Source: Ostreococcus lucimarinus (Eukaryota). From it: a stretch of 64,000 bases of DNA. The notes beneath the pieces were generated by a model, which was given only the letters and a program-made list of their open reading frames with translations, did not search any database and had not been told where the DNA came from. The first letter of the stretch is position 1. The number at the start of each line of letters is the position of its first letter. The translations under genes and the position numbers were made by a program. This document shows positions 1 to 64,000 of the stretch, one piece after another. The DNA lies in assembly GCA_000092065.1 (NCBI GenBank), contig CP000590.1; one strand, given 5' to 3'.

Positions 1-5
1 TTTCA

Positions 6-1169
6 ATGTTCGTCCTGATTTCACAGATAGATACGGTGCTTCTACCGCGCCTTGGCGAGCGTTGCCGCACGGCAGACTTTACATACAACGCGGGCAGCGC
101 ATTTGAGCTGCGAGATGGGCGCGTTCGACGATATGAGCGTTGTTTAGCACCGCCGTGTTCCTACACTTTACCAGGTGGGAATTATTTTCTCGAATTAATT
201 TTTAAAACATTTCATTTGCTCCTACACGCGCGCTTTTTGCTGACCTTTGATTTTTCTACCGATCAAACAGGACTTTACGGTCGCGCTGGTGTGCGTATTT
301 CTGTAGAAGCTTTCGTGACGTACGACGCGTTACCAATTTGCGACTCGTGGTGCGTATTAATTTCTTGGTGGTGGTGTGTTCCGTGCACCGGAGTAGTAGC
401 TCAAACTATAGCCACGATCGGTGGATGTGCGCCCTATCAATCTCAGTGCGGTGGTTCCCTCGTTGTTTTCGTCACGGACGCGGGTGAAGTGCGATTTGGC
501 GTGCAAACGTTCATGGACTCCTACAATAATTTACCGCTCAGTTTGGGCGGTGGTTTGCGCATCGTCGACGTCTCGGTGCCAGGCAAGGGTTTTTTTGCGC
601 GCGACGGGATCGCGTTCAAAGTGCTCTGCACGTACGATGGCGTTTCGAATACGACAAAGATTTACATCAATGATAAGTTAAGGGGTATAGCAGATCCGTT
701 CGTCATGGGTCAGTTTTTGTTTCGCCCGTTCCACAACGTATCCGGGAACTTGCACGAGAAGATCACGATTGGCAACAGCATGCACTCGGCTGCTTCCGCC
801 ACGAACACTTTAACTGACTTTCAAGGTATGCACGAGACGAGTAATGGAACTCCAGATACACGAGATGGCACATTACCGGCAATTGGTCAATTTGCGACCT
901 ATGACGCCTCGCCGCTCTTCGACGGCTCCCCAACAACGCAATATTTCTTGCCGTGGAGGGGCACGATTCACGAGGTGTACGTGTATTTTGACAACGGACT
1001 ATATCAAGGGATTAGATATCCTTCAACTTGCGTGCACTTAGAGCCCGTCGAACCCGAAGCCGATGATTTTAGTGATTTTGTGACTCGTCGCCGCCGTCTC
1101 CACGAGACGCCGGTTTCCAGAGTGCGCGTTGGCCCTCGGCGGCGTAGTGACATTCGGGCTACTAGCTAG
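6..1169 (+). CDS. Hypothetical protein, possible concanavalin-A-like/LamG-type beta-sandwich domain (C-terminal pattern KITIGNS...FQG...IHEVYVYFDNG); lower GC than the rest of the window; may be 5' truncated at the window edge
   Basis: 387-aa ORF starting 5 nt from the window edge. No recognisable catalytic motif. The LamG-like F-x-G-x-I-x-x-V-x-V-Y motif is weak. Codon usage differs from neighbouring GC-rich genes. Confidence 0.3.
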   Translation: MFVLISQIDTVLLPRLGERCRTADFTYNAGSAFELRDGRVRRYERCLAPPCSYTLPGGNYFLELIFKTFHLLLHARFLLTFDFSTDQTGLYGRAGVRISVEAFVTYDALPICDSWCVLISWWWCVPCTGVVAQTIATIGGCAPYQSQCGGSLVVFVTDAGEVRFGVQTFMDSYNNLPLSLGGGLRIVDVSVPGKGFFARDGIAFKVLCTYDGVSNTTKIYINDKLRGIADPFVMGQFLFRPFHNVSGNLHEKITIGNSMHSAASATNTLTDFQGMHETSNGTPDTRDGTLPAIGQFATYDASPLFDGSPTTQYFLPWRGTIHEVYVYFDNGLYQGIRYPSTCVHLEPVEPEADDFSDFVTRRRRLHETPVSRVRVGPRRRSDIRATS

Positions 1170-1187
1170 AGGTCGAAACTACACAAA

Positions 1188-4100
1188 CTATAAGACTAAT
1201 GATTTGAGAATGTTTGCCGCGAAAGTCGCTTCCCTACTTTCCTTCCTGTCACCATCAAAGCAACACTCAGGCACGATGGCAGAAACAGGGGGAAGACTGA
1301 CTCGCTGCGATCCAGCCTCGGGCGCGACACTCCAGACTGGAGTGGGAATGTCAACCAAAAGACAGCCACGAGCCGCGGTTGCCATCGAGTATAGCCAAAC
1401 TTCATCACCGTTGACTTTTGCGAAAGCACGCGTTGCGTTCGCTGCGACGAGTCGCAAAGCCTCGTCGTCCTCCATGGCAAGCTTGGCCACGACGGGCACT
1501 GCCGCCCCGAGCAAATCGTGTAGCGCTTGCTTTGATTTTTCGCACGATGCGATGGATTCTAAAGTATCGCATATTTTGATACGGATGCGTCTCGTAAGCT
1601 CTGATGAAATCTCCGACTCAGCGATGAAGCTTGCATCGACGGTATCTGCCAGCGTAAGAAGTTCGAGCGATCGGTGTCGTTTGTCAACGTGACAAACACC
1701 TTGTTGCAAAACGCGCGACAGTATAGGCCATAGATCCGAGTTCATGCGTTTGGCGATGAAATCGCCACCACTTGTCGAAGCCATGGTTCGAAGTAACGAC
1801 AAACTCGCTTCGTACGCTTCAGCTTGAATCGAAATTTGAAATCGGTCGCTGAGCGATGATACCGCATGAGGCCAGATGTTATGGATGTGTGGCAGTACAC
1901 GGGCATCTTTGTAGAGGGAAGCCACATCAAAAGGCGTGGAATTCCTGCCTCCGTAAGCTTTGAGTACTTTTAAGACGTATTTATCATGCGTCAATGCAGA
2001 TTCTGCTGCTGAAAGGCTCTCAAGAGCGAACGAGCAAGCCGTTGCAGATAAACTTCGAACGCCGGCGTAAGGCGACTCCAGCAGCGCGCTGACCGATCTC
2101 AGCAAGTCTATCGCACAACCGACCATGGCCTGAAGGCGACGAACGCGCTCCAAGGACTGAGCCCGGGTGGTTTCAATGTCCTGCGAAAGCACCGAACGCA
2201 TTTCTTCGACAAAGACCTCCGTCAGCTCGTTCTCGTCTTCGCTGTCTGGCTCCTCCGGGTGATACTTTTGTATGCTAGCCACAACACCTCGCGAGTGTGT
2301 CTCTATCTCTCGCACCTCGAGCAACACTGCTGAACAATATTCATTCATTACGAGCAGAAAATCTTCGGAGTGCTCCGCATTTTTTTCTCTATTGACGATC
2401 AAAAATGTGCGCAACGCCAATCGAATCGGCTCTGCGAGAAGCTTCACCATGCTCTTTGCCGCATCAGTCCTCCTCAGAATAGCCGCAAAGAGTCGAGGAG
2501 CGCGTGAGTGCTTATCTAAATGCCGCATTTGTCGAGAAAGCATATCCACAACGTAGTCTGCGTTCGCAACGACAAGACTCGCTATTGGTGAATCATCGGT
2601 TGAATTGTATTCTCCGCTTTGAGCCAACTTGAGCAAAACAAGCGCTGCGGTGTCTCGCACCTCAAGCGATTCTTCACCGAGCTTATCGAGTAATGGACAA
2701 AGTACGTTTGTCAAAAATGCACTTGTTCGTATGTGATCTTTGCCGAGTCCTTCTCCGATGATCCCCATGCCTTCCATCAACACGCGTAGTAAAAGAGCGT
2801 TGTCCGGTTCCGCAGCGTCAAGATTCCACACCTCGCTGCATACGTACTCTTCGACGATCAAACTGGAGACGCGAACAAGATATTCTCTTTCGACTGCTGA
2901 TTCAGTGATGGCGCCAAAAAGCATTTCATTGAGCGCTATCAGGTGGGCTGCCGCGTTTCTTTGCCATGCACCCGCGGTGCCCAATGCGTCGAGCTCTGCA
3001 TCATTTCTCAATGTGCCGAGAAAGTATTGCGCCATTGGCACAAAATACGTTTCCAGTGAAGATTCGTTTGTGATTGATGCCGCTCGACCGAGTAATCTTA
3101 GCATTTTTGCAAAACTTTTGTACATGGATGCGTCGGGGAAGTACTGCAACCTAGGAGGCGCCCGTGGCAACCCTTGCGCCGTCGACACGCTGGCTTCGGT
3201 CAAATCAATTAAACTTATCATCTGCGCGCTGCCATCTCGTCGTTGAGAAGAAAATGTTTCGATGAGCAGACACTCCGCAATGGTAGAGCACAAATGTTCT
3301 CTCGAGCTCGGACGGGCGAATAGCGTTTCTTTCAAGCGCCGAGCGCCGGCGAATTCCAGAGCGATGAGCAAGCGCTGAAGATGCCCGACAGCCTTATCGG
3401 AAGAATCACGCAGCGTGTCTGCTATGTTGGACAAATCGTCTTTTATGATTGCCTCCAAGTCTGCTCGGACGACGTAGCCGAGGTTGTCAAGAGATCTCAA
3501 ATCTTCCAATATGGGCGTCGAGACTTGTGCCCAACTATCTCCCGCGAGCGTGAGTAAGCACTCCATCATTCTACGCCTCGTCTTCGCGCCCAGAACTTTT
3601 GCACAATGTTTTAAGACGCTACTCGCCATTTTTCCAGTCGCAAGTCTCACGGTCGCGCGCTGATGACTCGCTAAGGGTGGAATTGTCGCTAAGAGCGCCG
3701 CTTCAACGCGAGAGCTCGCGAGAGAGAGCCATTCTTTATCTCGAACCACCTTGAGATCTTTACCAGCGTTCGCAGGGGATACGGACGCGTTTTCGTCGTT
3801 CATATCCCTCGACATATTTTTTGCGTTCGATTCCAGCTGATCGTCTATCGATCGAGCGACGAGAGAACCCAGTGCGCTTTGCAACGCATTTGCACCTTCG
3901 CCCTCTGCGGAATCGCCGAGCTCTGATTCGTACAACGAGTCGTTCAGAACGCACGACAGAATGGACGCCATCGAACTCAGGGCAAACTCGACGCCATCTG
4001 CGCCAGTTCCTCCCGGCCCAGCGCCAACGTTTGGGCGAACACCACTCGCCGCGACTAACGCCTTGGTCAACCCAGACACCGTGCCCGGAAGGAAAAACGC

Positions 4101-4845
4101 GAGAGCATCGGCGTCGGCGACAAATCGAATCAAGCAATCGAGCGTGTTCAACGCACTCGAGCGCAGAAGCTTACTCCCTTGCGACCCCGCGCTTGTTTCT
4201 TCGTGCGAAATCGCAAGGAGCGTAGAAATCGTGAACCCGAGCATAGGTGCGATCTCGGAGGCGCCTCGAAATGCTGCTTGCACCTCTGTGGACGCCGCCG
4301 CGCAAAACGCGCGCGTCGCCTCCAAGACTTCCATGCATACCGTCTCGTACTCGCCTCGTCGCGGTAACGACAAGACACCGACAATCCCACTGAATATTCT
4401 CAATCCCATTTCTCGCGTACAGTCTTCCCCGCTTTTCGTCATCGCCTCTCCCGTCGTTCGCAGCGCGCTCTCGAGCAACCGCCGCCGGCGCGCCACATCC
4501 TTCGGCGCCGTCGTCGCTTCAACATCACTCGGCGCGCTCGACTCCTCCATCATTCGCGACACGTTCGCTCGAAGTATCTCCACGCACGGTATCGCGCACA
4601 GTTCCAGCGCGCGTCGCTCGCTCGGTGCTTCCGCGTGCGTCTTCCGTAGGCGCTCCACGGCGTCTCGCGCCTCGTCCGCGAACCGCGCCTCCGCGCGTCC
4701 TCGCGCCGCGCTCACCATCACCGCTCGACTGGCGTCGATGAGCGCATCGGTCGCGCCCGTCGTCGCCGTCGTCGTCGTCGTCGCGTCCCGTTCGTTCGTC
4801 GCTTCCGTCGACATCTCCGCGAAACGAGTTTCGCGCGGCGAATCC
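1188..4845 (-). CDS. Large alpha-helical HEAT/ARM-repeat protein (~1219 aa) of unknown function. The ORF-track N-terminal extension to 5384 is an arginine/leucine low-complexity artefact that overlaps the next gene's start region.
   Basis: Continuous 1398-aa ORF. The body is rich in amphipathic leucine helices (LLxxL, repeated ~40-aa helical pairs). First plausible ATG at 4845 (MDSPRETRF...). No catalytic motif seen. Confidence 0.5.
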
Positions 4846-5026
4846 ATCGAAATCTCTCGAATCAATCCAATCGACCCAATCGCTCGCGCGTTCGCGCGTT
4901 CGCGATCGGTGTCCGGCGCGCGCGCGATCGTCGACTCGAGTTCGTCGGTGCGTTCGCGCGCGTCATCGTCCGTCGCGTCCGTCGCGTTGTGCGACGCGCG
5001 TCGTCCGCAGTCGTCCTCGCGCGCGC

Positions 5027-5097
5027 AGTCAGTCAGTCGGTTCGGTCGTTCGGTCGTTCGGTCGTTCGTTCGGTCGTTCGTTCGTTCGTTCGTTCGG
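5027..5097. repeat. (GTCGTTCG)n-like microsatellite in the divergent promoter/5' region between the HEAT-repeat gene and the DBP2-like helicase
   Basis: Direct reading: cagtcagtcggttcggtcgttcggtcgttcggtcgttcgttcggtcgttcgttcgttcgttcgttcgg. Confidence 0.8.
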
Positions 5098-5150
5098 CGT
5101 CCCCGGTCCCGCCGCCGCCGCCGCGGACGACGCACAACTCGACGACGACG

Positions 5151-6743
5151 ATGGGGAAAGAGGGCAAGAGGGAGAAGAAGAAGGAGAAGAAGGAGAAGAA
5201 GGAGAAGAAGGAGAAGAAGGGCAAGCGCGAGCGCGACGCGAACCGCGACGGCGGCGCGCGGGAGTCGTCGAAACCCACCACGGCGACGAAAAAGGCAAAG
5301 ACGACGCGCGATGACGAGGGACAGACGTTCGGGATGGCGGCGGTGGGCGATCGATCGATCGCACAGTCCGGTGATACGTTTCAACGCGTGTTTTACGACG
5401 CCCCGGCGTCGTTGAAGTCGATGTCGGCGAGCGAGGTGCAGGCGGCGCGAGACGCGTTGGCGGTGACGCAGGTGGACGGTTTGTCGACGGATTTAGCGCC
5501 GGTGTCTTCATTCGCAGATGCGGGGTTTTCGAAGGAGCTGCTGCGAGTGACGGCACAGTTTAAGACGCCGTCACCGATTCAAGCGCAATCTTGGCCGATC
5601 ATCATGAGCGGGCACGACATGGTGGGGATCGCGGCGACGGGTTCCGGGAAGACGCTCGCGTTTGGGATGCCGGCGCTGACGCAGATTCACTCGCAACCAC
5701 CCTGCAAGCCCGGTCAGCCGATCTGTTTAGTGCTCGCACCGACGCGAGAATTGGCGCAACAAACGGCCAAGGTGTTTGACGACGCCGGCGAGGCTTCTGG
5801 GGTGAGGTGCGTATGCGTGTACGGGGGCGCTCCCAAGTACGAACAAAAGGCACAGATGAAGGCGGGCGGCGGAGCCGCGGTCATCGTCGCGACACCGGGT
5901 CGTCTTCGAGATTTCATGGAAGAGGGCGTGATTAAACTTGATAGAGTGACGATGTTAGTGCTCGATGAGGCCGATCGCATGCTGGATTTGGGTTTTGAGC
6001 CTGAAATTCGCGCCATCGCCGGCGCCACGCGCGCCGATCGACAAACCGTGATGTTTTCTGCGACGTGGCCTCAGAGTGTGCAAAGCCTCGCTTCGGAGTT
6101 TATGTGCAATCCTATCAAGGTTCGCATCGGTGCCGAAGGTTTGAAAGCTTCTCAAAGCATAACTCAAATCGTCGAAGTCGTCGAGCCGCAGGACAAGGAT
6201 AGACATTTGGCGCGAGTCATGAAGCAATATTTGGGCAAAGGCAAAGAGGTGCCTCGAACCCTCATTTTCGGTTTGTACAAGAAAGAGTGCGCAAATTTGC
6301 ACCAAAGACTTAGCCGTGAATGGCCAGCAGTGTGTATTCACGGCGACATGTCTCAGCATGATCGTGAAAAGTCGGTCGATGCGTTCAAGAAAGGCACGTC
6401 TCGAATCTTGATTGCCACCGACGTCGCCGCCCGAGGTCTCGACATTAAAGAGGTGGAGTATGTCATCAATTATACGTTTCCTCTCACCACGGAGGACTAT
6501 GTTCACAGAATCGGTCGTACCGGTCGCGCTGGTGCAACGGGCTTGGCTCACACATTTTTTACATTGCACGACAAGGCGAGAGCGGGCGAACTCGTCAACG
6601 TGTTACGAAAAGCTGGCGCAGAAGTTCCAGAAGAACTCACTAAGTTCGGCACGCACGTGAAGAAGAAAGAAAGTAAGTTGTATGGCGCGCATTTCAAGGA
6701 CGTGGACATGTCGGTGAAGGCTACGAAGATCACGTTCGATTAA
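5151..6743 (+). CDS. ATP-dependent DEAD-box RNA helicase, DBP2/DDX5 (p68)-like, with a K/E-rich N-terminus
   Basis: Q motif (FKTPSPIQAQSWP), motif [12 protein letters not shown], Ia [31 protein letters not shown] (WP is typical of the DDX5/DBP2 subfamily), VI HRIGRTGRAG. First ATG of the ORF-track frame at 5151 (MGKEGKREKKK...). Confidence 0.85.
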   Translation: MGKEGKREKKKEKKEKKEKKEKKGKRERDANRDGGARESSKPTTATKKAKTTRDDEGQTFGMAAVGDRSIAQSGDTFQRVFYDAPASLKSMSASEVQAARDALAVTQVDGLSTDLAPVSSFADAGFSKELLRVTAQFKTPSPIQAQSWPIIMSGHDMVGIAATGSGKTLAFGMPALTQIHSQPPCKPGQPICLVLAPTRELAQQTAKVFDDAGEASGVRCVCVYGGAPKYEQKAQMKAGGGAAVIVATPGRLRDFMEEGVIKLDRVTMLVLDEADRMLDLGFEPEIRAIAGATRADRQTVMFSATWPQSVQSLASEFMCNPIKVRIGAEGLKASQSITQIVEVVEPQDKDRHLARVMKQYLGKGKEVPRTLIFGLYKKECANLHQRLSREWPAVCIHGDMSQHDREKSVDAFKKGTSRILIATDVAARGLDIKEVEYVINYTFPLTTEDYVHRIGRTGRAGATGLAHTFFTLHDKARAGELVNVLRKAGAEVPEELTKFGTHVKKKESKLYGAHFKDVDMSVKATKITFD

Positions 6744-6777
6744 ATCTCTAGTGTGAACGCTACGTAATACGGGTATG

Positions 6778-8886
6778 CTATTGTTGTATGAGTGGTCGAA
6801 ACCCTCCATTAACTTCTATCAACGAATCCTTTCCTAGCAAATCTCTAATCACTTTTTCTGGATCTCTCGATCCCCCGTGTCGCAATAATTTGTCACGAAG
6901 ACTCTCCGCCGCGCCCGCCGCGAGGCTGTCGCCCTCAAAGTAACGCTTCCAAATGTCATCGGCCAGGACATCGGCGTACAGGTACGAGTAATATGTCGCT
7001 CCGTAGCCGACAAAGTGACCAAATCTAAGCTCCCAATTCGTACCGGACACAGGTTTGAACATACTGTGCTCGTTTTGAATCGTTGCAGCGAGATCAGCGA
7101 TCGATTTTGACGATAGTTCGGATGTTTGGTTGTGAAGCTCGAGATCGGTCAACGCGAAGACAACCTGTTGTTGCGACTCAATCGAACGAAATATATTCCT
7201 CGACTTGCGCAACGCGGAAATCATGGCGTCAGGTATGGGCTCGTGCGTCATGTAGTGTTTTCCAAGAAGCTTCAAAGCACTTGGATCCCACGCAAAGTGC
7301 TCGAATAAATGACTCGGAACCTCAACGATGTCCATTGGCGCTCGAGTTCCAGACAAATGTTGGAATTCTGTATCCGAAAGCACAGAGTGCATGGCGTGAC
7401 CAAACTCGTGTAAAAACGTTTCCACTTCTCCGTGACTTAACAAAGATCGCCCTTTGCCCGATACGGGAGGGAAGTTACACACGAGAGCGACCGATGGGTG
7501 CTGCCGTTCTGTGGGCGACACCATGCGGCTACACCGAATGACAAAGTGTGCGGCGTGATTAAACTTTCCCGGCCTCGGGAGCAAGTCCAAATAAATCGTC
7601 CCTCGCATGTCTCCATCACGAGTCTTCACCACTAGTTTCTTCAGGTCATTCGTCCATCCTTCGCCAGGTGCCAACTCCTGCAGTTCGATGCGTAAACCGA
7701 GAACTCTCGCAAGAAGCTCGCCGATGCCGACGATGACGCCTTCCAAAGGGAAATACTCCGCAATCGCGGCCGAATTGAATTCGCACTCGTGTCCACGCGC
7801 TTGTGCCATCGCGTAAGTTTTGTCCCACACCGATATGTGTTTGCCGTGATTATACTTTTCAATGACGGCGTACTCGTCCTTTGCGCTCTGCCGAAGGACA
7901 TCCGATAGACTCAACAAGAACTCGCGAACGGCGTCGGGTGATCGAGCAAGCAACGGTGCGGTGGCATATTTGGCATATGTTTCGAATCCTAGAGAATGCG
8001 CGACACCAGCACGAGAAGATATGAGGTTGGCCAAAACGTCTTTGTTTGGCTCGGGTCCAGTGTTCGCCGCTATGAAGACGTCTCGGCGCGCGTTTGAATC
8101 CCTCAGGTGTCTCAACATCAACGACGAGTTCGATGAATCTACCAACCCCGTCCATAGCTTACCATCATTACTTCGAAACTGGTCTCGCACTGTCTTCGGG
8201 AGCGAACTCAGCGTGCTCTTGTCGAGCGATACTCTGCTCGCTAACTCTGGGCGCAACAAATTCCGTTGAAACTCCATCCCGAGCTCAAGACTTCGCGACA
8301 AGCTCCCGTCGAAATCCCGTCGCCTCGCCGGGTCGAGATGAATACCTCCGCGTTCAAAATCTTCTTGCAAAGTAAGCGCCACGCGCGCGCCCTCGTCGCT
8401 CAAATTCTTTGCGTCCCTCTCTCGCGCGCTCCGCAACGCCTCGTACAAGTCGCCGTCGGCGTTCAAGCTTGCAACGTAATCTTGTAGTCGCACGTACGCC
8501 TTCTCCGCCGCGATGACGTATTCGCGCGAAGGATGCGTGTGACGACACACCTCCGCGACGTCCACGACTCGACAGACCTCATCAGATATCTCATCCAACG
8601 CCCCGACGCTCGCCGCGCTCGGCGCCGCCGCCTTGAGCGCGCGCGCCATCGCCTCGCACTTCGATATCGTCTCTCGCGCCAAGCGATCGAAATCTTCGGG
8701 CGCGCGCAAACCTTGAAGATCGTATAACCCCTGAGCGCTCGCCGTCGCCGTCGATCGCGCGCGATGCTCCGTCCACGGTCGACGAAACCCGTCGTGCGCG
8801 CCCAACGACCCATCGCCGTGTGACACATACTCGACCGTCCACGCGCGCGCGCGCCGCGTGAGACCGGTCCACGCGCGCCGCACCAT
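6778..8886 (-). CDS. MIP: Mitochondrial intermediate peptidase (M3 family zinc metallopeptidase, MIP/Oct1-like)
   Basis: HEXXH zinc site FLHEFGHAMHSVL followed by QHLSGTRAPMDIVEVPSHLFEHFAWD, which closely matches the MIP consensus (HEMGHAMHS...QHVTGTRC.TDFAEVPS). Arg-rich presequence from the first ATG at 8886; the ORF-track start at 8901 is a GTG. Confidence 0.75.
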   Translation of the reverse strand: MVRRAWTGLTRRARAWTVEYVSHGDGSLGAHDGFRRPWTEHRARSTATASAQGLYDLQGLRAPEDFDRLARETISKCEAMARALKAAAPSAASVGALDEISDEVCRVVDVAEVCRHTHPSREYVIAAEKAYVRLQDYVASLNADGDLYEALRSARERDAKNLSDEGARVALTLQEDFERGGIHLDPARRRDFDGSLSRSLELGMEFQRNLLRPELASRVSLDKSTLSSLPKTVRDQFRSNDGKLWTGLVDSSNSSLMLRHLRDSNARRDVFIAANTGPEPNKDVLANLISSRAGVAHSLGFETYAKYATAPLLARSPDAVREFLLSLSDVLRQSAKDEYAVIEKYNHGKHISVWDKTYAMAQARGHECEFNSAAIAEYFPLEGVIVGIGELLARVLGLRIELQELAPGEGWTNDLKKLVVKTRDGDMRGTIYLDLLPRPGKFNHAAHFVIRCSRMVSPTERQHPSVALVCNFPPVSGKGRSLLSHGEVETFLHEFGHAMHSVLSDTEFQHLSGTRAPMDIVEVPSHLFEHFAWDPSALKLLGKHYMTHEPIPDAMISALRKSRNIFRSIESQQQVVFALTDLELHNQTSELSSKSIADLAATIQNEHSMFKPVSGTNWELRFGHFVGYGATYYSYLYADVLADDIWKRYFEGDSLAAGAAESLRDKLLRHGGSRDPEKVIRDLLGKDSLIEVNGGFRPLIQQ

Positions 8887-8929
8887 GTCGAGCGAACGCA
8901 CGGGCGTCGACGAGCGGCGCGGGCGCTCG

Positions 8930-9010
8930 CGCGTGCCCCCGCGCGCGGCGCTGTGCCGTTTGACGCGCGTCGATCGAAGTGTACATATAAATACATATAA
9001 ATACTGATGA
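8930..9010. promoter_or_regulatory. AT-rich island with tandem TATA-like motifs (CATATAAATACATATAAATAC) in the divergent promoter between MIP (-) and the JmjC gene (+)
   Basis: Only AT-rich patch in an otherwise >65% GC spacer. Lies between two divergently oriented start codons (8886 and 9229). Confidence 0.35.
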
Positions 9011-9228
9011 TAGTACCATCAGAAAAGTCAGGGTTAATGTCATAAACATCCCGACACCCCGAACTCGCGCGAAAATGCACGGTCGCGTCGTCGTTTTCCT
9101 CGATCGAACGACGAGCGTTACTGCGAAACGGCCGACGCAGGACAGCACAGGCTGGCGCGACGGGGCGACGCGAGGCGCCACGGTGGACGACGCGCGCGGC
9201 CGGATCGTTTCATCAGACGTCCGTCGCG

Positions 9229-10875
9229 ATGGTCGACGACGCAAAGACGGTGACGCGCGCGCCCGCGTCGACGAAAGATTGTCGATTCGGTCGAGGTGTG
9301 GTCAAGGCGAGACGAGGACGTGCGAGGCGAGGCGAAGATGGGAGCGCGACGTCCGCGCTCGCGGTGATCGCACCGTTAGAAAAGGTGTTTCGCATGGATT
9401 TGATGTCGACTGAGGATGGAATGGGGCAGGAGCGCGACGATGATCCGCCGGCACGGTTTCCCGCTTCGACGGCGCCCGGGGGCGCTCGAGCGAGGCGCGA
9501 TTTTAAATCAATGAACGCCAGGGAGCATCACGAGTGCATGGGAGAGATGATGCGAAGTCAACCGATCGCACTCGCGAAAACTGGAGTTTTGGGGGACGTG
9601 AGCTCTAGATACGTCGCCGATCGCGTCGAAGGGTTAGAGCAAACGTGGGATTTTGACCGAGTCGCGTCGTCGCTCGGCTCGAGCGAGTGGGAGTGTTTGA
9701 TGTGTCCTTCAACCGAGCACAAATTTACGGTGTGCGACGACAGTAAGAACGCACACGGTTCTTATTATCACATACGTGAGCCCGCGGTTGAAAAGATGCT
9801 GTGTAAATTCAAAGACTTCGCGCAGTGCGCTCGAAGCTGGAGAGAAAAGTCAATCTTATTCGACGCAGAAATATTGCGCCCCGTGGCGAAGACGGGAGAG
9901 GACGGCGAGCGGCGAGACGATCTTCCGCTTGAAAGCGATTTTAATGGGAACTGTCCTAAGGACTTTATCGATGACATTCGTAAAGGTATCAATTGGAAGT
10001 GGTTGAACTCGCTGATTCGAGCGCAGCGCTTTGGCCGCCTGCTGTCTATGCGACTCGTCGCCGGCCATCGAGACGGCTTGACGCCGGCTCGATATATCTT
10101 GGAAGACTCAATTCATCTTCAAGTACACGGACGAAGGCGGATTTTATTGATTTCTCCAGAATACTCGTTTAAGGGTATGTATCCATACCCGGTAGCGCAT
10201 CCTTACGACGGCTACAGCATGGTTGACCTCGACGACGTCAATTACGGCCAGACGCCGGCGTTTGCTGCGGTGCGCGGTCAAAGCTTCATACTCGAGCCTG
10301 GAGACTTACTGTACATTCCACGCGGGTGGTGGAGACACGAGCAAGGATTATCAAAAGAGCACATATCGCTCGATTTGAGGTTCTCTCCCGGTAAACGAGC
10401 GCGAGATCGCCATGTCGCGGTACTTCCAGTTTCTCGCGACATCGAGGAACGACTGGCGAGAACCGAGGGCGTCGAGCAGATCAAACATTGGATCAAAGTA
10501 ATCGCAGAAGCGGATGATGCGAATTGGATAGACTTGAGCACTGTCAAGGGACACAGGCGTATTGTGATGGCCCAAATGGTGCGAGACGAAGTGGATTTGA
10601 GTCTTGGCCGAGGGACTTGGCAGGCGTTCCTTCGCACCGTCATCGACGGTAGACTCGACCCGACGCCTTGGTTGAACATCTCATTCAGAGAGCCGCTATA
10701 CCTGTCAGACAAACCCGTTCACGTCCCAGACACGCGAAGTGATCTCGAGAGCGAATTTCCAGAGTTCTTCGTCGCTAAGCTGAAAAAAGAAGGGTACAAC
10801 GTCGATTATACGCCCGTATCGGTTTTCAATCCAAATCATCCCGATACCATTGCGAAGGTCCCGCCGCCGCGATAG
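9229..10875 (+). CDS. JmjC-domain (cupin-like 2OG/Fe(II) oxygenase fold) protein
   Basis: Characteristic JmjC strand motif FILEPGDLLYIPRGWWRHEQ and upstream HxD-type region. 548-aa ORF. Exact subfamily not determinable by eye. Confidence 0.6.
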   Translation: MVDDAKTVTRAPASTKDCRFGRGVVKARRGRARRGEDGSATSALAVIAPLEKVFRMDLMSTEDGMGQERDDDPPARFPASTAPGGARARRDFKSMNAREHHECMGEMMRSQPIALAKTGVLGDVSSRYVADRVEGLEQTWDFDRVASSLGSSEWECLMCPSTEHKFTVCDDSKNAHGSYYHIREPAVEKMLCKFKDFAQCARSWREKSILFDAEILRPVAKTGEDGERRDDLPLESDFNGNCPKDFIDDIRKGINWKWLNSLIRAQRFGRLLSMRLVAGHRDGLTPARYILEDSIHLQVHGRRRILLISPEYSFKGMYPYPVAHPYDGYSMVDLDDVNYGQTPAFAAVRGQSFILEPGDLLYIPRGWWRHEQGLSKEHISLDLRFSPGKRARDRHVAVLPVSRDIEERLARTEGVEQIKHWIKVIAEADDANWIDLSTVKGHRRIVMAQMVRDEVDLSLGRGTWQAFLRTVIDGRLDPTPWLNISFREPLYLSDKPVHVPDTRSDLESEFPEFFVAKLKKEGYNVDYTPVSVFNPNHPDTIAKVPPPR

Positions 10876-10947
10876 TCCTCGCGATAGTCCTCAGCTGACG
10901 GTAGCGTTGAATTATAATGTACATTACAACAAAAATGTCACATCGTT

Positions 10948-12828
10948 TCATGAGTCGTGGCGCGATCGTGTCACGTCTCCTTGGGGGGGGCGAATTCTTT
11001 CATCGGCCCAGAAATCGACATATTCGTCAAACTTGGGGCAGCAGCGATGATGTCGAAACATTCCTGTTTCTTTTTCGAGTCGCTTGTAGACTTCGTTCAC
11101 TTCCTCCGCCGCGGGTTTCCAGTCCATGTACGCAAAGTTGACCGCAGCTTTCCAGCCGTCGCCCAAATTCACGCCCCAGTGAACGGATCCGTAGTCGGTG
11201 ACGACGTATTCGCCCGCTCTTTGAACGTGTCGATAAACATGGATCTTCTCTTCGCCATTCACGCGCTTTGAATTCCAATCCTGGATCCGCGCCGGATCGA
11301 GCCAAAGCCTGCGCATCTCGAGAATGTCAACCGTGTATTCCGCGCCGAGCGTTTCTTGCAAATACGTGTGCAGCAAGTACAGATCGGATCGAGGAATACT
11401 ATACCAAACGACCGCCGAATGCGAGTCCGGACGAGCCAAGATGACATTTGCCGAAGCGAACGCGTAGTCCTCGAAATGCAAGGGGAAAATAGACCCGACA
11501 CCCATGTAGTAAAGCCAAGGAGACACGATGCCGACGCCCCAGAGTCGAGTCTCGCTCGCCTTCTCCGTGGCCATCTCGGCGGCTTCTAAGACGGCGGCTT
11601 CTATCACAGTACCAGCGGAGCTGTGCTTTTTGCCCTTCTTCTTATCTTCTCGCCGTTCGATTCTCCGTTGAACGGCAGATTGGTCTACTTTCGTAACCAC
11701 TCCGCCCGTTCGCCCTTTCTCCTCCGCTCGGGCCTCCTCCGCCGACTGCGGCGTTGCGCAGTCCAGGGCGGCGTCGAGAGACAGCCTCTTATTCACCACG
11801 TTCTGGGTTTCACACAGCTCCAAACACCGTCGTAACACACTTGGCTTTCTCTGACCCAGTAATCGAGGATCCCAAGGATGGGTTTGGGGCGTTTCAGACG
11901 CGTCCACGGCTCGAACATTCTTCATGAGTGCCTCCATCGCGATGCCTTGAAGGTATGGAAACTGGAGTGGAAAACCAGAATGAATTTGCTGTAAGAACCA
12001 GCATTCACGAGCGTTGACGTCCATGAGTCTAAACTGATCGGCGTGCGTACGACATCGCTCTTGAAAATCTTCCACAAAGGCGCCGATTTCCATGTTGGAG
12101 TCCACGTCATTCATCGCTCGAAACGGCTCGAGCAGGCCCGTCTTTCTGTCCGGCAAGTTTTGTCTAATGTACTGATAGTCGGGTCCAAGGGTGCGGAGCT
12201 TGATGGATTTGGTGCCGACCCAAGACAAGTCACACAGCGCGCTCGTATCGTCTAAGATGTCCCACCCATCGCTAATCTTGATCACCATCGCCCCTTGCTT
12301 GCCGAACTCGCTCCACCACGCTTTGTCTTCGCCTTGCAACAGTTGCTCTGGCGTCACGCCTAGATTCATGCAACTGTACACCGTGGGCAGCGTCGACGTG
12401 TCGTTTTTCCGCATGCTTTTGTGCGTGCGCAGCTCGCACAGTTTGATCGATTCGGGCCCAGTTCGCGAGGGCTTGGACGTCACCGGGGGTGGCGTTCGTC
12501 CGCTCGTCGTCTCGTGTCGCAAGTGCACCGCCGTCTCCTCGCTCGAGTTCGCCCCTGAGCTCGAGTGGTGGTCGTGATCGCCGCTAACGATGGCATCCTC
12601 AAACGTCGCACCTTTACCGTCCCAAATCCCGCGCGCGCGCGCCGGCTCCTCGTACCTGTACGCCGGCTCTGGACTCAACTCGCCCGCCGCGAATTTCGCC
12701 GCGAATCTCGCCCTCTTCTCCTCAAAGTCTCGCTTCTCCTCCATCTCGTGCGGCTCCATCCGTTCGCGTTCACCGTTATCGCACACGTTCAACGCCCGAT
12801 GCGGTCGCTCGGCGTGATATCGCCGCAT
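10948..12828 (-). CDS. JmjC-domain protein of the KDM3/JMJD1 (hairless-type) family. The ORF-track extension to 14064 is CG-rich low complexity and would collide with the RING-CH gene on the other strand.
   Basis: C-terminal JmjC: PLHFEDYAFASANVILARPDSHSAVVWYSIP ... GEYVVTDYGSVHWGVNLGDGWKAAVNFA (KDM3-like HxD...H, G-K-W pattern). Start uncertain; candidate ATGs at 12828 or 12759. Confidence 0.55.
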   Translation of the reverse strand: MRRYHAERPHRALNVCDNGERERMEPHEMEEKRDFEEKRARFAAKFAAGELSPEPAYRYEEPARARGIWDGKGATFEDAIVSGDHDHHSSSGANSSEETAVHLRHETTSGRTPPPVTSKPSRTGPESIKLCELRTHKSMRKNDTSTLPTVYSCMNLGVTPEQLLQGEDKAWWSEFGKQGAMVIKISDGWDILDDTSALCDLSWVGTKSIKLRTLGPDYQYIRQNLPDRKTGLLEPFRAMNDVDSNMEIGAFVEDFQERCRTHADQFRLMDVNARECWFLQQIHSGFPLQFPYLQGIAMEALMKNVRAVDASETPQTHPWDPRLLGQRKPSVLRRCLELCETQNVVNKRLSLDAALDCATPQSAEEARAEEKGRTGGVVTKVDQSAVQRRIERREDKKKGKKHSSAGTVIEAAVLEAAEMATEKASETRLWGVGIVSPWLYYMGVGSIFPLHFEDYAFASANVILARPDSHSAVVWYSIPRSDLYLLHTYLQETLGAEYTVDILEMRRLWLDPARIQDWNSKRVNGEEKIHVYRHVQRAGEYVVTDYGSVHWGVNLGDGWKAAVNFAYMDWKPAAEEVNEVYKRLEKETGMFRHHRCCPKFDEYVDFWADERIRPPQGDVTRSRHDS

Positions 12829-13689
12829 CGCTCGCTTCGCCGCGTCGTTCCCTCGCCGCCGCTTCCCGCGTCGGCGTTCGCCTTCGCGTTCGCGTCCCGC
12901 CGCCTCCTTCCCTCGCCGCGCCCCCTCGCCGCGCCTTCCCGTCGTCCGTCGACGCGCGTTCGCCTCCGCGCTTTCGCACCATCTCGTCGCCGATCCCGGG
13001 CCGTCGTCTTCGCGCGCGCGCTCCCACGCCATGTCGAGATTCGCGTCTCCGACGACCGACGCTCGTCGACGACGCGCGCGCGGATCGCGGCGCGTCGACG
13101 CGCGTCGACGCGGCGCGCGAAGCGCCGAGAACGTCGACGAGCGTTCGCGTCGGAGCGCGTCGGACGCCGCGCTCTGACGCGCGCTGACGCGCGCTGACGC
13201 CGACGAATGACGATTCGTCGACGCCGAGACGCGACCGCGACGACGGACGCGCGCCGAGACGAACGCGCGCGTCGCGGGCGACGACGCGATTCGGGGCGTC
13301 GGCGTGCGTCGGCGTGCGTGGGTTCTCTCATGGCGTTCACGACGCGTTGAATGCGGAAACGTGACGGGTATAATTAGGGTTGCGACGGCATCACCGGACG
13401 GGACGCCAGGCTTTCTTCCCGACGCGACCGGCGCGACCGGCGCTCCGGCGCGTCGGCACTCGTCGACGCGATGGGCGGACGCGTGCGACGATCGAACGAT
13501 CGCGCGCGCGCGAACGACGCGACGCGCGCGGACGAAGAGATGGGCGACGCGGACGCCGCGCGGGCGAACGCGAACGCGAACGCGAACGACGCGACGACGG
13601 CGCCGCGCGGTGAAGGTGCGGGGAAAAATCGCGCGATTCGTTCGATTGATTGTCGCGTCGCGTCGACGCGTCGTGCGTTGGCGAGTTCG

Positions 13690-14739
13690 ATGAGACTGAC
13701 GAGGGCGCGCGCGCGCGGACGCACAGACGATCAGTGCTGGATTTGCCTGGACGGGGACACCGCGGACAGAGAGGTGCGCGCGCGACGACGCGCGACGACG
13801 CGCGCGACTCGATCGCCAAGATAGGCTTTTCCCATACAAATGTGACTTTTTGGGCGAAAATATCTTTCGCGCGAGATCCCGCGTTTTTGGTGGCGTGTGT
13901 GTAAACAAACGGTCGGACCGGGACCGGGACCGGTTCGCGTCGGACGCGTCCGGAGCGCCCGGAGCGCGACACGGGGGGTGGGCCGGAGCGATGAGACTGA
14001 CCGATGATCGCGCGTTCGCCTCGCGCAGTTGTATCATCCGTGCGCGTGTCCGCGATGGGCGCACGCCAAGTGCGTGGCGCGATGGCAGTTGCAGTGCTCG
14101 GGGAAGCCGGAGGAGGTGACGTGCAAATTTTGCGCGTCCAGACTGCCGGATTGGCGAGCGACGCTGTTCAAAGACGTAGTGCGCGCGAGTGACGACGCTG
14201 TGGTGCCGACGTCGACGAGTGGATCGAAGAAGAGAAACAGTATGGATGAACGTTTACTACGCAGTTCCGCGGACGGAGACGACCAAGAAGCGGGGACGCC
14301 CGGCGACGAAGAGACGGACCACAAAGACGGACCGGGAGAAATCAAGGGCGATATCATCGTCAAGTTTAATAATATCTCGTTCCGATGCCAAGTTCGCACC
14401 GGGCCGGATGGATTGGCGGATTTCATGCGGCAAATCAGAGAACGTTGCGGGATACCGGAGGAGAAGATGAAATCGCTCAACCTCACGTATCGGTGCAAGG
14501 ATCCGAACAACGGGATGCCGATGACGTTGGAAGGGCTGAACGAGAGCGCTTTCGATGCCGCGGTTTTATGCTCGGCGGTTCAAGATAAGATCAAGCATCA
14601 AGCTCGCGTCGATTCGGCGGTAAAGTCTTCTCGAACTACCGAAATTACGTCTAGATCCAATAGAAGGCGTTCCGGTGACCGCAACTCCTTCGAGGAAGGT
14701 CGCCGTGAACAAGTCTCAGCGTTTCGACGATTCGAATGA
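13690..14739 (+). CDS. RING-CH (RINGv/MARCH-type) zinc finger + PB1 domain protein. Two exons: 13690..13773 and 14029..14739, with a 255-bp intron.
   Basis: Exon 1 ends CWICLDGDTADRE|gtgcgc. Exon 2 begins after cgcgcag|LYHPCACPRWAHAKCVARWQLQCSG...CKFC, completing a C4HC3 RING-CH. Downstream IIVKFNNISFRCQV...PMTLEGLNESAFDAAV resembles a PB1 fold. Intron boundaries inferred from GT/AG positions and frame, not verified. Confidence 0.5.
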
Positions 14740-14944
14740 GGACCCGTAAGGAGCTTTCGTTGTCAACATCGTTCAAGACGAGTGGAATTTTTGTACACGA
14801 CGCAGCGATACGAGCTGTTTTTTTGTATTAAGCGCAAACTTTTGTACCGCGTATGTGCGGCGGTCGTTCTGTAATAAACGATCGTGTAACATTATGAATA
14901 AAATACTACAACCATGCACGCAAAAAACACGCTCAATCAAATTC

Positions 14945-16040
14945 CTAAAACATTTCCGCCACCATGCTCGCCGCGTCGTTTTGCCCTTGGAATCCGCTGA
15001 GCTCGGCGAGCTTTTCGAGCGTCTGTTCGCCTTCTAGTTTCTTCCCATTGATCACCCACGTCGGGAACCCCTCCACTTTCGCCGCATCACACGCCGTAGC
15101 CACGGGCGTGCCTCGTTCCCACCCATCTGGGAAGCACTCCACGTACGGAATCTGCGCCCCAGCGCCGAACGTCTCCTTTTGTTCGATGCAGTGCGAGCAC
15201 CAAAACGCGCCGTACATCTTCGCTCCGGTCTCTGCGAGATGTTTCGCGAGTGCGCGAGAGTATGCCGTAGACGTTTGCTCCAACTGCGCGGGCGCGTAGG
15301 CTAGTTTCAACCCTTGAGTGTTTTTCGCGTCCGGGCTCTCCGTGAGCACGATGCTCATCGTCAAAACCGTGACGACGTACAACGCGATGGCCGGCGGGAA
15401 CGCGTTGGCGCTCTCTCTCGAACTCAGACCCGCGAAACCGACGCCAAAAAGCGTGAGCGACAGAGCGGCGGACGTCAAGCAGTACAAGCACTCCACACCA
15501 CCGAGCTTGAAGGCTAAAACAAAAAGTAAATACGACGACACGCCGGCTAATCCCGTGGCGCCGAAGAAGAGTAACACGCGCGCCTTGCCGTAGGATGACT
15601 CCAAATCCTTATCGCGTCCGTCGTCGCCTTGCTTCACGAGCTCGTCTTGCATACCCGCCCCCCACCACGCCAGCGCGGCGACCAAACCGTACGCCACCGC
15701 CCCGAACGCGGACAGCGGAATCCCAAACAACTCGGCGTATCCGCTATTCAACGCCGTCTGACACCCGCCCACGGGACACGCCACTTCCCCCCCCGTGAGC
15801 TTTTGCACCGCCAAATACGTCGATTCTAACGCCCCGAATCCCGCTAACCCGGCCATCACGCGCAGAGGCGGACGCGGGAGCGGTCCGGGCGGCAGACTCG
15901 GAGCCGGTTTCGGCTTCGCCTTCGTCTCCGTCGCCGGCTCATCCGTCAGCGCCGGCGCGCTCGCGGGTTCACCGTTCTCCGCCTCGACGACGACCCGCGC
16001 GCGTCGTTCGCGCGCGTCGCGCGCGTCCCATCGTCTCGTT

Positions 16041-16081
<41 letters not shown>

Positions 16082-16144
16082 TCGTCGCGTCCATCGTCCT
16101 CGACGCACCGACGCGCGCGCACCGATCGTCCCCGTCGCCAACAT
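14945..16144 (-). CDS. LTO1: Thylakoid thiol-disulfide oxidoreductase LTO1-like: VKOR (vitamin K epoxide reductase) domain fused to a C-terminal thioredoxin-like domain
   Basis: VKOR region with CPVGGC and multiple transmembrane segments. C-terminal Trx-like WCSHC motif. The VKOR-Trx fusion is the plant/cyanobacterial architecture. N-terminal T13 tract inside a transit-peptide-like region. Confidence 0.7.
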
Positions 16145-16446
16145 CGCGCGCCGCCGTTCGCGTCCGCGCTCGCGTCGCGCGCGTCGAGCCCTCGACCGCG
16201 CCGCGCGCCGGCGTCACCGTCCTCGCGCGCGCGCGTCCGCGTCGTCGCCGCTCGCGCGCGCGTCGGATTTTGCGGATAACGCGTCGTCGATTCGTCGATT
16301 CGTCGATTCGCTCGACGCGGCACTCGCGCGCGCCGCGTCGCGCGCGACTCGCGTCGATGCGCGGCGCGGCTCGCGCGCGCGCGCGCGCGAGCCCCGCGCG
16401 CGCGTCGCCTCGCGCGCGTCGCGCGAGGGCGTCGACGACGCGCGCG

Positions 16447-17361
16447 ATGGCGTCCCCGTTCGGCGACGCGGGCGCGGCGAAAACGAGCGTCGATCCGTTC
16501 GCGTCGTCGGCGTCGCGGTCGCGGACGTCCGAGGCGACGACGACGCGCGCGAAAAATGCCGTCGACGCGACGCCGCGGGCGCGCGCGCCCGCGTACAGAG
16601 CGTGGGACGACGTCGAGGTGTTTGAAGTGCCGGAGACGCTGCGGCGAGACGGCGCGGCGCGAAACGAACGCTTCGTCGAACACGTCTCGCTCGAGGGATT
16701 GTTCGGCGCGACGTTCGCCGACGCGTTTCACGACGACGCATCGTTTCGCACGGACGTGCGACGCGCGATGCGGAAGGATTTGTTCGTGCCGGATGAAAAT
16801 TTAAGCGCCGAGGCGAACGCGGCGATGTCGGCGCTCTCGAGCTCGGTGCACGTCAACTGGTTTGAATCCCGCACGGGGTACGCGGCGCTGAGCGCGCTGT
16901 TCGCGTCGCGCGGAATCGAAGACGTCACCGGTGAGCGCTTCATTCGCGCGCTCGGTGGGTTGTGCGGCGAGCCTCGTCACGGCACGCTCATCGACATCGC
17001 GAGCCCCGTCGGCGCGCGAAAGATTTCTCACTCCTGGCACCAAGACTCTGGATACGACCGCCTCACCGTCATGCTCGGTTTCCCCGCCGCCGCGCCGAGC
17101 GAATCCATGGGTTTACCCTCCGGCGTCGGCGTCTTCTCGCACGCCGTGAAGCTCTCGCACGCGTTGCGTCGTCCCTCCCCTCCCGGCGCCGTGCTTCAGT
17201 GGGAAGACGTCGCCTCCGCGCGCGACGTCCGTCTCGACGCCCGTTTCGTCGCCCGTCCCGCGTTCGCGCGCCATCGCGAGATCATCGTCTATCGCGATTC
17301 ATCCATCCTGCACTCCGCGCCCGACGTCGCGCATCGCGAGGCCGTGTGGCGTTTCATGTAA
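16447..17361 (+). CDS. Hypothetical protein, weak resemblance to PhyH-like 2OG/Fe(II) dioxygenases (ISHSWHQDSGYD)
   Basis: First ATG of a 363-aa ORF (the upstream part is Arg/Ala low complexity). The only suggestive motif is W-H-Q-D. Confidence 0.35.
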   Translation: MASPFGDAGAAKTSVDPFASSASRSRTSEATTTRAKNAVDATPRARAPAYRAWDDVEVFEVPETLRRDGAARNERFVEHVSLEGLFGATFADAFHDDASFRTDVRRAMRKDLFVPDENLSAEANAAMSALSSSVHVNWFESRTGYAALSALFASRGIEDVTGERFIRALGGLCGEPRHGTLIDIASPVGARKISHSWHQDSGYDRLTVMLGFPAAAPSESMGLPSGVGVFSHAVKLSHALRRPSPPGAVLQWEDVASARDVRLDARFVARPAFARHREIIVYRDSSILHSAPDVAHREAVWRFM

Positions 17362-17508
17362 TCAATCTCTCAAATCACTCATTCGCGCATCTTTCCGCGT
17401 ATTTAACGCCGGGTCTGGGTCGACGCGCCGGTGACGCCGTGGATTCGATCTCGAACCCGCCGTGCATTAATGTCCGCACTAGTGCGCGCGTCGCCGCGAA
17501 GACGCCCG

Positions 17509-18471
17509 ATGGTGAAGCTCTCGGCGCTGTGTCGCCGCGCCGACGCGCACGACGACGCCGCTCTGTCGCTCGCGTGGTGCGTCGACGCCGCGTCGCCCGA
17601 TCGCGTCGCCCTGCTCACGGGATCGCTCGACGAGAGCGTCAAGCGATGGATGCCCGGCGACGGCGAGGCGCGACCGAGCGATTTAACGCGCGTCCACGCG
17701 TACGTGGGACACACGCTGGGGGCGTGCGCGCTGGACGCGAACGCCGCGGGCTCGGTCGCGGCGTCGGCGCTGGACGGCGTCGTCCGCGCGTGGGACGCGA
17801 AGACGGGGGAGACGAGCGCGGCGATGGAGAGCGCGCCGGGGGAATCGTGGGGGGTGAAATTCGACCCGAGCCCGGGATCGACGCTGCTCGCGATCGGTGG
17901 AGGAACGTCGCAGAGCGTGCGCGTGCACGACGCGCGCGATGGGGAGAGGAAACAGACGCTGGAGCTGCCGGCGACGACGGCGGAGACGCCGAAAAACGGA
18001 CGCTTCGCGCAGAGCGTGGCGTATTCGCCGGATGGGAAACGCATCGCGTGCGGGGCGATGGACGGTACCGTGGCGGTGTTCGACGTGAAAACGGGCAAGT
18101 GCGCGCACACGCTCGCCGGACACGTCGCGCCCGTGCGCGACGTCACGTTTTCTCCGGACGGGAAGACGTTGTACACGGCGAGCGACGACGGGTACGCGCA
18201 CGTCTACGACGCCCATAATAAATCATTGATCGAGTCCCTGAGCGGGCACAAGAGCTGGGTGCTGTCTCTCACCGCCTCTCCCGACGGCACCGCCCTCGTC
18301 ACCGGCTCCTCCGACGCCACGATCAAGCTTTGGGATTTAAAAACGCGCTCGTGCGCGCAAACCATGACGGATCACTCCGACGCCGTGTGGTGCGTTCGAT
18401 TTTCCCCCGACGGCGCCGCGCTCGCCGCCGCCTCCGCCGATCGCTCGGTCTCGCTGTTCAATTTCGCGTGA
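17509..18471 (+). CDS. SKI8: WD40-repeat protein WDR61/SKI8 homolog (PAF1C/SKI complex subunit)
   Basis: N-terminus [13 protein letters not shown]...[13 protein letters not shown] aligns with WDR61 AHDDAIWSVAWG...VVTGSLDDLVKVW. Later repeats [12 protein letters not shown] and [15 protein letters not shown]...KLWD match too. ~320 aa, all WD repeats. Confidence 0.75.
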
Positions 18472-18904
18472 GCGCGCGCCGCGCCGCGCGCCGCGTAGAA
18501 CGTACGTTTGTGCGATAATAAAACTAGCTCGTAGGTCGACGGGCGGCGCCGCCCGGTTTCTTTCTTCTCGCGCTTTTCTCGGTTCACGACTCGTCCCGAC
18601 CCCCCTCGACGACGGCCGGTCCTTCGAGCAGGCCGCGACGTCACCGCGGGGCATCGCGTCGCCATTCCGAGTCGCGCGCGTCGTCGACGACGCGTGTGCG
18701 CGCGCTCGCTCGCTCGAGGTGCGCTCGAGGTGCGCGCGCGCATCGCTCGCCGCGTCCCGAGCGCGTCGTCGTCGCGCGCGCGCGTCGCGACGCCGCGACG
18801 CGCGCGCCGCGTCGCACCGCCGCCTTTCGCGACTGGATAAAGCGACGACGACCGAAGGATCGACTGACGAACGACCGGGACTCGCAGGCGGACGACGGAC
18901 GAAG

Positions 18905-20161
18905 ATGTCGCAGTATGCGATGTGCCAGATGTGCCAGACGACGAGCGCGAGCGCGAGCGCGAGCGCGAGCGCGAGGCTGAGCTCGCGAAGGACGACGGCG
19001 GCGCTTCGGGACGGGACGGCGACGTCTCGACGACGAACGCGCGTGGTGACGATGGCGGGGCGGGATTACTACGACGTCTTGGGCGTGTCGCGATCCGCGG
19101 ACGGAAAAGAGTTGAAGCGAGCGTACAGACAGCTGGCGCGAAAGTTTCACCCGGACGTGAACAAGGAGCCGGACGCGGAGCAAAAGTTTAAGGAAATTTC
19201 CAACGCGTACGAGGTGCTGAGCGACGACCAGAAGAAGGCTATATACGATCGATTCGGGGAAGACGGGTTGAAGGGCGGCATGGGCGGCATGGGTGGTATG
19301 GGCGGCATGGGCGGCGACCCGTTCAGCAATCCGTTTGATTTGTTCGAATCCTTCTTCGGCGGCGGCATGGGCGGCGGCATGGGCGGCATGGGCGGCATGG
19401 GTGGACAGCGCCAAGCGCGTAACCGTCCAACGCAGGGCGATGACGAGAGATACGATCTTGAAATCGACTTCCTTGAGGCCGTTTTCGGGGTCGAGAAAGA
19501 GCTCGACACCATGCGCCTTGAAAATTGCGACAAGTGTTCCGGGAGCGGCGTCAAGGCTGGCACCAAGCCTGTGACGTGCGGGACGTGCGGCGGGCAAGGC
19601 CAAGTCGTCGCCACCGTGCGCACGCCGCTCGGTAACTTCCAGCAAGTCACTGGATGCCAAGCGTGCGGTGGGACCGGTCAGTCGTCGACACCGTGCCCCG
19701 CGTGCTCTGGAGACGGCCGCGTGCGACGCAGCAAGAAGATTCAACTTCGCGTACCGCCGGGTGTGGACAAGGGCTCGCGCTTGCGCGTTCGAGGCGAGGG
19801 TAACGCCGGCCGGCGCGGTGGACCGCCGGGTGATCTGTACGTGTTTATCAACGTGCGCGATGATCCGGAGTTGAAGCGTTTCGAAAACGTCAACATTAGC
19901 TCCACGGCGACCATTCCGTACACCAAGGCGATTCTCGGGTGCACCGTCAAGGTGCGCACCGTGGACGGGCCGGTGGATCTCAAGATCCCTCCTGGCGTGC
20001 AACCGGGAAGCACGCTTCTCATGGCGAAGCGAGGCGTCCCGAGACTCGGCAACGATTCCATTCGCGGCGATCATTACGTCACCGTGAAGGTCACCATCCC
20101 CGCCAAGCTCGGCGACGACGAACGCGCGTTGATCGAACAGCTCGACGCCAAGCAAAAGTAA
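18905..20161 (+). CDS. Type I DnaJ/Hsp40 co-chaperone (bacterial/organellar type) with Gly-Gly-Met-rich linker
   Basis: J domain [33 protein letters not shown] with HPD. (GGM)n/G-F region. Four CxxCxGxG zinc-finger repeats. C-terminal substrate domain. Preceded by a Ser/Ala/Arg-rich presequence from the ATG at 18905. Confidence 0.85.
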
Positions 20162-20163
20162 GC

Positions 20164-20200
<37 letters not shown>

Positions 20201-20444
20201 GCATCATCGCGGCAAAAATAAGATTAGCGTTTATATCGGCAAGATCTCTTTCCTTCTTTCCTCTTACAAATACACCTCGTCCCTCTAACGCAATCGGATC
20301 TATCCGCTCGCTCGCCGCCGCGCTCACGCCGAGCCCCACGCGAGGCGAACTCGACGCGCGATCGCGATCGCGAGCGCCAGCACCACGCTCGCGCACGCGT
20401 ACGCGCGCGCGACATCTCCCATCGTCCGTCGTTTCGTCGTCCCT

Positions 20445-20475
<31 letters not shown>

Positions 20476-20630
20476 CGCGCGTCGTCGCGCCGTCCTCGAC
20501 GCCGTCCCCATCTTTCCCATCTTTCGCGCCCTCGCGCGTCTCCCGTCGCTTGCGGCGCCGCCGCGGGAGCTCCGACCCCGCGAGTCCGATTCCCACCGCC
20601 TCGCCGTCCTCGATCTCGGTCAATCGCGCC

Positions 20631-21574
20631 ATGGCGACGGACGTCGGCGCGCGCCGCGGTGTCCCGACACTTCGCGTCGCGTCGACGACGACGACGACGA
20701 CGATGGCGACGCGCGTCCTCGGCGTCGTCCGTCGCGCGGCGCGCGCGATGTCGAGCGCGATGCGTCGACGCGAACCGCGCGCGCGCGCGACGGTGACGAC
20801 GCGCGCGTGGACGACGACGCTCGAGCGCGCGAACGTTCGAGCGCGCGCGTGGACGACGCCGGCGCGGAGGACGTACGCGCGCGAGCGCGGACGCGCGAGC
20901 GAGGGAGGGAAAAATCGACCGCGCGCGAACGATGAGGTGGGTCGAGGGCGCGGACGGCGAGGCGAGGCGAGGCGAGGCGAGGCGAGGCGACGCGACGGGC
21001 GAGCGCGCGGGACGCGCGGGACTGACGACGAGACGGGCGCGCGAACGAACGATAGATTAAAGCGAAAGTCGTTCGATTGGTGCGAGATGGGGAAGAGGGG
21101 GCGTCGGCGCACGAGGTGATGGCGCTGGAAGAGGCGATGGCGGCGGCGAAAGCGGCGGGAATGGATTTGGTTGAGGTGAACGGAAACGCGTCGCCGCCGG
21201 TGTGTCGAATATTGGATTACGAACGAGTGCGGTACGACATCAGGAAGCGGGCGAAAGAGCAGAAAAAGGCGGTCAGCGCGGCGCAAAAGCGGGACGTGAT
21301 AAAGGAGTTGCGATTGACGGCGAAAATCGACGTGCACGATTTGAATGTGAAGATAAATGGCGCAAAAAAGTTTCTCGACGCGGGAAATCGAGTGACGTTT
21401 CGAATCATGTTTAAGAACTCGGACGGAATAGCGCAGGACAAGCGCGCGACGCGCGGCGCAGAGATCATGGATAACATCATATCGATGCTTGAGGACGTTG
21501 AGGTCGTTCTCAAACCGAAAATGGTGGGTGCAAATCACATGACATGTTCTCTTAAACGACCGACGAAGAAGTGA
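20631..21574 (+). CDS. Organellar translation initiation factor IF3. Two exons: 20631..20945 and 21056..21574, with a 110-bp intron.
   Basis: Exon 2 reads IKAKVVRLVRDGEEGAS..MDLVEVNGNASPPVCRILDYERVRY...KELRLTAKIDVHDLNVKI...NRVTFRIMFKN, matching IF3 N- and C-domains (EVRLI..DGEQLGV..GLDLVEI.PNAEPPVCKIMDYGKF). Exon 1 supplies an Arg/Thr-rich presequence and ends ...RANDE|gtgggt. The acceptor gatag| at 21055 restores the IF3 signature I..EVRLI. The ORF track shows only fragments. Confidence 0.6.
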
Positions 21575-21642
21575 GAATGTTGTGTTGCGGCTTGCTCGCT
21601 CGCGAGTTGTAGTATTACAGTATATTAAGTAGAGATGAGAAA

Positions 21643-24582
21643 TCACCGCGGCTGCGAACGATCTTTCTTCTTGCGCCAGATTGCAAAGTCTTGTCCAGAA
21701 AGCACGCAATCCCACGCGTCGTCTGCATGAAAATGACCAGGTCCAATTTTCATCAAAAGTCGGTCATCGATGACGGCGGCGTACACGCTCTGCTCGCACT
21801 TGACGATTTTCACTTCGCTCCGGCAGTGAATACCGGACTGTTTGCGAATACGAATCATGTCTTCGATGGGTTTGTGCAAATGTCCCCAGTTGTTGTCAAA
21901 GATGTGATCCCAGAAGATTGTCGGCGTGCCCGGGTGGGTCAGGATGTACGCGTATCCTTGAAGCTCTTTGTCGCGAGGAAACCGCCAGTGGCCTTGCGTC
22001 GATCCAGTGTCGTGATTTTCTATGAAAGTCACCGCTCGACTAGGCCACCAACCCATGACACCCGGAGCCTTGCCTGCTTTATCCGATAAGCGCCAATACT
22101 CTTGGCGTTCAAATACGGCGTGCAGGATGCCCTTGGTGGTAACGTCGAACGCGCCGGCGTTTCCGCCGGCGGCGTTGAGCCAGTTCACGATCCGTTGTCG
22201 ATGACCATCTTGGTTGTAATCCAGAGCATCCATGTTATAGGCCAACGAATCCCAGTACTCACCGACCGCGAACTGCGGATTCGTCGCCTCCATGTAATCC
22301 TTCACGTGACCACCCCAGAAACCTCTCACGTAATCGAGTCGCCAACCGTCGTAGCCGACTTCTCGCATGAGCCAGCTCATCCAATCTTCGAGATCAGCCT
22401 TGACGAAAGCTTGATTATGGTCGATATTAGGAGCTGCATGGAACATTTCACCATCGGCTTTGTTTCCTCGGCCATGAAAATTGGGATCGTCTGCCACGAT
22501 GGCTGTCGCGTCCCACGGTAACTTGCCTCCAAACTTGTTGTACGTGCCGGGTACGTCGCCTATGAAATGGGCGCATCGATGGTTAAGCACGGCATCACCG
22601 AGCGCCATCACACCATTATCGTGCAAAGCCTTGATGGCGCCCTTTAATTCTTCCTTTGTGCCGTATCGAGAGTCCAAGTTATAATAATCCAGAGGCATGT
22701 AACCTTGCTCGCTGACGCTCGATGTCGGCGGAGGCAACCAAACCACCGTGAATCCTAGTTCCGCAATGGTGGGTGCAAGTCGCTCGACGGCTTGGTACCA
22801 TGGAGCCTTGCAAGACTCCCAGTTGAAGCCTTGAAGCAAAACTTCCCGACCGTTACCGACGGCTGATTTCTGAGGCTTTTGAATTCGCTCCGCCGGAGCA
22901 AAGTCGTCTTCGCTCAGTGGTGGAGTCGCCACCTCGTACTCGACTTGCATATTCATATCAAGCTCCTTCTCTTCGACTTCATCCATGGAGTCGAGATGCA
23001 ACTCCGCCGCACGAAACGCAGCGGCTGTGGCGACGTCTATCGCTTCCTTAGTCCGCTCACCAGTGAGATCGAGCGTGGTGCTTGCGTACGCCGGCTCGGG
23101 CATGGGAATGACAAAATCGTCGCCATTGCGATCAAGCCACCGTCCTTCTCCACCATTTTCTTTGAGAACAAACCGCATCGCAGTGGGTGCGTTTCCGAGC
23201 TGAAGCTCCGCATAACTCATCTGAATCCGATCGGACAGCGGGTTCTCGCATTTCTTCATGGGAGTCTCGCACGCTTTGCCCGTGTCCCCGACCACTGAAC
23301 CTTCTGGGCGCCATTGTTCCGGAGGCAACGTCCAAACATCCGCACGCGCGCCGCGAGGAACAATACCCCAATGCAAAACAATATTCCACGGAAGTTCAGC
23401 TTCTACACGCACCAAGACTCCACCACCCTCGACGTTCTTTTCCACTACGGCGCCAACTCTATAACTCACTTCTTTCTCGCGAATCAACTTTTCTTCAATG
23501 GTGTTCGTAGTGAGCCAAGGACCCTCCACCAACTTCACCGGCAGCGGTTCATCTATCGACTTAGTGATAGTGCGGGACTTTGTTACCATCCTCTTCACCT
23601 TTCGCATCCCAGTTTTGAGCGTCTTCGGCTTTTCCATGGGAGCCGCTTTGGCCAGTTCAAGTTCCGGTTCAGAGTCCTCATCCTCAGGCGGTCCTTCATC
23701 TCGCGCGGCGATTGGCTTGATAGATGTCAAACCGTTCGAACCAGCGCCAAAAAGTGACTCAACTAAGGCGTTAATATTCTCGTCTTTCGTGTCGAACGGC
23801 TTGGGGTCCACAGGCGGGGTTAGAAGACGTTTCCACGCGTTTGCCGGCTCGGAGATTTCTGACGACGCTGCTGAGACGACTTCCTCCTTGACGGGAGAGC
23901 TCGCGCGCGCGTTCAAATCGATGTTCACTTCGACCACTGATGAAAGTGAGGCGAGAGATTCGTCCAACTCTTGCTCCTCTTGTTCCTCTTCGTATTCTTC
24001 GTCCTCTTCAATCTCTTCCTCATAATCTTCCAGCATAGTAATCGTACGCGTCACTAACTCAGGTTCCGGCGGCTGTGGTATCGGCACGTGCCAATCTCTT
24101 CCGTTCGTGTTATGAATCCAGCGATCTTTCTTTGGTTCTTTGAACAGGAAGTTGATTGCGTAAAAGCCGTCCGCTACGTCACCTTCGATCGTAGCCGTGA
24201 GCGTGGGGCTCAAGCGTGACGACGTCGGCGTCATGCGCGTTTGACATACCCCCGTGGTTTCAATCGTAAACGGCGGTCTAATTTTTACTGGAGGTGTCTC
24301 CATGTTATCCCACGTTTCCTTACTAGTCGCCACGCCCCAATGCATGCGCAAATCTTGCCCTTCGGCGTCCATGTCCGTTTCCACGGTGACCTTGTACTTA
24401 ACACCATTCGTCTCGACCCGAACTTTCACAGAGGCTTCCACGCGCTCGCGCGCCTTGACGACGAAACTTTTCGTGTAAAACTCATCCTTGGCGAATTCAG
24501 CGGCGGCTTCGAGTTCAATCGTCGCCCCTCCCGCTTCTCCTCCGCTCATCGCTCGCGTCGTCGTCGTGGTCCCTCGCGGCAT
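21643..24582 (-). CDS. AMY3: Plastidial alpha-amylase, AMY3-type: N-terminal tandem CBM45-like starch-binding repeats plus C-terminal GH13 catalytic domain
   Basis: C-terminal plant alpha-amylase signature LLQGFNWES...GFTVVWLPPP...GDAVLNHR...DGWRLDYVRG...FVDNHDTG. Two upstream repeats around the HWG motif (RMHWGVATSKETWD and VLHWGIVPRGARADVW) are typical of CBM45. Start taken at the ATG at 24582; upstream sequence is low complexity. Confidence 0.8.
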   Translation of the reverse strand: MPRGTTTTTRAMSGGEAGGATIELEAAAEFAKDEFYTKSFVVKARERVEASVKVRVETNGVKYKVTVETDMDAEGQDLRMHWGVATSKETWDNMETPPVKIRPPFTIETTGVCQTRMTPTSSRLSPTLTATIEGDVADGFYAINFLFKEPKKDRWIHNTNGRDWHVPIPQPPEPELVTRTITMLEDYEEEIEEDEEYEEEQEEQELDESLASLSSVVEVNIDLNARASSPVKEEVVSAASSEISEPANAWKRLLTPPVDPKPFDTKDENINALVESLFGAGSNGLTSIKPIAARDEGPPEDEDSEPELELAKAAPMEKPKTLKTGMRKVKRMVTKSRTITKSIDEPLPVKLVEGPWLTTNTIEEKLIREKEVSYRVGAVVEKNVEGGGVLVRVEAELPWNIVLHWGIVPRGARADVWTLPPEQWRPEGSVVGDTGKACETPMKKCENPLSDRIQMSYAELQLGNAPTAMRFVLKENGGEGRWLDRNGDDFVIPMPEPAYASTTLDLTGERTKEAIDVATAAAFRAAELHLDSMDEVEEKELDMNMQVEYEVATPPLSEDDFAPAERIQKPQKSAVGNGREVLLQGFNWESCKAPWYQAVERLAPTIAELGFTVVWLPPPTSSVSEQGYMPLDYYNLDSRYGTKEELKGAIKALHDNGVMALGDAVLNHRCAHFIGDVPGTYNKFGGKLPWDATAIVADDPNFHGRGNKADGEMFHAAPNIDHNQAFVKADLEDWMSWLMREVGYDGWRLDYVRGFWGGHVKDYMEATNPQFAVGEYWDSLAYNMDALDYNQDGHRQRIVNWLNAAGGNAGAFDVTTKGILHAVFERQEYWRLSDKAGKAPGVMGWWPSRAVTFIENHDTGSTQGHWRFPRDKELQGYAYILTHPGTPTIFWDHIFDNNWGHLHKPIEDMIRIRKQSGIHCRSEVKIVKCEQSVYAAVIDDRLLMKIGPGHFHADDAWDCVLSGQDFAIWRKKKDRSQPR

Positions 24583-25190
24583 CTGTAAACTCTTTGTCCT
24601 CTTCGACTCCCCGAGCTCGAGTCTATCGTCACCGTCCCGTTCACCGACCGTCACCGATCGCGCGCGCGCAAACGTTCGACACCTCGCCCGCGTCGTCGTC
24701 GCGCATCGCGCGCCGCGTCGTCCATCTCTCTCCGCCTTCGCCTTCGCCTTCGCCTTCGTCCCGCCGCGTCCCCGCGCGTCGCGCGTCGTTCCCGCGACGT
24801 TCGCGCGCATCGACTCCATCGCGCGCGAAACACCCGCGCTTTCGTCGACGCTCGCGCGTCCGTCGCGCGCTCGTCGCGACGCGCGCCGAACCGAACGCGC
24901 GCGTCGTTCGATCGGTCGTCGTTCGCGCCAACGCTGTCACGATCGGCGTCGCGTCGTCGCGCGCGCGCTGCGGTGCGGTGCGGTGTCGCTCGCGACGACG
25001 CGCGCGCGCGACGATCGTCGTTCGTCGCGCGCGCTCGCGTGCGGCTCGGGCGTTCGACGCCGCGCGGCGCGAGGGCCAAGATGTGCCGAGGCGCCGGGGC
25101 GGTCGCCGCGCGCGCGTGTTTGAAATGGAGCGCGGGTCGGAGGTCGCGAGCGGTGTTGCGTGCTTACAAGCGAGCGGAAGCGTGATTAGT

Positions 25191-26990
25191 TTAAATAGTC
25201 GGGAAATCGAAGAGAATGTCTTCGTCGTTGACGTCGGCGTGGACGTTCGCTTTGATGGGCTCGTCGTCGAAGGACATGCGCGCGGTGGCGACGGAGACGG
25301 GGTGTTCGAAACCGGCGGACGCGTCGCGAGAGGGCGATTGTCGGACGCCGCCGGCCCGGTTTTGACTGACGTAAAGCTGTAAATCGCGGGATAGCTCTTG
25401 GTGCTTTTTCTGGAGGTCGTGGATCTCGGCCTCGAGGGCAACTTGCTCGCGGAGGTAGTCGCCCTGACTTGCGCCCGGAGCCTGGACCATGGAGACGTTG
25501 CACAGACGAAGCTTGACGTTTGCGTCGTGGAGATGCGCCACGGTGTGCGAGATTGCTTTTCGTAAAGACGCGAGCTTGGACGTATCCGGTAAGCACGCGG
25601 ACTGCTGCGTCATTTGATCGTCGTAACGGGCGAGTCGCTGATTCTGAAGCATCTCCAACCGCAACTGTTCGTTGGCGAGGTGCAGCGAGTTGCCCCAAGC
25701 CATGTCCGTGCTACTGTGCGCTCTCGCCCCGTTCTGGTGCTGCATGAATTGCGAGATGAAGTTGTCCGGATCGGTTTCATCGAATACACGTCTGAAGCCG
25801 TTTTCTTGTCGTTCCGCTTCTGTGAGTTTTCTTCTACCACTCGCCTTCGACGCCGGTTTCTGCTCCGCCGACTCGATGGGCTTCCTCTTCATCACCGTAC
25901 CTTTCACCGACATGGGCTTCAACTTGCTCACTCGCTCTCGGATCTGTGTTTGACGCTCACGCGATTGATTTTCCGGGCGCAGCAAACACGATTTTGGCGC
26001 CGTTTCAGTGCCGCACTTGCCCTTCTTACTGCGCTTGCAGACGTCGCATTTGAACGATGCCACGCGGCTGCGGCCAACCCTGGCGGACGTCACCGCGCCG
26101 CTCGGAGGACGCGTGGCGGTTTTCGGGCCAGCGTTTTTGAAGTCATTGAGACTTTTCATCCCAGGTGGTGCGTCGCACGAGTCGTCGTCCGATGCGTCGC
26201 TAAACTTGTTCAATCCTTGCGCCCGCCAAGTCGTGGTGAACATCAGCTCGGCTAAATCGCACAGCTTTCTCATTCTGCTAGACGACGGGTAACAGGACCG
26301 ACAGTTGGACCAAATCGAATTGCACGCTTTCCAAACCTCTCGAGACGACGCAAAGGCGTTCATTCTAAGTTTGTTCAGCACGATCGTCAGACCCATGGGC
26401 TCTTCCACCACGGACCCGTAATTCGCGCGCTCCACCGTCTGCGGATCGATGGGATCCCGGAAGTTCAACGCCTCGGGTTGATTTATGAAGTTTTCGAGTA
26501 AATGCTTGCATTTCTCCAGCTCCAATTGATTTTGAACGCGCTCATTCGCGAGCGCAACATCTGATCTAGGGAATAAATCCTTATCTTCCCGTCCTAACCC
26601 AACCTGCGTCGTGTTCGCGCCATCCGATCCCGCGCTCGTCGCAGCCGTGGAATCGAGCGAAAGCACGCTCGCAGATTTCGGCATCTCGAGCGCCTCCCGC
26701 GATATTCCCACGCTCGGAATGCACACTAACCCCCCAAGCTCGCCGATTCCTCTCGAGGTCCATTTATCGTCGAAATACGCGCGAACGACCCGAACGGCGT
26801 CTAGCCTCGACGTCGCTCCCTCCCTCGTCCACTTGTCTTCTAAAAACGCCCACGTGCGCTCCACGTCCACTTTGTAATCATCCGTCGTGTCGTACTTCCT
26901 ATCGTACGCCCGCTTGATCACCCACTCCAATCGTCCGCTCGGTCCATCGCCGTGCTCTCGTTCGATCTCCTCCGCTCGAACCGATCGCAC
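25191..26990 (-). CDS. Bromodomain-containing protein with C-terminal coiled coil; 5' end unresolved
   Basis: Bromodomain: FRDPIDPQTVERANYGSVVEEPMGLTIVLNKLRMNAFASSREVWKACNSIWSNCRSCY. The N-terminal ~100 aa contain an internal repeat (AFLEDKWTREG / AYFDDKWTSRG) but no ATG. The ORF-track start is a GTG, so an upstream exon or alternative start is likely. Confidence 0.55.
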   Translation of the reverse strand: MRSVRAEEIEREHGDGPSGRLEWVIKRAYDRKYDTTDDYKVDVERTWAFLEDKWTREGATSRLDAVRVVRAYFDDKWTSRGIGELGGLVCIPSVGISREALEMPKSASVLSLDSTAATSAGSDGANTTQVGLGREDKDLFPRSDVALANERVQNQLELEKCKHLLENFINQPEALNFRDPIDPQTVERANYGSVVEEPMGLTIVLNKLRMNAFASSREVWKACNSIWSNCRSCYPSSSRMRKLCDLAELMFTTTWRAQGLNKFSDASDDDSCDAPPGMKSLNDFKNAGPKTATRPPSGAVTSARVGRSRVASFKCDVCKRSKKGKCGTETAPKSCLLRPENQSRERQTQIRERVSKLKPMSVKGTVMKRKPIESAEQKPASKASGRRKLTEAERQENGFRRVFDETDPDNFISQFMQHQNGARAHSSTDMAWGNSLHLANEQLRLEMLQNQRLARYDDQMTQQSACLPDTSKLASLRKAISHTVAHLHDANVKLRLCNVSMVQAPGASQGDYLREQVALEAEIHDLQKKHQELSRDLQLYVSQNRAGGVRQSPSRDASAGFEHPVSVATARMSFDDEPIKANVHADVNDEDILFDFPTI

Positions 26991-27406
26991 CGCGAGCGCC
27001 CTCGAGTCCTCCCCGTCCTCGCTCGATTTCCCGCTCGTCGACGTCGGTTCGCTCGATCGCTCGAACGCCTCTCGCGCTCGCGCGTGTCTCAGCGCATCAA
27101 GCGTACACTACGATAAAATCGCGCGTCACGCGCGCGCGCGTCGTCAGTCACGTCGTCCCGATCGTTTCCTTCCCTCTTCCTCCGCTCGGCGTCGAGATAT
27201 TTCCTTCTATCCACAACCGCCTCGGCGTTTGAACCATCGTCCCGTCCTTCGCCGTCGTCCGCGCGTCCTCGCCGACCCTCTCTCTCGCTCGCGCGCGTCG
27301 CGCAACCTCCCCGCGCGTCGTTCATCGCGCGCCGTTCGCCCGCCTTCGCCTCGCGCGCGCGCCTCGGCTCGATAATCCATCGCCCCGCGTTCGATCGATC
27401 GTCCCT

Positions 27407-27447
<41 letters not shown>

Positions 27448-27705
27448 TCGCGCGCGTCGCGGCGCCTCGCGCGCGCGCCGCGACGCGCCGCGCGATCGTC
27501 GCGCCGAAGTCGCACCTCTATCGCCAGGCGTATCGCGCCCCCGCGCGCGAGCGCGTCGCCGTCCGCGCGCATCGCTGTGCGGTGCCGCGCGACGCGGCCG
27601 ACGCCCTCGCGGGTTCCGCGCGAACAACGGGCGCGAGACGGCGCAGAGTACGCGTCGTCGATCGGGTCGAGTGTTTATGCACACGGGGATTCGTTCGTAT
27701 TGTAG

Positions 27706-27725
27706 TTAGGGTCGTTAGGGTTTAT
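27706..27725. promoter_or_regulatory. Telo-box-like motif (TTAGGGTCGTTAGGGTTT, reverse complement of AAACCCTAA) ~105 bp upstream of the YchJ-like gene
   Basis: Direct reading. Same motif class as the sites at 30979 and 51687. Confidence 0.4.
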
Positions 27726-27829
27726 GAAAAGGCCGCGACGCGCCGGCGACCGCGCCGGGACGCGCGCGCGCGGCGTCGCACGCCGACGCGCGCGGCGCTC
27801 GAGCGCCGTCTTCGCGTCCGTCTCGCGCG

Positions 27830-28498
27830 ATGCGCGTCGCGTCGACGCGCGCGCGCGCGGGCGTCGCGGCGCCGCGAACGCGCGACGCGCGAGACCGCGG
27901 ACGCCGCCGGGACGCGACCGCGCGCGCGCGACGCGGGATGCTGGGCGACGCGATGCGCGAGCGCGACGACGCGAGCGAGGAGAGAACGGGGAAACAACGC
28001 GGCGCGTCGGGGTGCGCGTGCGGGAAAGACGCGAGCGTGGCGTACGAGGCGTGCTGCGGGCGGGCGCACGGGGACGCGAACGCGGCGGCGGCGCTCGCCG
28101 CCGAGGACGTGATGCGCGCGAGATTCACGGCGTACGTCGTCGGCGACGCGCAATATATCGTGAGCTCGACGCACGAAGAGTCCAAAGATCGCGCGCGGGA
28201 GTCCCTGCTGAGGGACGCGGAGAACACGATCAAGCGAATACGATTCCACTCGTTTCGAGCGAAGCGGTCGAGCGAGAAAGACGGCGAGGCGTACGTGACG
28301 TACGAGGCGGATTACACCCAAGGAAAGGGAAGGGGAAAGATGAAAACGTTAGCCGAACGCGCGCGCTTGCGAAGAGACGCGGAGACCGGAGGGTGGAAAT
28401 TTGTGGACGCCGTGGCGTTGGGCGCGAACGCGTCGCTCGACGACGCGGGCGACGCCGCCGCGCCGGGCGCGCCCGATCCCAGCCGCCGACCGATGTGA
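27830..28498 (+). CDS. YchJ/UPF0225-like protein with N-terminal SEC-C metal-binding motif and NTF2-like domain (bacterial-type)
   Basis: GCACGKDASVAYEACCG (SEC-C: CxCG...Y..CCG) followed by AEDVMRARFTAYVVGDAQYIVSSTHEE, typical of YchJ. Start could be the ATG at 27938. Confidence 0.55.
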   Translation: MRVASTRARAGVAAPRTRDARDRGRRRDATARARRGMLGDAMRERDDASEERTGKQRGASGCACGKDASVAYEACCGRAHGDANAAAALAAEDVMRARFTAYVVGDAQYIVSSTHEESKDRARESLLRDAENTIKRIRFHSFRAKRSSEKDGEAYVTYEADYTQGKGRGKMKTLAERARLRRDAETGGWKFVDAVALGANASLDDAGDAAAPGAPDPSRRPM

Positions 28499-28644
28499 CG
28501 ACGCGACGACGGACGCGTCTTCCGCTTGTGATGTAATGCACTCGATATTTGGTGCGCCCGCGCGATCCGCGACGCACCTCGAAACGTCTCCGCAGACGCC
28601 CGCGGCGCCGCACTTTGCGACGCGCTCGCGTCGATCGGTCCATC

Positions 28645-29331
28645 ATGTCCACGCCATCGCTCCGTCGCGCCTCCGCCGCGGTCGCGCGCGCGGCGTCGTC
28701 GGCGCTCGCGACGACGCGCGTGTCGTCGTCGCCCGCGATCTCGATCGCGCGCCGGGCGTTCGTCACCGCGCCGCGTCGCGACGATTTCTTTGACGCCGCC
28801 GTGAAATCGTCGTCGACGACGACGTCGTTCGCGGCGTCTCTCTCGCTCTCGCGCGCGTACGCGAGCAAGGGAAAGAAAGCGTCCAAGTCCAAGTCGTCGC
28901 AGGGCAAACGGACGAAAGGCAAGGGCATGGGCGCGCTCCCGATCAGCGCCAAGGCTGAGCACACGACCAAGGGCAATAAAAACACGTACCTCGAGGCGCT
29001 GACGAAGCTGGACGCGACGGAAATCGAGGAAAACCTGACGCCCGAGGAGCTCGCGGAGTACGAAGCGCGAGCGAAGGCGTACTCTCGAGAGAAGATGCGG
29101 GCAGAGCGCGCGTTTGCCGCAGATATTAACGAAAAGATTAGGATTAAAAAGGCGGCGATTGCGGCGTTGCCCGCGGGGGCGACGCGAGACGCGGCGATGG
29201 TGGAGGATGAAGATTTGTTTCCGTTGAAGCGTAAACTGCCCATGTACACGCCCGCGATTCCTGGGTTCTACGAGGATAAACAGAGGTTAGCCGAAGAGGC
29301 GGTGAGCGGTGGGGCGGCTTTGAAAAAGTAG
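28645..29331 (+). CDS. Small basic protein with mitochondrial-type presequence; possible mitoribosomal or other matrix protein
   Basis: Presequence MSTPSLRRASAAVARAASSALATTRVSSSPAISIARRAFVTAPRR, then a Lys-rich coiled segment. No diagnostic motif. Confidence 0.4.
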   Translation: MSTPSLRRASAAVARAASSALATTRVSSSPAISIARRAFVTAPRRDDFFDAAVKSSSTTTSFAASLSLSRAYASKGKKASKSKSSQGKRTKGKGMGALPISAKAEHTTKGNKNTYLEALTKLDATEIEENLTPEELAEYEARAKAYSREKMRAERAFAADINEKIRIKKAAIAALPAGATRDAAMVEDEDLFPLKRKLPMYTPAIPGFYEDKQRLAEEAVSGGAALKK

Positions 29332-29495
29332 AAGCGAAAACGCGAGAACGTTGCGATGAAGAATATTACTCATAGATTAGATTTCAACTTGCAGATCGGC
29401 GACAATACTAACGAGCACCAGCTTCCATCGCCGTAGTCTCCTATTCTCGTTTTCGTGTTTGTGCTATAATTGAATTCAGACGTTCTCGCGAACAT

Positions 29496-30836
29496 CTAAA
29501 TGTTCTCGCGAAGGACCTTGACGACGGACTTGAACGCGAACCACTCTGGAATGTCCTCGCCGCCTCTCAACATTTGGCGGAACTTGGTGCCGCTGAGCTT
29601 CTTGATGTTGAGACCCTTCTCCTTGGCGACATCGGCGGTGACGTAGCCTTCTTCTTCGGTGTACACGACGTTCAAGCTCGGGACGGTTTTCATGCCGAGC
29701 TCAGCCGCGTTCGCCTTGGCCAAGTCTTGGGCGTCGTACGCGCCGTAAAAGTCTTCTCCGTCGAGGGAAGACTTGGAACCAGCCATATCGCGACCGATGA
29801 TGAAGTGCGTGCAGCCGTAGTTCTTACGAATGATCATGTGCTGAATAGCTTCGCGCGGACCCGCCATGTGCATGGAGTACGGGAGGTAGGCCCAGCGAAT
29901 TTGCGGGTTCTTCACCTCTTCCGCGAGGACGACGTACGTCTTGTATCGCACCAAGCCCGAGATGTCGTCGTCTTGGGTCGGACCCATGGTCGGGTGAACG
30001 AGGCACACGGCGTCCTTACCGACGTTTTCCGCGTGCAAAGCGCGAGTGAAGAGCTCGTAGTGCGCGCGGTGCACCGGGTTGCGGCACTGGAACGCCACGA
30101 CATCCTTACCCGCGGGCAACCCCGCGCGCACCTCGGCGGGCGTCGGGCACGGAAACGGTCGCTGCGGAATGTTCAAACCCTCAATCTTACCACCGATGTA
30201 ATACTTGCGACGCTCCATGGAGATCATCGCCACGCCGGGATGCTCGATGGAGCTCGTCCCGTAGCACATCTTCGCCTCTTTCGGCTTATTCGGCTTCCAC
30301 TTCGACTCCACCGTCAGCACGCCGACGTCCTTGCCCTGATACTTGAGCAACACTCTGTCGCCCGCCTTGGTGTCCTCGCAATTCGTGTCCAACACGATCG
30401 GCAGCCCGAACAACAGCTCGCTCCCCTTCAACCGCATCGTCTCCACGCAGTGTTCGTACTCGTCCTCGTTCATGAACCCTCGCAGCGGCGAGAACCCCCC
30501 CGCGCTCAGCAGCTCGACGTCGCACGCGTTTCGATCCGACAGCTCGAGCGCCCGCGTGCACGACGCGATCGCCCTCGCCTTCGCCCCGTCGTCCTCGAGC
30601 ATCAGATTCACCAGCGCGCCGCCGTGCGGCGCGATCAACCCTTCGCTCTGCGACGCGAACGTCCGCTCGCGCGCCGTCATCGCGCGTCGCGCCGTCGCCG
30701 TCGCCGTCGCCGTCGAACCCTGAGGCGTCGTCGCCGCCGTCGCGAGCGCGTCGCGCGGCGCCCCCGGCGCGGGCCGCGTCACCGCGCATCGCGCGCGACG
30801 CAGCGCATCGCGCGCGAGTCTCGCGCGCATCGCCAT
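29496..30836 (-). CDS. ATPS: ATP sulfurylase (sulfate adenylyltransferase), plastid-targeted
   Basis: QCRNPVHRAHYEL (the QTRN..HRAH motif), a GRD loop, PUA-like N-domain, Ser/Thr/Ala-rich transit peptide. Confidence 0.85.
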   Translation of the reverse strand: MAMRARLARDALRRARCAVTRPAPGAPRDALATAATTPQGSTATATATARRAMTARERTFASQSEGLIAPHGGALVNLMLEDDGAKARAIASCTRALELSDRNACDVELLSAGGFSPLRGFMNEDEYEHCVETMRLKGSELLFGLPIVLDTNCEDTKAGDRVLLKYQGKDVGVLTVESKWKPNKPKEAKMCYGTSSIEHPGVAMISMERRKYYIGGKIEGLNIPQRPFPCPTPAEVRAGLPAGKDVVAFQCRNPVHRAHYELFTRALHAENVGKDAVCLVHPTMGPTQDDDISGLVRYKTYVVLAEEVKNPQIRWAYLPYSMHMAGPREAIQHMIIRKNYGCTHFIIGRDMAGSKSSLDGEDFYGAYDAQDLAKANAAELGMKTVPSLNVVYTEEEGYVTADVAKEKGLNIKKLSGTKFRQMLRGGEDIPEWFAFKSVVKVLRENI

Positions 30837-30978
30837 CGTCCGTCGTCGCGCCGTCGTCGTGTGTCGCGCCGCGCGCGCGGCGGCGATCGATCGCGGCCCG
30901 CGCCGCGTCGCCGTTCGAGCGTTTCTATTTAGACATCCACCTACCCGGAATACGCGCCGAATGGAGATATCAGAGCGA

Positions 30979-31013
30979 TCCTAAACCCTAAACCGATCCT
31001 CAACCCTAAACAC
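30979..31013. repeat. Interstitial plant-type telomere-like repeat (CTAAACCCTAAACC...CAACCCTAAAC) in the divergent ATPS/HSP60 promoter
   Basis: Direct reading. Corresponds to the AAACCCTAA telo-box cis-element class. Confidence 0.65.
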
Positions 31014-31169
31014 CCGGGCGTGGAAAAAGGCCCCCGACGCGACGCGTCCCACATCGCCACGCGACGACGCGACGAACGGCGCGATGCGACGACACGCGAC
31101 GCGCGCGATGCGAGCGCTCACGCGGTACGACGACGACGACGACGACGAACGCGTGCGATGCGCGCGAGC

Positions 31170-33384
<2,215 letters not shown>

Positions 33385-33455
33385 TCATACTTGACTAACG
33401 CTGCTTTTGTGAATCACAAATCTACAAATTATTTACATGAATAAAGCGGTCCTAT

Positions 33456-35078
33456 CTAAAAACATTTTTCGAGCTCGTCGTCGCCTATTTCGTCAAACGT
33501 TGGGGCGGCAAGCTCTTTGTCGTCTATCTCGTCAAAAGTCGGGGGCTTGTACAGCAACTTCAACAGTTCATGCGACTCATCCAATACATCTTTACTCAAT
33601 TTGTGCCACGCACCTCGGATACCACGGCAGTCGGGATCGTGGCATCTCTGATAGTACGCGTCCTCGCGGAAATCGATGACGAACATCACATTGTTGCTCT
33701 TGTGCGCTCGTTCGATGTTTTCGCAAAACCGATTCCCAAACAGATTGAGGATTAACACACCATACTCTGGAAACGCCTTCCACGAGCGCACGGCCGCACC
33801 GCCGTGACCGCTCCAGCGATCAAAGTCTTTGCAAACGAACGAAGCCGTGCGAGGACAAGGTCCGATTGCGTTGCCGTTGAACTCAGACGCGGTGCGCGCT
33901 AGGTGAGACCCGGTTCGATATCCTTGGAATGCTTGTCCGCGCAATACCGAAGTATGCGTGACGCCTTCGAATCGAATCACTTTGGCTTCCAAAATCAAAC
34001 ACGTCGCTGACACCAGCGATCGTTTGAAAGTTTCAAAACTTACTTCAGATTTACTCTTCCAAAATCGTCCGGTAGTCTTCAGAATCGGTTTATTCGTCTC
34101 TTCGCTGTGCTTGTTCGACAAGTAGAGGCGAAACACTCGATTTCGGGTGTACACACCAAGATCGATGAACGGCTCGGTCTTTTCGACGTCGTCTCTCTCT
34201 TTGCGTAAGAACATCGCGTCGCATCGGTCGTCCTCGCCGCGCCGCGACTCTACGGTGTGCCAAAGTTTTCTGACAAAGTGCGCACAATGCGAATTGTCGG
34301 CAAAGACTTGATCATCAGGAAGTTGTATGATCAAGTGACGACTGAACTTGGTCTCGCTTTCGCTATCGAGCTCGACGATGTGCTCCAGCTCATCAAACTT
34401 GGACGTGTCTATCTCCGGCGTCGCCTTCAGCTCCTCTACGATGAGCTGAACCAACCAATCCATCATTCGCACGCCGTCGACGTCTGGGTTTGAAACCTTG
34501 GAAAACTCAACGTCAAAGTACAAATGACAATGGGTATCTTCTCGCATGAGTTCGTAATAGTGGCGCTCCTTCAGACTTTCGTAATATTTCCAAAACGTGC
34601 GCAAGTCTTTCGGGCCGAGCATTCGAACCCCGACGTATTGTCGAAGCCCGCCTTTCTCTTCTAATTGGCGGCAAAAGTACATGTAGGGCTCTTGCACATC
34701 TTCCGAAAGTCTCCTTTGATCCACAGCTTCGAACAATTCTTGCTGCCTGTAACTTTTGATCCAGAATCGGTCTGGTTGCTTGCTCTCTCTTTCGTCCTCT
34801 TCTCGCACGACTCGCTTGCGCCTTTTCCTCGTGTCTTCCTCCTCTTTCTTTCGTTTCGTGTCTTCTCCGTCGTAGAAACTGCTGGGATCATACGGTCTTA
34901 TCGCGTCGAAATCTATGGATGTACGCGCTTTCGTGTTCTCGTCCTTCTTCGGAGGCGAAAGCCGTGGATCGTATATTTCTCGCATCTGCCGTCGTTCGTA
35001 AACCGTTGCGTCGCGGTCAGTCGCCGTCGCGTGTGAAATCGCACGAGTATGTAGACCAATTATGGCTCGATACGCCAT
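33456..35078 (-). CDS. PRIMPOL: Primase-polymerase PrimPol (archaeo-eukaryotic primase superfamily) with C-terminal UL52-type zinc finger
   Basis: AEP motif I HLYFDVEF (DxE), motif II KFSRHLII (SxH), motif III TRNRVFRLYLSNK, C-terminal CHDPDCRGI zinc finger. Confidence 0.75.
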   Translation of the reverse strand: MAYRAIIGLHTRAISHATATDRDATVYERRQMREIYDPRLSPPKKDENTKARTSIDFDAIRPYDPSSFYDGEDTKRKKEEEDTRKRRKRVVREEDERESKQPDRFWIKSYRQQELFEAVDQRRLSEDVQEPYMYFCRQLEEKGGLRQYVGVRMLGPKDLRTFWKYYESLKERHYYELMREDTHCHLYFDVEFSKVSNPDVDGVRMMDWLVQLIVEELKATPEIDTSKFDELEHIVELDSESETKFSRHLIIQLPDDQVFADNSHCAHFVRKLWHTVESRRGEDDRCDAMFLRKERDDVEKTEPFIDLGVYTRNRVFRLYLSNKHSEETNKPILKTTGRFWKSKSEVSFETFKRSLVSATCLILEAKVIRFEGVTHTSVLRGQAFQGYRTGSHLARTASEFNGNAIGPCPRTASFVCKDFDRWSGHGGAAVRSWKAFPEYGVLILNLFGNRFCENIERAHKSNNVMFVIDFREDAYYQRCHDPDCRGIRGAWHKLSKDVLDESHELLKLLYKPPTFDEIDDKELAAPTFDEIGDDELEKCF

Positions 35079-36045
35079 ATTTGTAGGCGTATCAAGATGG
35101 AAGGATGGCCATTGAATTTACCGAACGTAAATTATTCTCCCAAAGACGTGTGCGATGGGAAAGACTCAACAGTTCGGAGAGCGAGAAAAACCGCGCAAAG
35201 ATCAGATTTTCCTCGGATTACGGTTCATAATCACAGCAAAACTCAGCTGACACGCATGAATGATTGTTGTGCATTGTTCATCATCGGAATCTCTCTCTCT
35301 CGCGCGTCGCATTCAAGAAAAACCGTCCACCGGTGAGCCGGAAAACGCCGTCGACGCGTCAGACAAGGCTGAATGTTAATCCACAGGAGTGTTCAGACAC
35401 AAACGTATACGTCGTATGGTATATCGTCATCAGCCGCGTCGACATCACGTTCTCCGATCGCCTCACCGCCGCCTCCCTCGCGCGCGTTCCCGGTGTCCTC
35501 CCCGTCGTCGCGTTCCGAAACGGCTCAGTCTTATGCATAATGAGTTCATCGAACAATGGCCACAAAGTCTCGTACAAGAGGTGTCAGAATGTGGTGATCA
35601 TCATCGCCGTTTCGCAATCGCACGCCGTGGTCGCATTTCCTCGCGCGTCGCCCCCTCGCGCGTCCCGAGCGACCGTCCAGACGCCGCGCGAACGATCATT
35701 CACCGATGCAAACCCATCGCCCGCGCGCATCTTCACCGCGCTCGCGCTCTCGTTCGCGCGCGTTCGAGCCATCGCGCGCGCGCCTTCGCACGCACCGTTA
35801 TCGCGCGCACCGCATGGTCGCGTCGTCGTCGCGACGCGCGTCGACGCGCGTCGGAGTGGCGGTCTTCAGTCGCGGCGGCGGCACATCGCGACGACTCGAC
35901 GCGACGCGACGCGACGCGACGCGCACGACCCGCGGGACGACCGCGCGCGACCGCTCGAGATCGAGCGCGCGACGTCCGTCACCAGTCCTCACCGTCGCGA
36001 GCGCGTCGAACGCGAGCGAACGCGCGAGGCGCGAGTGGCGGCGGC

Positions 36046-37746
36046 ATGGGTGGCGGCGGCGAAGCGAAAAAGGCGAAAAAGGAAAAGCGCGCGAAGCGCG
36101 ACGGCGACGACGGCGAAAGGAAGAAGAAGGCGAAGAAGAGTAAAAAGACCGACGCGGGAGCGGGCGATGCGGACGATTCGAGCGGGCGCGAAACGCGCGA
36201 GGAGGAGGCGGTGGAGAGAATCGAAGCGCCGGTGGATGGAATACTGAGCGAGACGACGTTCGAGTCGCTCGAGTTGAGCGCGCCGACGATGAAAGGGATC
36301 GAACAGATGGGATTTAAGACGATGACCGAGGTACAAGCGCGGTGTGTGCCGCCGTTGCTGGCCGGGAAGGATGTGTTGGGGGCGGCGCGGACGGGGAGCG
36401 GAAAGACGCTGGCGTTTTTGGTGCCGAGCGTGGAGTTGTTGTACCACGCAAAGTTCATGCCGAGAAATGGGACGGGAGTGATGGTGCTGTCGCCCACGCG
36501 TGAATTGGCGCTGCAGATTTACAACGTCGCGCAACAGCTGATGGAGAAGCACTCGCAGACGCACGGATTAATCATCGGAGGCGCGAATCGACGCGCCGAA
36601 GCCGAACGCTTGATCAAGGGCGTCAACTTGCTCGTCGCCACGCCTGGACGGTTGCTGGATCACATGCAGAACACTCGTGGATTCACGTTTAGCTCGCTCA
36701 AGGTGTTTGTCATGGACGAAGCCGATCGCATGCTCGATATCGGGTTCGAGGAGGAGATGCGAACCATCGTGAAAATGTTGCCAAAGGAGCGGCAGACGAT
36801 GCTGTTTAGCGCGACGCAAACCACAAAGGTTGAAGATTTGGCGCGCTTGTCGTTGAAGAGTCCGATTTACATCGGCGTTGACGACTCGCGCGCGGTGTCC
36901 ACCGCCACGGGCGTCGAGCAAGGGTACTGCGTCGTCCCGAGCGAGCAAAGGTTTTTGCTCTTGTTTACGTTTTTGAAGAAGAACTTGAAGAAGAAAATTA
37001 TGGTTTTCTTTTCGTCGTGTAACTCGGTCAAGTATCACGCCGAATTGTTGAATTATATCGACATTCCCGTGAGCGACATTCACGGCAAGCAAAAGCAACA
37101 GCGAAGAACGACGACGTTCTTTGAGTTTTGCAAAGCCGACCGCGGCGTTTTGTTGTGCACCGACGTCGCGGCGAGAGGCTTGGACATCCCCGCGGTGGAT
37201 TGGATCATTCAGTACGATCCTCCAGACGACCCAAAGGAGTACATTCATCGCGTCGGGCGCACGGCGCGAGGGACGGACGGAAAAGGACGCGCATTGCTCT
37301 TCTTGATTCCAGAAGAGTTGTCGTTTTTAAAGTATCTCAAGTCGGCGAAGGTGCCGCTCAACGAGTACGAGTTCCCGACGAAAAAAATCGCCAACGTGCA
37401 GAGTCAGTTGGAGAAACTGGTGGAGAAAAATTATTACTTGCACACCAGCGCGCGCGACGCCTATCGAGCGTACATTCTGGCCTACAACTCGCACACGCTC
37501 AAGGATGTGTACAACGTGCACGCGCTCGACCTCAACGCCGTGGCGAGCTCGTTCGGTTTCCACAAACCTCCCAAGGTCCAACTCAACCTGGACTCCAAGG
37601 CGAGCAAAGGGCGCACGAAATCACGAGGCGACGGCGGTCCGGGAAGCGATTACCGTCGCCAGAAAGGCACCGGTCACAATTTTAGCGCGGAAAATCCATA
37701 CGGTAAAAAGGATTCGAGCGATTCGCGTCAATTCGTACGCATGTAG
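36046..37746 (+). CDS. HAS1: ATP-dependent DEAD-box RNA helicase HAS1/DDX18 (nucleolar ribosome biogenesis)
   Basis: Near-identity to HAS1 core: [53 protein letters not shown]...PTRELALQ...[16 protein letters not shown]...[18 protein letters not shown]...HRVGRTARG. First ATG at 36046 ([12 protein letters not shown]...). Confidence 0.88.
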
Positions 37747-38241
37747 TAGCCCGCGTATCACTAGCGATCAAAGACACCAATCACTCAGTATTCATCACTC
37801 TCGTTTTACAAACTCACTTATCCATCGGTTCCAGCACGACGGGCGTCGCGCTCCCCTCTCGCGGCCACGCCTTCATGCGCGCCTTCGTCGCGTCTTCCCA
37901 CTCCTTCGTCATCGTCGACGGCAACGGATCGCCTGCTCGCGCGCGCGCGCGCCCATCGTCAGTCCCCACCCCCTCCCGCGCGCTCGCGTCGATCGACCCT
38001 CCGCGCGCGCTCGCGCGCGTCCGTTCGCCCGTTCGTAGGGTCGCGCCTCGACCCCCCTCGATCGCGCGCGCGCGCCCGTTCGCGTCGCCCTCGCCGCGTC
38101 GCGCACCTCCGAACACTTTCGCGACGTTCACGGCGTAATACGTCACCCCCGCCGCGCCGCACAGCGCCGCCGTGGCGCTCGCCACCTGCGCGATCGACGC
38201 GCTCGTCATGGCGCGGCGTCGCGGTGTGGCGTCGCGCGCGG

Positions 38242-38440
38242 CGTCGTGATCGACTCGTCACGTATTTAAGGACTCTTCTTGGGTCGCGAACGGTCGATCG
38301 TCGTCGCGGCGTCGTGCTCGAGTCGTCACGTATTTAAGGACTCTTCTTGGGTCGCGAACGGTCGATCGTCGTCGCGGCGTCGTGATCGAGTCGTCACGTA
38401 TTTAAGGACTCTTCTTGGGTCGCGAACGGTCGAATTCAAA
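38242..38440. repeat. Near-perfect tandem repeat, ~68-bp unit x 2.9, each unit containing CACGTATTTAAGG (TATA-like), 260 bp upstream of DNA2
   Basis: Unit GTCGTG(A/C)TCGA(C/G)TCGTCACGTATTTAAGGACTCTTCTTGGGTCGCGAACGGTCGATCGTCGTCGCGGC, repeated starting at 38242, 38310 and 38379. Only 2 substitutions between copies; copy 3 diverges at its 3' end. Confidence 0.85.
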
Positions 38441-38700
38441 GCCCGCGACGACAGACGCGGCGTCGCGCGGCGTCGCGGCGCATCGCGACGCGCGCGAGCG
38501 GACGCGCGCGAACGCGCGAGCGCGCGACGCGCGACGCGCGCGTCGTCGTCCCGACGCGTCGAGAGCGCGGCGCGAGCGACGACGCGCGACGACGACGCGA
38601 CGCGAGGGGCGACGACGGGACGACGAGACGAGACGAGACCACGACGACGCCGACGACGCCGACGACGACGCGCGAGCGCTCGACGAGGGAAGGGAGCGAA

Positions 38701-41700
38701 ATGAGCGGGAAGAAACGCGCGCGGGGCGGGCGGCGGGTGACGGTGGACGCGGAGGTGGAGACGTCGCAGCGGGAGCGGGTGACGTACGGGGCGCCGAGCG
38801 GGACGACGACGACGACGACGACGGCGACGGCGACGACGACGACGGAGGCGAATGGGAGCGCGCGGCACGGTGATAGCGCGGCGATGGAACGATTGTTCGC
38901 GTTAGGCGCGGGAACGGTCGCGGGGGGGGGCGAAAACGATGCTGATGATGGATTAGGGGTGTGGTTGAGCGAGAGCGAATTCGGCGGCGGCGGCGGCGGC
39001 GCGAGGGGGAAGTCGAACGCGGTGGGCGCGAACGGCGAGCGTGGGAGGCTTTCCGTGCCCGTGGCGCCGGCGTGGGAAGAATCATCGGCGGAGAAGTCAC
39101 CGGGGGGGCGGAGACGACGGGCGAGCCGCGATGGCGAGGAGCGAAGACGATCGGAGGATTTGTTTGAGGAATTGTTGACAAACGTCGAGCGCGGCGCGCC
39201 GGCGCGAGACTCCGCGCCGGCGACGATGGAAGTCGCGACGACGACGACGGCGTCCGCGGTGAATACACGCAAAGAAGGTGACCACACGCTTGCGCTGGCG
39301 TCGATGGATCCCGATTGGAACGACGAGGATGAGGATAGTCAGGCGCTCATCGACGCCGTGACGCTCGCGGAGAAGCGCGCCAAGATGGCAAAGTCGGCTT
39401 CTGCGACGACGACGCAAGCGAGTAACGCCGTGCCTTCGCTGAGCGATATAACCCTAGACGATGGCGATGACGACGACGACTTATTCGCCGCCGCGGTGGA
39501 TATGGCTGAAAAAGCGCGCGACAGTCGCGTTGAGTCCGGAACGCCGTCCACGGCGACTTCCCCTAGGAAATCGCCTAGGAAATCCGCCGCGGTCGCGGCT
39601 TGCGCGCGCACGCAATCGGCGACTGCGCGAGTTAAAATTGAAGATGGCTTTATGGAAGATTGCAAGGCGGAGTTGCAGAAAGCGTTGGAATTCGCGAGAG
39701 AAGAAGCGGAGGCAGAGACTGAAATTCTAGGCACCTGGTTCGTCGAAAGCGTCGCGTCGCCGCGGATTGGCTGCGTCGAATCCCTCGTCCTGACGAAGGC
39801 TAGCGGTGCAAAGAAGACTGTCGTGCTGAAGGGTTATTGGCGAGAAACCCTGGTTTCAGTGGGAGATTCTCTGATCTTGTACTGTTTGCCCGGCGTGGCG
39901 CGCAAAGAAGACGTCGCGAAGGATATTGTCGAAGTCACTGACGATGGAGGGGTGATGATTATTCTTTTCCCGGCGTACTTGATAAGTGCGACGACGATAG
40001 GGAATGGTATGGACTGCCCTCGACAATCAGTGTTGCAGCAACAACTGCAGACGACGTGGGGTGACGCGAACGAGGCGGCGACGATCGGTACTATTATGCA
40101 CGATCTCGTTGAGCACGCGCTCCTCGTCGGATCGAGCCGAGCACTCGTGCCGATGGCTTCCAAGGTGAAGAGCGTGATCGAAAGCAACGTGGACAATATA
40201 TTCGCCATCGATTCAACCGAAAAGAAGCTGCAGCAAAGAATAGATGCGACCATTCCAGGTGTGGAATCATGGGCTAACAAGCTCACGGCGGCGTCTCGTG
40301 TGCCAAAGCTTGGTCGCGCGAAGCCCGGCGGCAACGCCCAGGTGCGAATGAACAGAAAAGCTGCGCACGATAAGCTTCGAAGAAAGTGCACTGTGGGCGT
40401 CGAGGCAAGCTTGGATTACAATACGTCTGCAACGTTGCAAGTTGACGACATGATTGACATAGAAGAACTCATTTGGGCTCCAAAACTTGGATTAAAAGGC
40501 ATCTTGGACGGCGTCGCAAACGCCGTCATACGTCAATCGAAGGAAGATTTACCATTGCCGAGCGTCGTTCCGATCGAGTTGAAGACGGGTAAGTGGAAGT
40601 CTGTCGGTCACGACGCACAAGTCTTGTTTTATAATCTTATGATCGGCGAACGCTACGGCAAAGTGTCTCCTTTCGGCGTATTGCACTACACCACGGACGA
40701 TAATGACGACGAAGGCACGAGTAAAATTTTCACGAATAAGCCGGCTAACATCAGCGCTCTGATGCAGCGTCGGAATCACCTTGCGGCAATGTTAAGACCG
40801 ACGCCCGAAGAAGCGATGCAACACAACGCTCCAGTCCCGCACGGCAAGGCCCGTCTCGGGAACGGTAAGCTGCCGAAGATGCAGCCACAAAGCTGGTGTG
40901 AGCGTTGCTTCTCACAGCACGAGTGTTTCAGCTTGCATCGCGCGCTCGAGGGAGGAGACGGCGAAACAAGCGAGCTCGGCAATTTGTTCATCGGCGCCAC
41001 CTCGCATCTGAACCAGACTCACGAAACAGCAATCCGTCACTGGATTCATCTGATTGATTTGGAATCTTCCGAGTCTTTGCGCAAGCGTGCAACTCCGTGG
41101 CTTCCGGTTGAACTCGTCAATCGTCGCGCGAGCGACACGTACGCGATCGACGACCTCGCTTTTGTTCGTGAAAGCACGCAAGAGAAGTCTGCATTCGTCG
41201 GTGATAATCACTATTACATATTCAAACCCTCAAGTTCTGTCGCAGAAAGCGTTCTGAAGAGAGTTGGGATCGCCGATCGCGTCGTCTTGAGTCGCGACAA
41301 AGGCTTGACGGTGATTTCTCGCGCACAAATCATTCGCATCTCAAATGATTCTGGCGAGGTCGTCATCGAAATGGCTACAGAACGACCATTACGCCGGGAT
41401 ACCGCAAATAATGCGATGGCACCGTTACCGGGATCGTCCGAAGAGAGCGCGCTATGGAGAATCGATAAAGACGGGGCTTCTCTCACCATGGCCGCGAGGA
41501 CTCGTGGAAACGTTCTCGCGTTGTTTACCCAAACAGAACGCGCCGCTATCATTCGTCGACGCATCATCGATTTGGAGCGACCCAAGTTCGCTCCAATTGG
41601 TGACCATAAGAGGAAAATCGAAGTCGCACTCAAAGATCTCGGCTTCCCTTTGAACGACGAGCAGCTTTTGGCAGTCGAAAAGATCGTTACGGCTGAAGAT

Positions 41701-42948
41701 TACGTCCTCGTGCAGGGCTTTCCGGGTGCCGGCAAAACAGCCATGCTCGTCGCCGCCGTGAAAGCTCTTCGAGCGCAAGGAAAATCGGTGTTGATCACGT
41801 CCCACACGCACAGCGCCATCGATAACGTCTTCTCTAGGCTTCCAGGAGTTGGAGTTCACGAGTTTATGCGCATCGGCGACGAAGTGAAAGTCGTCGACGC
41901 CGTGCAAGAATACAGGCTTGGATCAAAGCGATGGCCGTGCTCGAATTCGGATGACTTGCGTAAGGTATCAGAGCGCGCTATGGTCGTCGGTGCAACGTGC
42001 CACGCCATGGGTCACGCGTATTTCCAGCGTAAAATGTTTGACGTTGTTCTCATCGATGAGTCGGGGCAGATTACGCTTCCGAGCATTCTCCCTCCGCTCT
42101 TTGCGGCAAAGACGTTCGTGCTCGTCGGCGATCACCATCAGCTCCCGCCGCTCGTGAAGTCAAAACAGGCAATTGCCGGTGGACTTGGTCGATCTCTTCT
42201 TGCCATGCTGTGTGACGCACATCCAGACATGGTGACGAAATTGTCTTCGCAGTACCGCATGGCAGAGCCGCTGACTCGATTACCAAACATTTTGACGTAC
42301 GACGGAAAGTTGCGCTGTGGTACGGAGTCGGTCGCGAAACAGTTACTTTCGCTCGCGCCTCTCAAAGATGCTTTCTCCTGCGCTCCGCAGTGGTTAGCGC
42401 ACGTCATGAATCCCGCGAATCACACCGTTTTCTTGGATACGAGCGCGCTCGGCGCCGCGGCGCGCGAAACGCCTAAGCCGTATATTAATGAGGCAGAGAT
42501 GGACTTGGTGCTGACGACAGTCAGTGCGCTCACAACTCACGGCGCCACGAGTGTGTGCGCATTATCACCATTTAACGCCCAGGTCGACGCCATCAAAGCT
42601 CGCTTGAACGGATTCAAAGCGCTCAGCGGCGACGACGCGCCTCGAGCGCTCACAATTGACAAAGCGCAAGGCCAGGATATGGACGCGGTGTGCATCTCCT
42701 TCGTCTGTTCGAACGATGAAGCCAAGGTGAACGTTTTGCTGAATGACACCAGTCGCTTTAACGTTGCGATCACGCGTGCAAAGAAAAAGCTGATCCTCAT
42801 CGGTAACGCCGAAACGTTGCGATCCTCTCCGGTGCTCGCGCGAGCGCTCGAATTTTATCGCGCCGAGGGGTGGATCGTGCCGCTCACCATCGAAGCGCTG
42901 GATTTCACGAACTTCGTCCTCGGGACGTTCGAACCGAGCGTTCTCTAG
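38701..42948 (+). CDS. DNA2: DNA replication helicase/nuclease DNA2 (PD-(D/E)XK nuclease with Fe-S cysteines + SF1B helicase)
   Basis: Nuclease region with conserved Cys (CPRQSVLQQ...C..C) and the IELKTGKW motif. Helicase: GFPGAGKT (Walker A), VLIDESGQI, VLVGDHHQLPPLV, TIDKAQGQDMDAVCISFV, NVAITRAKKKLILIGN. Disordered N-terminus. Confidence 0.85.
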   Translation: MSGKKRARGGRRVTVDAEVETSQRERVTYGAPSGTTTTTTTATATTTTEANGSARHGDSAAMERLFALGAGTVAGGGENDADDGLGVWLSESEFGGGGGGARGKSNAVGANGERGRLSVPVAPAWEESSAEKSPGGRRRRASRDGEERRRSEDLFEELLTNVERGAPARDSAPATMEVATTTTASAVNTRKEGDHTLALASMDPDWNDEDEDSQALIDAVTLAEKRAKMAKSASATTTQASNAVPSLSDITLDDGDDDDDLFAAAVDMAEKARDSRVESGTPSTATSPRKSPRKSAAVAACARTQSATARVKIEDGFMEDCKAELQKALEFAREEAEAETEILGTWFVESVASPRIGCVESLVLTKASGAKKTVVLKGYWRETLVSVGDSLILYCLPGVARKEDVAKDIVEVTDDGGVMIILFPAYLISATTIGNGMDCPRQSVLQQQLQTTWGDANEAATIGTIMHDLVEHALLVGSSRALVPMASKVKSVIESNVDNIFAIDSTEKKLQQRIDATIPGVESWANKLTAASRVPKLGRAKPGGNAQVRMNRKAAHDKLRRKCTVGVEASLDYNTSATLQVDDMIDIEELIWAPKLGLKGILDGVANAVIRQSKEDLPLPSVVPIELKTGKWKSVGHDAQVLFYNLMIGERYGKVSPFGVLHYTTDDNDDEGTSKIFTNKPANISALMQRRNHLAAMLRPTPEEAMQHNAPVPHGKARLGNGKLPKMQPQSWCERCFSQHECFSLHRALEGGDGETSELGNLFIGATSHLNQTHETAIRHWIHLIDLESSESLRKRATPWLPVELVNRRASDTYAIDDLAFVRESTQEKSAFVGDNHYYIFKPSSSVAESVLKRVGIADRVVLSRDKGLTVISRAQIIRISNDSGEVVIEMATERPLRRDTANNAMAPLPGSSEESALWRIDKDGASLTMAARTRGNVLALFTQTERAAIIRRRIIDLERPKFAPIGDHKRKIEVALKDLGFPLNDEQLLAVEKIVTAEDYVLVQGFPGAGKTAMLVAAVKALRAQGKSVLITSHTHSAIDNVFSRLPGVGVHEFMRIGDEVKVVDAVQEYRLGSKRWPCSNSDDLRKVSERAMVVGATCHAMGHAYFQRKMFDVVLIDESGQITLPSILPPLFAAKTFVLVGDHHQLPPLVKSKQAIAGGLGRSLLAMLCDAHPDMVTKLSSQYRMAEPLTRLPNILTYDGKLRCGTESVAKQLLSLAPLKDAFSCAPQWLAHVMNPANHTVFLDTSALGAAARETPKPYINEAEMDLVLTTVSALTTHGATSVCALSPFNAQVDAIKARLNGFKALSGDDAPRALTIDKAQGQDMDAVCISFVCSNDEAKVNVLLNDTSRFNVAITRAKKKLILIGNAETLRSSPVLARALEFYRAEGWIVPLTIEALDFTNFVLGTFEPSVL

Positions 42949-43016
42949 CTTATTGACTACTATAGATCTAAAAATTATCTGTTGTACACACTACTCCTAC
43001 GTCTTCGAGCGAGGAC

Positions 43017-43541
43017 TCAGAACAGCAACTCGTCCAAAGTCTCTGTAATCGTGCACGCCCCCGGCTCGTACCGCGCAAACTCAAACGCGCTTCCATCATC
43101 CGCTAACGCCTCGATCGCTTCCAGCAACCCCTCAGGCACGCACCACCGCAAGCACTTCCTTTCCCCGAGCTCCTCCGCGAGCTCGCGTTGATGATTATCC
43201 ATCAGCGTCTCGTTCACCACGACCAACAGCGGCCGTCTCGCGCGCAGCGTCTCGAACACCGACCCAGCTCCCGCGTGCGAGATCACCAGCGCCGCCCGCG
43301 CGATCTCACGATCGATGCTCGGTAAGTAGTCGACTATTTCGACGTCGAACGCGCGCGCGTTCGCGATGCGTCGAGGACGGTAGGCGCCGCGTCCGATTTG
43401 CATCGTTAATCCAGTAAAGCCTTTACGAACGAGCGCGTCGACGATTCGAGGGTCGTCCATCGCGCGCGCGAGGGCGTCGAACGACGTCGTGCCGACGGTG
43501 ACGAACACGCGACGCGACGGGGGTTTGGCGCGAGGGGGCAT
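43017..43541 (-). CDS. ALG13: UDP-GlcNAc transferase subunit ALG13 (GT28 C-terminal domain)
   Basis: VFVTVGTTSFDAL...VISHAGAGSVFETLRARRPLLVVVNETLMDNHQRELAEEL matches ALG13/MurG C-domain. Confidence 0.7.
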   Translation of the reverse strand: MPPRAKPPSRRVFVTVGTTSFDALARAMDDPRIVDALVRKGFTGLTMQIGRGAYRPRRIANARAFDVEIVDYLPSIDREIARAALVISHAGAGSVFETLRARRPLLVVVNETLMDNHQRELAEELGERKCLRWCVPEGLLEAIEALADDGSAFEFARYEPGACTITETLDELLF

Positions 43542-43701
43542 GTCGCGCGCGGCGGCGCGGCGCGCTTCTGGCTGTGCGGTCGGTTACAACGTAACCGAAC
43601 GTTTCGTCGTGACGGCGCCGCGTCAAATAATGTGTCTAATAGCGTGTCAAATAGCGTACCAAACAAGGAATCATCATCCATGCCGAGCGCGCGGGCGTGG
43701 A

Positions 43702-44915
43702 TCAGTCGGAGATGAGAATCACGTCGGCGTCTCGGTCGAGTTTCTGCTGCTTCGCGCGGCGCGCGTTCTCTTCTTCGTCTTCGTCTTCGTTTTCGCCTTC
43801 GTCGTCGTCGTCTTCTCGCTTGTGCAGAGAAAGGTGAATCATGCAGTGATCGGAATCCATGAAACAAGACATAGGCATCGATTGTGCCGTGGTGTCGTCG
43901 AATCGATCGGTGGAGGTTTCGCACGACTTGATGCGCGCGACCAACTTACGCGGCACGACGAAGTAGTCTAATCGCATGCCCTGCCAACCGTCCAAACCTT
44001 GACCTCGCGTAGAACGCCAAGTGTACGTCAAACGATCGCCGTTAAAGGCGCGATAAGTGTCCACCATATCCGTCGCGGCTAAAATGTCGGTGAATCGTCG
44101 GCGTTCCGGGAGCGTAAAACCGCCCACCCCCTCGAAGAGCCGTGGACTCGGTCCGACGTCATGATCCTGGTGTGCCACGTTCAAATCACCCATCCACACC
44201 ACATCCTTCTTCCCTCTGTAGTTTTCCAGAAACCTTTGAACTCGAAAGTCCCACAGCGCGCGCTTTTCGTACCGCTCGGCGTTGCTCCCGTTGTGCGGCA
44301 CGTACGTGTTCAACACAATCATCTTTTCGTATTCGAGCATCAGCACTCGCCCTTCGTTCGTGTCGATTTCATCGGGCGTCACGTCCCGCCCATCGAGCGC
44401 CAACGTCCTGGCGACTCGAATCGGTTTCGCCAAACATTTCTTCACCATCGTGATGACGCCGGCGCGCCGCGCGTTCGCCAAACAATAATACGCGTCGTAA
44501 TTCTTAAACGGCCGTCGCCCCATCAGTGCCTCGATGAATGCCTTCTCGTCTCGTAACTTTTTATCCTCAGCCCCCATCTTCGCGTGATCCCTGCGCGTTT
44601 CGATCGAATCACCGTCAGTCCTTCGTCTCGCGCGTCTCGCGCGTCGCCGACGAATCAAAGCACATCGAATCGAATCTCGCACCATTTGCCCGTTCCCTTT
44701 CCCATCTCCTCGCACTTCAGCCACACCTCCTGCAACGCTATCACGTCCGGTCGTTTTCGCATCACGTTTTCGCTCAGCGCGAGCAGCGCACGCGTGCGTC
44801 GTCCGTTCGGGTCGCTCTTGTCTCTGATTCTGTTGAGCAATCCGTTCGCGTTCCACGACGCGAACGACAGCGGCTCGGACGCGTCCTCGACCGTGAACGC
44901 CTCCGTCATCGCCAT
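43702..44915 (-). CDS. AP endonuclease / exodeoxyribonuclease III family (APE1/ARP-like). Two exons: 44683..44915 and 43702..44590, with a 92-bp intron.
   Basis: Exon 1: SFASWNANGLL...PDVIALQEV. Exon 2: YDAYYCLANARRAGV...GRVLMLEYEKMIVLNTYVPHNG...VVWMGDLNVAHQDHD...YTWRST...GMRLDYF...SDHCMIHL. Donor AAATG|gtgcga and acceptor cgcgcag|G give a phase-2 junction. Start at the ATG 44915 or 44909. Confidence 0.7.
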
Positions 44916-45024
44916 GAGTTCGCGCTCGAGCGCGCTCGCGCCCGACGTCGACGCGTCGCCCATGTCGAGTTTAATCGACGCTCGCGGCGAAGTGTCGTCA
45001 CTTTTCGACGGCGTTTCGCGCGCC

Positions 45025-46077
45025 ATGACGCTCTACGGCGCGTTCATGGCGCTCGTCGAGCGCAACGCGGTGCCAGACGTCGTGCTGCGCGCGGGAATAC
45101 GCCGTAACCTGCGCGTGAAGTGCCTGAAAACGTTCGCGAACGTCGAAGATGAGCTGCGATGCGAGCAGGATTTCATCGAGGATTTGCGCCGACGGGAAAC
45201 GATCGCGATCGAGACGGACAAGGCGAACGAACAGCACTACGAGGTGCCGACGTCGTTTTACGAGCTCTGCCTCGGGTCTAAGAAGAAGTACTCGTGCTGC
45301 TTGTACGAGGACGCGAGGACGACGCTGGACGACGCCGAGACGGCGATGCTGGAAAAGTATTGCGAGCGAGGCGAATTGAAAGACGGGATGGCCGTGCTCG
45401 AGCTCGGGTGCGGATGGGGGTCGCTGTCGCTGTATCTCGCGGAAAAGTACCCGAAATCGAAGATCTGTGGGGTGAGCAACAGTAAGACGCAAAAAGAGTT
45501 TATCGACGGCGAGGCGGCGAAACGAGGGCTGACGAATTTGGAAATCGTCACGCAAGACGTGAATAAGTTTGAACCGCCGGGAGGGTTGGGGTCGTACGAT
45601 CGAATCGTTTCCATCGAAATGTTTGAGCACATGAAGAATTACGACACGCTGTTCCAGCGGTGCGAGACGTGGTTGAAACCGGGTGGGTGCATGTTCGTCC
45701 ATATATTTTGCCACAAGACGTACCCGTTTCACTACGACGTCGAGGACGAGAGCGATTGGATGTCCAAGTATTTTTTCACCGGTGGCACGATGCCGACGGA
45801 TAGGATGTTTGCGTACTTTGCGCGAAAGTTGCACTTAAAGCGACAGTGGCGCGTGAATGGAAAGCATTATTCGAGGACGTGCGAGGATTGGCTCCGAAAT
45901 CTCGACAAAAACTATAAAAAAGCGGCGCCGATTTTGGACGAAACGTACGGCAAACAAAATCGCACGAAGTGGTACGTGTATTGGAGGTTGTTCTTTCTCA
46001 GCTGTTCCGAGCTCTTCAATTACAACGACGGCAATGAGTGGTACGTCGGGCACTATTTGTTCGAGAAGCTCGCGTGA
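45025..46077 (+). CDS. SAM-dependent methyltransferase of the cyclopropane-fatty-acyl-phospholipid synthase (CFA synthase/CMAS) family
   Basis: HYEVPTSFYELCLGSKKKYSCCLYED (CMAS HYDL.N.FY...YSCAYF), SAM motif VLELGCGWGSL, IVSIEMFEHM, GGCMFVHIF. Alternative in-frame ATGs at 44914 and 44962 would overlap the divergent APE gene. Confidence 0.7.
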   Translation: MTLYGAFMALVERNAVPDVVLRAGIRRNLRVKCLKTFANVEDELRCEQDFIEDLRRRETIAIETDKANEQHYEVPTSFYELCLGSKKKYSCCLYEDARTTLDDAETAMLEKYCERGELKDGMAVLELGCGWGSLSLYLAEKYPKSKICGVSNSKTQKEFIDGEAAKRGLTNLEIVTQDVNKFEPPGGLGSYDRIVSIEMFEHMKNYDTLFQRCETWLKPGGCMFVHIFCHKTYPFHYDVEDESDWMSKYFFTGGTMPTDRMFAYFARKLHLKRQWRVNGKHYSRTCEDWLRNLDKNYKKAAPILDETYGKQNRTKWYVYWRLFFLSCSELFNYNDGNEWYVGHYLFEKLA

Positions 46078-46140
46078 GACGACGACGCCGCGGCGTCTTT
46101 CATTTAATATTTCACAGTTTTACAACACAGCTGTACAACA

Positions 46141-47183
46141 CTAGCCCCCTTCGCGATTGATCTCCGCGAGCTCGGCACGAATCATATCTTGAATCGTCTG
46201 CGCGCCCTTACTCTTGACGTTCATCGTGAACGACGATTCGTCGTCCCAATCTTCGTCTTCGTCTTCGTCGTCCCATTCGTCTTCGTCGCCGTCGCTCGCG
46301 TCGCTCGTCGGCTTCTTCGCGCCCTCCTTCTTCTTTGGACGAGACTTCCCCATCGCCAAGCCTTTAGCCTCGTACTTTGCGTCTTTGACAGATTTTGCCT
46401 TTTCTCGCCGCTTCGCCTTCTTGCGCTCCTCGTTCCGCTCGCGACGGTAGACGATTAAACTGCTCACGAATTTGAGCACCTCGTCGCGACCCTCCGCGGT
46501 GACGCTGCTCGTGGAAATCATCGACGGCAAGCGATGCCACTTCTCGTCCAACTTGCGCCGCAGCGCCGCTTTGTTTTCATCCACGCTCGGCATCCCGGGT
46601 TTGTCTCGATCACACTTCGTGAACACGATCGTGAACGGCGTCTCGTGTTCGATGAGCCAATTCGCGTATCGCTCGTCGTTCTCCGTCGGCGGCACGCTCG
46701 CGTCCACCAACAAAAGCACCCCCGCGAGATTTTCCCTGCGCACGAAGTAATCCTTCGTGAACGCGTCCCATCGCTCGATCGCCTCCGCGTCCGCCTTCGC
46801 GTATCCGTACCCCGGCAAATCCACCAACCGCCACTTTTTATCCACTAAATAATGATTCATGCTCACCGTCGTCCCCGGCTTCGCGCTCACCGCCGCCGCG
46901 CCCGCGCCGAACGTGATCGAATTCAACAGCGACGACTTCCCCACGTTCGACCTTCCGATGAGCGCGATTTCCGGCAATCCATCGCTCGCCGGCGCATCGC
47001 TCGCGTCCTCGCTCGAGCTTTCGAACGCCACCTTCGCCATCTTCTTCTCCCGCGTCAGCTTTTCGTTCGGCGGCGGCAGCGTCTGCGCGCGCGCGCCCAC
47101 GCGCAGCACCGGTCGCGCGTCTCGCCGTCCCAGCGGCGCCGTCGGATCGAACCCGGCCACGAACACCGCGCCTTCCCTCGCGC

Positions 47184-47230
<47 letters not shown>

Positions 47231-47364
47231 CGTCCGCGCCCACCGCGTCCCGGCGGCGCCGCGCGCCCGCGTCCACCGCGTCCACCGCGCGCGCCGCTCG
47301 CCCGCGCGCGCGGCGCCGCGAATCCTCGACGCATCGCGCGCGTCGTCGTCGCGCGCGTCGCCAT
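46141..47364 (-). CDS. engB: Ribosome-biogenesis GTPase EngB/YihA (organellar), with N-terminal transit peptide (T17 tract) and C-terminal K/E- and acidic-rich tail
   Basis: G1 GRSNVGKSSLLN, G2 GTT, G3 DLPGYG, G4 TKCDRDK. Family spacing matches EngB. Confidence 0.8.
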
Positions 47365-47621
47365 CGCGACGCGTCGACGTGTGCGCGCTCGCGCGAACGA
47401 TCGATCGTCCGCATTCCGCGCGCGCGGCGACGCGCGGCCGACCGTCGCGTCGTCGCGCGCGACGCCGCGTCGACCGCGCGCGCGCGAGGGTCGACGCGAA
47501 AAAAATTCGCGCGCGCGACGCGGCGACGCGGCGTCGCGTCGCGCGTCGCGTCGCGGCGCGGACGCCGCTCGAGCGTCGCGCGCGCGGCGGACCGCGACAC
47601 AACGACGCGCGACGGGCGTCG

Positions 47622-48679
47622 ATGGGGAAGCGCGCGGCGCCCGACGCGACGACGGGCGACGCGGAGAGCCGACGGGTCGAGCGCGAGGCGAAGTGTCGCG
47701 GGACGGTCGAGGCGCTGAACGCGCAGTTCGCGGCGTGGATCGCGCGACGCGCGATCGAATCGCCGATCGTGAGTTGGCGTCGAGGGTGCGAGGATTACTT
47801 GAAACATCTCGATCGCGTCAAGGTGCGCGAACGCCCGGGCGATGCGATGCGCGCGCGCGAGTTTTTGCTCGCGACGAGGCGACGCGCGACGCGACGAGGC
47901 GACGCGTCGACGCGAACGTGAGGACTGAATGAATGAGACGACGACGCGCGCAGGTTGATTTCGGCGACGTGTTGGAACGCGTCGAGGACGAGAACGACGG
48001 AGAGACGACGAAGGCGACGACGACGGCGAGCGATGGGCGCGTGGACGCGAAGGGGAGCGTGAATCCGTTCGGGGGGGGCGCGGTGGCGGCGGTGCCGGCG
48101 GCGGGATCGATTTTTGGGAGTTTGCCGACGGCGCCGGGATCGACGTTTGGCGCGCCGTTCGGCGGCGGCGGGGGGCTGTTCGGCGGTGGGACGGCGCCGG
48201 GCGCGGGGACGGCGGCGGACGACGAGGACGAGGATGAGCCCGCGCGACCGAGCTCGCCGTCGTATCAGGCCAACGAGGCGGTGGAGGACGAGAAAGAGGT
48301 GGTGCTCTTGCGCGTCGGCAAGGTGAAATTTCACACGAAGAAGGACGCCGGGGATAAAAATTGGGCCGATCGCGGGGTGAATAGCTTTGAGTTTAGACGC
48401 GAAAAGGCGCCGAGCGAGGGCGACGTGAAGCGCTGTAGGTTGCTGATGCGAAACACCATCGGTAAAGCGGTGTTAAACGCGGGTTTGTACCCGAAAATGT
48501 CCTCGCAATTGACTGAAAAGAAGATGAAGGATGGGAGCGCCGTTCAAAACGGCTTGATCGCCACCGTGTTCAACGCCGAGGAAGAAAACCAAAAAGTCAT
48601 GGTTTATTTACGTTTCGGCAAGGAGAGCGACGCGAAAGAGTTACACAAGCTCATCTCCGAAAACGTGGCGACGCTTTAG
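47622..48679 (+). CDS. NUP50: Nucleoporin NUP50/Nup2-like with C-terminal Ran-binding domain. Two exons: 47622..47822 and 47944..48679, with a 121-bp intron.
   Basis: N-terminal MGKRAAPDATTGD...LNAQFAAWIARRAIESPIVSWRRGCEDYLKHL parallels NUP50 MAKR...LNCSVRDWIVKHV..NPLCDLTPIFKDYEKYL. C-terminal RanBD: KEVVLLRVGKVKFHTKK...CRLLMRNTIGKAVLNAGLYPKMS...KVMVYLRFGKESDAKELHKLISE. Donor AAG|gtgcgc, acceptor gcgcag|GTT. Confidence 0.65.
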
Positions 48680-48755
48680 CAAACATAATTATTGAACCGC
48701 GTGCTTCGCAATTAATTACAAGAGAAATCGAGCGACGACGTCAATCGAAACTCAA

Positions 48756-49619
48756 TTAATCCCCCTCTCGGCGCCCACCGCCCCAACTCGTGAGCTCCTC
48801 GACCTCCTCCCACGCGATCGCGCACGCCTCTCTCGTCGCCCCGCTCGCGCACAGTTCGATCGCGCGCGCCACCGCCGCCTCCACCGCGCTCCGCCTCGCC
48901 GCGCTCGGATCCGCCTCGCCGCTCGTCGCCGCGTCTCCGTCCTCCTCTCTCGCCATCAACCGTCCGCGCGCCTCGAGCGTGCCCTCCGCCACCGTGCACT
49001 CCCCCAACCCTCGACACGGCAGCGATCCCATGAGCGGATCCTTCGCTAATCGTTCGCGCATCTCCTTCGCCTTGGCCCGTTTCGCCGCCTCCTCCGCCTT
49101 CGTCGTCTTCCCGCGCGCGTTCAAATCCAAATCCTCCCCCTCTCCGCGCGTTCGCACCCCCGCTCGAGACGCCGCGTCTCGCACCTCCGCCACCTCTTCC
49201 CACGCCGTCACGCAGCTCGCGCTCGCCGTCCCCTCTTCCTCGCACGACGCCTTCGCGCGTTCCACGGCTTCGCGTAAAATCATCTCCAGTCGTCCCCTCC
49301 GCGCGTCGTCCCTCGCCGTCGTCGCCGCGTCCTCGTCCGCTCGCGTCGCGCCGTACAGCGTCTCCAGCGCCACCGCCGCGATCTTCGCCTGCGCCGCGCT
49401 CAGCTCGACGCGCCGCTCGACGCGCGCGCCGTCGTCGTCGTCGCGGGACGTCGCGTCGGCTTTGAAATCGTCGAAATCATCGTCTTCGCGCGCGCCTCGC
49501 GCTCGACCCGTCGCGCGTCGCGCTCGACGGCTCGCGCGCGACGCGCGGGAAGGGCGCGCGAACGACCTCGAGCGCTGATTCGGCGCCCGCACCGCCGCGG
49601 GCGTCGCGAGACGCGTCAT
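48756..49619 (-). CDS. CP12-domain protein with two CP12-like C-terminal motifs (Calvin-cycle GAPDH/PRK regulator family), chloroplast transit peptide
   Basis: Two copies of Cx(7-9)C-AWEEV(E/A)E(L/V): SCEEEGTASASCVTAWEEVAEV and CASGATREACAIAWEEVEELTS. Start at the ATG 49619 (MTRLATPAAVRAP...). The ORF-track extension to 50264 is poly-Arg low complexity. Confidence 0.5.
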   Translation of the reverse strand: MTRLATPAAVRAPNQRSRSFARPSRASRASRRARRATGRARGAREDDDFDDFKADATSRDDDDGARVERRVELSAAQAKIAAVALETLYGATRADEDAATTARDDARRGRLEMILREAVERAKASCEEEGTASASCVTAWEEVAEVRDAASRAGVRTRGEGEDLDLNARGKTTKAEEAAKRAKAKEMRERLAKDPLMGSLPCRGLGECTVAEGTLEARGRLMAREEDGDAATSGEADPSAARRSAVEAAVARAIELCASGATREACAIAWEEVEELTSWGGGRREGD

Positions 49620-50062
49620 GAGACGCGGCCGGTGCGGCGCGGAGTGCCGCACATCGCCGCGCCGCGACGCGCATGCCGTGCGCGCACTGCGAGCGCATCG
49701 CGCGCGTCGCGGACGACGCGCTCCGCGACGCCGCGCGCGCGCTGCGAGCGACGACGCGCGAGCGCGACGCGCTGGCGCGAGAGCTCGCGCGCGCGCGCGA
49801 GACGGTGACGGAGACGCAGCGCGCGGCGAACGACGCGCTCGTCGCCGCGCTCGAGGCGGCGACGAGGCGCGGAGGCGCGGAGGCGTTCGCGCGCGATCGG
49901 GGGAGCGAGACGAAGGCGCGCGGCGTTCGGGCGGTGTTCGACGACGTCGGGCCGGTGCCGACGACGCCGACGGGACGCGACGGGCGACGGAACGAGTAGA
50001 GAGGGAACGGGCGTCGTCGATGCGATGCGTCGCGTCGGTAGCGTGTATTATTATTATTAGAT

Positions 50063-51073
50063 TTATCGCGGTGCGCCGTCGGTGGACGTCGGCGCGTCGT
50101 CGTCGTCGTCGGCGGTCGGCGACGCGTCTTCGTCTTCGTCTTCGTCTTCGTCTTCGTCTCGCGCGCGCTCGGCGTCTTTGATTTTCGCGTCCGCCTCGTT
50201 CGATCGATTCGCGATTTTCACCACCTTGCGCGCGGGCACGACGGCTTCTATGGCTTCGCCCCAATCGCCGCGCTCGAGAAACGACGTCAAGACGTCCGCC
50301 GTTTGGTTCACGGTGAGCACGGGCGCGCCGCGCGTCTCGAGAAACTCGCCGATCGGCAACCGCGCGTGTTCGACGCCCAATTCCCGAGCCTTGCGCAGCG
50401 TCAGCCCTTTGTGTCGATTACGATCGATGAACCCACCGATGACGTACGTCTTCCCCGCCTCTATCTCGCGCAGTTCGCGCTCGCTATCGGCGGTGAGATA
50501 CACGAGCGACTTCGCCGTCGTCTCGCTCTCCGCCGCCGTCTCCCTCAACGTCTTCCCCAACCGCACGACGTGCCAATTCTCCCACCCCGCGTTCATCCTT
50601 CCCATCTGTTCCTCGAACGCTTCGCTCATTCGCGTGAAGCTCATCTTAAACGGCGCCGTCGTCTTACAATTCCTCTCGTACGCCGCGCGCAACTGTTTCA
50701 TCAAGCTCCCCCACCGCTCGCGTTCCATCGTCGTCGTCAGATCCTCGTCGCAATCGATCGTCAATCCGTACGCCGACGAGAGCTGCGCCCGTCGCCTTTC
50801 CTTCCTCTCCGCCGTCTCGCGTCGTCGCGCCTCGATCCTCGCGCCGCGCTCGACGAAAAACGCGTCCCGCGCCTCGCTCGACATCGCGTTCACTTTGGAG
50901 TGAAACGCCGCCTTGGTCGACGCCGCGACGTCGGCTTTGCGCCTCTTCGCCTCGGCGCGCTTCGCGAGCTTGGCGTCGCATCGTCGCTGTCGCTTGAGCC
51001 GCTTTTTCATCGCGCGCTTGCTCTCGGCGCGCCGGACGACGTCGCCATCGTCGCCGTCGTCGCGGGTCGCCAT
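50063..51073 (-). CDS. TRM10: tRNA (guanine/adenine-9-N1)-methyltransferase TRM10/TRMT10 (SPOUT class)
   Basis: LTIDCDEDLT...SLVYLTADSERELREIEAGKTYVIGGFIDRNRHKGLTLRKARELGVEHARLPI...PVLTVNQTADVL matches the TRM10 SPOUT core. Basic N-terminus from the ATG at 51073. Confidence 0.7.
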   Translation of the reverse strand: MATRDDGDDGDVVRRAESKRAMKKRLKRQRRCDAKLAKRAEAKRRKADVAASTKAAFHSKVNAMSSEARDAFFVERGARIEARRRETAERKERRRAQLSSAYGLTIDCDEDLTTTMERERWGSLMKQLRAAYERNCKTTAPFKMSFTRMSEAFEEQMGRMNAGWENWHVVRLGKTLRETAAESETTAKSLVYLTADSERELREIEAGKTYVIGGFIDRNRHKGLTLRKARELGVEHARLPIGEFLETRGAPVLTVNQTADVLTSFLERGDWGEAIEAVVPARKVVKIANRSNEADAKIKDAERARDEDEDEDEDEDASPTADDDDDAPTSTDGAPR

Positions 51074-51129
51074 GACGCGCGCGCCGCGCTCTATCACCGT
51101 CGTTTTCGCTCTACATCCGTCGGCGGACG

Positions 51130-51142
51130 ATAACCCTAAATC
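51130..51142. promoter_or_regulatory. Telo-box-like AACCCTAAA motif about 60 bp upstream of the TRM10 start codon
   Basis: gataaccctaaatc read directly. Confidence 0.35.
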
Positions 51143-51321
51143 AGAAGGAGATTATTTGTTACACAAAATTGTTCACGACTACGACGCGAAGACATATAAA
51201 TAGAGCGCTCAAGACTTGGTAAACGACCGTCCGCGCCCCGAAACGCGGCGTCACACGCGCGCGCGGGACCACTCGCGAGCGAACGAACGAACGAGCGACA
51301 CGTTTCAAATTTCTTTTCTTC

Positions 51322-51477
51322 ATGGCGTGCGATAAGTGCGGCGACGCGTGCGCGTGCGGCCCGGGTGCGTGCGCGTGCGCGAGCGCGCTGACGTGTCATG
51401 CGTGCGGGCACAAGAGTTGCGGCTGCGCGCGATGTAGATGCGCGTGCGATTCGTGCCAGTGCCAGACGAAGAAGTGA
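51322..51477 (+). CDS. Candidate metallothionein-like small Cys-rich protein (51 aa, 15 Cys), not in the >=60-aa ORF track
   Basis: MACDKCGDACACGPGACACASALTCHACGHKSCGCARCRCACDSCQCQTKK. Repeated CxC/CxxC pairs. ATG in TTCATGG context. TATAAATA at 51197..51206 (~115 bp upstream). Sits alone in a 370-bp gap between the TRM10 promoter and TRAP1. Caveat: GCGTGC-rich DNA can yield Cys-Ala runs by chance. Confidence 0.35.
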   Translation: MACDKCGDACACGPGACACASALTCHACGHKSCGCARCRCACDSCQCQTKK

Positions 51478-51686
51478 TGATTGCGTCACTTTTTTCGTCG
51501 GCGCATTCCGCCGCGCGCGCTCGGGGCGCGAGTTCCGAGGGCGACCGCGGAGGATGCGACCGAGGGCGACCGCGGAGGATGCGACCGAGGGGAAGGATGA
51601 AAGTTACCGTGGCAACACTCAATAGCAGTGCTTTTCAATCAATCAATACACGATTTTCCACTGAAACAACTTTTTAATGAATAATA

Positions 51687-51706
51687 CTAAACCCTAAACC
51701 CTAAAC
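51687..51706. repeat. Interstitial plant-type telomere repeat (CTAAACCCTAAACCCTAAAC, ~3 units) in the TRAP1 promoter
   Basis: Direct reading, 140 bp upstream of the TRAP1 ATG. Confidence 0.7.
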
Positions 51707-51846
51707 TAAGTAAGGCGTTAATGAATAATAAGGCGTCGCGCGCGTCTTTGTATGGGTCGGTCGGTCGGTGTCGCGTCGCGTCCTTCGCGCGTCCACGGCG
51801 TTCGCGACGCCGAAATCCGCGTCGCACGACGACGCGGATTTCGGCG

Positions 51847-53949
51847 ATGCTGACGGTGGCGCGCGCGTGTCGACGGCGCGCCGCGCGCGCGGTCCGGCGC
51901 GGCGTCGCGGACGCGCGCGCGACGCGCGGGGCGTCGACGACGACGGATCGCGCGTGGGACACATCTTCATCATCTGCGTCGGCGTCGGCGCGGACGTCGA
52001 CGGCGCGGACGACGAGGCGCGGACGGGCGACGGAGCGCCTGGCGTTCCGCGCGGAGACGAAACGATTGCTGGACATCGTGACGAACTCGCTGTACGAGGA
52101 CAAGGAGGTGTATCTGCGAGAGCTGGTGTCGAACGCGAGCGACGCGCTGGAGAAGGCGCGACACGCGGCGCTGACGGAGACGCCGAACGAGGAGGAACTC
52201 GCGATAAAGATCGCGACGGATGAGGGCGAGGGGAAGGTGCTGGTGGTGTCGGATAACGGGGTCGGGATGACGCGGGAGGAGCTGATGGAGAATTTGGGGA
52301 CGATCGCGCGGAGCGGGAGCAAGGCGTTTTTGGAGGGGTTGGACGCGGACGCGGACGCGGCGTCGAACATCATCGGGAAATTCGGCGTGGGGTTCTACGC
52401 GAGTTTCATGGTGAGCGATAAGGTGGAGGTGATCTCGAACGCGGGCGCGCGAGGGGATGGGAAGGCGTGGAAGTGGAGCTCGACCGGGGATGGAGAGTTT
52501 ACGATTGAGGAGGCGACGGAGAGCGACGAGGCGCCGACGCGGGGGACGAAAATCGTGATGCACATCAAAAGCGACGATAAACACTTGACGTCCAAGTGGG
52601 GGGTGGAGACGGTGCTGAAAAAGTACAGCTCGTTCGTCGCGTTCCCGGTGCTGTTGAATGGGCACAAGATGAACGACGTCGGGGCGCTTTGGATGAAGGA
52701 TGAAAAGGACATAACCGACGACGATTCCATCGCGTTTTACCGCTTTGTGAGCGGCGCGAGCGACATGCCGCCGTTTCGCATGTCGTTCAAAGCCGATGCG
52801 CCCATGACGATTCGAAGCTTGCTGTACTTTCCCGAAGAAAATCCCGAACGCGTCGCCGGATTCGGCGGGCAGACGAATTCGGGCGTGTCGCTGTACGCCA
52901 GGCGCGTGATGATTCAAGAGAAGACGGAAAAATTGCTCCCGGCGTTTTTGCGCTTTGTGCGCGGCGTGGTCGATTGCGAAGACATCCCGCTGAACATCTC
53001 GCGCGAGTCGCTTCAAGATTCCATGCTCGTCATGCGGCTCGGCCAAATAATCACAAAGCGCGTGCTCAAGTTTTTGGATGAAAAGGCGAAGAAGGAGCCG
53101 GAAAAGTACAACAAATGGTTCGCCAATCTCGGCTTCTTCTTGAAGGAGGGCGTGTGCTCGGAGTACGCGTACAAACTCGAACTCGCAGAGCTGTTGCGTT
53201 ACGAATCGAGCTCGACGGAGACTGGAAAATTGACGTCTTTCCGCGAGTACGCCGCGCGCATGCCCGAGGGACAAGACAAAGTGTATTACATCGTCGCGCC
53301 GTCGCGGCTGCAAGCCGAAGCGTCGCCGTATTTGGAAGCGGCGAAGTCGCGGGGCTACGAAGTTTTGTTCTTGTACGCTCACATCGATGAGTTCGTGATG
53401 CAGCACTTAATGAGCGTCGCGGGCAAGCAATTGGTGAGCGTTGAAGCCGCAAATCTCGACGTCGACGGCGAAAAAGCCGACGGTGAAGAGTCAAAATCAA
53501 ACGACGCCGCGGCGTTGGACGACGCCGCGGGCGCGGAACTTTGTAAGTGGTTCAGCGACGACGCTCTCGCGGGAAAGCTCAAGGAGGTGAAGCTGAGTAA
53601 CAGATTGGTGAGCTCTCCCGCGCTCATCTCCGGACACGAGCCCGAAGCCATGAGACGGTACCGCATGGTTCAAACCATGGCGAGCGACGCGGCGGCGAGT
53701 AAAAAGCTCGCCGAGATGTCCAACGACTTCTCCATGATGACGCTCGAGTTGAATCCGAAACACGAAATGATCAAAAGGATCAACGCCGCGCGCACGAGCG
53801 AAGACGCCGGCACGCGAAGATTAGCCGCGCTGGTCGCCGAACAAATATTTGACAACGCGCGCGTCGCCGCGGGATCTTTAGACGATCCTCGAGCGATGCT
53901 CGGTCGTCTGAACGAAATTCTCGAAAAGACGCTTCCGGCGAAGGAGTAG
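51847..53949 (+). CDS. TRAP1: Mitochondrial HSP90 paralogue TRAP1
   Basis: Extended collinearity with TRAP1: FRAETKRLLDIVTNSLYEDKEVYLRELVSNASDALEKARH, GTIARSGSKAF, IGKFGVGFYASFMV, LRFVRGVVDCEDIPLNISRE, KLTSFREYAARM, NPKHEMIKRIN, DPRAMLGRLNEIL. Arg-rich presequence. Start at the first ATG 51847; the ORF-track start at 51721 is non-ATG. Confidence 0.9.
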   Translation: MLTVARACRRRAARAVRRGVADARATRGASTTTDRAWDTSSSSASASARTSTARTTRRGRATERLAFRAETKRLLDIVTNSLYEDKEVYLRELVSNASDALEKARHAALTETPNEEELAIKIATDEGEGKVLVVSDNGVGMTREELMENLGTIARSGSKAFLEGLDADADAASNIIGKFGVGFYASFMVSDKVEVISNAGARGDGKAWKWSSTGDGEFTIEEATESDEAPTRGTKIVMHIKSDDKHLTSKWGVETVLKKYSSFVAFPVLLNGHKMNDVGALWMKDEKDITDDDSIAFYRFVSGASDMPPFRMSFKADAPMTIRSLLYFPEENPERVAGFGGQTNSGVSLYARRVMIQEKTEKLLPAFLRFVRGVVDCEDIPLNISRESLQDSMLVMRLGQIITKRVLKFLDEKAKKEPEKYNKWFANLGFFLKEGVCSEYAYKLELAELLRYESSSTETGKLTSFREYAARMPEGQDKVYYIVAPSRLQAEASPYLEAAKSRGYEVLFLYAHIDEFVMQHLMSVAGKQLVSVEAANLDVDGEKADGEESKSNDAAALDDAAGAELCKWFSDDALAGKLKEVKLSNRLVSSPALISGHEPEAMRRYRMVQTMASDAAASKKLAEMSNDFSMMTLELNPKHEMIKRINAARTSEDAGTRRLAALVAEQIFDNARVAAGSLDDPRAMLGRLNEILEKTLPAKE

Positions 53950-54055
53950 ACGCGTCGCACGTGCGAGAATCGTAGCGACCTAACAACACATTATTTAATC
54001 GATCACAACGATCCTTGACGCTATTCGCTCAAACGTCGCCGAAGCCTCGCGCGCG

Positions 54056-55027
54056 TCAGCAGAATTTCCACCGGTTGCCGCACTCGACACACGTCACGAA
54101 TGTCGTCATAGGTTCATCCGCGGAGCGCGTCTGCAGTTGATAATACGTGCACTTGCGCTGTTTGCACTTGCCGCACTTGAACGCGTCCGTGCTGGCTTCT
54201 TGTTGTTGCCCGCGCACGGCTTCCCACTCCGCCAACTCGCGAATGCGCTCGTTCGCGTTCCGTCGCTCGTTCGAACCCAACTCTTCGGGAGACAAATCGA
54301 TCAACACCCCCGCACTAATCTCACCGGTCGCTAAGTTGGTGCGCAGATCCGGATTCTTCGCATCCTTGAGATTGAAGGCCAACTGCCGCACTTTCGCCTT
54401 GTAATCCTTGCCGCCGCTCGGCCACTTCGCCGTCATCGAGTTCTCAATCTGATCCACGATCGACGCCAACTTTTTCGCATCCACGCTCTCAATCTTACCA
54501 TCCGTCACGCACAGCGCCAACGCGTCGGCGAATATTTCCCGCGTTCGATCCCTCGCCGCGTCGTTCACGCGCGTCAACCGCTTCTTCACATCCGCCCTCG
54601 CCTCGACCAACGCCGCGTCCTCCTCCTCCCCCCCACCGCGCTCTTTCGCCGCCGTCTCGACCTCGCGCTTCACCTCCTTCGTTTTCTCGCTCTTCCCGCT
54701 CGTCTGTTCGACGATCATCGCCGTCCATCTCGCCTTGACCGCCGCCGCCGCGTCCCGCACGCCCTCCGCCTCGTGTCGCTTTCGCAGCTGATTCACAATC
54801 TTCCCGCACGCCGCGAACCGCGCGTCCAGGAGCGTCTCCCTCGGCAGCGCTTCCTTCGACAGCGTCAACACCCGTCGCAGCGCGTCCACCGCTCGGCCGC
54901 TCTCCCCCGCCTTCGCGTCTCGCGCCGCTCGACACAGCGTCGCGATCGTCTCGAGCGAACCCTCCCGCGCGTCTTCGTCCGCCGTCCGCGCGTCGCTCGC
55001 GCCTTCTTCGCCGCCGTCGACCGCCAT
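54056..55027 (-). CDS. TFIIS: Transcription elongation factor TFIIS (S-II)
   Basis: C-terminal zinc ribbon FKCGKCKQRKCTYYQLQTRSADEPMTTFVTCVECGNRWKFC. Central domain (RNLATGEISAGVL...LSPEEL). N-terminal LW domain. First ATG at 55027. Confidence 0.8.
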   Translation of the reverse strand: MAVDGGEEGASDARTADEDAREGSLETIATLCRAARDAKAGESGRAVDALRRVLTLSKEALPRETLLDARFAACGKIVNQLRKRHEAEGVRDAAAAVKARWTAMIVEQTSGKSEKTKEVKREVETAAKERGGGEEEDAALVEARADVKKRLTRVNDAARDRTREIFADALALCVTDGKIESVDAKKLASIVDQIENSMTAKWPSGGKDYKAKVRQLAFNLKDAKNPDLRTNLATGEISAGVLIDLSPEELGSNERRNANERIRELAEWEAVRGQQQEASTDAFKCGKCKQRKCTYYQLQTRSADEPMTTFVTCVECGNRWKFC

Positions 55028-55342
55028 GTCGACGCCGGTCGTTCGCACGCGCGCGCGACTCCGCGCGAGCGCCGCGACGCGCGACGGATCGCGACGCGAC
55101 GCGTCGATGAGTGACGACGCCGCCGCGATCGGGGGAACGACCGCCGTCGTTTCGACGCGGCGTCGCCGCAGAGCGCGACGCCGCGCCGCGCGCGACCGCC
55201 GTCTCGCCGCTCGAGCGCTCGGAAACGGTCAAACGTAAAATCCTTCGCGCGTCGACGCGCTCGAGCGGCGCGACGCGCGCGACGAGACGCGTCGAATCGC
55301 GCGAAAAGACGAAAGACGACGGTTGGTGTCGCGGCGCCGACG

Positions 55343-56188
55343 ATGGCGCCGCGACGCGCCGCGCGGCGACCGGCGACGACGGCGGCGACGACGATGACGC
55401 TGGTCGTGATCACCGGACCGTGCGCGGGACGAGAGTTCGAGCTGCGTCGCGACGGCGAGAGCGCGATCGGGCGAACGAAGCGAGGGAACGCGGTGTGGAT
55501 CAAGGGCGACGGCGCGGTGTCGCAGTCGCACGCGACGTGCCGGTGGTGCGCGAAACGCGAGGCGTGGACGATCTCGGACGCGGGGTCGTCGAATGGGACG
55601 GAAGTGGACGGGAAGGACGTGGAGGAGGGAGGCGAGGGGGCGACGCTGAGGGATGGGAGCGTGATTAAATTGGGGACGGAGACGACGGTGGTGTGCCGAA
55701 CGCGAGCGGCGGACGAGAGGGGCGAGGCTGGAACGGTGGGTGAGGAGGAAGATGAGGAAAACGGAAATCGTGAAAACGCAGTCGTGGTGAACGAGGGAGG
55801 TCGAGGCGCGGTCGGCGACGGCGGAAAGGCGTCGGCGGCGAAGACGAAGAGCGGCAAGCGAGACGCGTACGCGTTCGATTTGGACGAACCGAAATCGGTG
55901 ACGAAAGTCGCCGCGGCGCGGAAACGCGCCAAGGCGACGACCGTGACCGCGAAACAAGCGCACGAGTCGACGACTGCGGCGAGCGAAACCGCGGAGGTTG
56001 CGACGAAGGCTGAGTCCCGAGCCGCCGCCGAAGTCGGCTTCGACGTTCCCACCGTGCACGAGTACGCCACCGCGCAGCTCGAGCGCCTGCAAGCCGTCAT
56101 TCGCGCCGACGCGCGCGCCAGCGTCGAAGCCTTTCGCGCCGACGCGCGCGGATTGCTCGCAGACCTTCTCCAGGACATCAAAGCGTAG
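55343..56188 (+). CDS. FHA (forkhead-associated) domain protein with acidic/lysine-rich C-terminal half
   Basis: FHA core: LVVITGPCAGREFELRRDGESAIGRTKRGNAVWIKGDGAVSQSHATCRW...WTISDAGSSNGTEVDGKDV...GSVIKLGTETTVV. Confidence 0.6.
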   Translation: MAPRRAARRPATTAATTMTLVVITGPCAGREFELRRDGESAIGRTKRGNAVWIKGDGAVSQSHATCRWCAKREAWTISDAGSSNGTEVDGKDVEEGGEGATLRDGSVIKLGTETTVVCRTRAADERGEAGTVGEEEDEENGNRENAVVVNEGGRGAVGDGGKASAAKTKSGKRDAYAFDLDEPKSVTKVAAARKRAKATTVTAKQAHESTTAASETAEVATKAESRAAAEVGFDVPTVHEYATAQLERLQAVIRADARASVEAFRADARGLLADLLQDIKA

Positions 56189-56454
56189 CGCGCGCGTCCG
56201 CGCCAATCGGCGCCGAGCCAGCTGGCGACATTCGCGCCGCGCGCGCCGTCGTCCATCACCCGACGCCGCATGTAACACCGCACCCATTCAATTCGCACGA
56301 AACACTCTCGATTTAATATTTTCTAAACCACCAGAGCGCATCTCGCGCCTCGTCGACCGCGCGCGTCGCGCATCCGCGTCGCGCGCTCGGCGACGTCGTC
56401 CGCGGCGCGCGCCGAACGACTGCGACACTTCGCGGCGCGGCGCCGCCGCGCGCG

Positions 56455-59163
56455 ATGTCGAGCCTCGTCCGCGCGCTGTCGCGACGCGTCAGTCGCGCGG
56501 CGCGCGAGGCCGCGGACGCCCCCGAAGACGCGCCCGCGCCCTCGGCGCCGCCGTTGAGCGCCGAAAGCGCCGACTCGGCGAACGACCACCTGACACCGTC
56601 GCCCGCGCAAGAAATGACGAAAACCGCCGCCGCCGACGGCGACGCGGCGTCGAGCGACGCGGAAGAGACCGCGCTCGACGCCGGCGAGGTTATTCTCGAG
56701 CGAGACGACGCCAGGGTGCCGGTGCTGCTGAAGCAAACGTCGTCGACGCTGCTGCCTCGCGACGAGGCGAAGAGGCTCGAACGAATGTTGTCGACGGATG
56801 TGCGGGACATGATGGCGAAGGAGGTGTGGGCGTGTCGACCGTCGACGTTCATCAGACTCACGATGCGGGCGCCGGTGCTGATGATGATTTTGTCGATTAT
56901 TTTTTGGGTGGCGGCGGGCGCGTACGCGCTGGTGCGGAAACCGCCAAAGGTGGAGACGGATGTCGCGGGATTTAGCATTCGCGATCATCCCACGGCGAGG
57001 CTTAAGGATGCGATTTGGAGCGCGGAGAGTGAGTCGGAGTTTAATTGGGACGCCATGTTGACCGCGGGTGGGTCGGCGAGCGTGGGGACGATTCCGTACG
57101 TGACGAGTTGGCTCGATTCGGGTGGATATTTGACGTCGCCTTCGGCGGTGCGAAAGATGCGTCGATTGCAATCGTACGTCGCGACAGAAAGACCGAGCTC
57201 ATATAGTTCGTTTCAGCTCGTTTACACGTCCACGCGTGGGGAGAATGTGTTACGCGAGGAGGTGATGAAATTCGCGTTGGATTTGGAGGGCAAAATTACG
57301 CGACTCCCGGGCTACGCAGAGACGATGTGCTTGCAGATCGCAGACACGGAGTATTTAGGCTCGAACGGATGCACGCCGCCAAATTCCATAGCACCTTTAT
57401 TCTTCGCGACGACGGTGAGCGGGACTTACTACAGAAATACCGTCGATGTCACCATGAGTTTGGCGTCGAGGGGGTTGTATGTCTACGTCGACAAGGATTT
57501 CGACGCCGCGAACGGCACCGCGTCGTCGTTTAGAACGAGCTTTCCAATCGGTCAGCCTAGTAAGGCAGTGTGGAAAAAGTGGATGAAGAGCACTCTAGTT
57601 CCGTTTTTACGAGCAAACACGAGAGATGAGGCAAAAGGCATTCGATGTCTCTATGGGGGCAAAGAAATCACCCAGTATGAAGCCGATTTGGCAATCTTGC
57701 ACGACGCGAAACTCATCATTGCCGGCTTGTCGCTCGTGGTCGTGTACACATACTTTCACACCGGCTCTGTTTTCATCACGTTTGCGGGAATATTTGAAAT
57801 TATTCTATCTTTTCCCGTCGCGTACGCGTTTTACGCATACGTTTTGAAGTTGGAGTCGATTAGCGTGATGCAGTTTTTGGCGATTTTCATCATACTCGGC
57901 ATCGGCGTCGACGACGTCTTTGTATTTTACGATTCTTTCGAGGATGCTTCGCGCGCCGTGGGGATACGCGGTGACACCCTCGAAGCACGATTAAATTATG
58001 CTTATGATCACGCTGGAAGAGCGATGCTGGTGACTTCGATGACTTCAGGCGCGGCATTCGCCGCAAACCTCGCCTCCGCCATTCCGGCGGTGCAAATATT
58101 TGGTGTCTTTATCGCTGTGATGGTTTTGGTAAATTACTTCCTCGTCATCACCTGGTTTCCCGCATGTTTGTGCGCGTACGAGCGATACTGGCGAGTTTCC
58201 AAAGATTTCAACTATTGTGGCCTCGGAGGCTTGCGTACGAAGCACCTCCCTTCCGCTGAAATGGATGCTCGCGCGGCGCAACGCGCCGAATCTTGTTTGA
58301 GCTGCATCAAGCGTGTCGCTTGCTTTGGTCAAAAGTTGAACCAATATCAAAACGTCATGGCAGCGCAAAAGAAGAAACGTTCGATCTTTACATGGAGAAC
58401 TTACGGTGCATACTTGGATGTTTTCAAGTACATCTTGCTCGTCATTTGCCTCGGATCGATGGCAGTGACTGGATATTTCTCAACCAAGACGGAGGCGAGC
58501 GGGCAACCGCCAGAGCTGTTTCCGGCAGACTCGAATCAGCAAATGTTCATCAAGTGGACGGAATCGCAATTCGAGAGCGATAAATTCGCCTGCACGAGCT
58601 TTGCGCACTGTCAGCAACAGGCTGGGACTGTGCTACAGCAAAACGGTGTGACGCTGTCGCCGCCGCCACCGTCGCCGTCTCCTCCTCCTCCTCCCAGGTC
58701 GCAAGTCGGAACCATCACTTCTCCAGAGATTGATCAATTAGCAGACGTAGTATTCAATACTTTCGACAGCGACGCGAATGGTTGGCTGGACACGACGGAG
58801 TATGACTCTTTCGCAGCGGCGGTAACGACGACGACGAGCCTACCACCCGCGAACACCGTGATGAGCGCGTACGGCACGCCGCAAGGTGTCACAAAACCGG
58901 GATTTGTTCTCGCCCTGGATACAGCTGCTGGCGTAAACGACGCACCGGTACTAGATGCGTATTCGCTCCTCGTCTTAGGCACAGCAAGATCGAGCCCTCC
59001 TCCACCAAGTCCACCGCCGTCACCCCCGCCTTCGCCGCCGTCACCGCCGCCACCCCCGCCTTCGCCGCCGTCACCGCCGCCGCCGCCGTCACCGCCGCCA
59101 CCCCCGCCTTCGCCGCCGTCACCGCCGCCGCCGCCGTCGCCGCCACCGAGTTCCAATCCATCA

Positions 59164-59195
<32 letters not shown>

Positions 59196-60777
59196 GTCAC
59201 CGCCGCCGCCGCCGTCACCGCCGCCGTCACCGCCGCCGTCGCCGCCGCCGCCGCCGTCACCGCCACCGTCGCCACCGCCGCCGGAGGCGCTCCAAGCTGC
59301 CGAGCGCGTCGCGGGGACGAATTACGAAAAGGCGCAACTCGTGTGGGGCATCGAAGATATTCAAGACGATTCTGCGCCATATGCTCCGCGAGAGGTTGAC
59401 GCTAATCCGGTGGTCAACCCCGCGTTTAACATCGGCGACCCCACGACTCAAGTCCGCATGTTGAAGTTCTGCGAAGCGTTGCAAAACAGAACGGACCTCG
59501 CGAGTTCGTTTAAGGAGTGCCCGATGCAGATTCTCAAAAACGTTGGAACGACGCTTTCATACCCTTGGCCGATGAGCTCGGCGCAAATCTTAAGTGTCAT
59601 CACGTCCATCGCGACGCAGAATCCCGGGTACAGAAAAATCTACGGCTTACAGACGGTGACGTCGGGCGGCGCCTCCACCCAACGCGTCGCTTGGGTCAAG
59701 GCGAACTTCTTGTCGGGGATTCCATTTCGAATGTCGGCGACGAAGCTTGAACAAGAATATTTCAAGTTTCTCGATTTCATCGCCGAGTTTGAAGCAACAA
59801 CGTTTCAGTACTCCGCGACGAATGCGAACGGGTCGGTGACGCTCCATTCCGCCCCTCCCACGGCGTCGGCGACAGTGAGAGTGACCTCCGAGTGTTGGGT
59901 GCGCATGGCAACGGAGCTGCAAGCCATTCGAGGCACGGTGAGCTCGATCGCAGTGTCCCTCGCGTTTGCCGTTTTCGCCACGCTCATTTTCACCGGCGAC
60001 GTCTTTGTGGCTCTCATGGCGCTGCTGAGCATGCTCGCCATCATCCTCGCCGTCATCGCGATTCTAGTCGCGCTCAAGGTGAAGTTTGGCATCGTCGAAG
60101 CGATTTCGCTCACAATTCTCGTCGGCATCTCTGTCGACTTCAGCTTGCACTTGGCCGAGTCGTTCACGCGCTCACACTTCACGAGTCGCGGCTTGCGCGG
60201 CGTCGACGCGGTCTCGCGCGTCGGTTATCCGATTTTCTCCGCCGCGATGACGACCATGTCCGCCGTCATACCGATGCTTTGGTGTCAAGTCCAAGTTCTC
60301 GTGCGCTTCGGACAAATCATTCCTCTGTGCATCGTGATGTCGTTGGTGTACGGCGTACACTTCTTCCTCCCGATGCTCATGTCGTTCGGGCCCAACGTTC
60401 CCGGCGGCGGCGCCGGAAAATGGTTGTGCCACATGGGAAAGCTTCCCGGCTTGCTCTTCAGCACGCAAACTCGCCGCATGATTTTCCTCGTCGCCTCCGG
60501 CATGATCTTCGGCTTTTTGCTCCCCGCCACGCGCGCGCTCCTGTACGAGGACGGCGGCTCCGCCTTCGCCGTCGTCGCCGGCGGCTTCGCCTTCCTCTCC
60601 GCCGTCGCCGTCTTCGTCGAGCGACGATGTCATCTCCGCGCCGTCGCCGCCGCCGACCCCTCCGCGCGGTCCCACGTCGCTCGCGCCGCTCGACTCGCCG
60701 CCGCTCGACTCGCCGTCCCCGCCCCGCGTCCGCGTCCCGTCGACGCGCGACCTTCGCCTTTGCCCTCGCGCGCGTGA
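56455..60777 (+). CDS. RND-superfamily membrane protein with sterol-sensing domain (Patched/Dispatched/NPC1-like 12-TM topology). Its large second extracytoplasmic loop carries a canonical EF-hand and an extensin-like (S)Pn block.
   Basis: SSD signature GIGVDDVFVFYDSF. Second RND repeat with ISLTILVGISVDFSLHLAESF. Multiple predicted TM helices. EF-hand loop DSDANGWLDTTE (58769..58804). (SPPPP)n at 58990..59283. Confidence 0.7.
58990..59283 (+). repeat. Coding proline-rich repeat ((S)P3-5 extensin-like, ~100 residues) inside the RND/SSD gene
   Basis: SPPPPSPPPSPPPSPPSPPPPPPSPPSPPPPPSPPPPPPSPPSPPPPPSPPPSSNPSSSPPPSPPPPPSPPPPPSPPPSPPPSPPPPPSPPPSPPPP read in frame. Confidence 0.85.
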
Positions 60778-61045
60778 AAACACTTCAGACTTTTTTTCCC
60801 GCCAAAAAGCGAGTCGACGTCATGGCGAACGCGTCGCGCGTCATCGCGTCACTCTCCCGCGCGTGTCATCGCGCTTCGCGCGCCGCGACCGACGCGCGCG
60901 ACGCGCCTCGGACGCTCGCGTCGACGACGCCCGCCCCTTCGCGCGTCGCGATCGCGCGTCGAATCGCACGCGCGATCGATTCGAATCGATTGTTTAAACA
61001 ATCTTATCGCGTCGCGTCGCGATCGCGATCGCGCGGCGCGACGCG

Positions 61046-61795
61046 ATGTCGAGCGCGCGCGCGACGACGCGCGCGACGATCGCGTCGAGGTCGGTGACGG
61101 CGAGGCGCGCGCTCGGCGCGAGGGCGGCGCGAAAGACGACGCGGCGACGCGCGAAGGGCGACGAGGCGACGACGGCGGAGACAGCGCTGGCGGCGACGAA
61201 TCCGACGGATAAAAAGTACGTCGCGTTGAACGGGGTGAAACTGGTCGTGGACTTTGAGATGCACTACGAGACGAAGTTTGGGGAGACGGTGTGCGTGCTG
61301 GGGAGCCACGAGGCGATGGGGGCGTGGGAATTGGAGCGGGCGACGGCGCTGGAGTGGCACGAGGGGTCGGTTTGGAAGCTGAGCGTGGAGTTGCCGGCGG
61401 GGGGGGTGTTCTTTTACAAGTACATCGTCAAGGGCGCGAACGGTGAGGTGTTGCGGTGGCAAGACGGAAGTAACTCCATGCTCGTGCTTCCGGAGAGCTG
61501 GAACGTGCCGAACGGATCGCACTACCTCGTCGAGGATAACTTTGCGGGCGTGCCGAACGAAACGACGGAGATTTCCGAACACTTGCTCGCGGGTAAGCTC
61601 GTGGACGCGCAAGGCGAAAAGACGCAATTGTTGCAACAACTCGAGGTGCAAAAGACGATGACGCAAACCGCGCTCGAAGAACTTTTGCTCGCGCGCGAAG
61701 ATCTCGCCAGAGCGCAATCAAAGTTGTTGTCGGCGTCTTCCGAAACCGCCGCCTACGACGTCAACAATGGCAACCAAAACGGATTCTCCCGCTAA
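61046..61795 (+). CDS. CBM20 starch-binding domain protein with C-terminal coiled coil, plastid transit peptide
   Basis: CBM20 fold signature KYVALNGVKLVVDFEMHYETKFGETVCVLGSHEAMGAWELERATALEWHEGSVWKLSVELPAGGVFFYKYIV...EVLRWQDGSNSMLVLPESW. Then heptad-rich LLQQLEVQKTMTQTALEELLLAREDLARAQSKLL. N-terminal S/T/R/A-rich presequence. Confidence 0.7.
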   Translation: MSSARATTRATIASRSVTARRALGARAARKTTRRRAKGDEATTAETALAATNPTDKKYVALNGVKLVVDFEMHYETKFGETVCVLGSHEAMGAWELERATALEWHEGSVWKLSVELPAGGVFFYKYIVKGANGEVLRWQDGSNSMLVLPESWNVPNGSHYLVEDNFAGVPNETTEISEHLLAGKLVDAQGEKTQLLQQLEVQKTMTQTALEELLLAREDLARAQSKLLSASSETAAYDVNNGNQNGFSR

Positions 61796-61942
61796 TTGCG
61801 CGCCGCGAGGCGCCGCAACCGTCGATACTTTCAAGCAACGCGATAAACTGTATTTCAACGAAGTAATATCCAAGTCAAGCAGAATCATTTCAACATTAAA
61901 CGTTTCTTTCTTCTAACGCATTCGCCTCGAGCGCGCGGCGCG

Positions 61943-63352
61943 TCATCGAGCGTCTAGCTTTTCACGAATCGCGCGCACGACCTCTTCCGCATTCGCCTTC
62001 GCGGACACTTTCCCAGCATCGATTGTATCCGGAATTGGGGCGGGAAACGGCGGAAGGAAACTCAAACCGGCTAAATTTTGTGCCCACTTGTACGGCTTGG
62101 CGTTGGATGGCGCGCACGAAGCGTCAAACGTAAAATTGGGTGCCACCACGGCGACGGCGTGATTCGGCATCTCAGACCCGTCGTCATCTGGAAACAATTC
62201 TCCGAGAAATTTCTCATCTTCCGGTTTCGATGACACGACGACGACGTGTAATTTCGTGAGATAGGTGAAGAAAACTTTCGTAGCACCAAAGCCGACCTCG
62301 ACTCGGAGTGGATGTTCCTCATATAACGACGACGACGCACTCGCCGCTTGCCGCCCGCCCCTCGCTTTCCGCTTTTTGCTTCTACGATTATTCTCAGCAC
62401 CTTCGTCCACGAGTTCGCCCTCCTCTTCGCTTGCCTTTTTCTGCTTGAAATTTTGCGCGTCGTCGATTCTCCCCACCAGTTCGACTTTGATTTCCTCTTC
62501 GTTCTGCTGCAAGTGCTTCAACTGCGCGTACAGCACGTGCAACGGCACTGGAAGTAGTCCGATCCGCGCGTCGAGATCTTCCGTGCTCGCGTACGCGAGA
62601 TCAAACATTCGCCTCAACGGTTCGGCAGATTTGCGCACATTCGTCATCGTCGCCTCTAAACTCCCCCCCAACAGCTTCTTCTTCTCCGCTACCTGTTGTT
62701 GTAACGCCGCTAACTCCGCTTTCAACGCGTTTTGTTCCTCTACCATCTCCCTCCGCACGATGAGCTCGTGCGCTAACCGTCGCGTCATCAGTTCGTATTC
62801 GTCCCGCGGCTTCTTCGTCGGCAAACCGCGTCTCTTGGCGTCCGCCTCGTACTCCTTCAATTCCATCAACTCGATCCCTCCCGCGCTCACTCCCCCACCA
62901 CTTCCCTCTGCATCCGCGTGTCGCTTCAGCGCGCTCTCTCGCCACGCTGTCTCGTACGCCACCGTCGCCGCGCGCACTCGCGCCGGGTCCGTTTCCTTGT
63001 CCCGCCGCCGCGTCCCCGCCTTGAGGTATTCCAGTCCCATCAACGCTCGCCTCTGCGCCGTTCGCACGCTCGCGAGCGTCTTCATGCACGTCTCTACGGT
63101 AGGTTTACGCGCATCGCTCGTCTTCGTTCCCTCTTCGACGAGCTGCGCGACGTTTTCGCGCAATTCTTGCGTGAGCTCTTGAATCAGCTCAAACTGTGCT
63201 TCGGTGCTCTCGGGCGTCGCATCCTCGGCGTTGGGCGCGGGCGAGGGCGCGCCGACGCGCGAAGGGACGTCGAGAGACGTCGTCGTGCGATGGGCGGCGA
63301 CGGGGGAGGTTGGTTCGCTCGGTGCGCTCGCGGCGCGCTTGCGCGGCGGCAT
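61943..63352 (-). CDS. Coiled-coil protein, possibly THO complex subunit 5 (FMIP)-like
   Basis: 469-aa ORF. Long heptad regions and a conserved-looking LPVPLHVLYAQLKHL segment. Assignment to THOC5 is by gestalt only. Confidence 0.3.
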   Translation of the reverse strand: MPPRKRAASAPSEPTSPVAAHRTTTSLDVPSRVGAPSPAPNAEDATPESTEAQFELIQELTQELRENVAQLVEEGTKTSDARKPTVETCMKTLASVRTAQRRALMGLEYLKAGTRRRDKETDPARVRAATVAYETAWRESALKRHADAEGSGGGVSAGGIELMELKEYEADAKRRGLPTKKPRDEYELMTRRLAHELIVRREMVEEQNALKAELAALQQQVAEKKKLLGGSLEATMTNVRKSAEPLRRMFDLAYASTEDLDARIGLLPVPLHVLYAQLKHLQQNEEEIKVELVGRIDDAQNFKQKKASEEEGELVDEGAENNRRSKKRKARGGRQAASASSSLYEEHPLRVEVGFGATKVFFTYLTKLHVVVVSSKPEDEKFLGELFPDDDGSEMPNHAVAVVAPNFTFDASCAPSNAKPYKWAQNLAGLSFLPPFPAPIPDTIDAGKVSAKANAEEVVRAIREKLDAR

Positions 63353-63451
63353 CGCGCTTCGCGAAGTGCGGGCGGCGCGCGCGGCGAATGTTGGTTTGAC
63401 CGAGATTGGTCGATTCGTAATGATAATGATACACGTCTACGTCGAATGCAA

Positions 63452-64000
63452 CTAGTCTTGATCTTCGTCGTCGTAATTATCGTCGCCGTCGTCGTCGTCG
63501 AGCGCGCGCGCGCGTAAGTCTTCGGTCTCCATGCGACTGCGCCGGCGCGATACGCGACGATGGGACTTGGTCTCGAGCTTGGCCTCGGTGCGCGTCGCGT
63601 CCTTGCCCGCCGCGGATTTAGTTTTCGTTCGCGATTCTCGACCGGACGCCATGCGTTCGGTGTCGGCGATCTGCTTGACCTCTTCGAACAGGTCGTAGTA
63701 TAAATCGTAGCGACGCTCTTCCCAGCACTCGTCGACGACGACGCATCCGGGCTCGTGACGATGGGTGCAGTCGGAAAACTGGCATCGCGCGTCAGAGCTC
63801 GCGAGGGCGTCGCGAATCTCGGGAAAACACATCGCGAGCTTGTCGGTGTCAAAGCCTTCGAGGGAAGGGTAGCCGAACCCTGGTGTGTCCGCGAGGAAAC
63901 CACCGACGTCGAGTCGAAGCAAGCTGACGTGCCGCGTCGTGTGTTTACCTCGACCGCTTCGCGTGCCCACGCCCTTGACGGATTGTAAATCTAAGTTTGA
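63452..64000 (-). CDS. rsgA: Ribosome small-subunit biogenesis GTPase RsgA/YjeQ, 3' (C-terminal) part. The gene continues beyond the window end, and the G1 motif is upstream and out of view.
   Basis: GRGKHTTRHVSLLRLDVGGFLADTPGF (RsgA G2/G3 region GRGRHTT...GG.L.DTPG). C-terminal zinc finger CQFSDCTHRHEPGC. Reading frame is open to the window edge. Confidence 0.6.
   Translation of the reverse strand, partial: SNLDLQSVKGVGTRSGRGKHTTRHVSLLRLDVGGFLADTPGFGYPSLEGFDTDKLAMCFPEIRDALASSDARCQFSDCTHRHEPGCVVVDECWEERRYDLYYDLFEEVKQIADTERMASGRESRTKTKSAAGKDATRTEAKLETKSHRRVSRRRSRMETEDLRARALDDDDGDDNYDDEDQD

Follow-up and report, generated by a model that had tools for sequence, protein, structure and literature searches.

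A telomere-like array upstream of the mitochondrial HSP90 gene (TRAP1) of Ostreococcus lucimarinus, found in the 64,000-nucleotide stretch of DNA analysed here (the window), is on balance probably a young, short interstitial telomeric sequence (ITS) that was added in the repair of a DNA break, and not a conserved regulator of TRAP1 or of mitochondrial chaperones. The site is polymorphic for insertion and empty alleles, the array is flanked by target duplications and the motif was absent from all of the orthologous promoters examined.

The array and other telo motifs in the window

The array (CTAAACCCTAAACCCTAAAC; 51687-51706, plus strand) contains two complete CCCTAAA units and a partial unit at either end, or 2.86 units in total, with the G-rich TTTAGGG strand on the minus strand. 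It spans 141-160 nt upstream of the TRAP1 start codon (51847), leaving a gap of exactly 140 nt. The original prediction, a three-unit repeat 140 bp upstream of TRAP1, was correct as to the array, its place and the 140 nt, and slightly generous in its unit count. The same array was recovered in L001 (from SRR1179203) and L048 (from ERZ27293168), which are independent assemblies, and it is therefore not an assembly artefact. The repeat unit is the telomere unit (CCCTAAA/TTTAGGG) of O. lucimarinus CCE9901 itself; TTTAGGG has been described as the telomere unit of this species, in which POT1 binds GGGTTTAGGGT (PMC2794166).

A repeat search together with a comparison of haplotypes identified a 13-nt direct duplication flanking the array, with a left copy, TTAATGAATAATA, at 51674-51686 and an AT-rich right copy of the duplicated target, TTAATGAATAATAAGGCG, at 51718-51735 (both plus strand). 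The latter may, from its sequence, also act as a TATA-like element approximately 112-129 nt before the TRAP1 ATG. Between the array and the right copy lies a junction filler, TAAGTAAGGCG (51707-51717, plus strand). Read against the empty site of contig L014, this filler comprised a degenerate telomere remnant, CTAAG, that runs across the array end, and then TAAGGCG, copied from the downstream flank.

The TRAP1 gene (51847-53949, plus strand; Pfam HSP90/HATPase_c) encodes 700 aa and its ORF is identical to XP_001419897.1, [quoted passage not shown]. It is divergent from a TRM10-type tRNA m1G methyltransferase gene (50063-51073, minus strand; PF01746, and PF27710 in orthologues), and the local order is TRM10 (-), a 51-aa Cys-rich ORF (+), TRAP1 (+), TFIIS (-) and an FHA protein (+). 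A word search located a single telo-box, AACCCTAAA, at 51132-51140 (plus strand), where the TRM10 telo-box had been placed at 51130 by the original prediction. It precedes the TRM10 ATG (51073, minus strand) by 59 nt and the TATA-like box of the small ORF by 55 nt, and its place and orientation vary among haplotypes.

Repeat search and folding also revealed an inverted repeat (51799-51855, plus strand) with a 17-bp perfect GC-rich stem ending at the TRAP1 ATG, for which the RNA minimum free energy was -45.1 kcal/mol compared with -29.2 +/- 3.0 in shuffles (z -5.3). One nucleotide separates the end of the hairpin from the start codon. The arms of this hairpin differ by haplotype, with a compensatory A:T to C:G change in L047 and L050 and broken pairs in L014, L048 and L009. 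In a heat-shock gene such a hairpin may have a translational or thermosensing role, or it may be no more than a palindrome. As snoRNA genes of plants are marked by telo boxes, 50900-52000 was scanned against Rfam, which returned nothing above threshold and only a sub-threshold match to the hairpin; the array is not an Rfam RNA. The bacterial-type promoter and terminator scan of the region is uninformative for a eukaryote.

Motif abundance in the window was compared with dinucleotide shuffles of the window, in which 0.00 occurrences of the 14-mer CCCTAAACCCTAAA were expected, and AAACCCTAA was found four times, including two within the array, against 0.09 expected. Shuffle-based enrichment of the 7-mer is inflated by the patchy composition of the window, where GC-rich genes alternate with AT-rich spacers, and ranks among k-mers of the same composition were used in its place. 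By this measure AACCCTA, with eight matches, was only about 20th among 140 7-mers, AACCCTAA, with seven matches, was second among 280 words, and AACCCTAAA (five matches) and AAACCCTAA (four) were the top two among 504 9-mers, for which the mean was 0.30.

At least six of the eight AACCCTA matches were outside credible coding sequence. These intergenic sites, 60-160 nt from start codons, are at 27716 (before a YchJ-like gene), 30984 and 31002 (ATP-sulfurylase/HSP60), 51132 (TRM10/small ORF) and 51690 and 51697 (the array). The match at 39450 is within a 1415-aa ORF and that at 13375 is in an Arg-rich extension upstream of a JmjC gene; the latter is graded only as probably non-coding since the greedy ORF map behind the split is approximate, antisense ORFs in GC-rich DNA being spurious. 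Most telo sites in the window were 60-350 nt upstream of start codons. The identification of a genuine telomere-unit or telo-box-type motif is upheld, as are its over-representation in the window and its location mostly in 5' intergenic sequence. The genes beside the window telo-boxes encode JmjC, YchJ-like/bromodomain, ATP-sulfurylase/HSP60, TRM10, the small Cys-rich ORF and TRAP1, and the telo-boxes are not specific to mitochondrial chaperones.

Two further sites were characterized. Two telo-like units (27700-27723, minus strand; TTAGGGTcgtTAGGGTTTA on the plus strand) are located 107 nt upstream of the YchJ-like ATG (27830). A TAGGGTT-type motif is found downstream of the bromodomain gene both here and in O. 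tauri (L039 644-650), in contexts that could not be aligned, and the YchJ-like gene that follows the window motif is apparently missing in O. tauri. At HSP60, the word search returned an 18-nt tandem duplication, CGATCCT[A/C]AACCCTAAAC x2 (30976-31011, plus strand), that is absent in orthologous spacers. The two HSP60 telo-boxes are the two halves of this duplication, which indicates that the pair arose by local duplication of one unit. The HSP60 gene itself is split (window 31084-32300), as a stop separates both candidate ATGs (31084 and 31108) from the first HSP60-homologous ORF (from 31285) and a second gap lies between 32124 and 32302, which implies introns. The O. tauri Cpn60 gene spans 2220 bp for 587 aa.

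A lineage-specific segment between TRM10 and TRAP1

Pairwise alignment showed that a 721-bp segment of the window (51080-51800) replaces 90 bp of L009, a relative with 97% identity, and that homology between the two resumes approximately 46 nt short of the TRAP1 start codon. This segment includes the two telo sites, a 25-nt tandem duplication and the small Cys-rich ORF. The array is thus contained in an insertion of 0.6-0.9 kb that is found only in the O. lucimarinus clade.

The cross-species comparison covered two genomic neighbourhoods, TRAP1 and HSP60. The TRAP1 set included O. tauri (L002), two environmental clades (L003-L005 and L006-L008), a 92% relative and the 97%-identical relatives L009 and L015. 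The gene order TRM10(-)/TRAP1(+)/TFIIS(-)/FHA(+) was kept in O. tauri, both environmental clades and the closest relatives L009 and L015. The TRM10-TRAP1 spacer was short in O. tauri, the two other clades and the 92% and 97% relatives, with neither a telo motif nor a metallothionein-like ORF; in L009 it measured 142 bp and likewise lacked both. Spacers upstream of TRAP1 in the other lineages were 142-290 bp, GC-rich and free of the telo motif. AACCCTA was found in none of 20 related loci between -1500 and +300 of TRAP1, each with at least 580 bp of upstream sequence, and the HSP60 telo-boxes were found in none of six ATP-sulfurylase/Cpn60 spacers from O. tauri (L039) and the two other clades (L040-L044). 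The motif is thus missing from the orthologous promoters of TRAP1 (20 loci) and HSP60 (six loci), an outcome that the original prediction had named as refuting it, and the reading as a conserved regulon is not supported.

A telomere-unit motif was observed elsewhere in the neighbourhood of TRAP1 in a different environmental Ostreococcus clade with 78% TRAP1 identity, where AACCCTAACCCTAAACC lies in the AT-rich divergent spacer of TFIIS and FHA (L024 5748-5764, also in L026 and L030). The corresponding spacer of the window has no telo motif, unlike L024, and the spacers of the sister sub-clades to these three contigs could not be aligned. Spacers outside O. lucimarinus can therefore carry telomere-unit motifs as well.

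Four contigs with TRAP1 genes approximately 99-100% identical to that of the window (L045, L046, L048 and L049) carried a 1072-bp spacer made up of the ends of the ancestral short spacer and an insert of approximately 930 bp. This insert includes an AT-rich stretch, one telo-box, a TATA-like box, the Cys-rich ORF, the 25-nt tandem duplication and an AT-rich tract with the array. The window segment is a deletion derivative of the long form, approximately 297 bp shorter, with the deletion at a CGC microhomology. Spacer sizes were 142 bp (L009 and L015), 773 bp (window), approximately 815 bp (L014) and 1072 bp (L045, where it occupies 429-1500, L046, L048 and L049), and the structure of this spacer is therefore unstable across the O. 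lucimarinus complex.

The unannotated small ORF found by the ORF search (51322-51477, plus strand; MACDKCGDACACGPGACACASALTCHACGHKSCGCARCRCACDSCQCQTKK) encodes a 51-aa Cys-rich, metallothionein-like product with 16 Cys, and sequence inspection placed a TATA-like box, TATAAATAG, at 51195-51203 (plus strand). By tblastn it was intact in all ten insertion-bearing contigs with 96-100% aa identity, occurring only in contigs of the O. lucimarinus clade and always within the 0.6-0.9 kb insertion. It matched no Pfam family and no exact gene call, had no homologue in an index of 5.8 billion proteins and no second copy in the sequences searched.

Other variation was seen in this spacer. The tandem duplication in the 3' flank of the small ORF (51535-51584) is a perfect repeat of CCGAGGGCGACCGCGGAGGATGCGA x2, and its unit is 28 nt, with an extra GTT, in L013 and L037. 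In contig L012 (1-139) TRAP1 is 100% identical to that of the window and the upstream sequence diverges completely from approximately 50 nt before the ATG. This reflects either an artefact of the contig end or one more structural variant. The metagenome contigs L001, L011 and L012 break inside the TRM10-TRAP1 spacer.

Allelic states of the array and of the upstream telo-box

The array site was compared between the fixed anchors CCACTGAAACAAC and GGCGTCGCGCGCGTC, and three states were distinguished among the ten insertion-bearing contigs and the window. In the empty state, TTTTTAATGAATAATGAATAATAA, which was represented by L014 only, the same insertion and flanks are present with no array. Type 1, TTTTT[AATGAATAATAATGA][ACCCTAAACCCTAA][AATGAATAATAATGA]ATAATAA, occurred in seven contigs (L013, L037, L045, L046, L047, L049 and L050) and has exactly 14 nt, or two telomere units, between perfect 15-nt direct repeats of the target. 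Type 2, TTTT[TAATGAATAATA]CTAAACCCTAAACCCTAAACTAAG[TAAGGCGT][TAATGAATAATAAGGCGT], occurred in three sequences (window, L001 and L048) and combines the 13-nt target duplication with 2.9 units, the degenerate CTAAG and the copied downstream flank TAAGGCG. Nine of the ten insertion haplotypes had the array.

The pre-insertion sequences predicted from these alleles vary solely in the number of AAT/AATGAAT units, which indicates that the tract is itself a small microsatellite, and the L014 sequence is one AAT off the empty site predicted from type 1. A viral origin was considered and rejected, as the small ORF had no relative in viral contigs and the type-1 junction did not occur in them.

Exactly one telomere unit was present in the 130 bp before the TATA region of the small ORF in 10/10 insertion haplotypes, in four configurations. 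The first is gacgatAACCCTAAAtcag (window, L013, L045 and L046) and the second is ggAAACCCTAGtac in another sequence context (L014 and L037). In the third (L047, L048 and L049) the first site is cut to gacgaataatcag and 35 nt beside the TATA box are replaced by exactly AACCCTA, and in the fourth (L050) an inverted unit, TTAGGGTT, is at the TATA-adjacent place. Variants of the left-hand and right-hand sides appeared in several combinations, indicating recombination or possibly mosaic assembly of the metagenomes; metagenome contigs may be strain mosaics. The empty allele is represented by a single metagenomic contig (L014), and so is the fourth configuration (L050). Within 0.6 kb there were at least five different types of junction.

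Origin of the array and comparison with known systems

In vertebrates, the insertion of ITSs at double-strand breaks is accompanied by direct repetition of the flank, deletions and inversions, with empty alleles segregating in the population (PMC7215372; PMC2246262). Three of the four features of repair-inserted ITSs that were tested were present at this locus, namely perfect head-to-tail telomeric units at an internal chromosomal site, an allelic empty site without the repeat (in the single contig L014) and changes at the break site. The last comprised the 15-nt duplication, the 13-nt duplication with copied TAAGGCG, the 35-nt deletion replaced by AACCCTA and the inverted unit in L050. The fourth feature was direct signs of telomerase, either in-register microhomology at the 3' end or flanks copied from telomerase RNA. 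The last letters of the G-strand primer, T or TT, are in register, which means little in AT-rich DNA, and as the 3' end is T-rich the microhomology is uninformative.

In the proposed sequence of events, a segment carrying the small Cys-rich ORF would have entered the TRM10-TRAP1 spacer in the O. lucimarinus lineage only. Two to three telomere units would have been joined to a DNA end exposed by a break or nick in an AT-rich spacer that was probably free of nucleosomes, supplied by telomerase or by copying from a telomeric template, and error-prone end joining would have sealed the break and duplicated 13-15 nt of the target. Insertion is the direction we infer for this change; the flanking direct repeats could equally promote loss of the array. 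The segment would be a hotspot in which single units appear, vanish and invert at four places upstream of the small ORF. Once present, duplex TTTAGGG repeats might be bound by Myb-type telomere-repeat proteins and would constitute a local, lineage-specific telo-box for the promoters of TRAP1 and the small ORF. A model for the spread of plant telo-boxes holds that promoters are break-prone and that, prior to error-prone repair, telomerase non-processively extends free 3' ends by a single unit (PMC3022908). The locus fits this telomerase/repair model of Gaspin et al. closely.

Some of the data fit selection for a functional site, as one telo-box was present upstream of the small ORF in every haplotype and the array in nearly all, and there are hints in the sequence that the array or the box was co-opted as a promoter site. 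More tentatively, the young promoter region may be a hotspot for writing, moving and removing telomere units in natural populations, in which telo-boxes are born by telomerase-assisted repair and the retained box reflects co-option by selection; this fuller reading is possible rather than probable.

Whether the array is instead a lineage-specific functional telo-box, that is, a selected TRFL/TRB-like Myb site that activates or insulates the promoters of the small ORF and the remodelled TRAP1, with its positional variation being site turnover, was also considered. This is rather unlikely, and would not conflict with an origin in break repair. Two Myb proteins of the TRFL type are encoded by O. 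lucimarinus (PMC3400083) and could bind two to three duplex repeats. The telo 9-mers being the top two composition-matched words, the position of most sites 60-350 nt upstream of start codons, the single box upstream of the small ORF in 10/10 haplotypes despite four configurations with the array in 9/10, and the placing of the array 12-30 nt upstream of the AT-rich TATA-like target copy are likewise consistent with such a site. However, there was no conservation beyond the clade at the TRAP1 and HSP60 loci, L014 has the same proximal TRAP1 promoter without an array and a mutational hotspot could yield an equal pattern. Site II (TGGGCY), the partner of plant telo-boxes, was found nowhere within 1 kb of the TRAP1 or HSP60 telo-boxes (the nearest were at 48362 and 60389) and TGGGCY was not enriched in the window (18 versus 25.8 expected).

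The original prediction was that a telomere-motif-binding factor co-regulates HSP60 and TRAP1 and that the spacer is a hub also serving TRM10. It draws on the occurrence of both chaperone genes in one 64-kb window with telomere-unit repeats 75-160 nt upstream of a candidate ATG, and on the telo boxes that mark growth-related regulons in land plants (PMC3022908). Such a conserved regulon is nonetheless very unlikely, given that the motif was missing at the 20 related TRAP1 loci, including the 97%-identical relatives, and from the HSP60 promoters of O. tauri and the two other clades, that a haplotype without the array exists (L014), that the remaining telo-boxes flank unrelated genes and that the plant telo-box/site II module is absent. 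The supposed hub (51080-51800) is a recent, lineage-specific insertion. It is scarcely credible that a 7-nt periodic AT-rich tract, (AATGAAT)n, drifted by chance or slippage to a telomere-like word, or that the array was left behind by a chromosome fusion or a former subtelomere. The tract around it does vary as a 7-nt/3-nt microsatellite (AATGAAT, AAT), yet the perfect 16-20-nt telomere sequence starts abruptly between intact duplicated flanks with no intermediates, and the expected number of occurrences of the 14-mer was 0.00. As for a fusion relic or subtelomeric ITS, the 20-nt perfect run is too short and clean, there was no head-to-head or long degenerate array, and the TRM10-TRAP1-TFIIS-FHA order is kept on both sides in all clades.

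If the array is indeed a repair-derived ITS, the site says little on chaperone regulation and would allow the origin of telomere-derived promoter motifs to be viewed at population level, which is rare. The plant telomerase/repair model has so far rested on genome-wide distributions (PMC3022908). At this locus, alleles with no units, two units and three units occur side by side within a single species complex, together with diagnostic target duplications. O. lucimarinus is a tiny, culturable and transformable alga, so that with these coexisting alleles the origin and any immediate regulatory effect would be directly testable. This population snapshot of telo-box birth might be the only part likely to interest the specialist. 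The locus would also serve as a warning that shared telomere-like motifs alone should not imply a regulon without a check of orthologous promoters. No telo-box analysis in Ostreococcus or other prasinophyte algae was found in the literature searched.

The plant telo box, AAACCCTA[A], is a short interstitial telomere motif that Arabidopsis and rice genes carry in their promoters and 5'UTRs (Gaspin, Rami and Lescure 2010, PMC3022908). As in plants, the motif described here has the sequence of the host telomere unit, is over-represented and is mostly in 5' flanks near start codons, and the origin proposed for the plant element through telomerase and error-prone repair fits the flanking duplications and one-unit filler at this site. 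It differs in having two to three tandem units rather than one, in that the genes downstream are not translation-apparatus genes and in that the host is a prasinophyte alga. Plant telo boxes are defined at about -50 to +50 (up to +150) of the transcription start; the array is placed relative to the ATG, 141-160 nt upstream of it. Plant telo-box factors of the TRB, TRFL and Pur-alpha types bind the motif and modulate expression synergistically. Because the site II partnership and conservation in orthologous promoters are both missing, the array was not assigned to the plant telo-box regulon.

The short ITSs of vertebrates (Nergadze et al. 2007, PMC2246262; Santagostino et al. 2020, PMC7215372) are similar in being short perfect internal telomeric runs with orthologous or allelic empty sites, a repeated break flank, deletions, inversions and within-species insertion polymorphism. 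They are typically 25-100+ nt in length compared with 14-20 nt here, where in addition several events cluster within 0.6 kb of one promoter region. In yeast, the Rap1 "rpg" boxes are telomere-like sites in ribosomal-protein promoters and share with the present site the concept of telomere-repeat-binding proteins that double as promoter factors, whereas the element here lacks conservation and a regulon is not supported for it. The element would work like, and probably arose like, plant telo boxes and vertebrate short ITSs.

Follow-up and report, generated by a model that had tools for sequence, protein, structure and literature searches.

An uninterrupted open reading frame, stop codon included, extends over positions 56455..60777 (+) of the 64-kb window, the whole stretch of DNA that was analysed, and represents a complete coding sequence for a Dispatched-like RND/SSD protein of 1440 amino acids, as judged from the frame itself, Pfam, a sequence search of the PDB and Foldseek. 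The frame is present exactly as described in an earlier sequence-only reading of this DNA, where its product was taken for a two-repeat RND/SSD protein of the Patched/Dispatched type. This assignment was confirmed, with both the Sterol-sensing (PF12349; E=1.8e-17, 64 bits against a cut-off of 22.3, aa 439-577) and Patched (PF02460; E=2.9e-14, 53.6 bits against a cut-off of 23) families exceeding their cut-offs in a Pfam scan, and DISP1 being the best match to the 1440-aa protein in a phmmer search of the PDB (E=6e-38, 133 bits). The matches to NPC1L1 and NPC1 (1e-13 to 1e-15; 57 bits for NPC1L1) and to PTCH1 (~1e-9, 38 bits) were weaker in the same search, while DISP1, DISP3 and PTCHD2 were the best named animal matches. 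Using an AF2 model of the transporter core (pLDDT 73, pTM 0.65) as Foldseek query, Dispatched accounted for eight of the eight top matches (E 3.5e-28 to 5e-19; target-normalised TM 0.63-0.68), with NPC1, NPC1L1 and PTCH1 forming a second tier (E 1e-15 to 1e-18). The NCBIfam models came nowhere near their cut-offs, the NPC1 model scoring 53 bits (1016 required) and the Patched model 44 bits (1120 required). Placed by pairwise sequence scores, fold matches and named animal matches, the protein is predicted to have its closest solved relatives in Dispatched, ahead of NPC1 and Patched.

Hydropathy, the AF2 secondary structure and whole-chain Foldseek give a two-repeat topology of six plus six TM helices, TM1 and TM7 each being followed by a large extracytoplasmic domain. 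A cytosolic-type, low-complexity region of ~139 residues precedes TM1 (aa 140-161; 56872..56937 (+); hydropathy and helix 6-27 of the AF2 core model), which is followed by ectodomain 1 (aa 162-402; 56938..57660 (+)), delimited by alignments and the core model and incorporating C292 and C306, which are invariant, animal Dispatched included. The sterol-sensing domain is formed by TM2-TM6 (aa 403-579; 57661..58191 (+); PF12349 and alignment to DISP1 TM2-6) and carries the motif GIGVDD in TM4 (aa 482-487; 57898..57915 (+)). A cytosolic linker (aa 580-650; 58192..58404 (+); net charge +10, 20% K+R) leads to TM7 (aa 651-676; 58405..58482 (+); hydropathy and core model), while TM8-TM12 constitute the second RND repeat (aa 1146-1311; 59890..60387 (+); DISP1 alignment, hydropathy and AF2 model) and include the TM10 motif GISVDFSLH (aa 1224-1232; 60124..60150 (+)). 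Both motifs were located in alignments to DISP1 and to homologues, and the two RND motifs cited in the earlier reading, GIGVDDVFVFYDSF (TM4) and ISLTILVGISVDFSLHLAESF (TM10), were found. Two extra conserved hydrophobic segments occur past TM12 (aa 1345-1388; 60487..60618 (+)) and, in view of their hydropathy, conservation and charge, probably form an additional TM hairpin. The intramembrane Na+ ligands of mouse DISP1 are D571, D572, D1049, T610, S611, T613, T614, T1087 and T1088 (preprint 10.1101/2020.09.05.284026). The three aspartates align to D486, D487 and D1228 of the algal protein, and the remaining residues to T527, S528, T530, S531, T1266 and T1267, so that nine of the nine positions are retained in the alignment (T614 being replaced by S531); across 20 aligned homologues these nine are strictly or almost strictly conserved. 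Animal Dispatched (DISP1; Drosophila Disp), which exports lipid-modified Hedgehog and becomes active once furin cuts its ECD1, thus shares with the algal protein the 12-TM two-repeat RND core, two ectodomains, the TM4 GxGxDD and TM10 GxSVDFxxH motifs, the nine Na+-site residues and the ectodomain cysteines, although overall identity is only ~15-30%. Unlike animal Dispatched, the algal protein has the two hydrophobic segments past TM12 and a ~210-aa EF-hand and Pro-rich cassette in its second ectodomain.

This cassette begins ~60 residues past TM7, lies between segments aligning to DISP1 TM6 and DISP1 ECD2, and comprises a 13-aa S/P linker, a ~98-aa EF module and a 98-aa (S)Pn tract. Proximal ectodomain 2 (aa 677-734; 58483..58656 (+)), defined by conservation and the AF2 model, ends at the insertion point and includes the conserved residues N694, Q696, F698, W701, C713 and C719. 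Distal ectodomain 2 (aa 944-1145; 59284..59889 (+)), defined by DISP1 alignment, conservation and the AF2 model, aligns to DISP1 ECD2 over GTNYE..VWGIED, with C1006 and C1022 invariant. The short linker SPPPPSPSPPPPP (aa 735-747; 58657..58695 (+)), distinguished by its composition and pLDDT<50, had been overlooked previously; the EF module is bracketed by Pro-rich sequence. By homology to the solved DISP1, by the positive-inside rule (the C-tail carries a net charge of +8 and the EF module one of -8, beside the positive TM6-TM7 linker) and by the conserved ectodomain cysteines, the TM7-TM8 loop with the EF-hand and Pro-rich block is extracytoplasmic. Its earlier description as a second large, extracytoplasmic loop was thereby borne out, and a cytosolic loop with an EF-hand not kept by orthologues is contradicted, since the loop is extracytoplasmic and the EF-hand is conserved.

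The paired EF-hand module (aa 748-845; 58696..58989 (+); AF2, profile search and Foldseek) consists of a canonical loop, a degenerate loop and an additional C-terminal helix. The canonical 12-residue Ca2+-binding loop DSDANGWLDTTE (aa 771-782; 58765..58800 (+)) was identified by a PS00018 match and by conservation: DSDANGWLDTTEY satisfies the PROSITE pattern (which asks for 12 residues with Gly at position 6, a hydrophobic side chain at position 8 and ligands at 1, 3, 5, 9 and 12), and the whole protein contains no match other than DSDANGWLDTTE(Y) at aa 771-783. Chance would produce such a match in ~0.1% of cases (21/20,000 composition-preserving shuffles), the pattern is also matched in four of the five lineages tested, and D771, L778 and E782 are invariant among full-length orthologues. 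No EF-hand was called by Pfam in the full-length window protein, even at E<=1, and the isolated module reached only E=0.08-0.17, with 13.1 bits for EF-hand_6 (GA 25) and 12.7 bits for EF-hand_7 (GA 30), both below the gathering thresholds. Thus, of the HMM searches proposed in the sequence-only reading, those for PF02460 and PF12349 succeeded, while PF13499 remained below cut-off in the window protein. The module of the orthologue P0010, taken alone, does exceed the PF13499 (EF-hand_7) threshold (34.9 bits against GA 30), with no EF-hand call made by Pfam in full-length P0010, and a family profile of the module matches calmodulin, secretagogin and calbindin in the PDB at 1e-7 to 1e-14. When modelled in isolation (AF2; pLDDT 87, pTM 0.82), the module forms a helix-loop-helix pair (H9-23, beta 30-31, H33-43; H52-59, beta 64-66, H67-80) in which a short antiparallel beta bridge joins the two loops; in the full-length context its pLDDT is 80-91. 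Foldseek returned EF-hand proteins as almost all of its top matches (TM 0.5-0.6), with weak E values (>=0.2). The 12-residue EF-hand noticed earlier was upheld, and the module, on the combined evidence of pattern, profile and confident predicted fold, is a real folded paired EF-hand domain kept in orthologues. Only one Ca2+ site is plausible, because the second loop lacks acidic ligands.

The (S)Pn tract (aa 846-943; 58990..59283 (+)), recognised by its composition, repeats and AF2 model, begins 63 residues past the end of the Ca2+ loop and consists of Ser or Pro at 97 of its 98 positions (73 P, 24 S, 1 N), arranged in SP2-SP6 units with repeated Ser-Pro(3-5) motifs. The earlier description of a ~100-residue Ser-Pro block some 60 residues after the EF loop was therefore accurate. 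The tract lacks secondary structure in the AF2 model (pLDDT<50) and is the only one of its kind across all frames of the window. Its DNA has 82% GC; signs of repeat expansion are seen at the DNA level, with imperfect 18/30/48-nt repeats and 77% CCG codons. The extensin-like Ser-Pro(3-5) pattern holds in the Ostreococcus-like clade and does not extend to distant orthologues, where the tract is Pro-rich (~61% P, 8% S).

At least six lineages, at identities as low as ~36%, share the cassette order and keep the Ca-ligand positions, so that the survey of orthologues suggested in the sequence-only reading returned both the EF-hand and the Pro-rich insert. The six Ca loops (DSDANGWLDTTE, DANADGWLDTNE, DADSNGWLNNTE, DKDGDGELSYAE, DENGDGDLSHDE and DDDDDAALDATE) retain positions 1, 3, 5, 8 and 12, with ligand-type residues exchanging between D and N, and the partner, degenerate loop has an invariant YG. 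In all six lineages the order is identical, with a short linker, the EF module and a long Pro tract, and both the tract length of at least ~95 aa and the asymmetry between short N-terminal linker and long C-terminal tract are conserved everywhere. Because the module is kept in six lineages, with ligand positions preserved through D/N exchanges and the YG invariant, the alignments indicate purifying selection on Ca2+ binding.

Two readings would deprive the cassette, or part of it, of significance. That the Pro block is an unspliced intron or assembly artefact lying outside the protein would fit the many metagenome gene models that break or frameshift exactly at the block (P0001, P0046, P0065, P0013 and P0014), as well as a GC-rich repeat open in all three forward frames; it is nonetheless extremely unlikely. 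The frame runs uninterrupted across tracts of ~97-160 aa at four independently assembled loci, and it stays intact in no fewer than seven length variants: strains whose protein measures 1514, 1518, 1523 or 1526 aa, and others in which it has 1617, 1627 or 1628 aa. An MMETSP transcript also covers the EF module and continues in frame into 19 residues, and thus part only, of the tract, and every orthologue has the tract, with the downstream half in the same frame. The Pro-rich tract is, on these comparisons, coding and neither intron nor artefact, and its conserved presence likewise opposes such an origin. Alternatively, the whole cassette could be a passenger in evolutionary terms, with a permissive surface loop tolerating a domain and a CCG repeat prone to slippage although neither contributes to function. 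The insertion site does appear permissive, as the same TM7-TM8 ectodomain hosts unrelated inserts, bracketed by Pro-rich tracts, in two prasinophyte Dispatched-like proteins with cores 29-32% identical: FN3 repeats and a ~1400-aa insert, not an EF pair, in Pseudoscourfieldia marina RI054_06g31780, and a PF00756 esterase, not an EF pair, in Cymbomonas tetramitiformis CYMTET_19866. The tract's periodicity, skewed codon usage and rapid change in length and composition point the same way, and part of its length may be neutral, given this fast evolution. Yet the persistence of the EF module in six lineages with its ligands and YG intact, and the conserved asymmetric layout and minimum tract length, make a functionless passenger improbable.

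The reading favoured here, and held to be reasonably probable, is that of a Dispatched-family RND/SSD exporter, predicted to be cation-driven and to bear a constitutively Ca-loaded structural or docking EF module on flexible tethers. The protein, from a green picoalga of the Ostreococcus clade, has a core of 12 TM helices with two ectodomains, probably also the extra C-terminal TM hairpin, and would most likely use a cation gradient, probably of Na+, for export, taking hydrophobic cargo from the membrane and passing it out via the ectodomains. Unicellular eukaryotes do not possess a Hedgehog pathway (PMC9222137), and as the green algal host has none the cargo must differ from, and cannot be deduced from, that of animal Dispatched; it may be a sterol, another lipid or a lipid-anchored surface molecule. 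The ~98-aa paired EF domain follows the 13-aa linker, with the ~100-aa (S)Pn tract leading the chain back to the ectodomain. Seawater contains ~10 mM Ca2+, and an EF-hand facing outwards into it would be permanently loaded. Since the ectodomain face sees millimolar Ca2+, whether in seawater or in the lumen of the secretory pathway, the EF-hand is most likely permanently Ca2+-loaded; instead of sensing Ca2+, it may be a module stabilised by the ion that has a structural role or docks, for example, a cargo, an acceptor or a partner. The Pro-rich tracts would act as extended, flexible tethers giving this module reach, and may be hydroxylated and O-glycosylated in a mucin- or HRGP-like manner, contributing to a surface glycocalyx but not anchoring the protein to a wall. 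The protein would thus be a variant, unusual yet explicable, of a transporter family already known: a Dispatched relative with an EF module on Pro-rich tethers.

The sequence-only reading had instead proposed an exporter or receptor that responds to calcium and is anchored to a wall or scales, with a Hyp-O-glycosylated, extensin-type tract tied to the matrix and an EF-hand sensing Ca2+. The SP3-SP6 units do resemble those arabinosylated in Chlamydomonas and plant HRGPs, the TM7-TM8 loop is extracytoplasmic, and the putative extensin arabinosyltransferase clades RRA and XEG113 of GT77 have been reported in all analysed algae, prasinophytes included, although GT75, the UDP-Ara mutase, has been reported absent from prasinophytes (PMC3797821). 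Although its nakedness has been questioned, Ostreococcus is conventionally regarded as naked, microscopy showing neither a wall nor scales (PMC3355577). Furthermore, the absence of Tyr, Lys and Val from aa 846-943 leaves it without the YXY and VYK cross-linking motifs that define structural extensins, and the distant orthologues, with their low Ser content, depart from SPn. Both tract ends are fixed in one ectodomain and the EF linker is only 13 aa long, so that the tract closes into a loop instead of standing free as a stalk. Anchoring is thus not supported, and neither is calcium responsiveness, as millimolar external Ca2+ would saturate the EF-hand and leave no sensing range; the proposal as a whole is quite doubtful. 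Likewise unlikely, if somewhat less far-fetched, is an NPC1-like carrier of sterols or lipids in an internal membrane (vacuole, lysosome-like compartment or ER/Golgi), whose loops would face the lumen and whose EF-hand would couple transport to luminal Ca2+ stores. NPC1 and NPC1L1 are the second-best sequence and structure matches and share with the algal protein, as does PTCH1, the superfamily, the TM2-6 SSD and the topology, which alone fits the cell surface and an organelle lumen equally; Ca2+ is also more variable in organelle lumens than in seawater, and in an internal membrane of this kind a Ca2+-sensing role would be possible. Similarity to these proteins is, however, much weaker than to Dispatched, which exceeds NPC1 by ~20 orders of magnitude in sequence and is better by fold too; the N-terminal NPC1 sterol-binding domain is missing, with only the low-complexity region before TM1, and it is in secreted or cell-surface proteins that long, HRGP-like Pro-rich tracts typically occur.

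For the favoured exporter with its Ca-loaded module, the EC domain of BM-40/SPARC offers a parallel, being a paired EF-hand outside the cytosol at millimolar Ca2+ in which the ion is structural and not a signal. No specific sequence relationship to it is detectable, the module profile matching generic EF-hand proteins, and the algal pair differs in being inserted in a polytopic transporter loop and in having only one of its two loops canonical. Similarly, contiguous, extracytoplasmic Ser-Pro(3-6) units are shared with the chimeric extensins and volvocine HRGPs (SPn polyproline-II rods), from which the algal tract differs in lacking Tyr cross-link motifs and in forming an internal transporter loop, not part of a signal-peptide-led soluble protein. 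Proteins of such a "chimeric EXT" type are on record for O. lucimarinus, and the 1440-aa protein is absent from the eight EXT-like proteins listed for this species (PMC4769139). The gene order HSP90-TFIIS-gene-THOC5 is common to the window and two ~36%-identical orthologues, one of which also shares an FHA gene with the window, and TRAP1, a neighbour of the gene, has 79% identity to its O. tauri counterpart, in line with a host from the Ostreococcus clade.

The frame at 56455..60777 (+) is single and uninterrupted and encodes a protein of 1440 aa with the N-terminus MSSLVRAL (mechanical ORF list), which contains both of the RND motifs quoted in the sequence-only reading. An exact look-up of this protein returned no record of a gene with an identical product. 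Pfam analysis identified a sterol-sensing domain at aa 439-577 (PF12349; E=1.8e-17), as well as the Patched SSD family (PF02460; E=2.9e-14). The best matches among all solved structures are to Dispatched, namely mouse and human DISP1 (E=6e-38 to 4e-35) and fly Disp (7e-29), with a second tier by sequence made up of NPC1L1 and NPC1 (1e-13 to 1e-15) and PTCH1 (~1e-9), while DISP1, DISP3 and PTCHD2 are the best named animal homologues. A core model generated with AlphaFold2 (aa 135-1334; input alignment of 20 sequences; mean pLDDT 73, pTM 0.65) retrieved Dispatched structures as all of the top eight Foldseek matches in the PDB (E 3.5e-28 to 5e-19; target-normalised TM 0.63-0.68), ahead of NPC1L1, NPC1 and PfNCR1, and then PTCH1 and MmpL. 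In DISP1, three intramembrane Na+ ions are coordinated by D571, D572, D1049, T610, S611, T613, T614, T1087 and T1088 (10.1101/2020.09.05.284026). By HMMER alignment these correspond, in the same order, to D486, D487, D1228, T527, S528, T530, S531, T1266 and T1267, with 8/9 positions identical and 1/9 a Thr-to-Ser substitution, and the residues are invariant or nearly so in the algal orthologues and in 20 diverse homologues. The protein thus has a Dispatched-type core with intact ion-site residues and, judging by this conservation, would work as a transporter of the Dispatched type that is coupled to cations. What is known of Dispatched comes almost wholly from its role as an animal Hedgehog-release pump, whereas the complete set of Na+-site residues occurs here in an alga without Hedgehog.

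Hydropathy and the AlphaFold2 model yield a layout of TM1 (aa 140-161), a first ectodomain (ECD1; aa 162-402), TM2-6 (aa 403-579), a TM6-7 linker (aa 580-650), TM7 (aa 651-676), a second ectodomain (ECD2; aa 677-1145) and TM8-12 (aa 1146-1311). ECD2 houses a cassette (aa 735-943) comprising a short S/P linker, an EF-hand module and a long (S)Pn tract, which is flanked by segments aligning to DISP1 TM6 and DISP1 ECD2 (aa 961-1015 correspond to DISP1 617-669). The net charge is +10 in the TM6-7 linker (20% K+R), +8 in the C-terminal tail and -8 in the EF module (3% K+R), and the ectodomain cysteines C292, C306, C1006 and C1022 are invariant, including in animal Dispatched. The alignment to DISP1, the charge distribution and these cysteines place the cassette loop in an extracytoplasmic position, that is, at the cell surface or in an organelle lumen. 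Two further hydrophobic segments follow TM12 (aa 1345-1388; nt 60487-60618) and are kept in all full-length algal orthologues. Their flanking charges, +4 before and +8 after, fit a cytosol-to-cytosol hairpin, which suggests an extra TM hairpin and a total of 14 TM helices, whereas animal Dispatched has twelve and lacks this hairpin.

The cassette contains exactly one match to PROSITE PS00018, DSDANGWLDTTEY at aa 771-783 (regular-expression scan of the protein), a pattern that arose in 21/20,000 shuffles of the protein. The EF-hand loop which the sequence-only reading had recognised is this match, and its description of the region was accurate, although it overlooked that Pro-rich sequence flanks the EF-hand region on either side. 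Pfam detected no EF-hand in the full-length protein even at E<=1, while the module alone (aa 748-845) produced EF-hand_6 (E=0.08) and EF-hand_7 (E=0.17). The module at the equivalent position in the homologue P0010, when scanned alone, reached 34.9 bits for PF13499 against a threshold of 30 (E=2e-8), but in full-length P0010 the EF-hand scores fall below threshold, which accounts for the absence of the EF-hand from the precomputed annotation of the family. Searched against the PDB, a profile of the six orthologous modules matched secretagogin, calbindin and calmodulin (1e-14 to 4e-7). The module was modelled as two successive units of helix, loop with beta bridge and helix, plus an extra helix (AlphaFold2; pLDDT 87, pTM 0.82), and retains pLDDT 80-91 in its full-length context. 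Nearly all of its top Foldseek matches are EF-hand proteins, including calmodulin, Miro, sorcin, centrin, CDPK and calpain (TM 0.5-0.6), at the weak E-values expected for a small domain. The cassette is thus a folded and, as detailed below, conserved EF-hand pair held between disordered or extended Pro-rich tracts. As the partner loop (..SAYGTPQGVTKPGF..) is without acidic ligands, the pair likely has a single predicted Ca2+ site. An exhaustive profile search with the module matched 4240 EF-hand proteins, among which all those aligning to it over its full length in a single stretch were fragments of the same Dispatched-like family. The search thus gave no sign that the module was borrowed from another identifiable protein.

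As a whole-protein query was swamped by Pro-rich words (8 matches), the homologue search was repeated with the S/P blocks deleted. The homologues derive almost entirely from marine metagenome assemblies, with no named Ostreococcus, Micromonas or Bathycoccus orthologues among the matches listed. The Ca2+ loop reads DSDANGWLDTTE in the window protein (P0001 cluster, 99%), DANADGWLDTNE in P0051 (80%, 1408 aa), DADSNGWLNNTE in P0073/P0065 (54%), DKDGDGELSYAE in P0010/P0081 (~37%), DENGDGDLSHDE in P0110 and DDDDDAALDATE in P0012/P0091 (~36%). Across these six lineages the residues at loop positions 1, 8 and 12 never vary, those at 3 and 5 alternate between D and N, and all lineages but one have Gly at position 6, a pattern that indicates selection for Ca2+ coordination. 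The order of the cassette is likewise the same in every lineage, with a Pro-rich linker of ~10-14 aa, the EF module and a Pro-rich tract of ~97-160 aa. The gene order HSP90/TRAP1-TFIIS-gene-THOC5 is common to the window and the loci of P0010 and P0012, with the FHA gene also shared by the P0010 locus, and P0010 and P0012 are therefore positional orthologues of the window gene. P0051 is the closest full-length homologue (80% identity), yet its neighbours differ entirely, with UQ_con, PAP and tRNA endonuclease genes upstream and chorismate-binding, UbiE and HDAC genes downstream, none of which occur in the window (its segment 51721-63352 was compared). In a sister species, the gene would thus seem to have been relocated or to exist as a paralogous copy. 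In other prasinophytes the same TM7-TM8 ectodomain, again with Pro-rich flanks, carries different domains. For example, FN3 repeats are found at aa 694-773 and beyond in a Pseudoscourfieldia marina protein (P0003), and a PF00756 esterase at aa 789-941 in a Cymbomonas protein (P0022). Since these replace the EF-hand at the same site, it looks like a hot spot for the insertion of interchangeable domain cargo, which suggests a modular customising of the outward-facing end of these transporters.

The two S/P blocks cover aa 735-747 (SPPPPSPSPPPPP) and aa 846-943 (73 Pro, 24 Ser, 1 Asn), of which the longer is unique in all frames of the 64-kb window. Its DNA (58990-59283) is 82% GC with an imperfect 18/30/48-nt periodicity, and CCG makes up 77% of its Pro codons as opposed to 42% elsewhere. 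Given this codon excess, the tract can be taken to lengthen through slippage of its repeats, and some of that length may be neutral. The sequence-only reading had raised the alternative of an unspliced intron or assembly artefact. This was rejected, as uninterrupted ORFs run through tracts of differing length in four independently assembled loci, the downstream half stays in frame in all strain variants (1514, 1518, 1523 and 1526 aa; 1617, 1627 and 1628 aa), and the MMETSP transcript P0077 follows the P0010 gene collinearly across the EF module and the first 19 residues of the tract. Past residue 875 P0077 maps nowhere in the locus and its tail is probably an assembly chimera, so that it does not provide transcript support for the whole tract. 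Over aa 529-647 the window protein is matched without a difference by a fragment from the source 'merc' (run ERR1719506). The metagenome models P0001, P0046, P0065, P0013 and P0014 truncate ('...SLSLIHI') or frameshift to Arg-rich sequence exactly at the tract, which shows assembly difficulty rather than an intron. The CCG-rich tract systematically breaks assemblies and gene models, and the family is consequently represented mostly by half-length fragments in public protein collections. A further point for annotators is that composition correction keeps routine Pfam runs from showing the EF-hand.

For the neighbouring TRAP1/HSP90 gene, identity is 79% to Ostreococcus tauri, 52% to Mantoniella and 97-99% to abundant metagenome clusters. 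The remaining genes of the window have ordinary nuclear housekeeping roles, and the window also includes a plant-type snoRNA. Together these features assign the source to the Ostreococcus clade, as a species distinct from O. tauri. Cells of the Ostreococcus clade have been described as without a discernible matrix, a description since questioned (PMC3355577), and prasinophytes have homologues of GT77 RRA and XEG113 but reportedly no GT75 (PMC3797821). An anchoring role for the tract in a wall or scale, as the sequence-only reading proposed, would find support in the GT77 homologues and in the SPn pattern itself. However, cross-link motifs with Tyr, Lys or Val are absent from the tract, which forms a closed loop with both ends anchored in ECD2. 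Moreover, the strict SPn pattern is limited to the Ostreococcus-like clade (distant orthologues have 8% Ser), and the protein is absent from the O. lucimarinus catalogue of eight extensin-like proteins, in which the candidate chimeric extensin, entry 24979, is unrelated. These features argue against the wall anchor but fit a spacer that is extended and may be O-glycosylated. The (S)Pn tract is also a concrete candidate in the question of an HRGP-like coat on 'naked' Ostreococcus.

The Dispatched-type core would use Na+ or another cation to drive the export of hydrophobic cargo. Facing millimolar Ca2+, the EF-hand would be permanently loaded and would then probably serve as a Ca2+-stabilised structural or docking element and not as a sensor, so that the calcium-responsive role suggested from the sequence alone is not supported. 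The short N-terminal linker would keep the module no more than a few nanometres from ECD2, and the long tract, which may bear glycans, would add slack and bulk. An NPC1-like organellar transporter, with the EF-hand sensing luminal Ca2+, would agree with a lumenal location of the loop and with the second-tier NPC1 matches, but Dispatched ranks above NPC1 in both sequence and fold. The cassette could also be a neutral passenger insert, as the hot spot and tract slippage might allow, but the preserved Ca2+ ligands and cassette order favour a retained function. A more specific and rather improbable form of the docking reading is that, in the Hedgehog-less mamiellophyte picoalgae, a Na+-driven Dispatched-type exporter bears an EF-hand docking arm that depends on Ca2+ and is attached by glycosylated polyproline tethers, that this arm captures an extracellular acceptor or lipid-anchored cargo, and that the release of sterol, lipid or lipidated protein depends on it. 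If true, this would give the DISP1-Scube2 hand-off a pre-metazoan analogue of value for understanding the mechanism, and would also form part of the cell surface coat whose existence in Ostreococcus is disputed.

SSD/RND proteins are known in protists and green algae but are unstudied, as are the Chlamydomonas PTCH homologues (PMC9222137). The literature searched yielded no specific account of Dispatched-like proteins in green algae, and described neither the mamiellophyte family nor any Dispatched-type protein whose ectodomain carries an EF-hand pair. While the transporter type itself is recognisable, the conserved EF-hand pair in an RND/SSD ectodomain is a combination not found described. 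The occurrence of a Dispatched-type protein in one of the smallest free-living eukaryotes supports a transporter that predates its morphogen cargo, and the genetically tractable O. tauri provides a minimal setting for asking what such pumps export.

Several other features of the window were observed. Immediately downstream of the transporter gene, 61046-61795 (+) encodes a small protein with a CBM20 starch-binding domain (PF00686; E=2.7e-18), with no counterpart detected at the corresponding position of the P0010 locus, and 21646-24819 (-) encodes an alpha-amylase whose N-terminal domain is Ig-like and of the GWD type. The mechanical ORF 35389-37746 (+) encodes a DEAD-box/SPB4-like helicase in which recognised domains start only at residue 313, and its 5' end contains, in antisense, the C/D-box snoRNA snoR1 (RF00345; 66 bits, E=5e-12) at 35522-35608 (-). 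The GC content of the window alternates between ~51% and ~70% over a few kilobases (2-kb bins), as in 1-4000 (51%) and 16001-18000 (70%).
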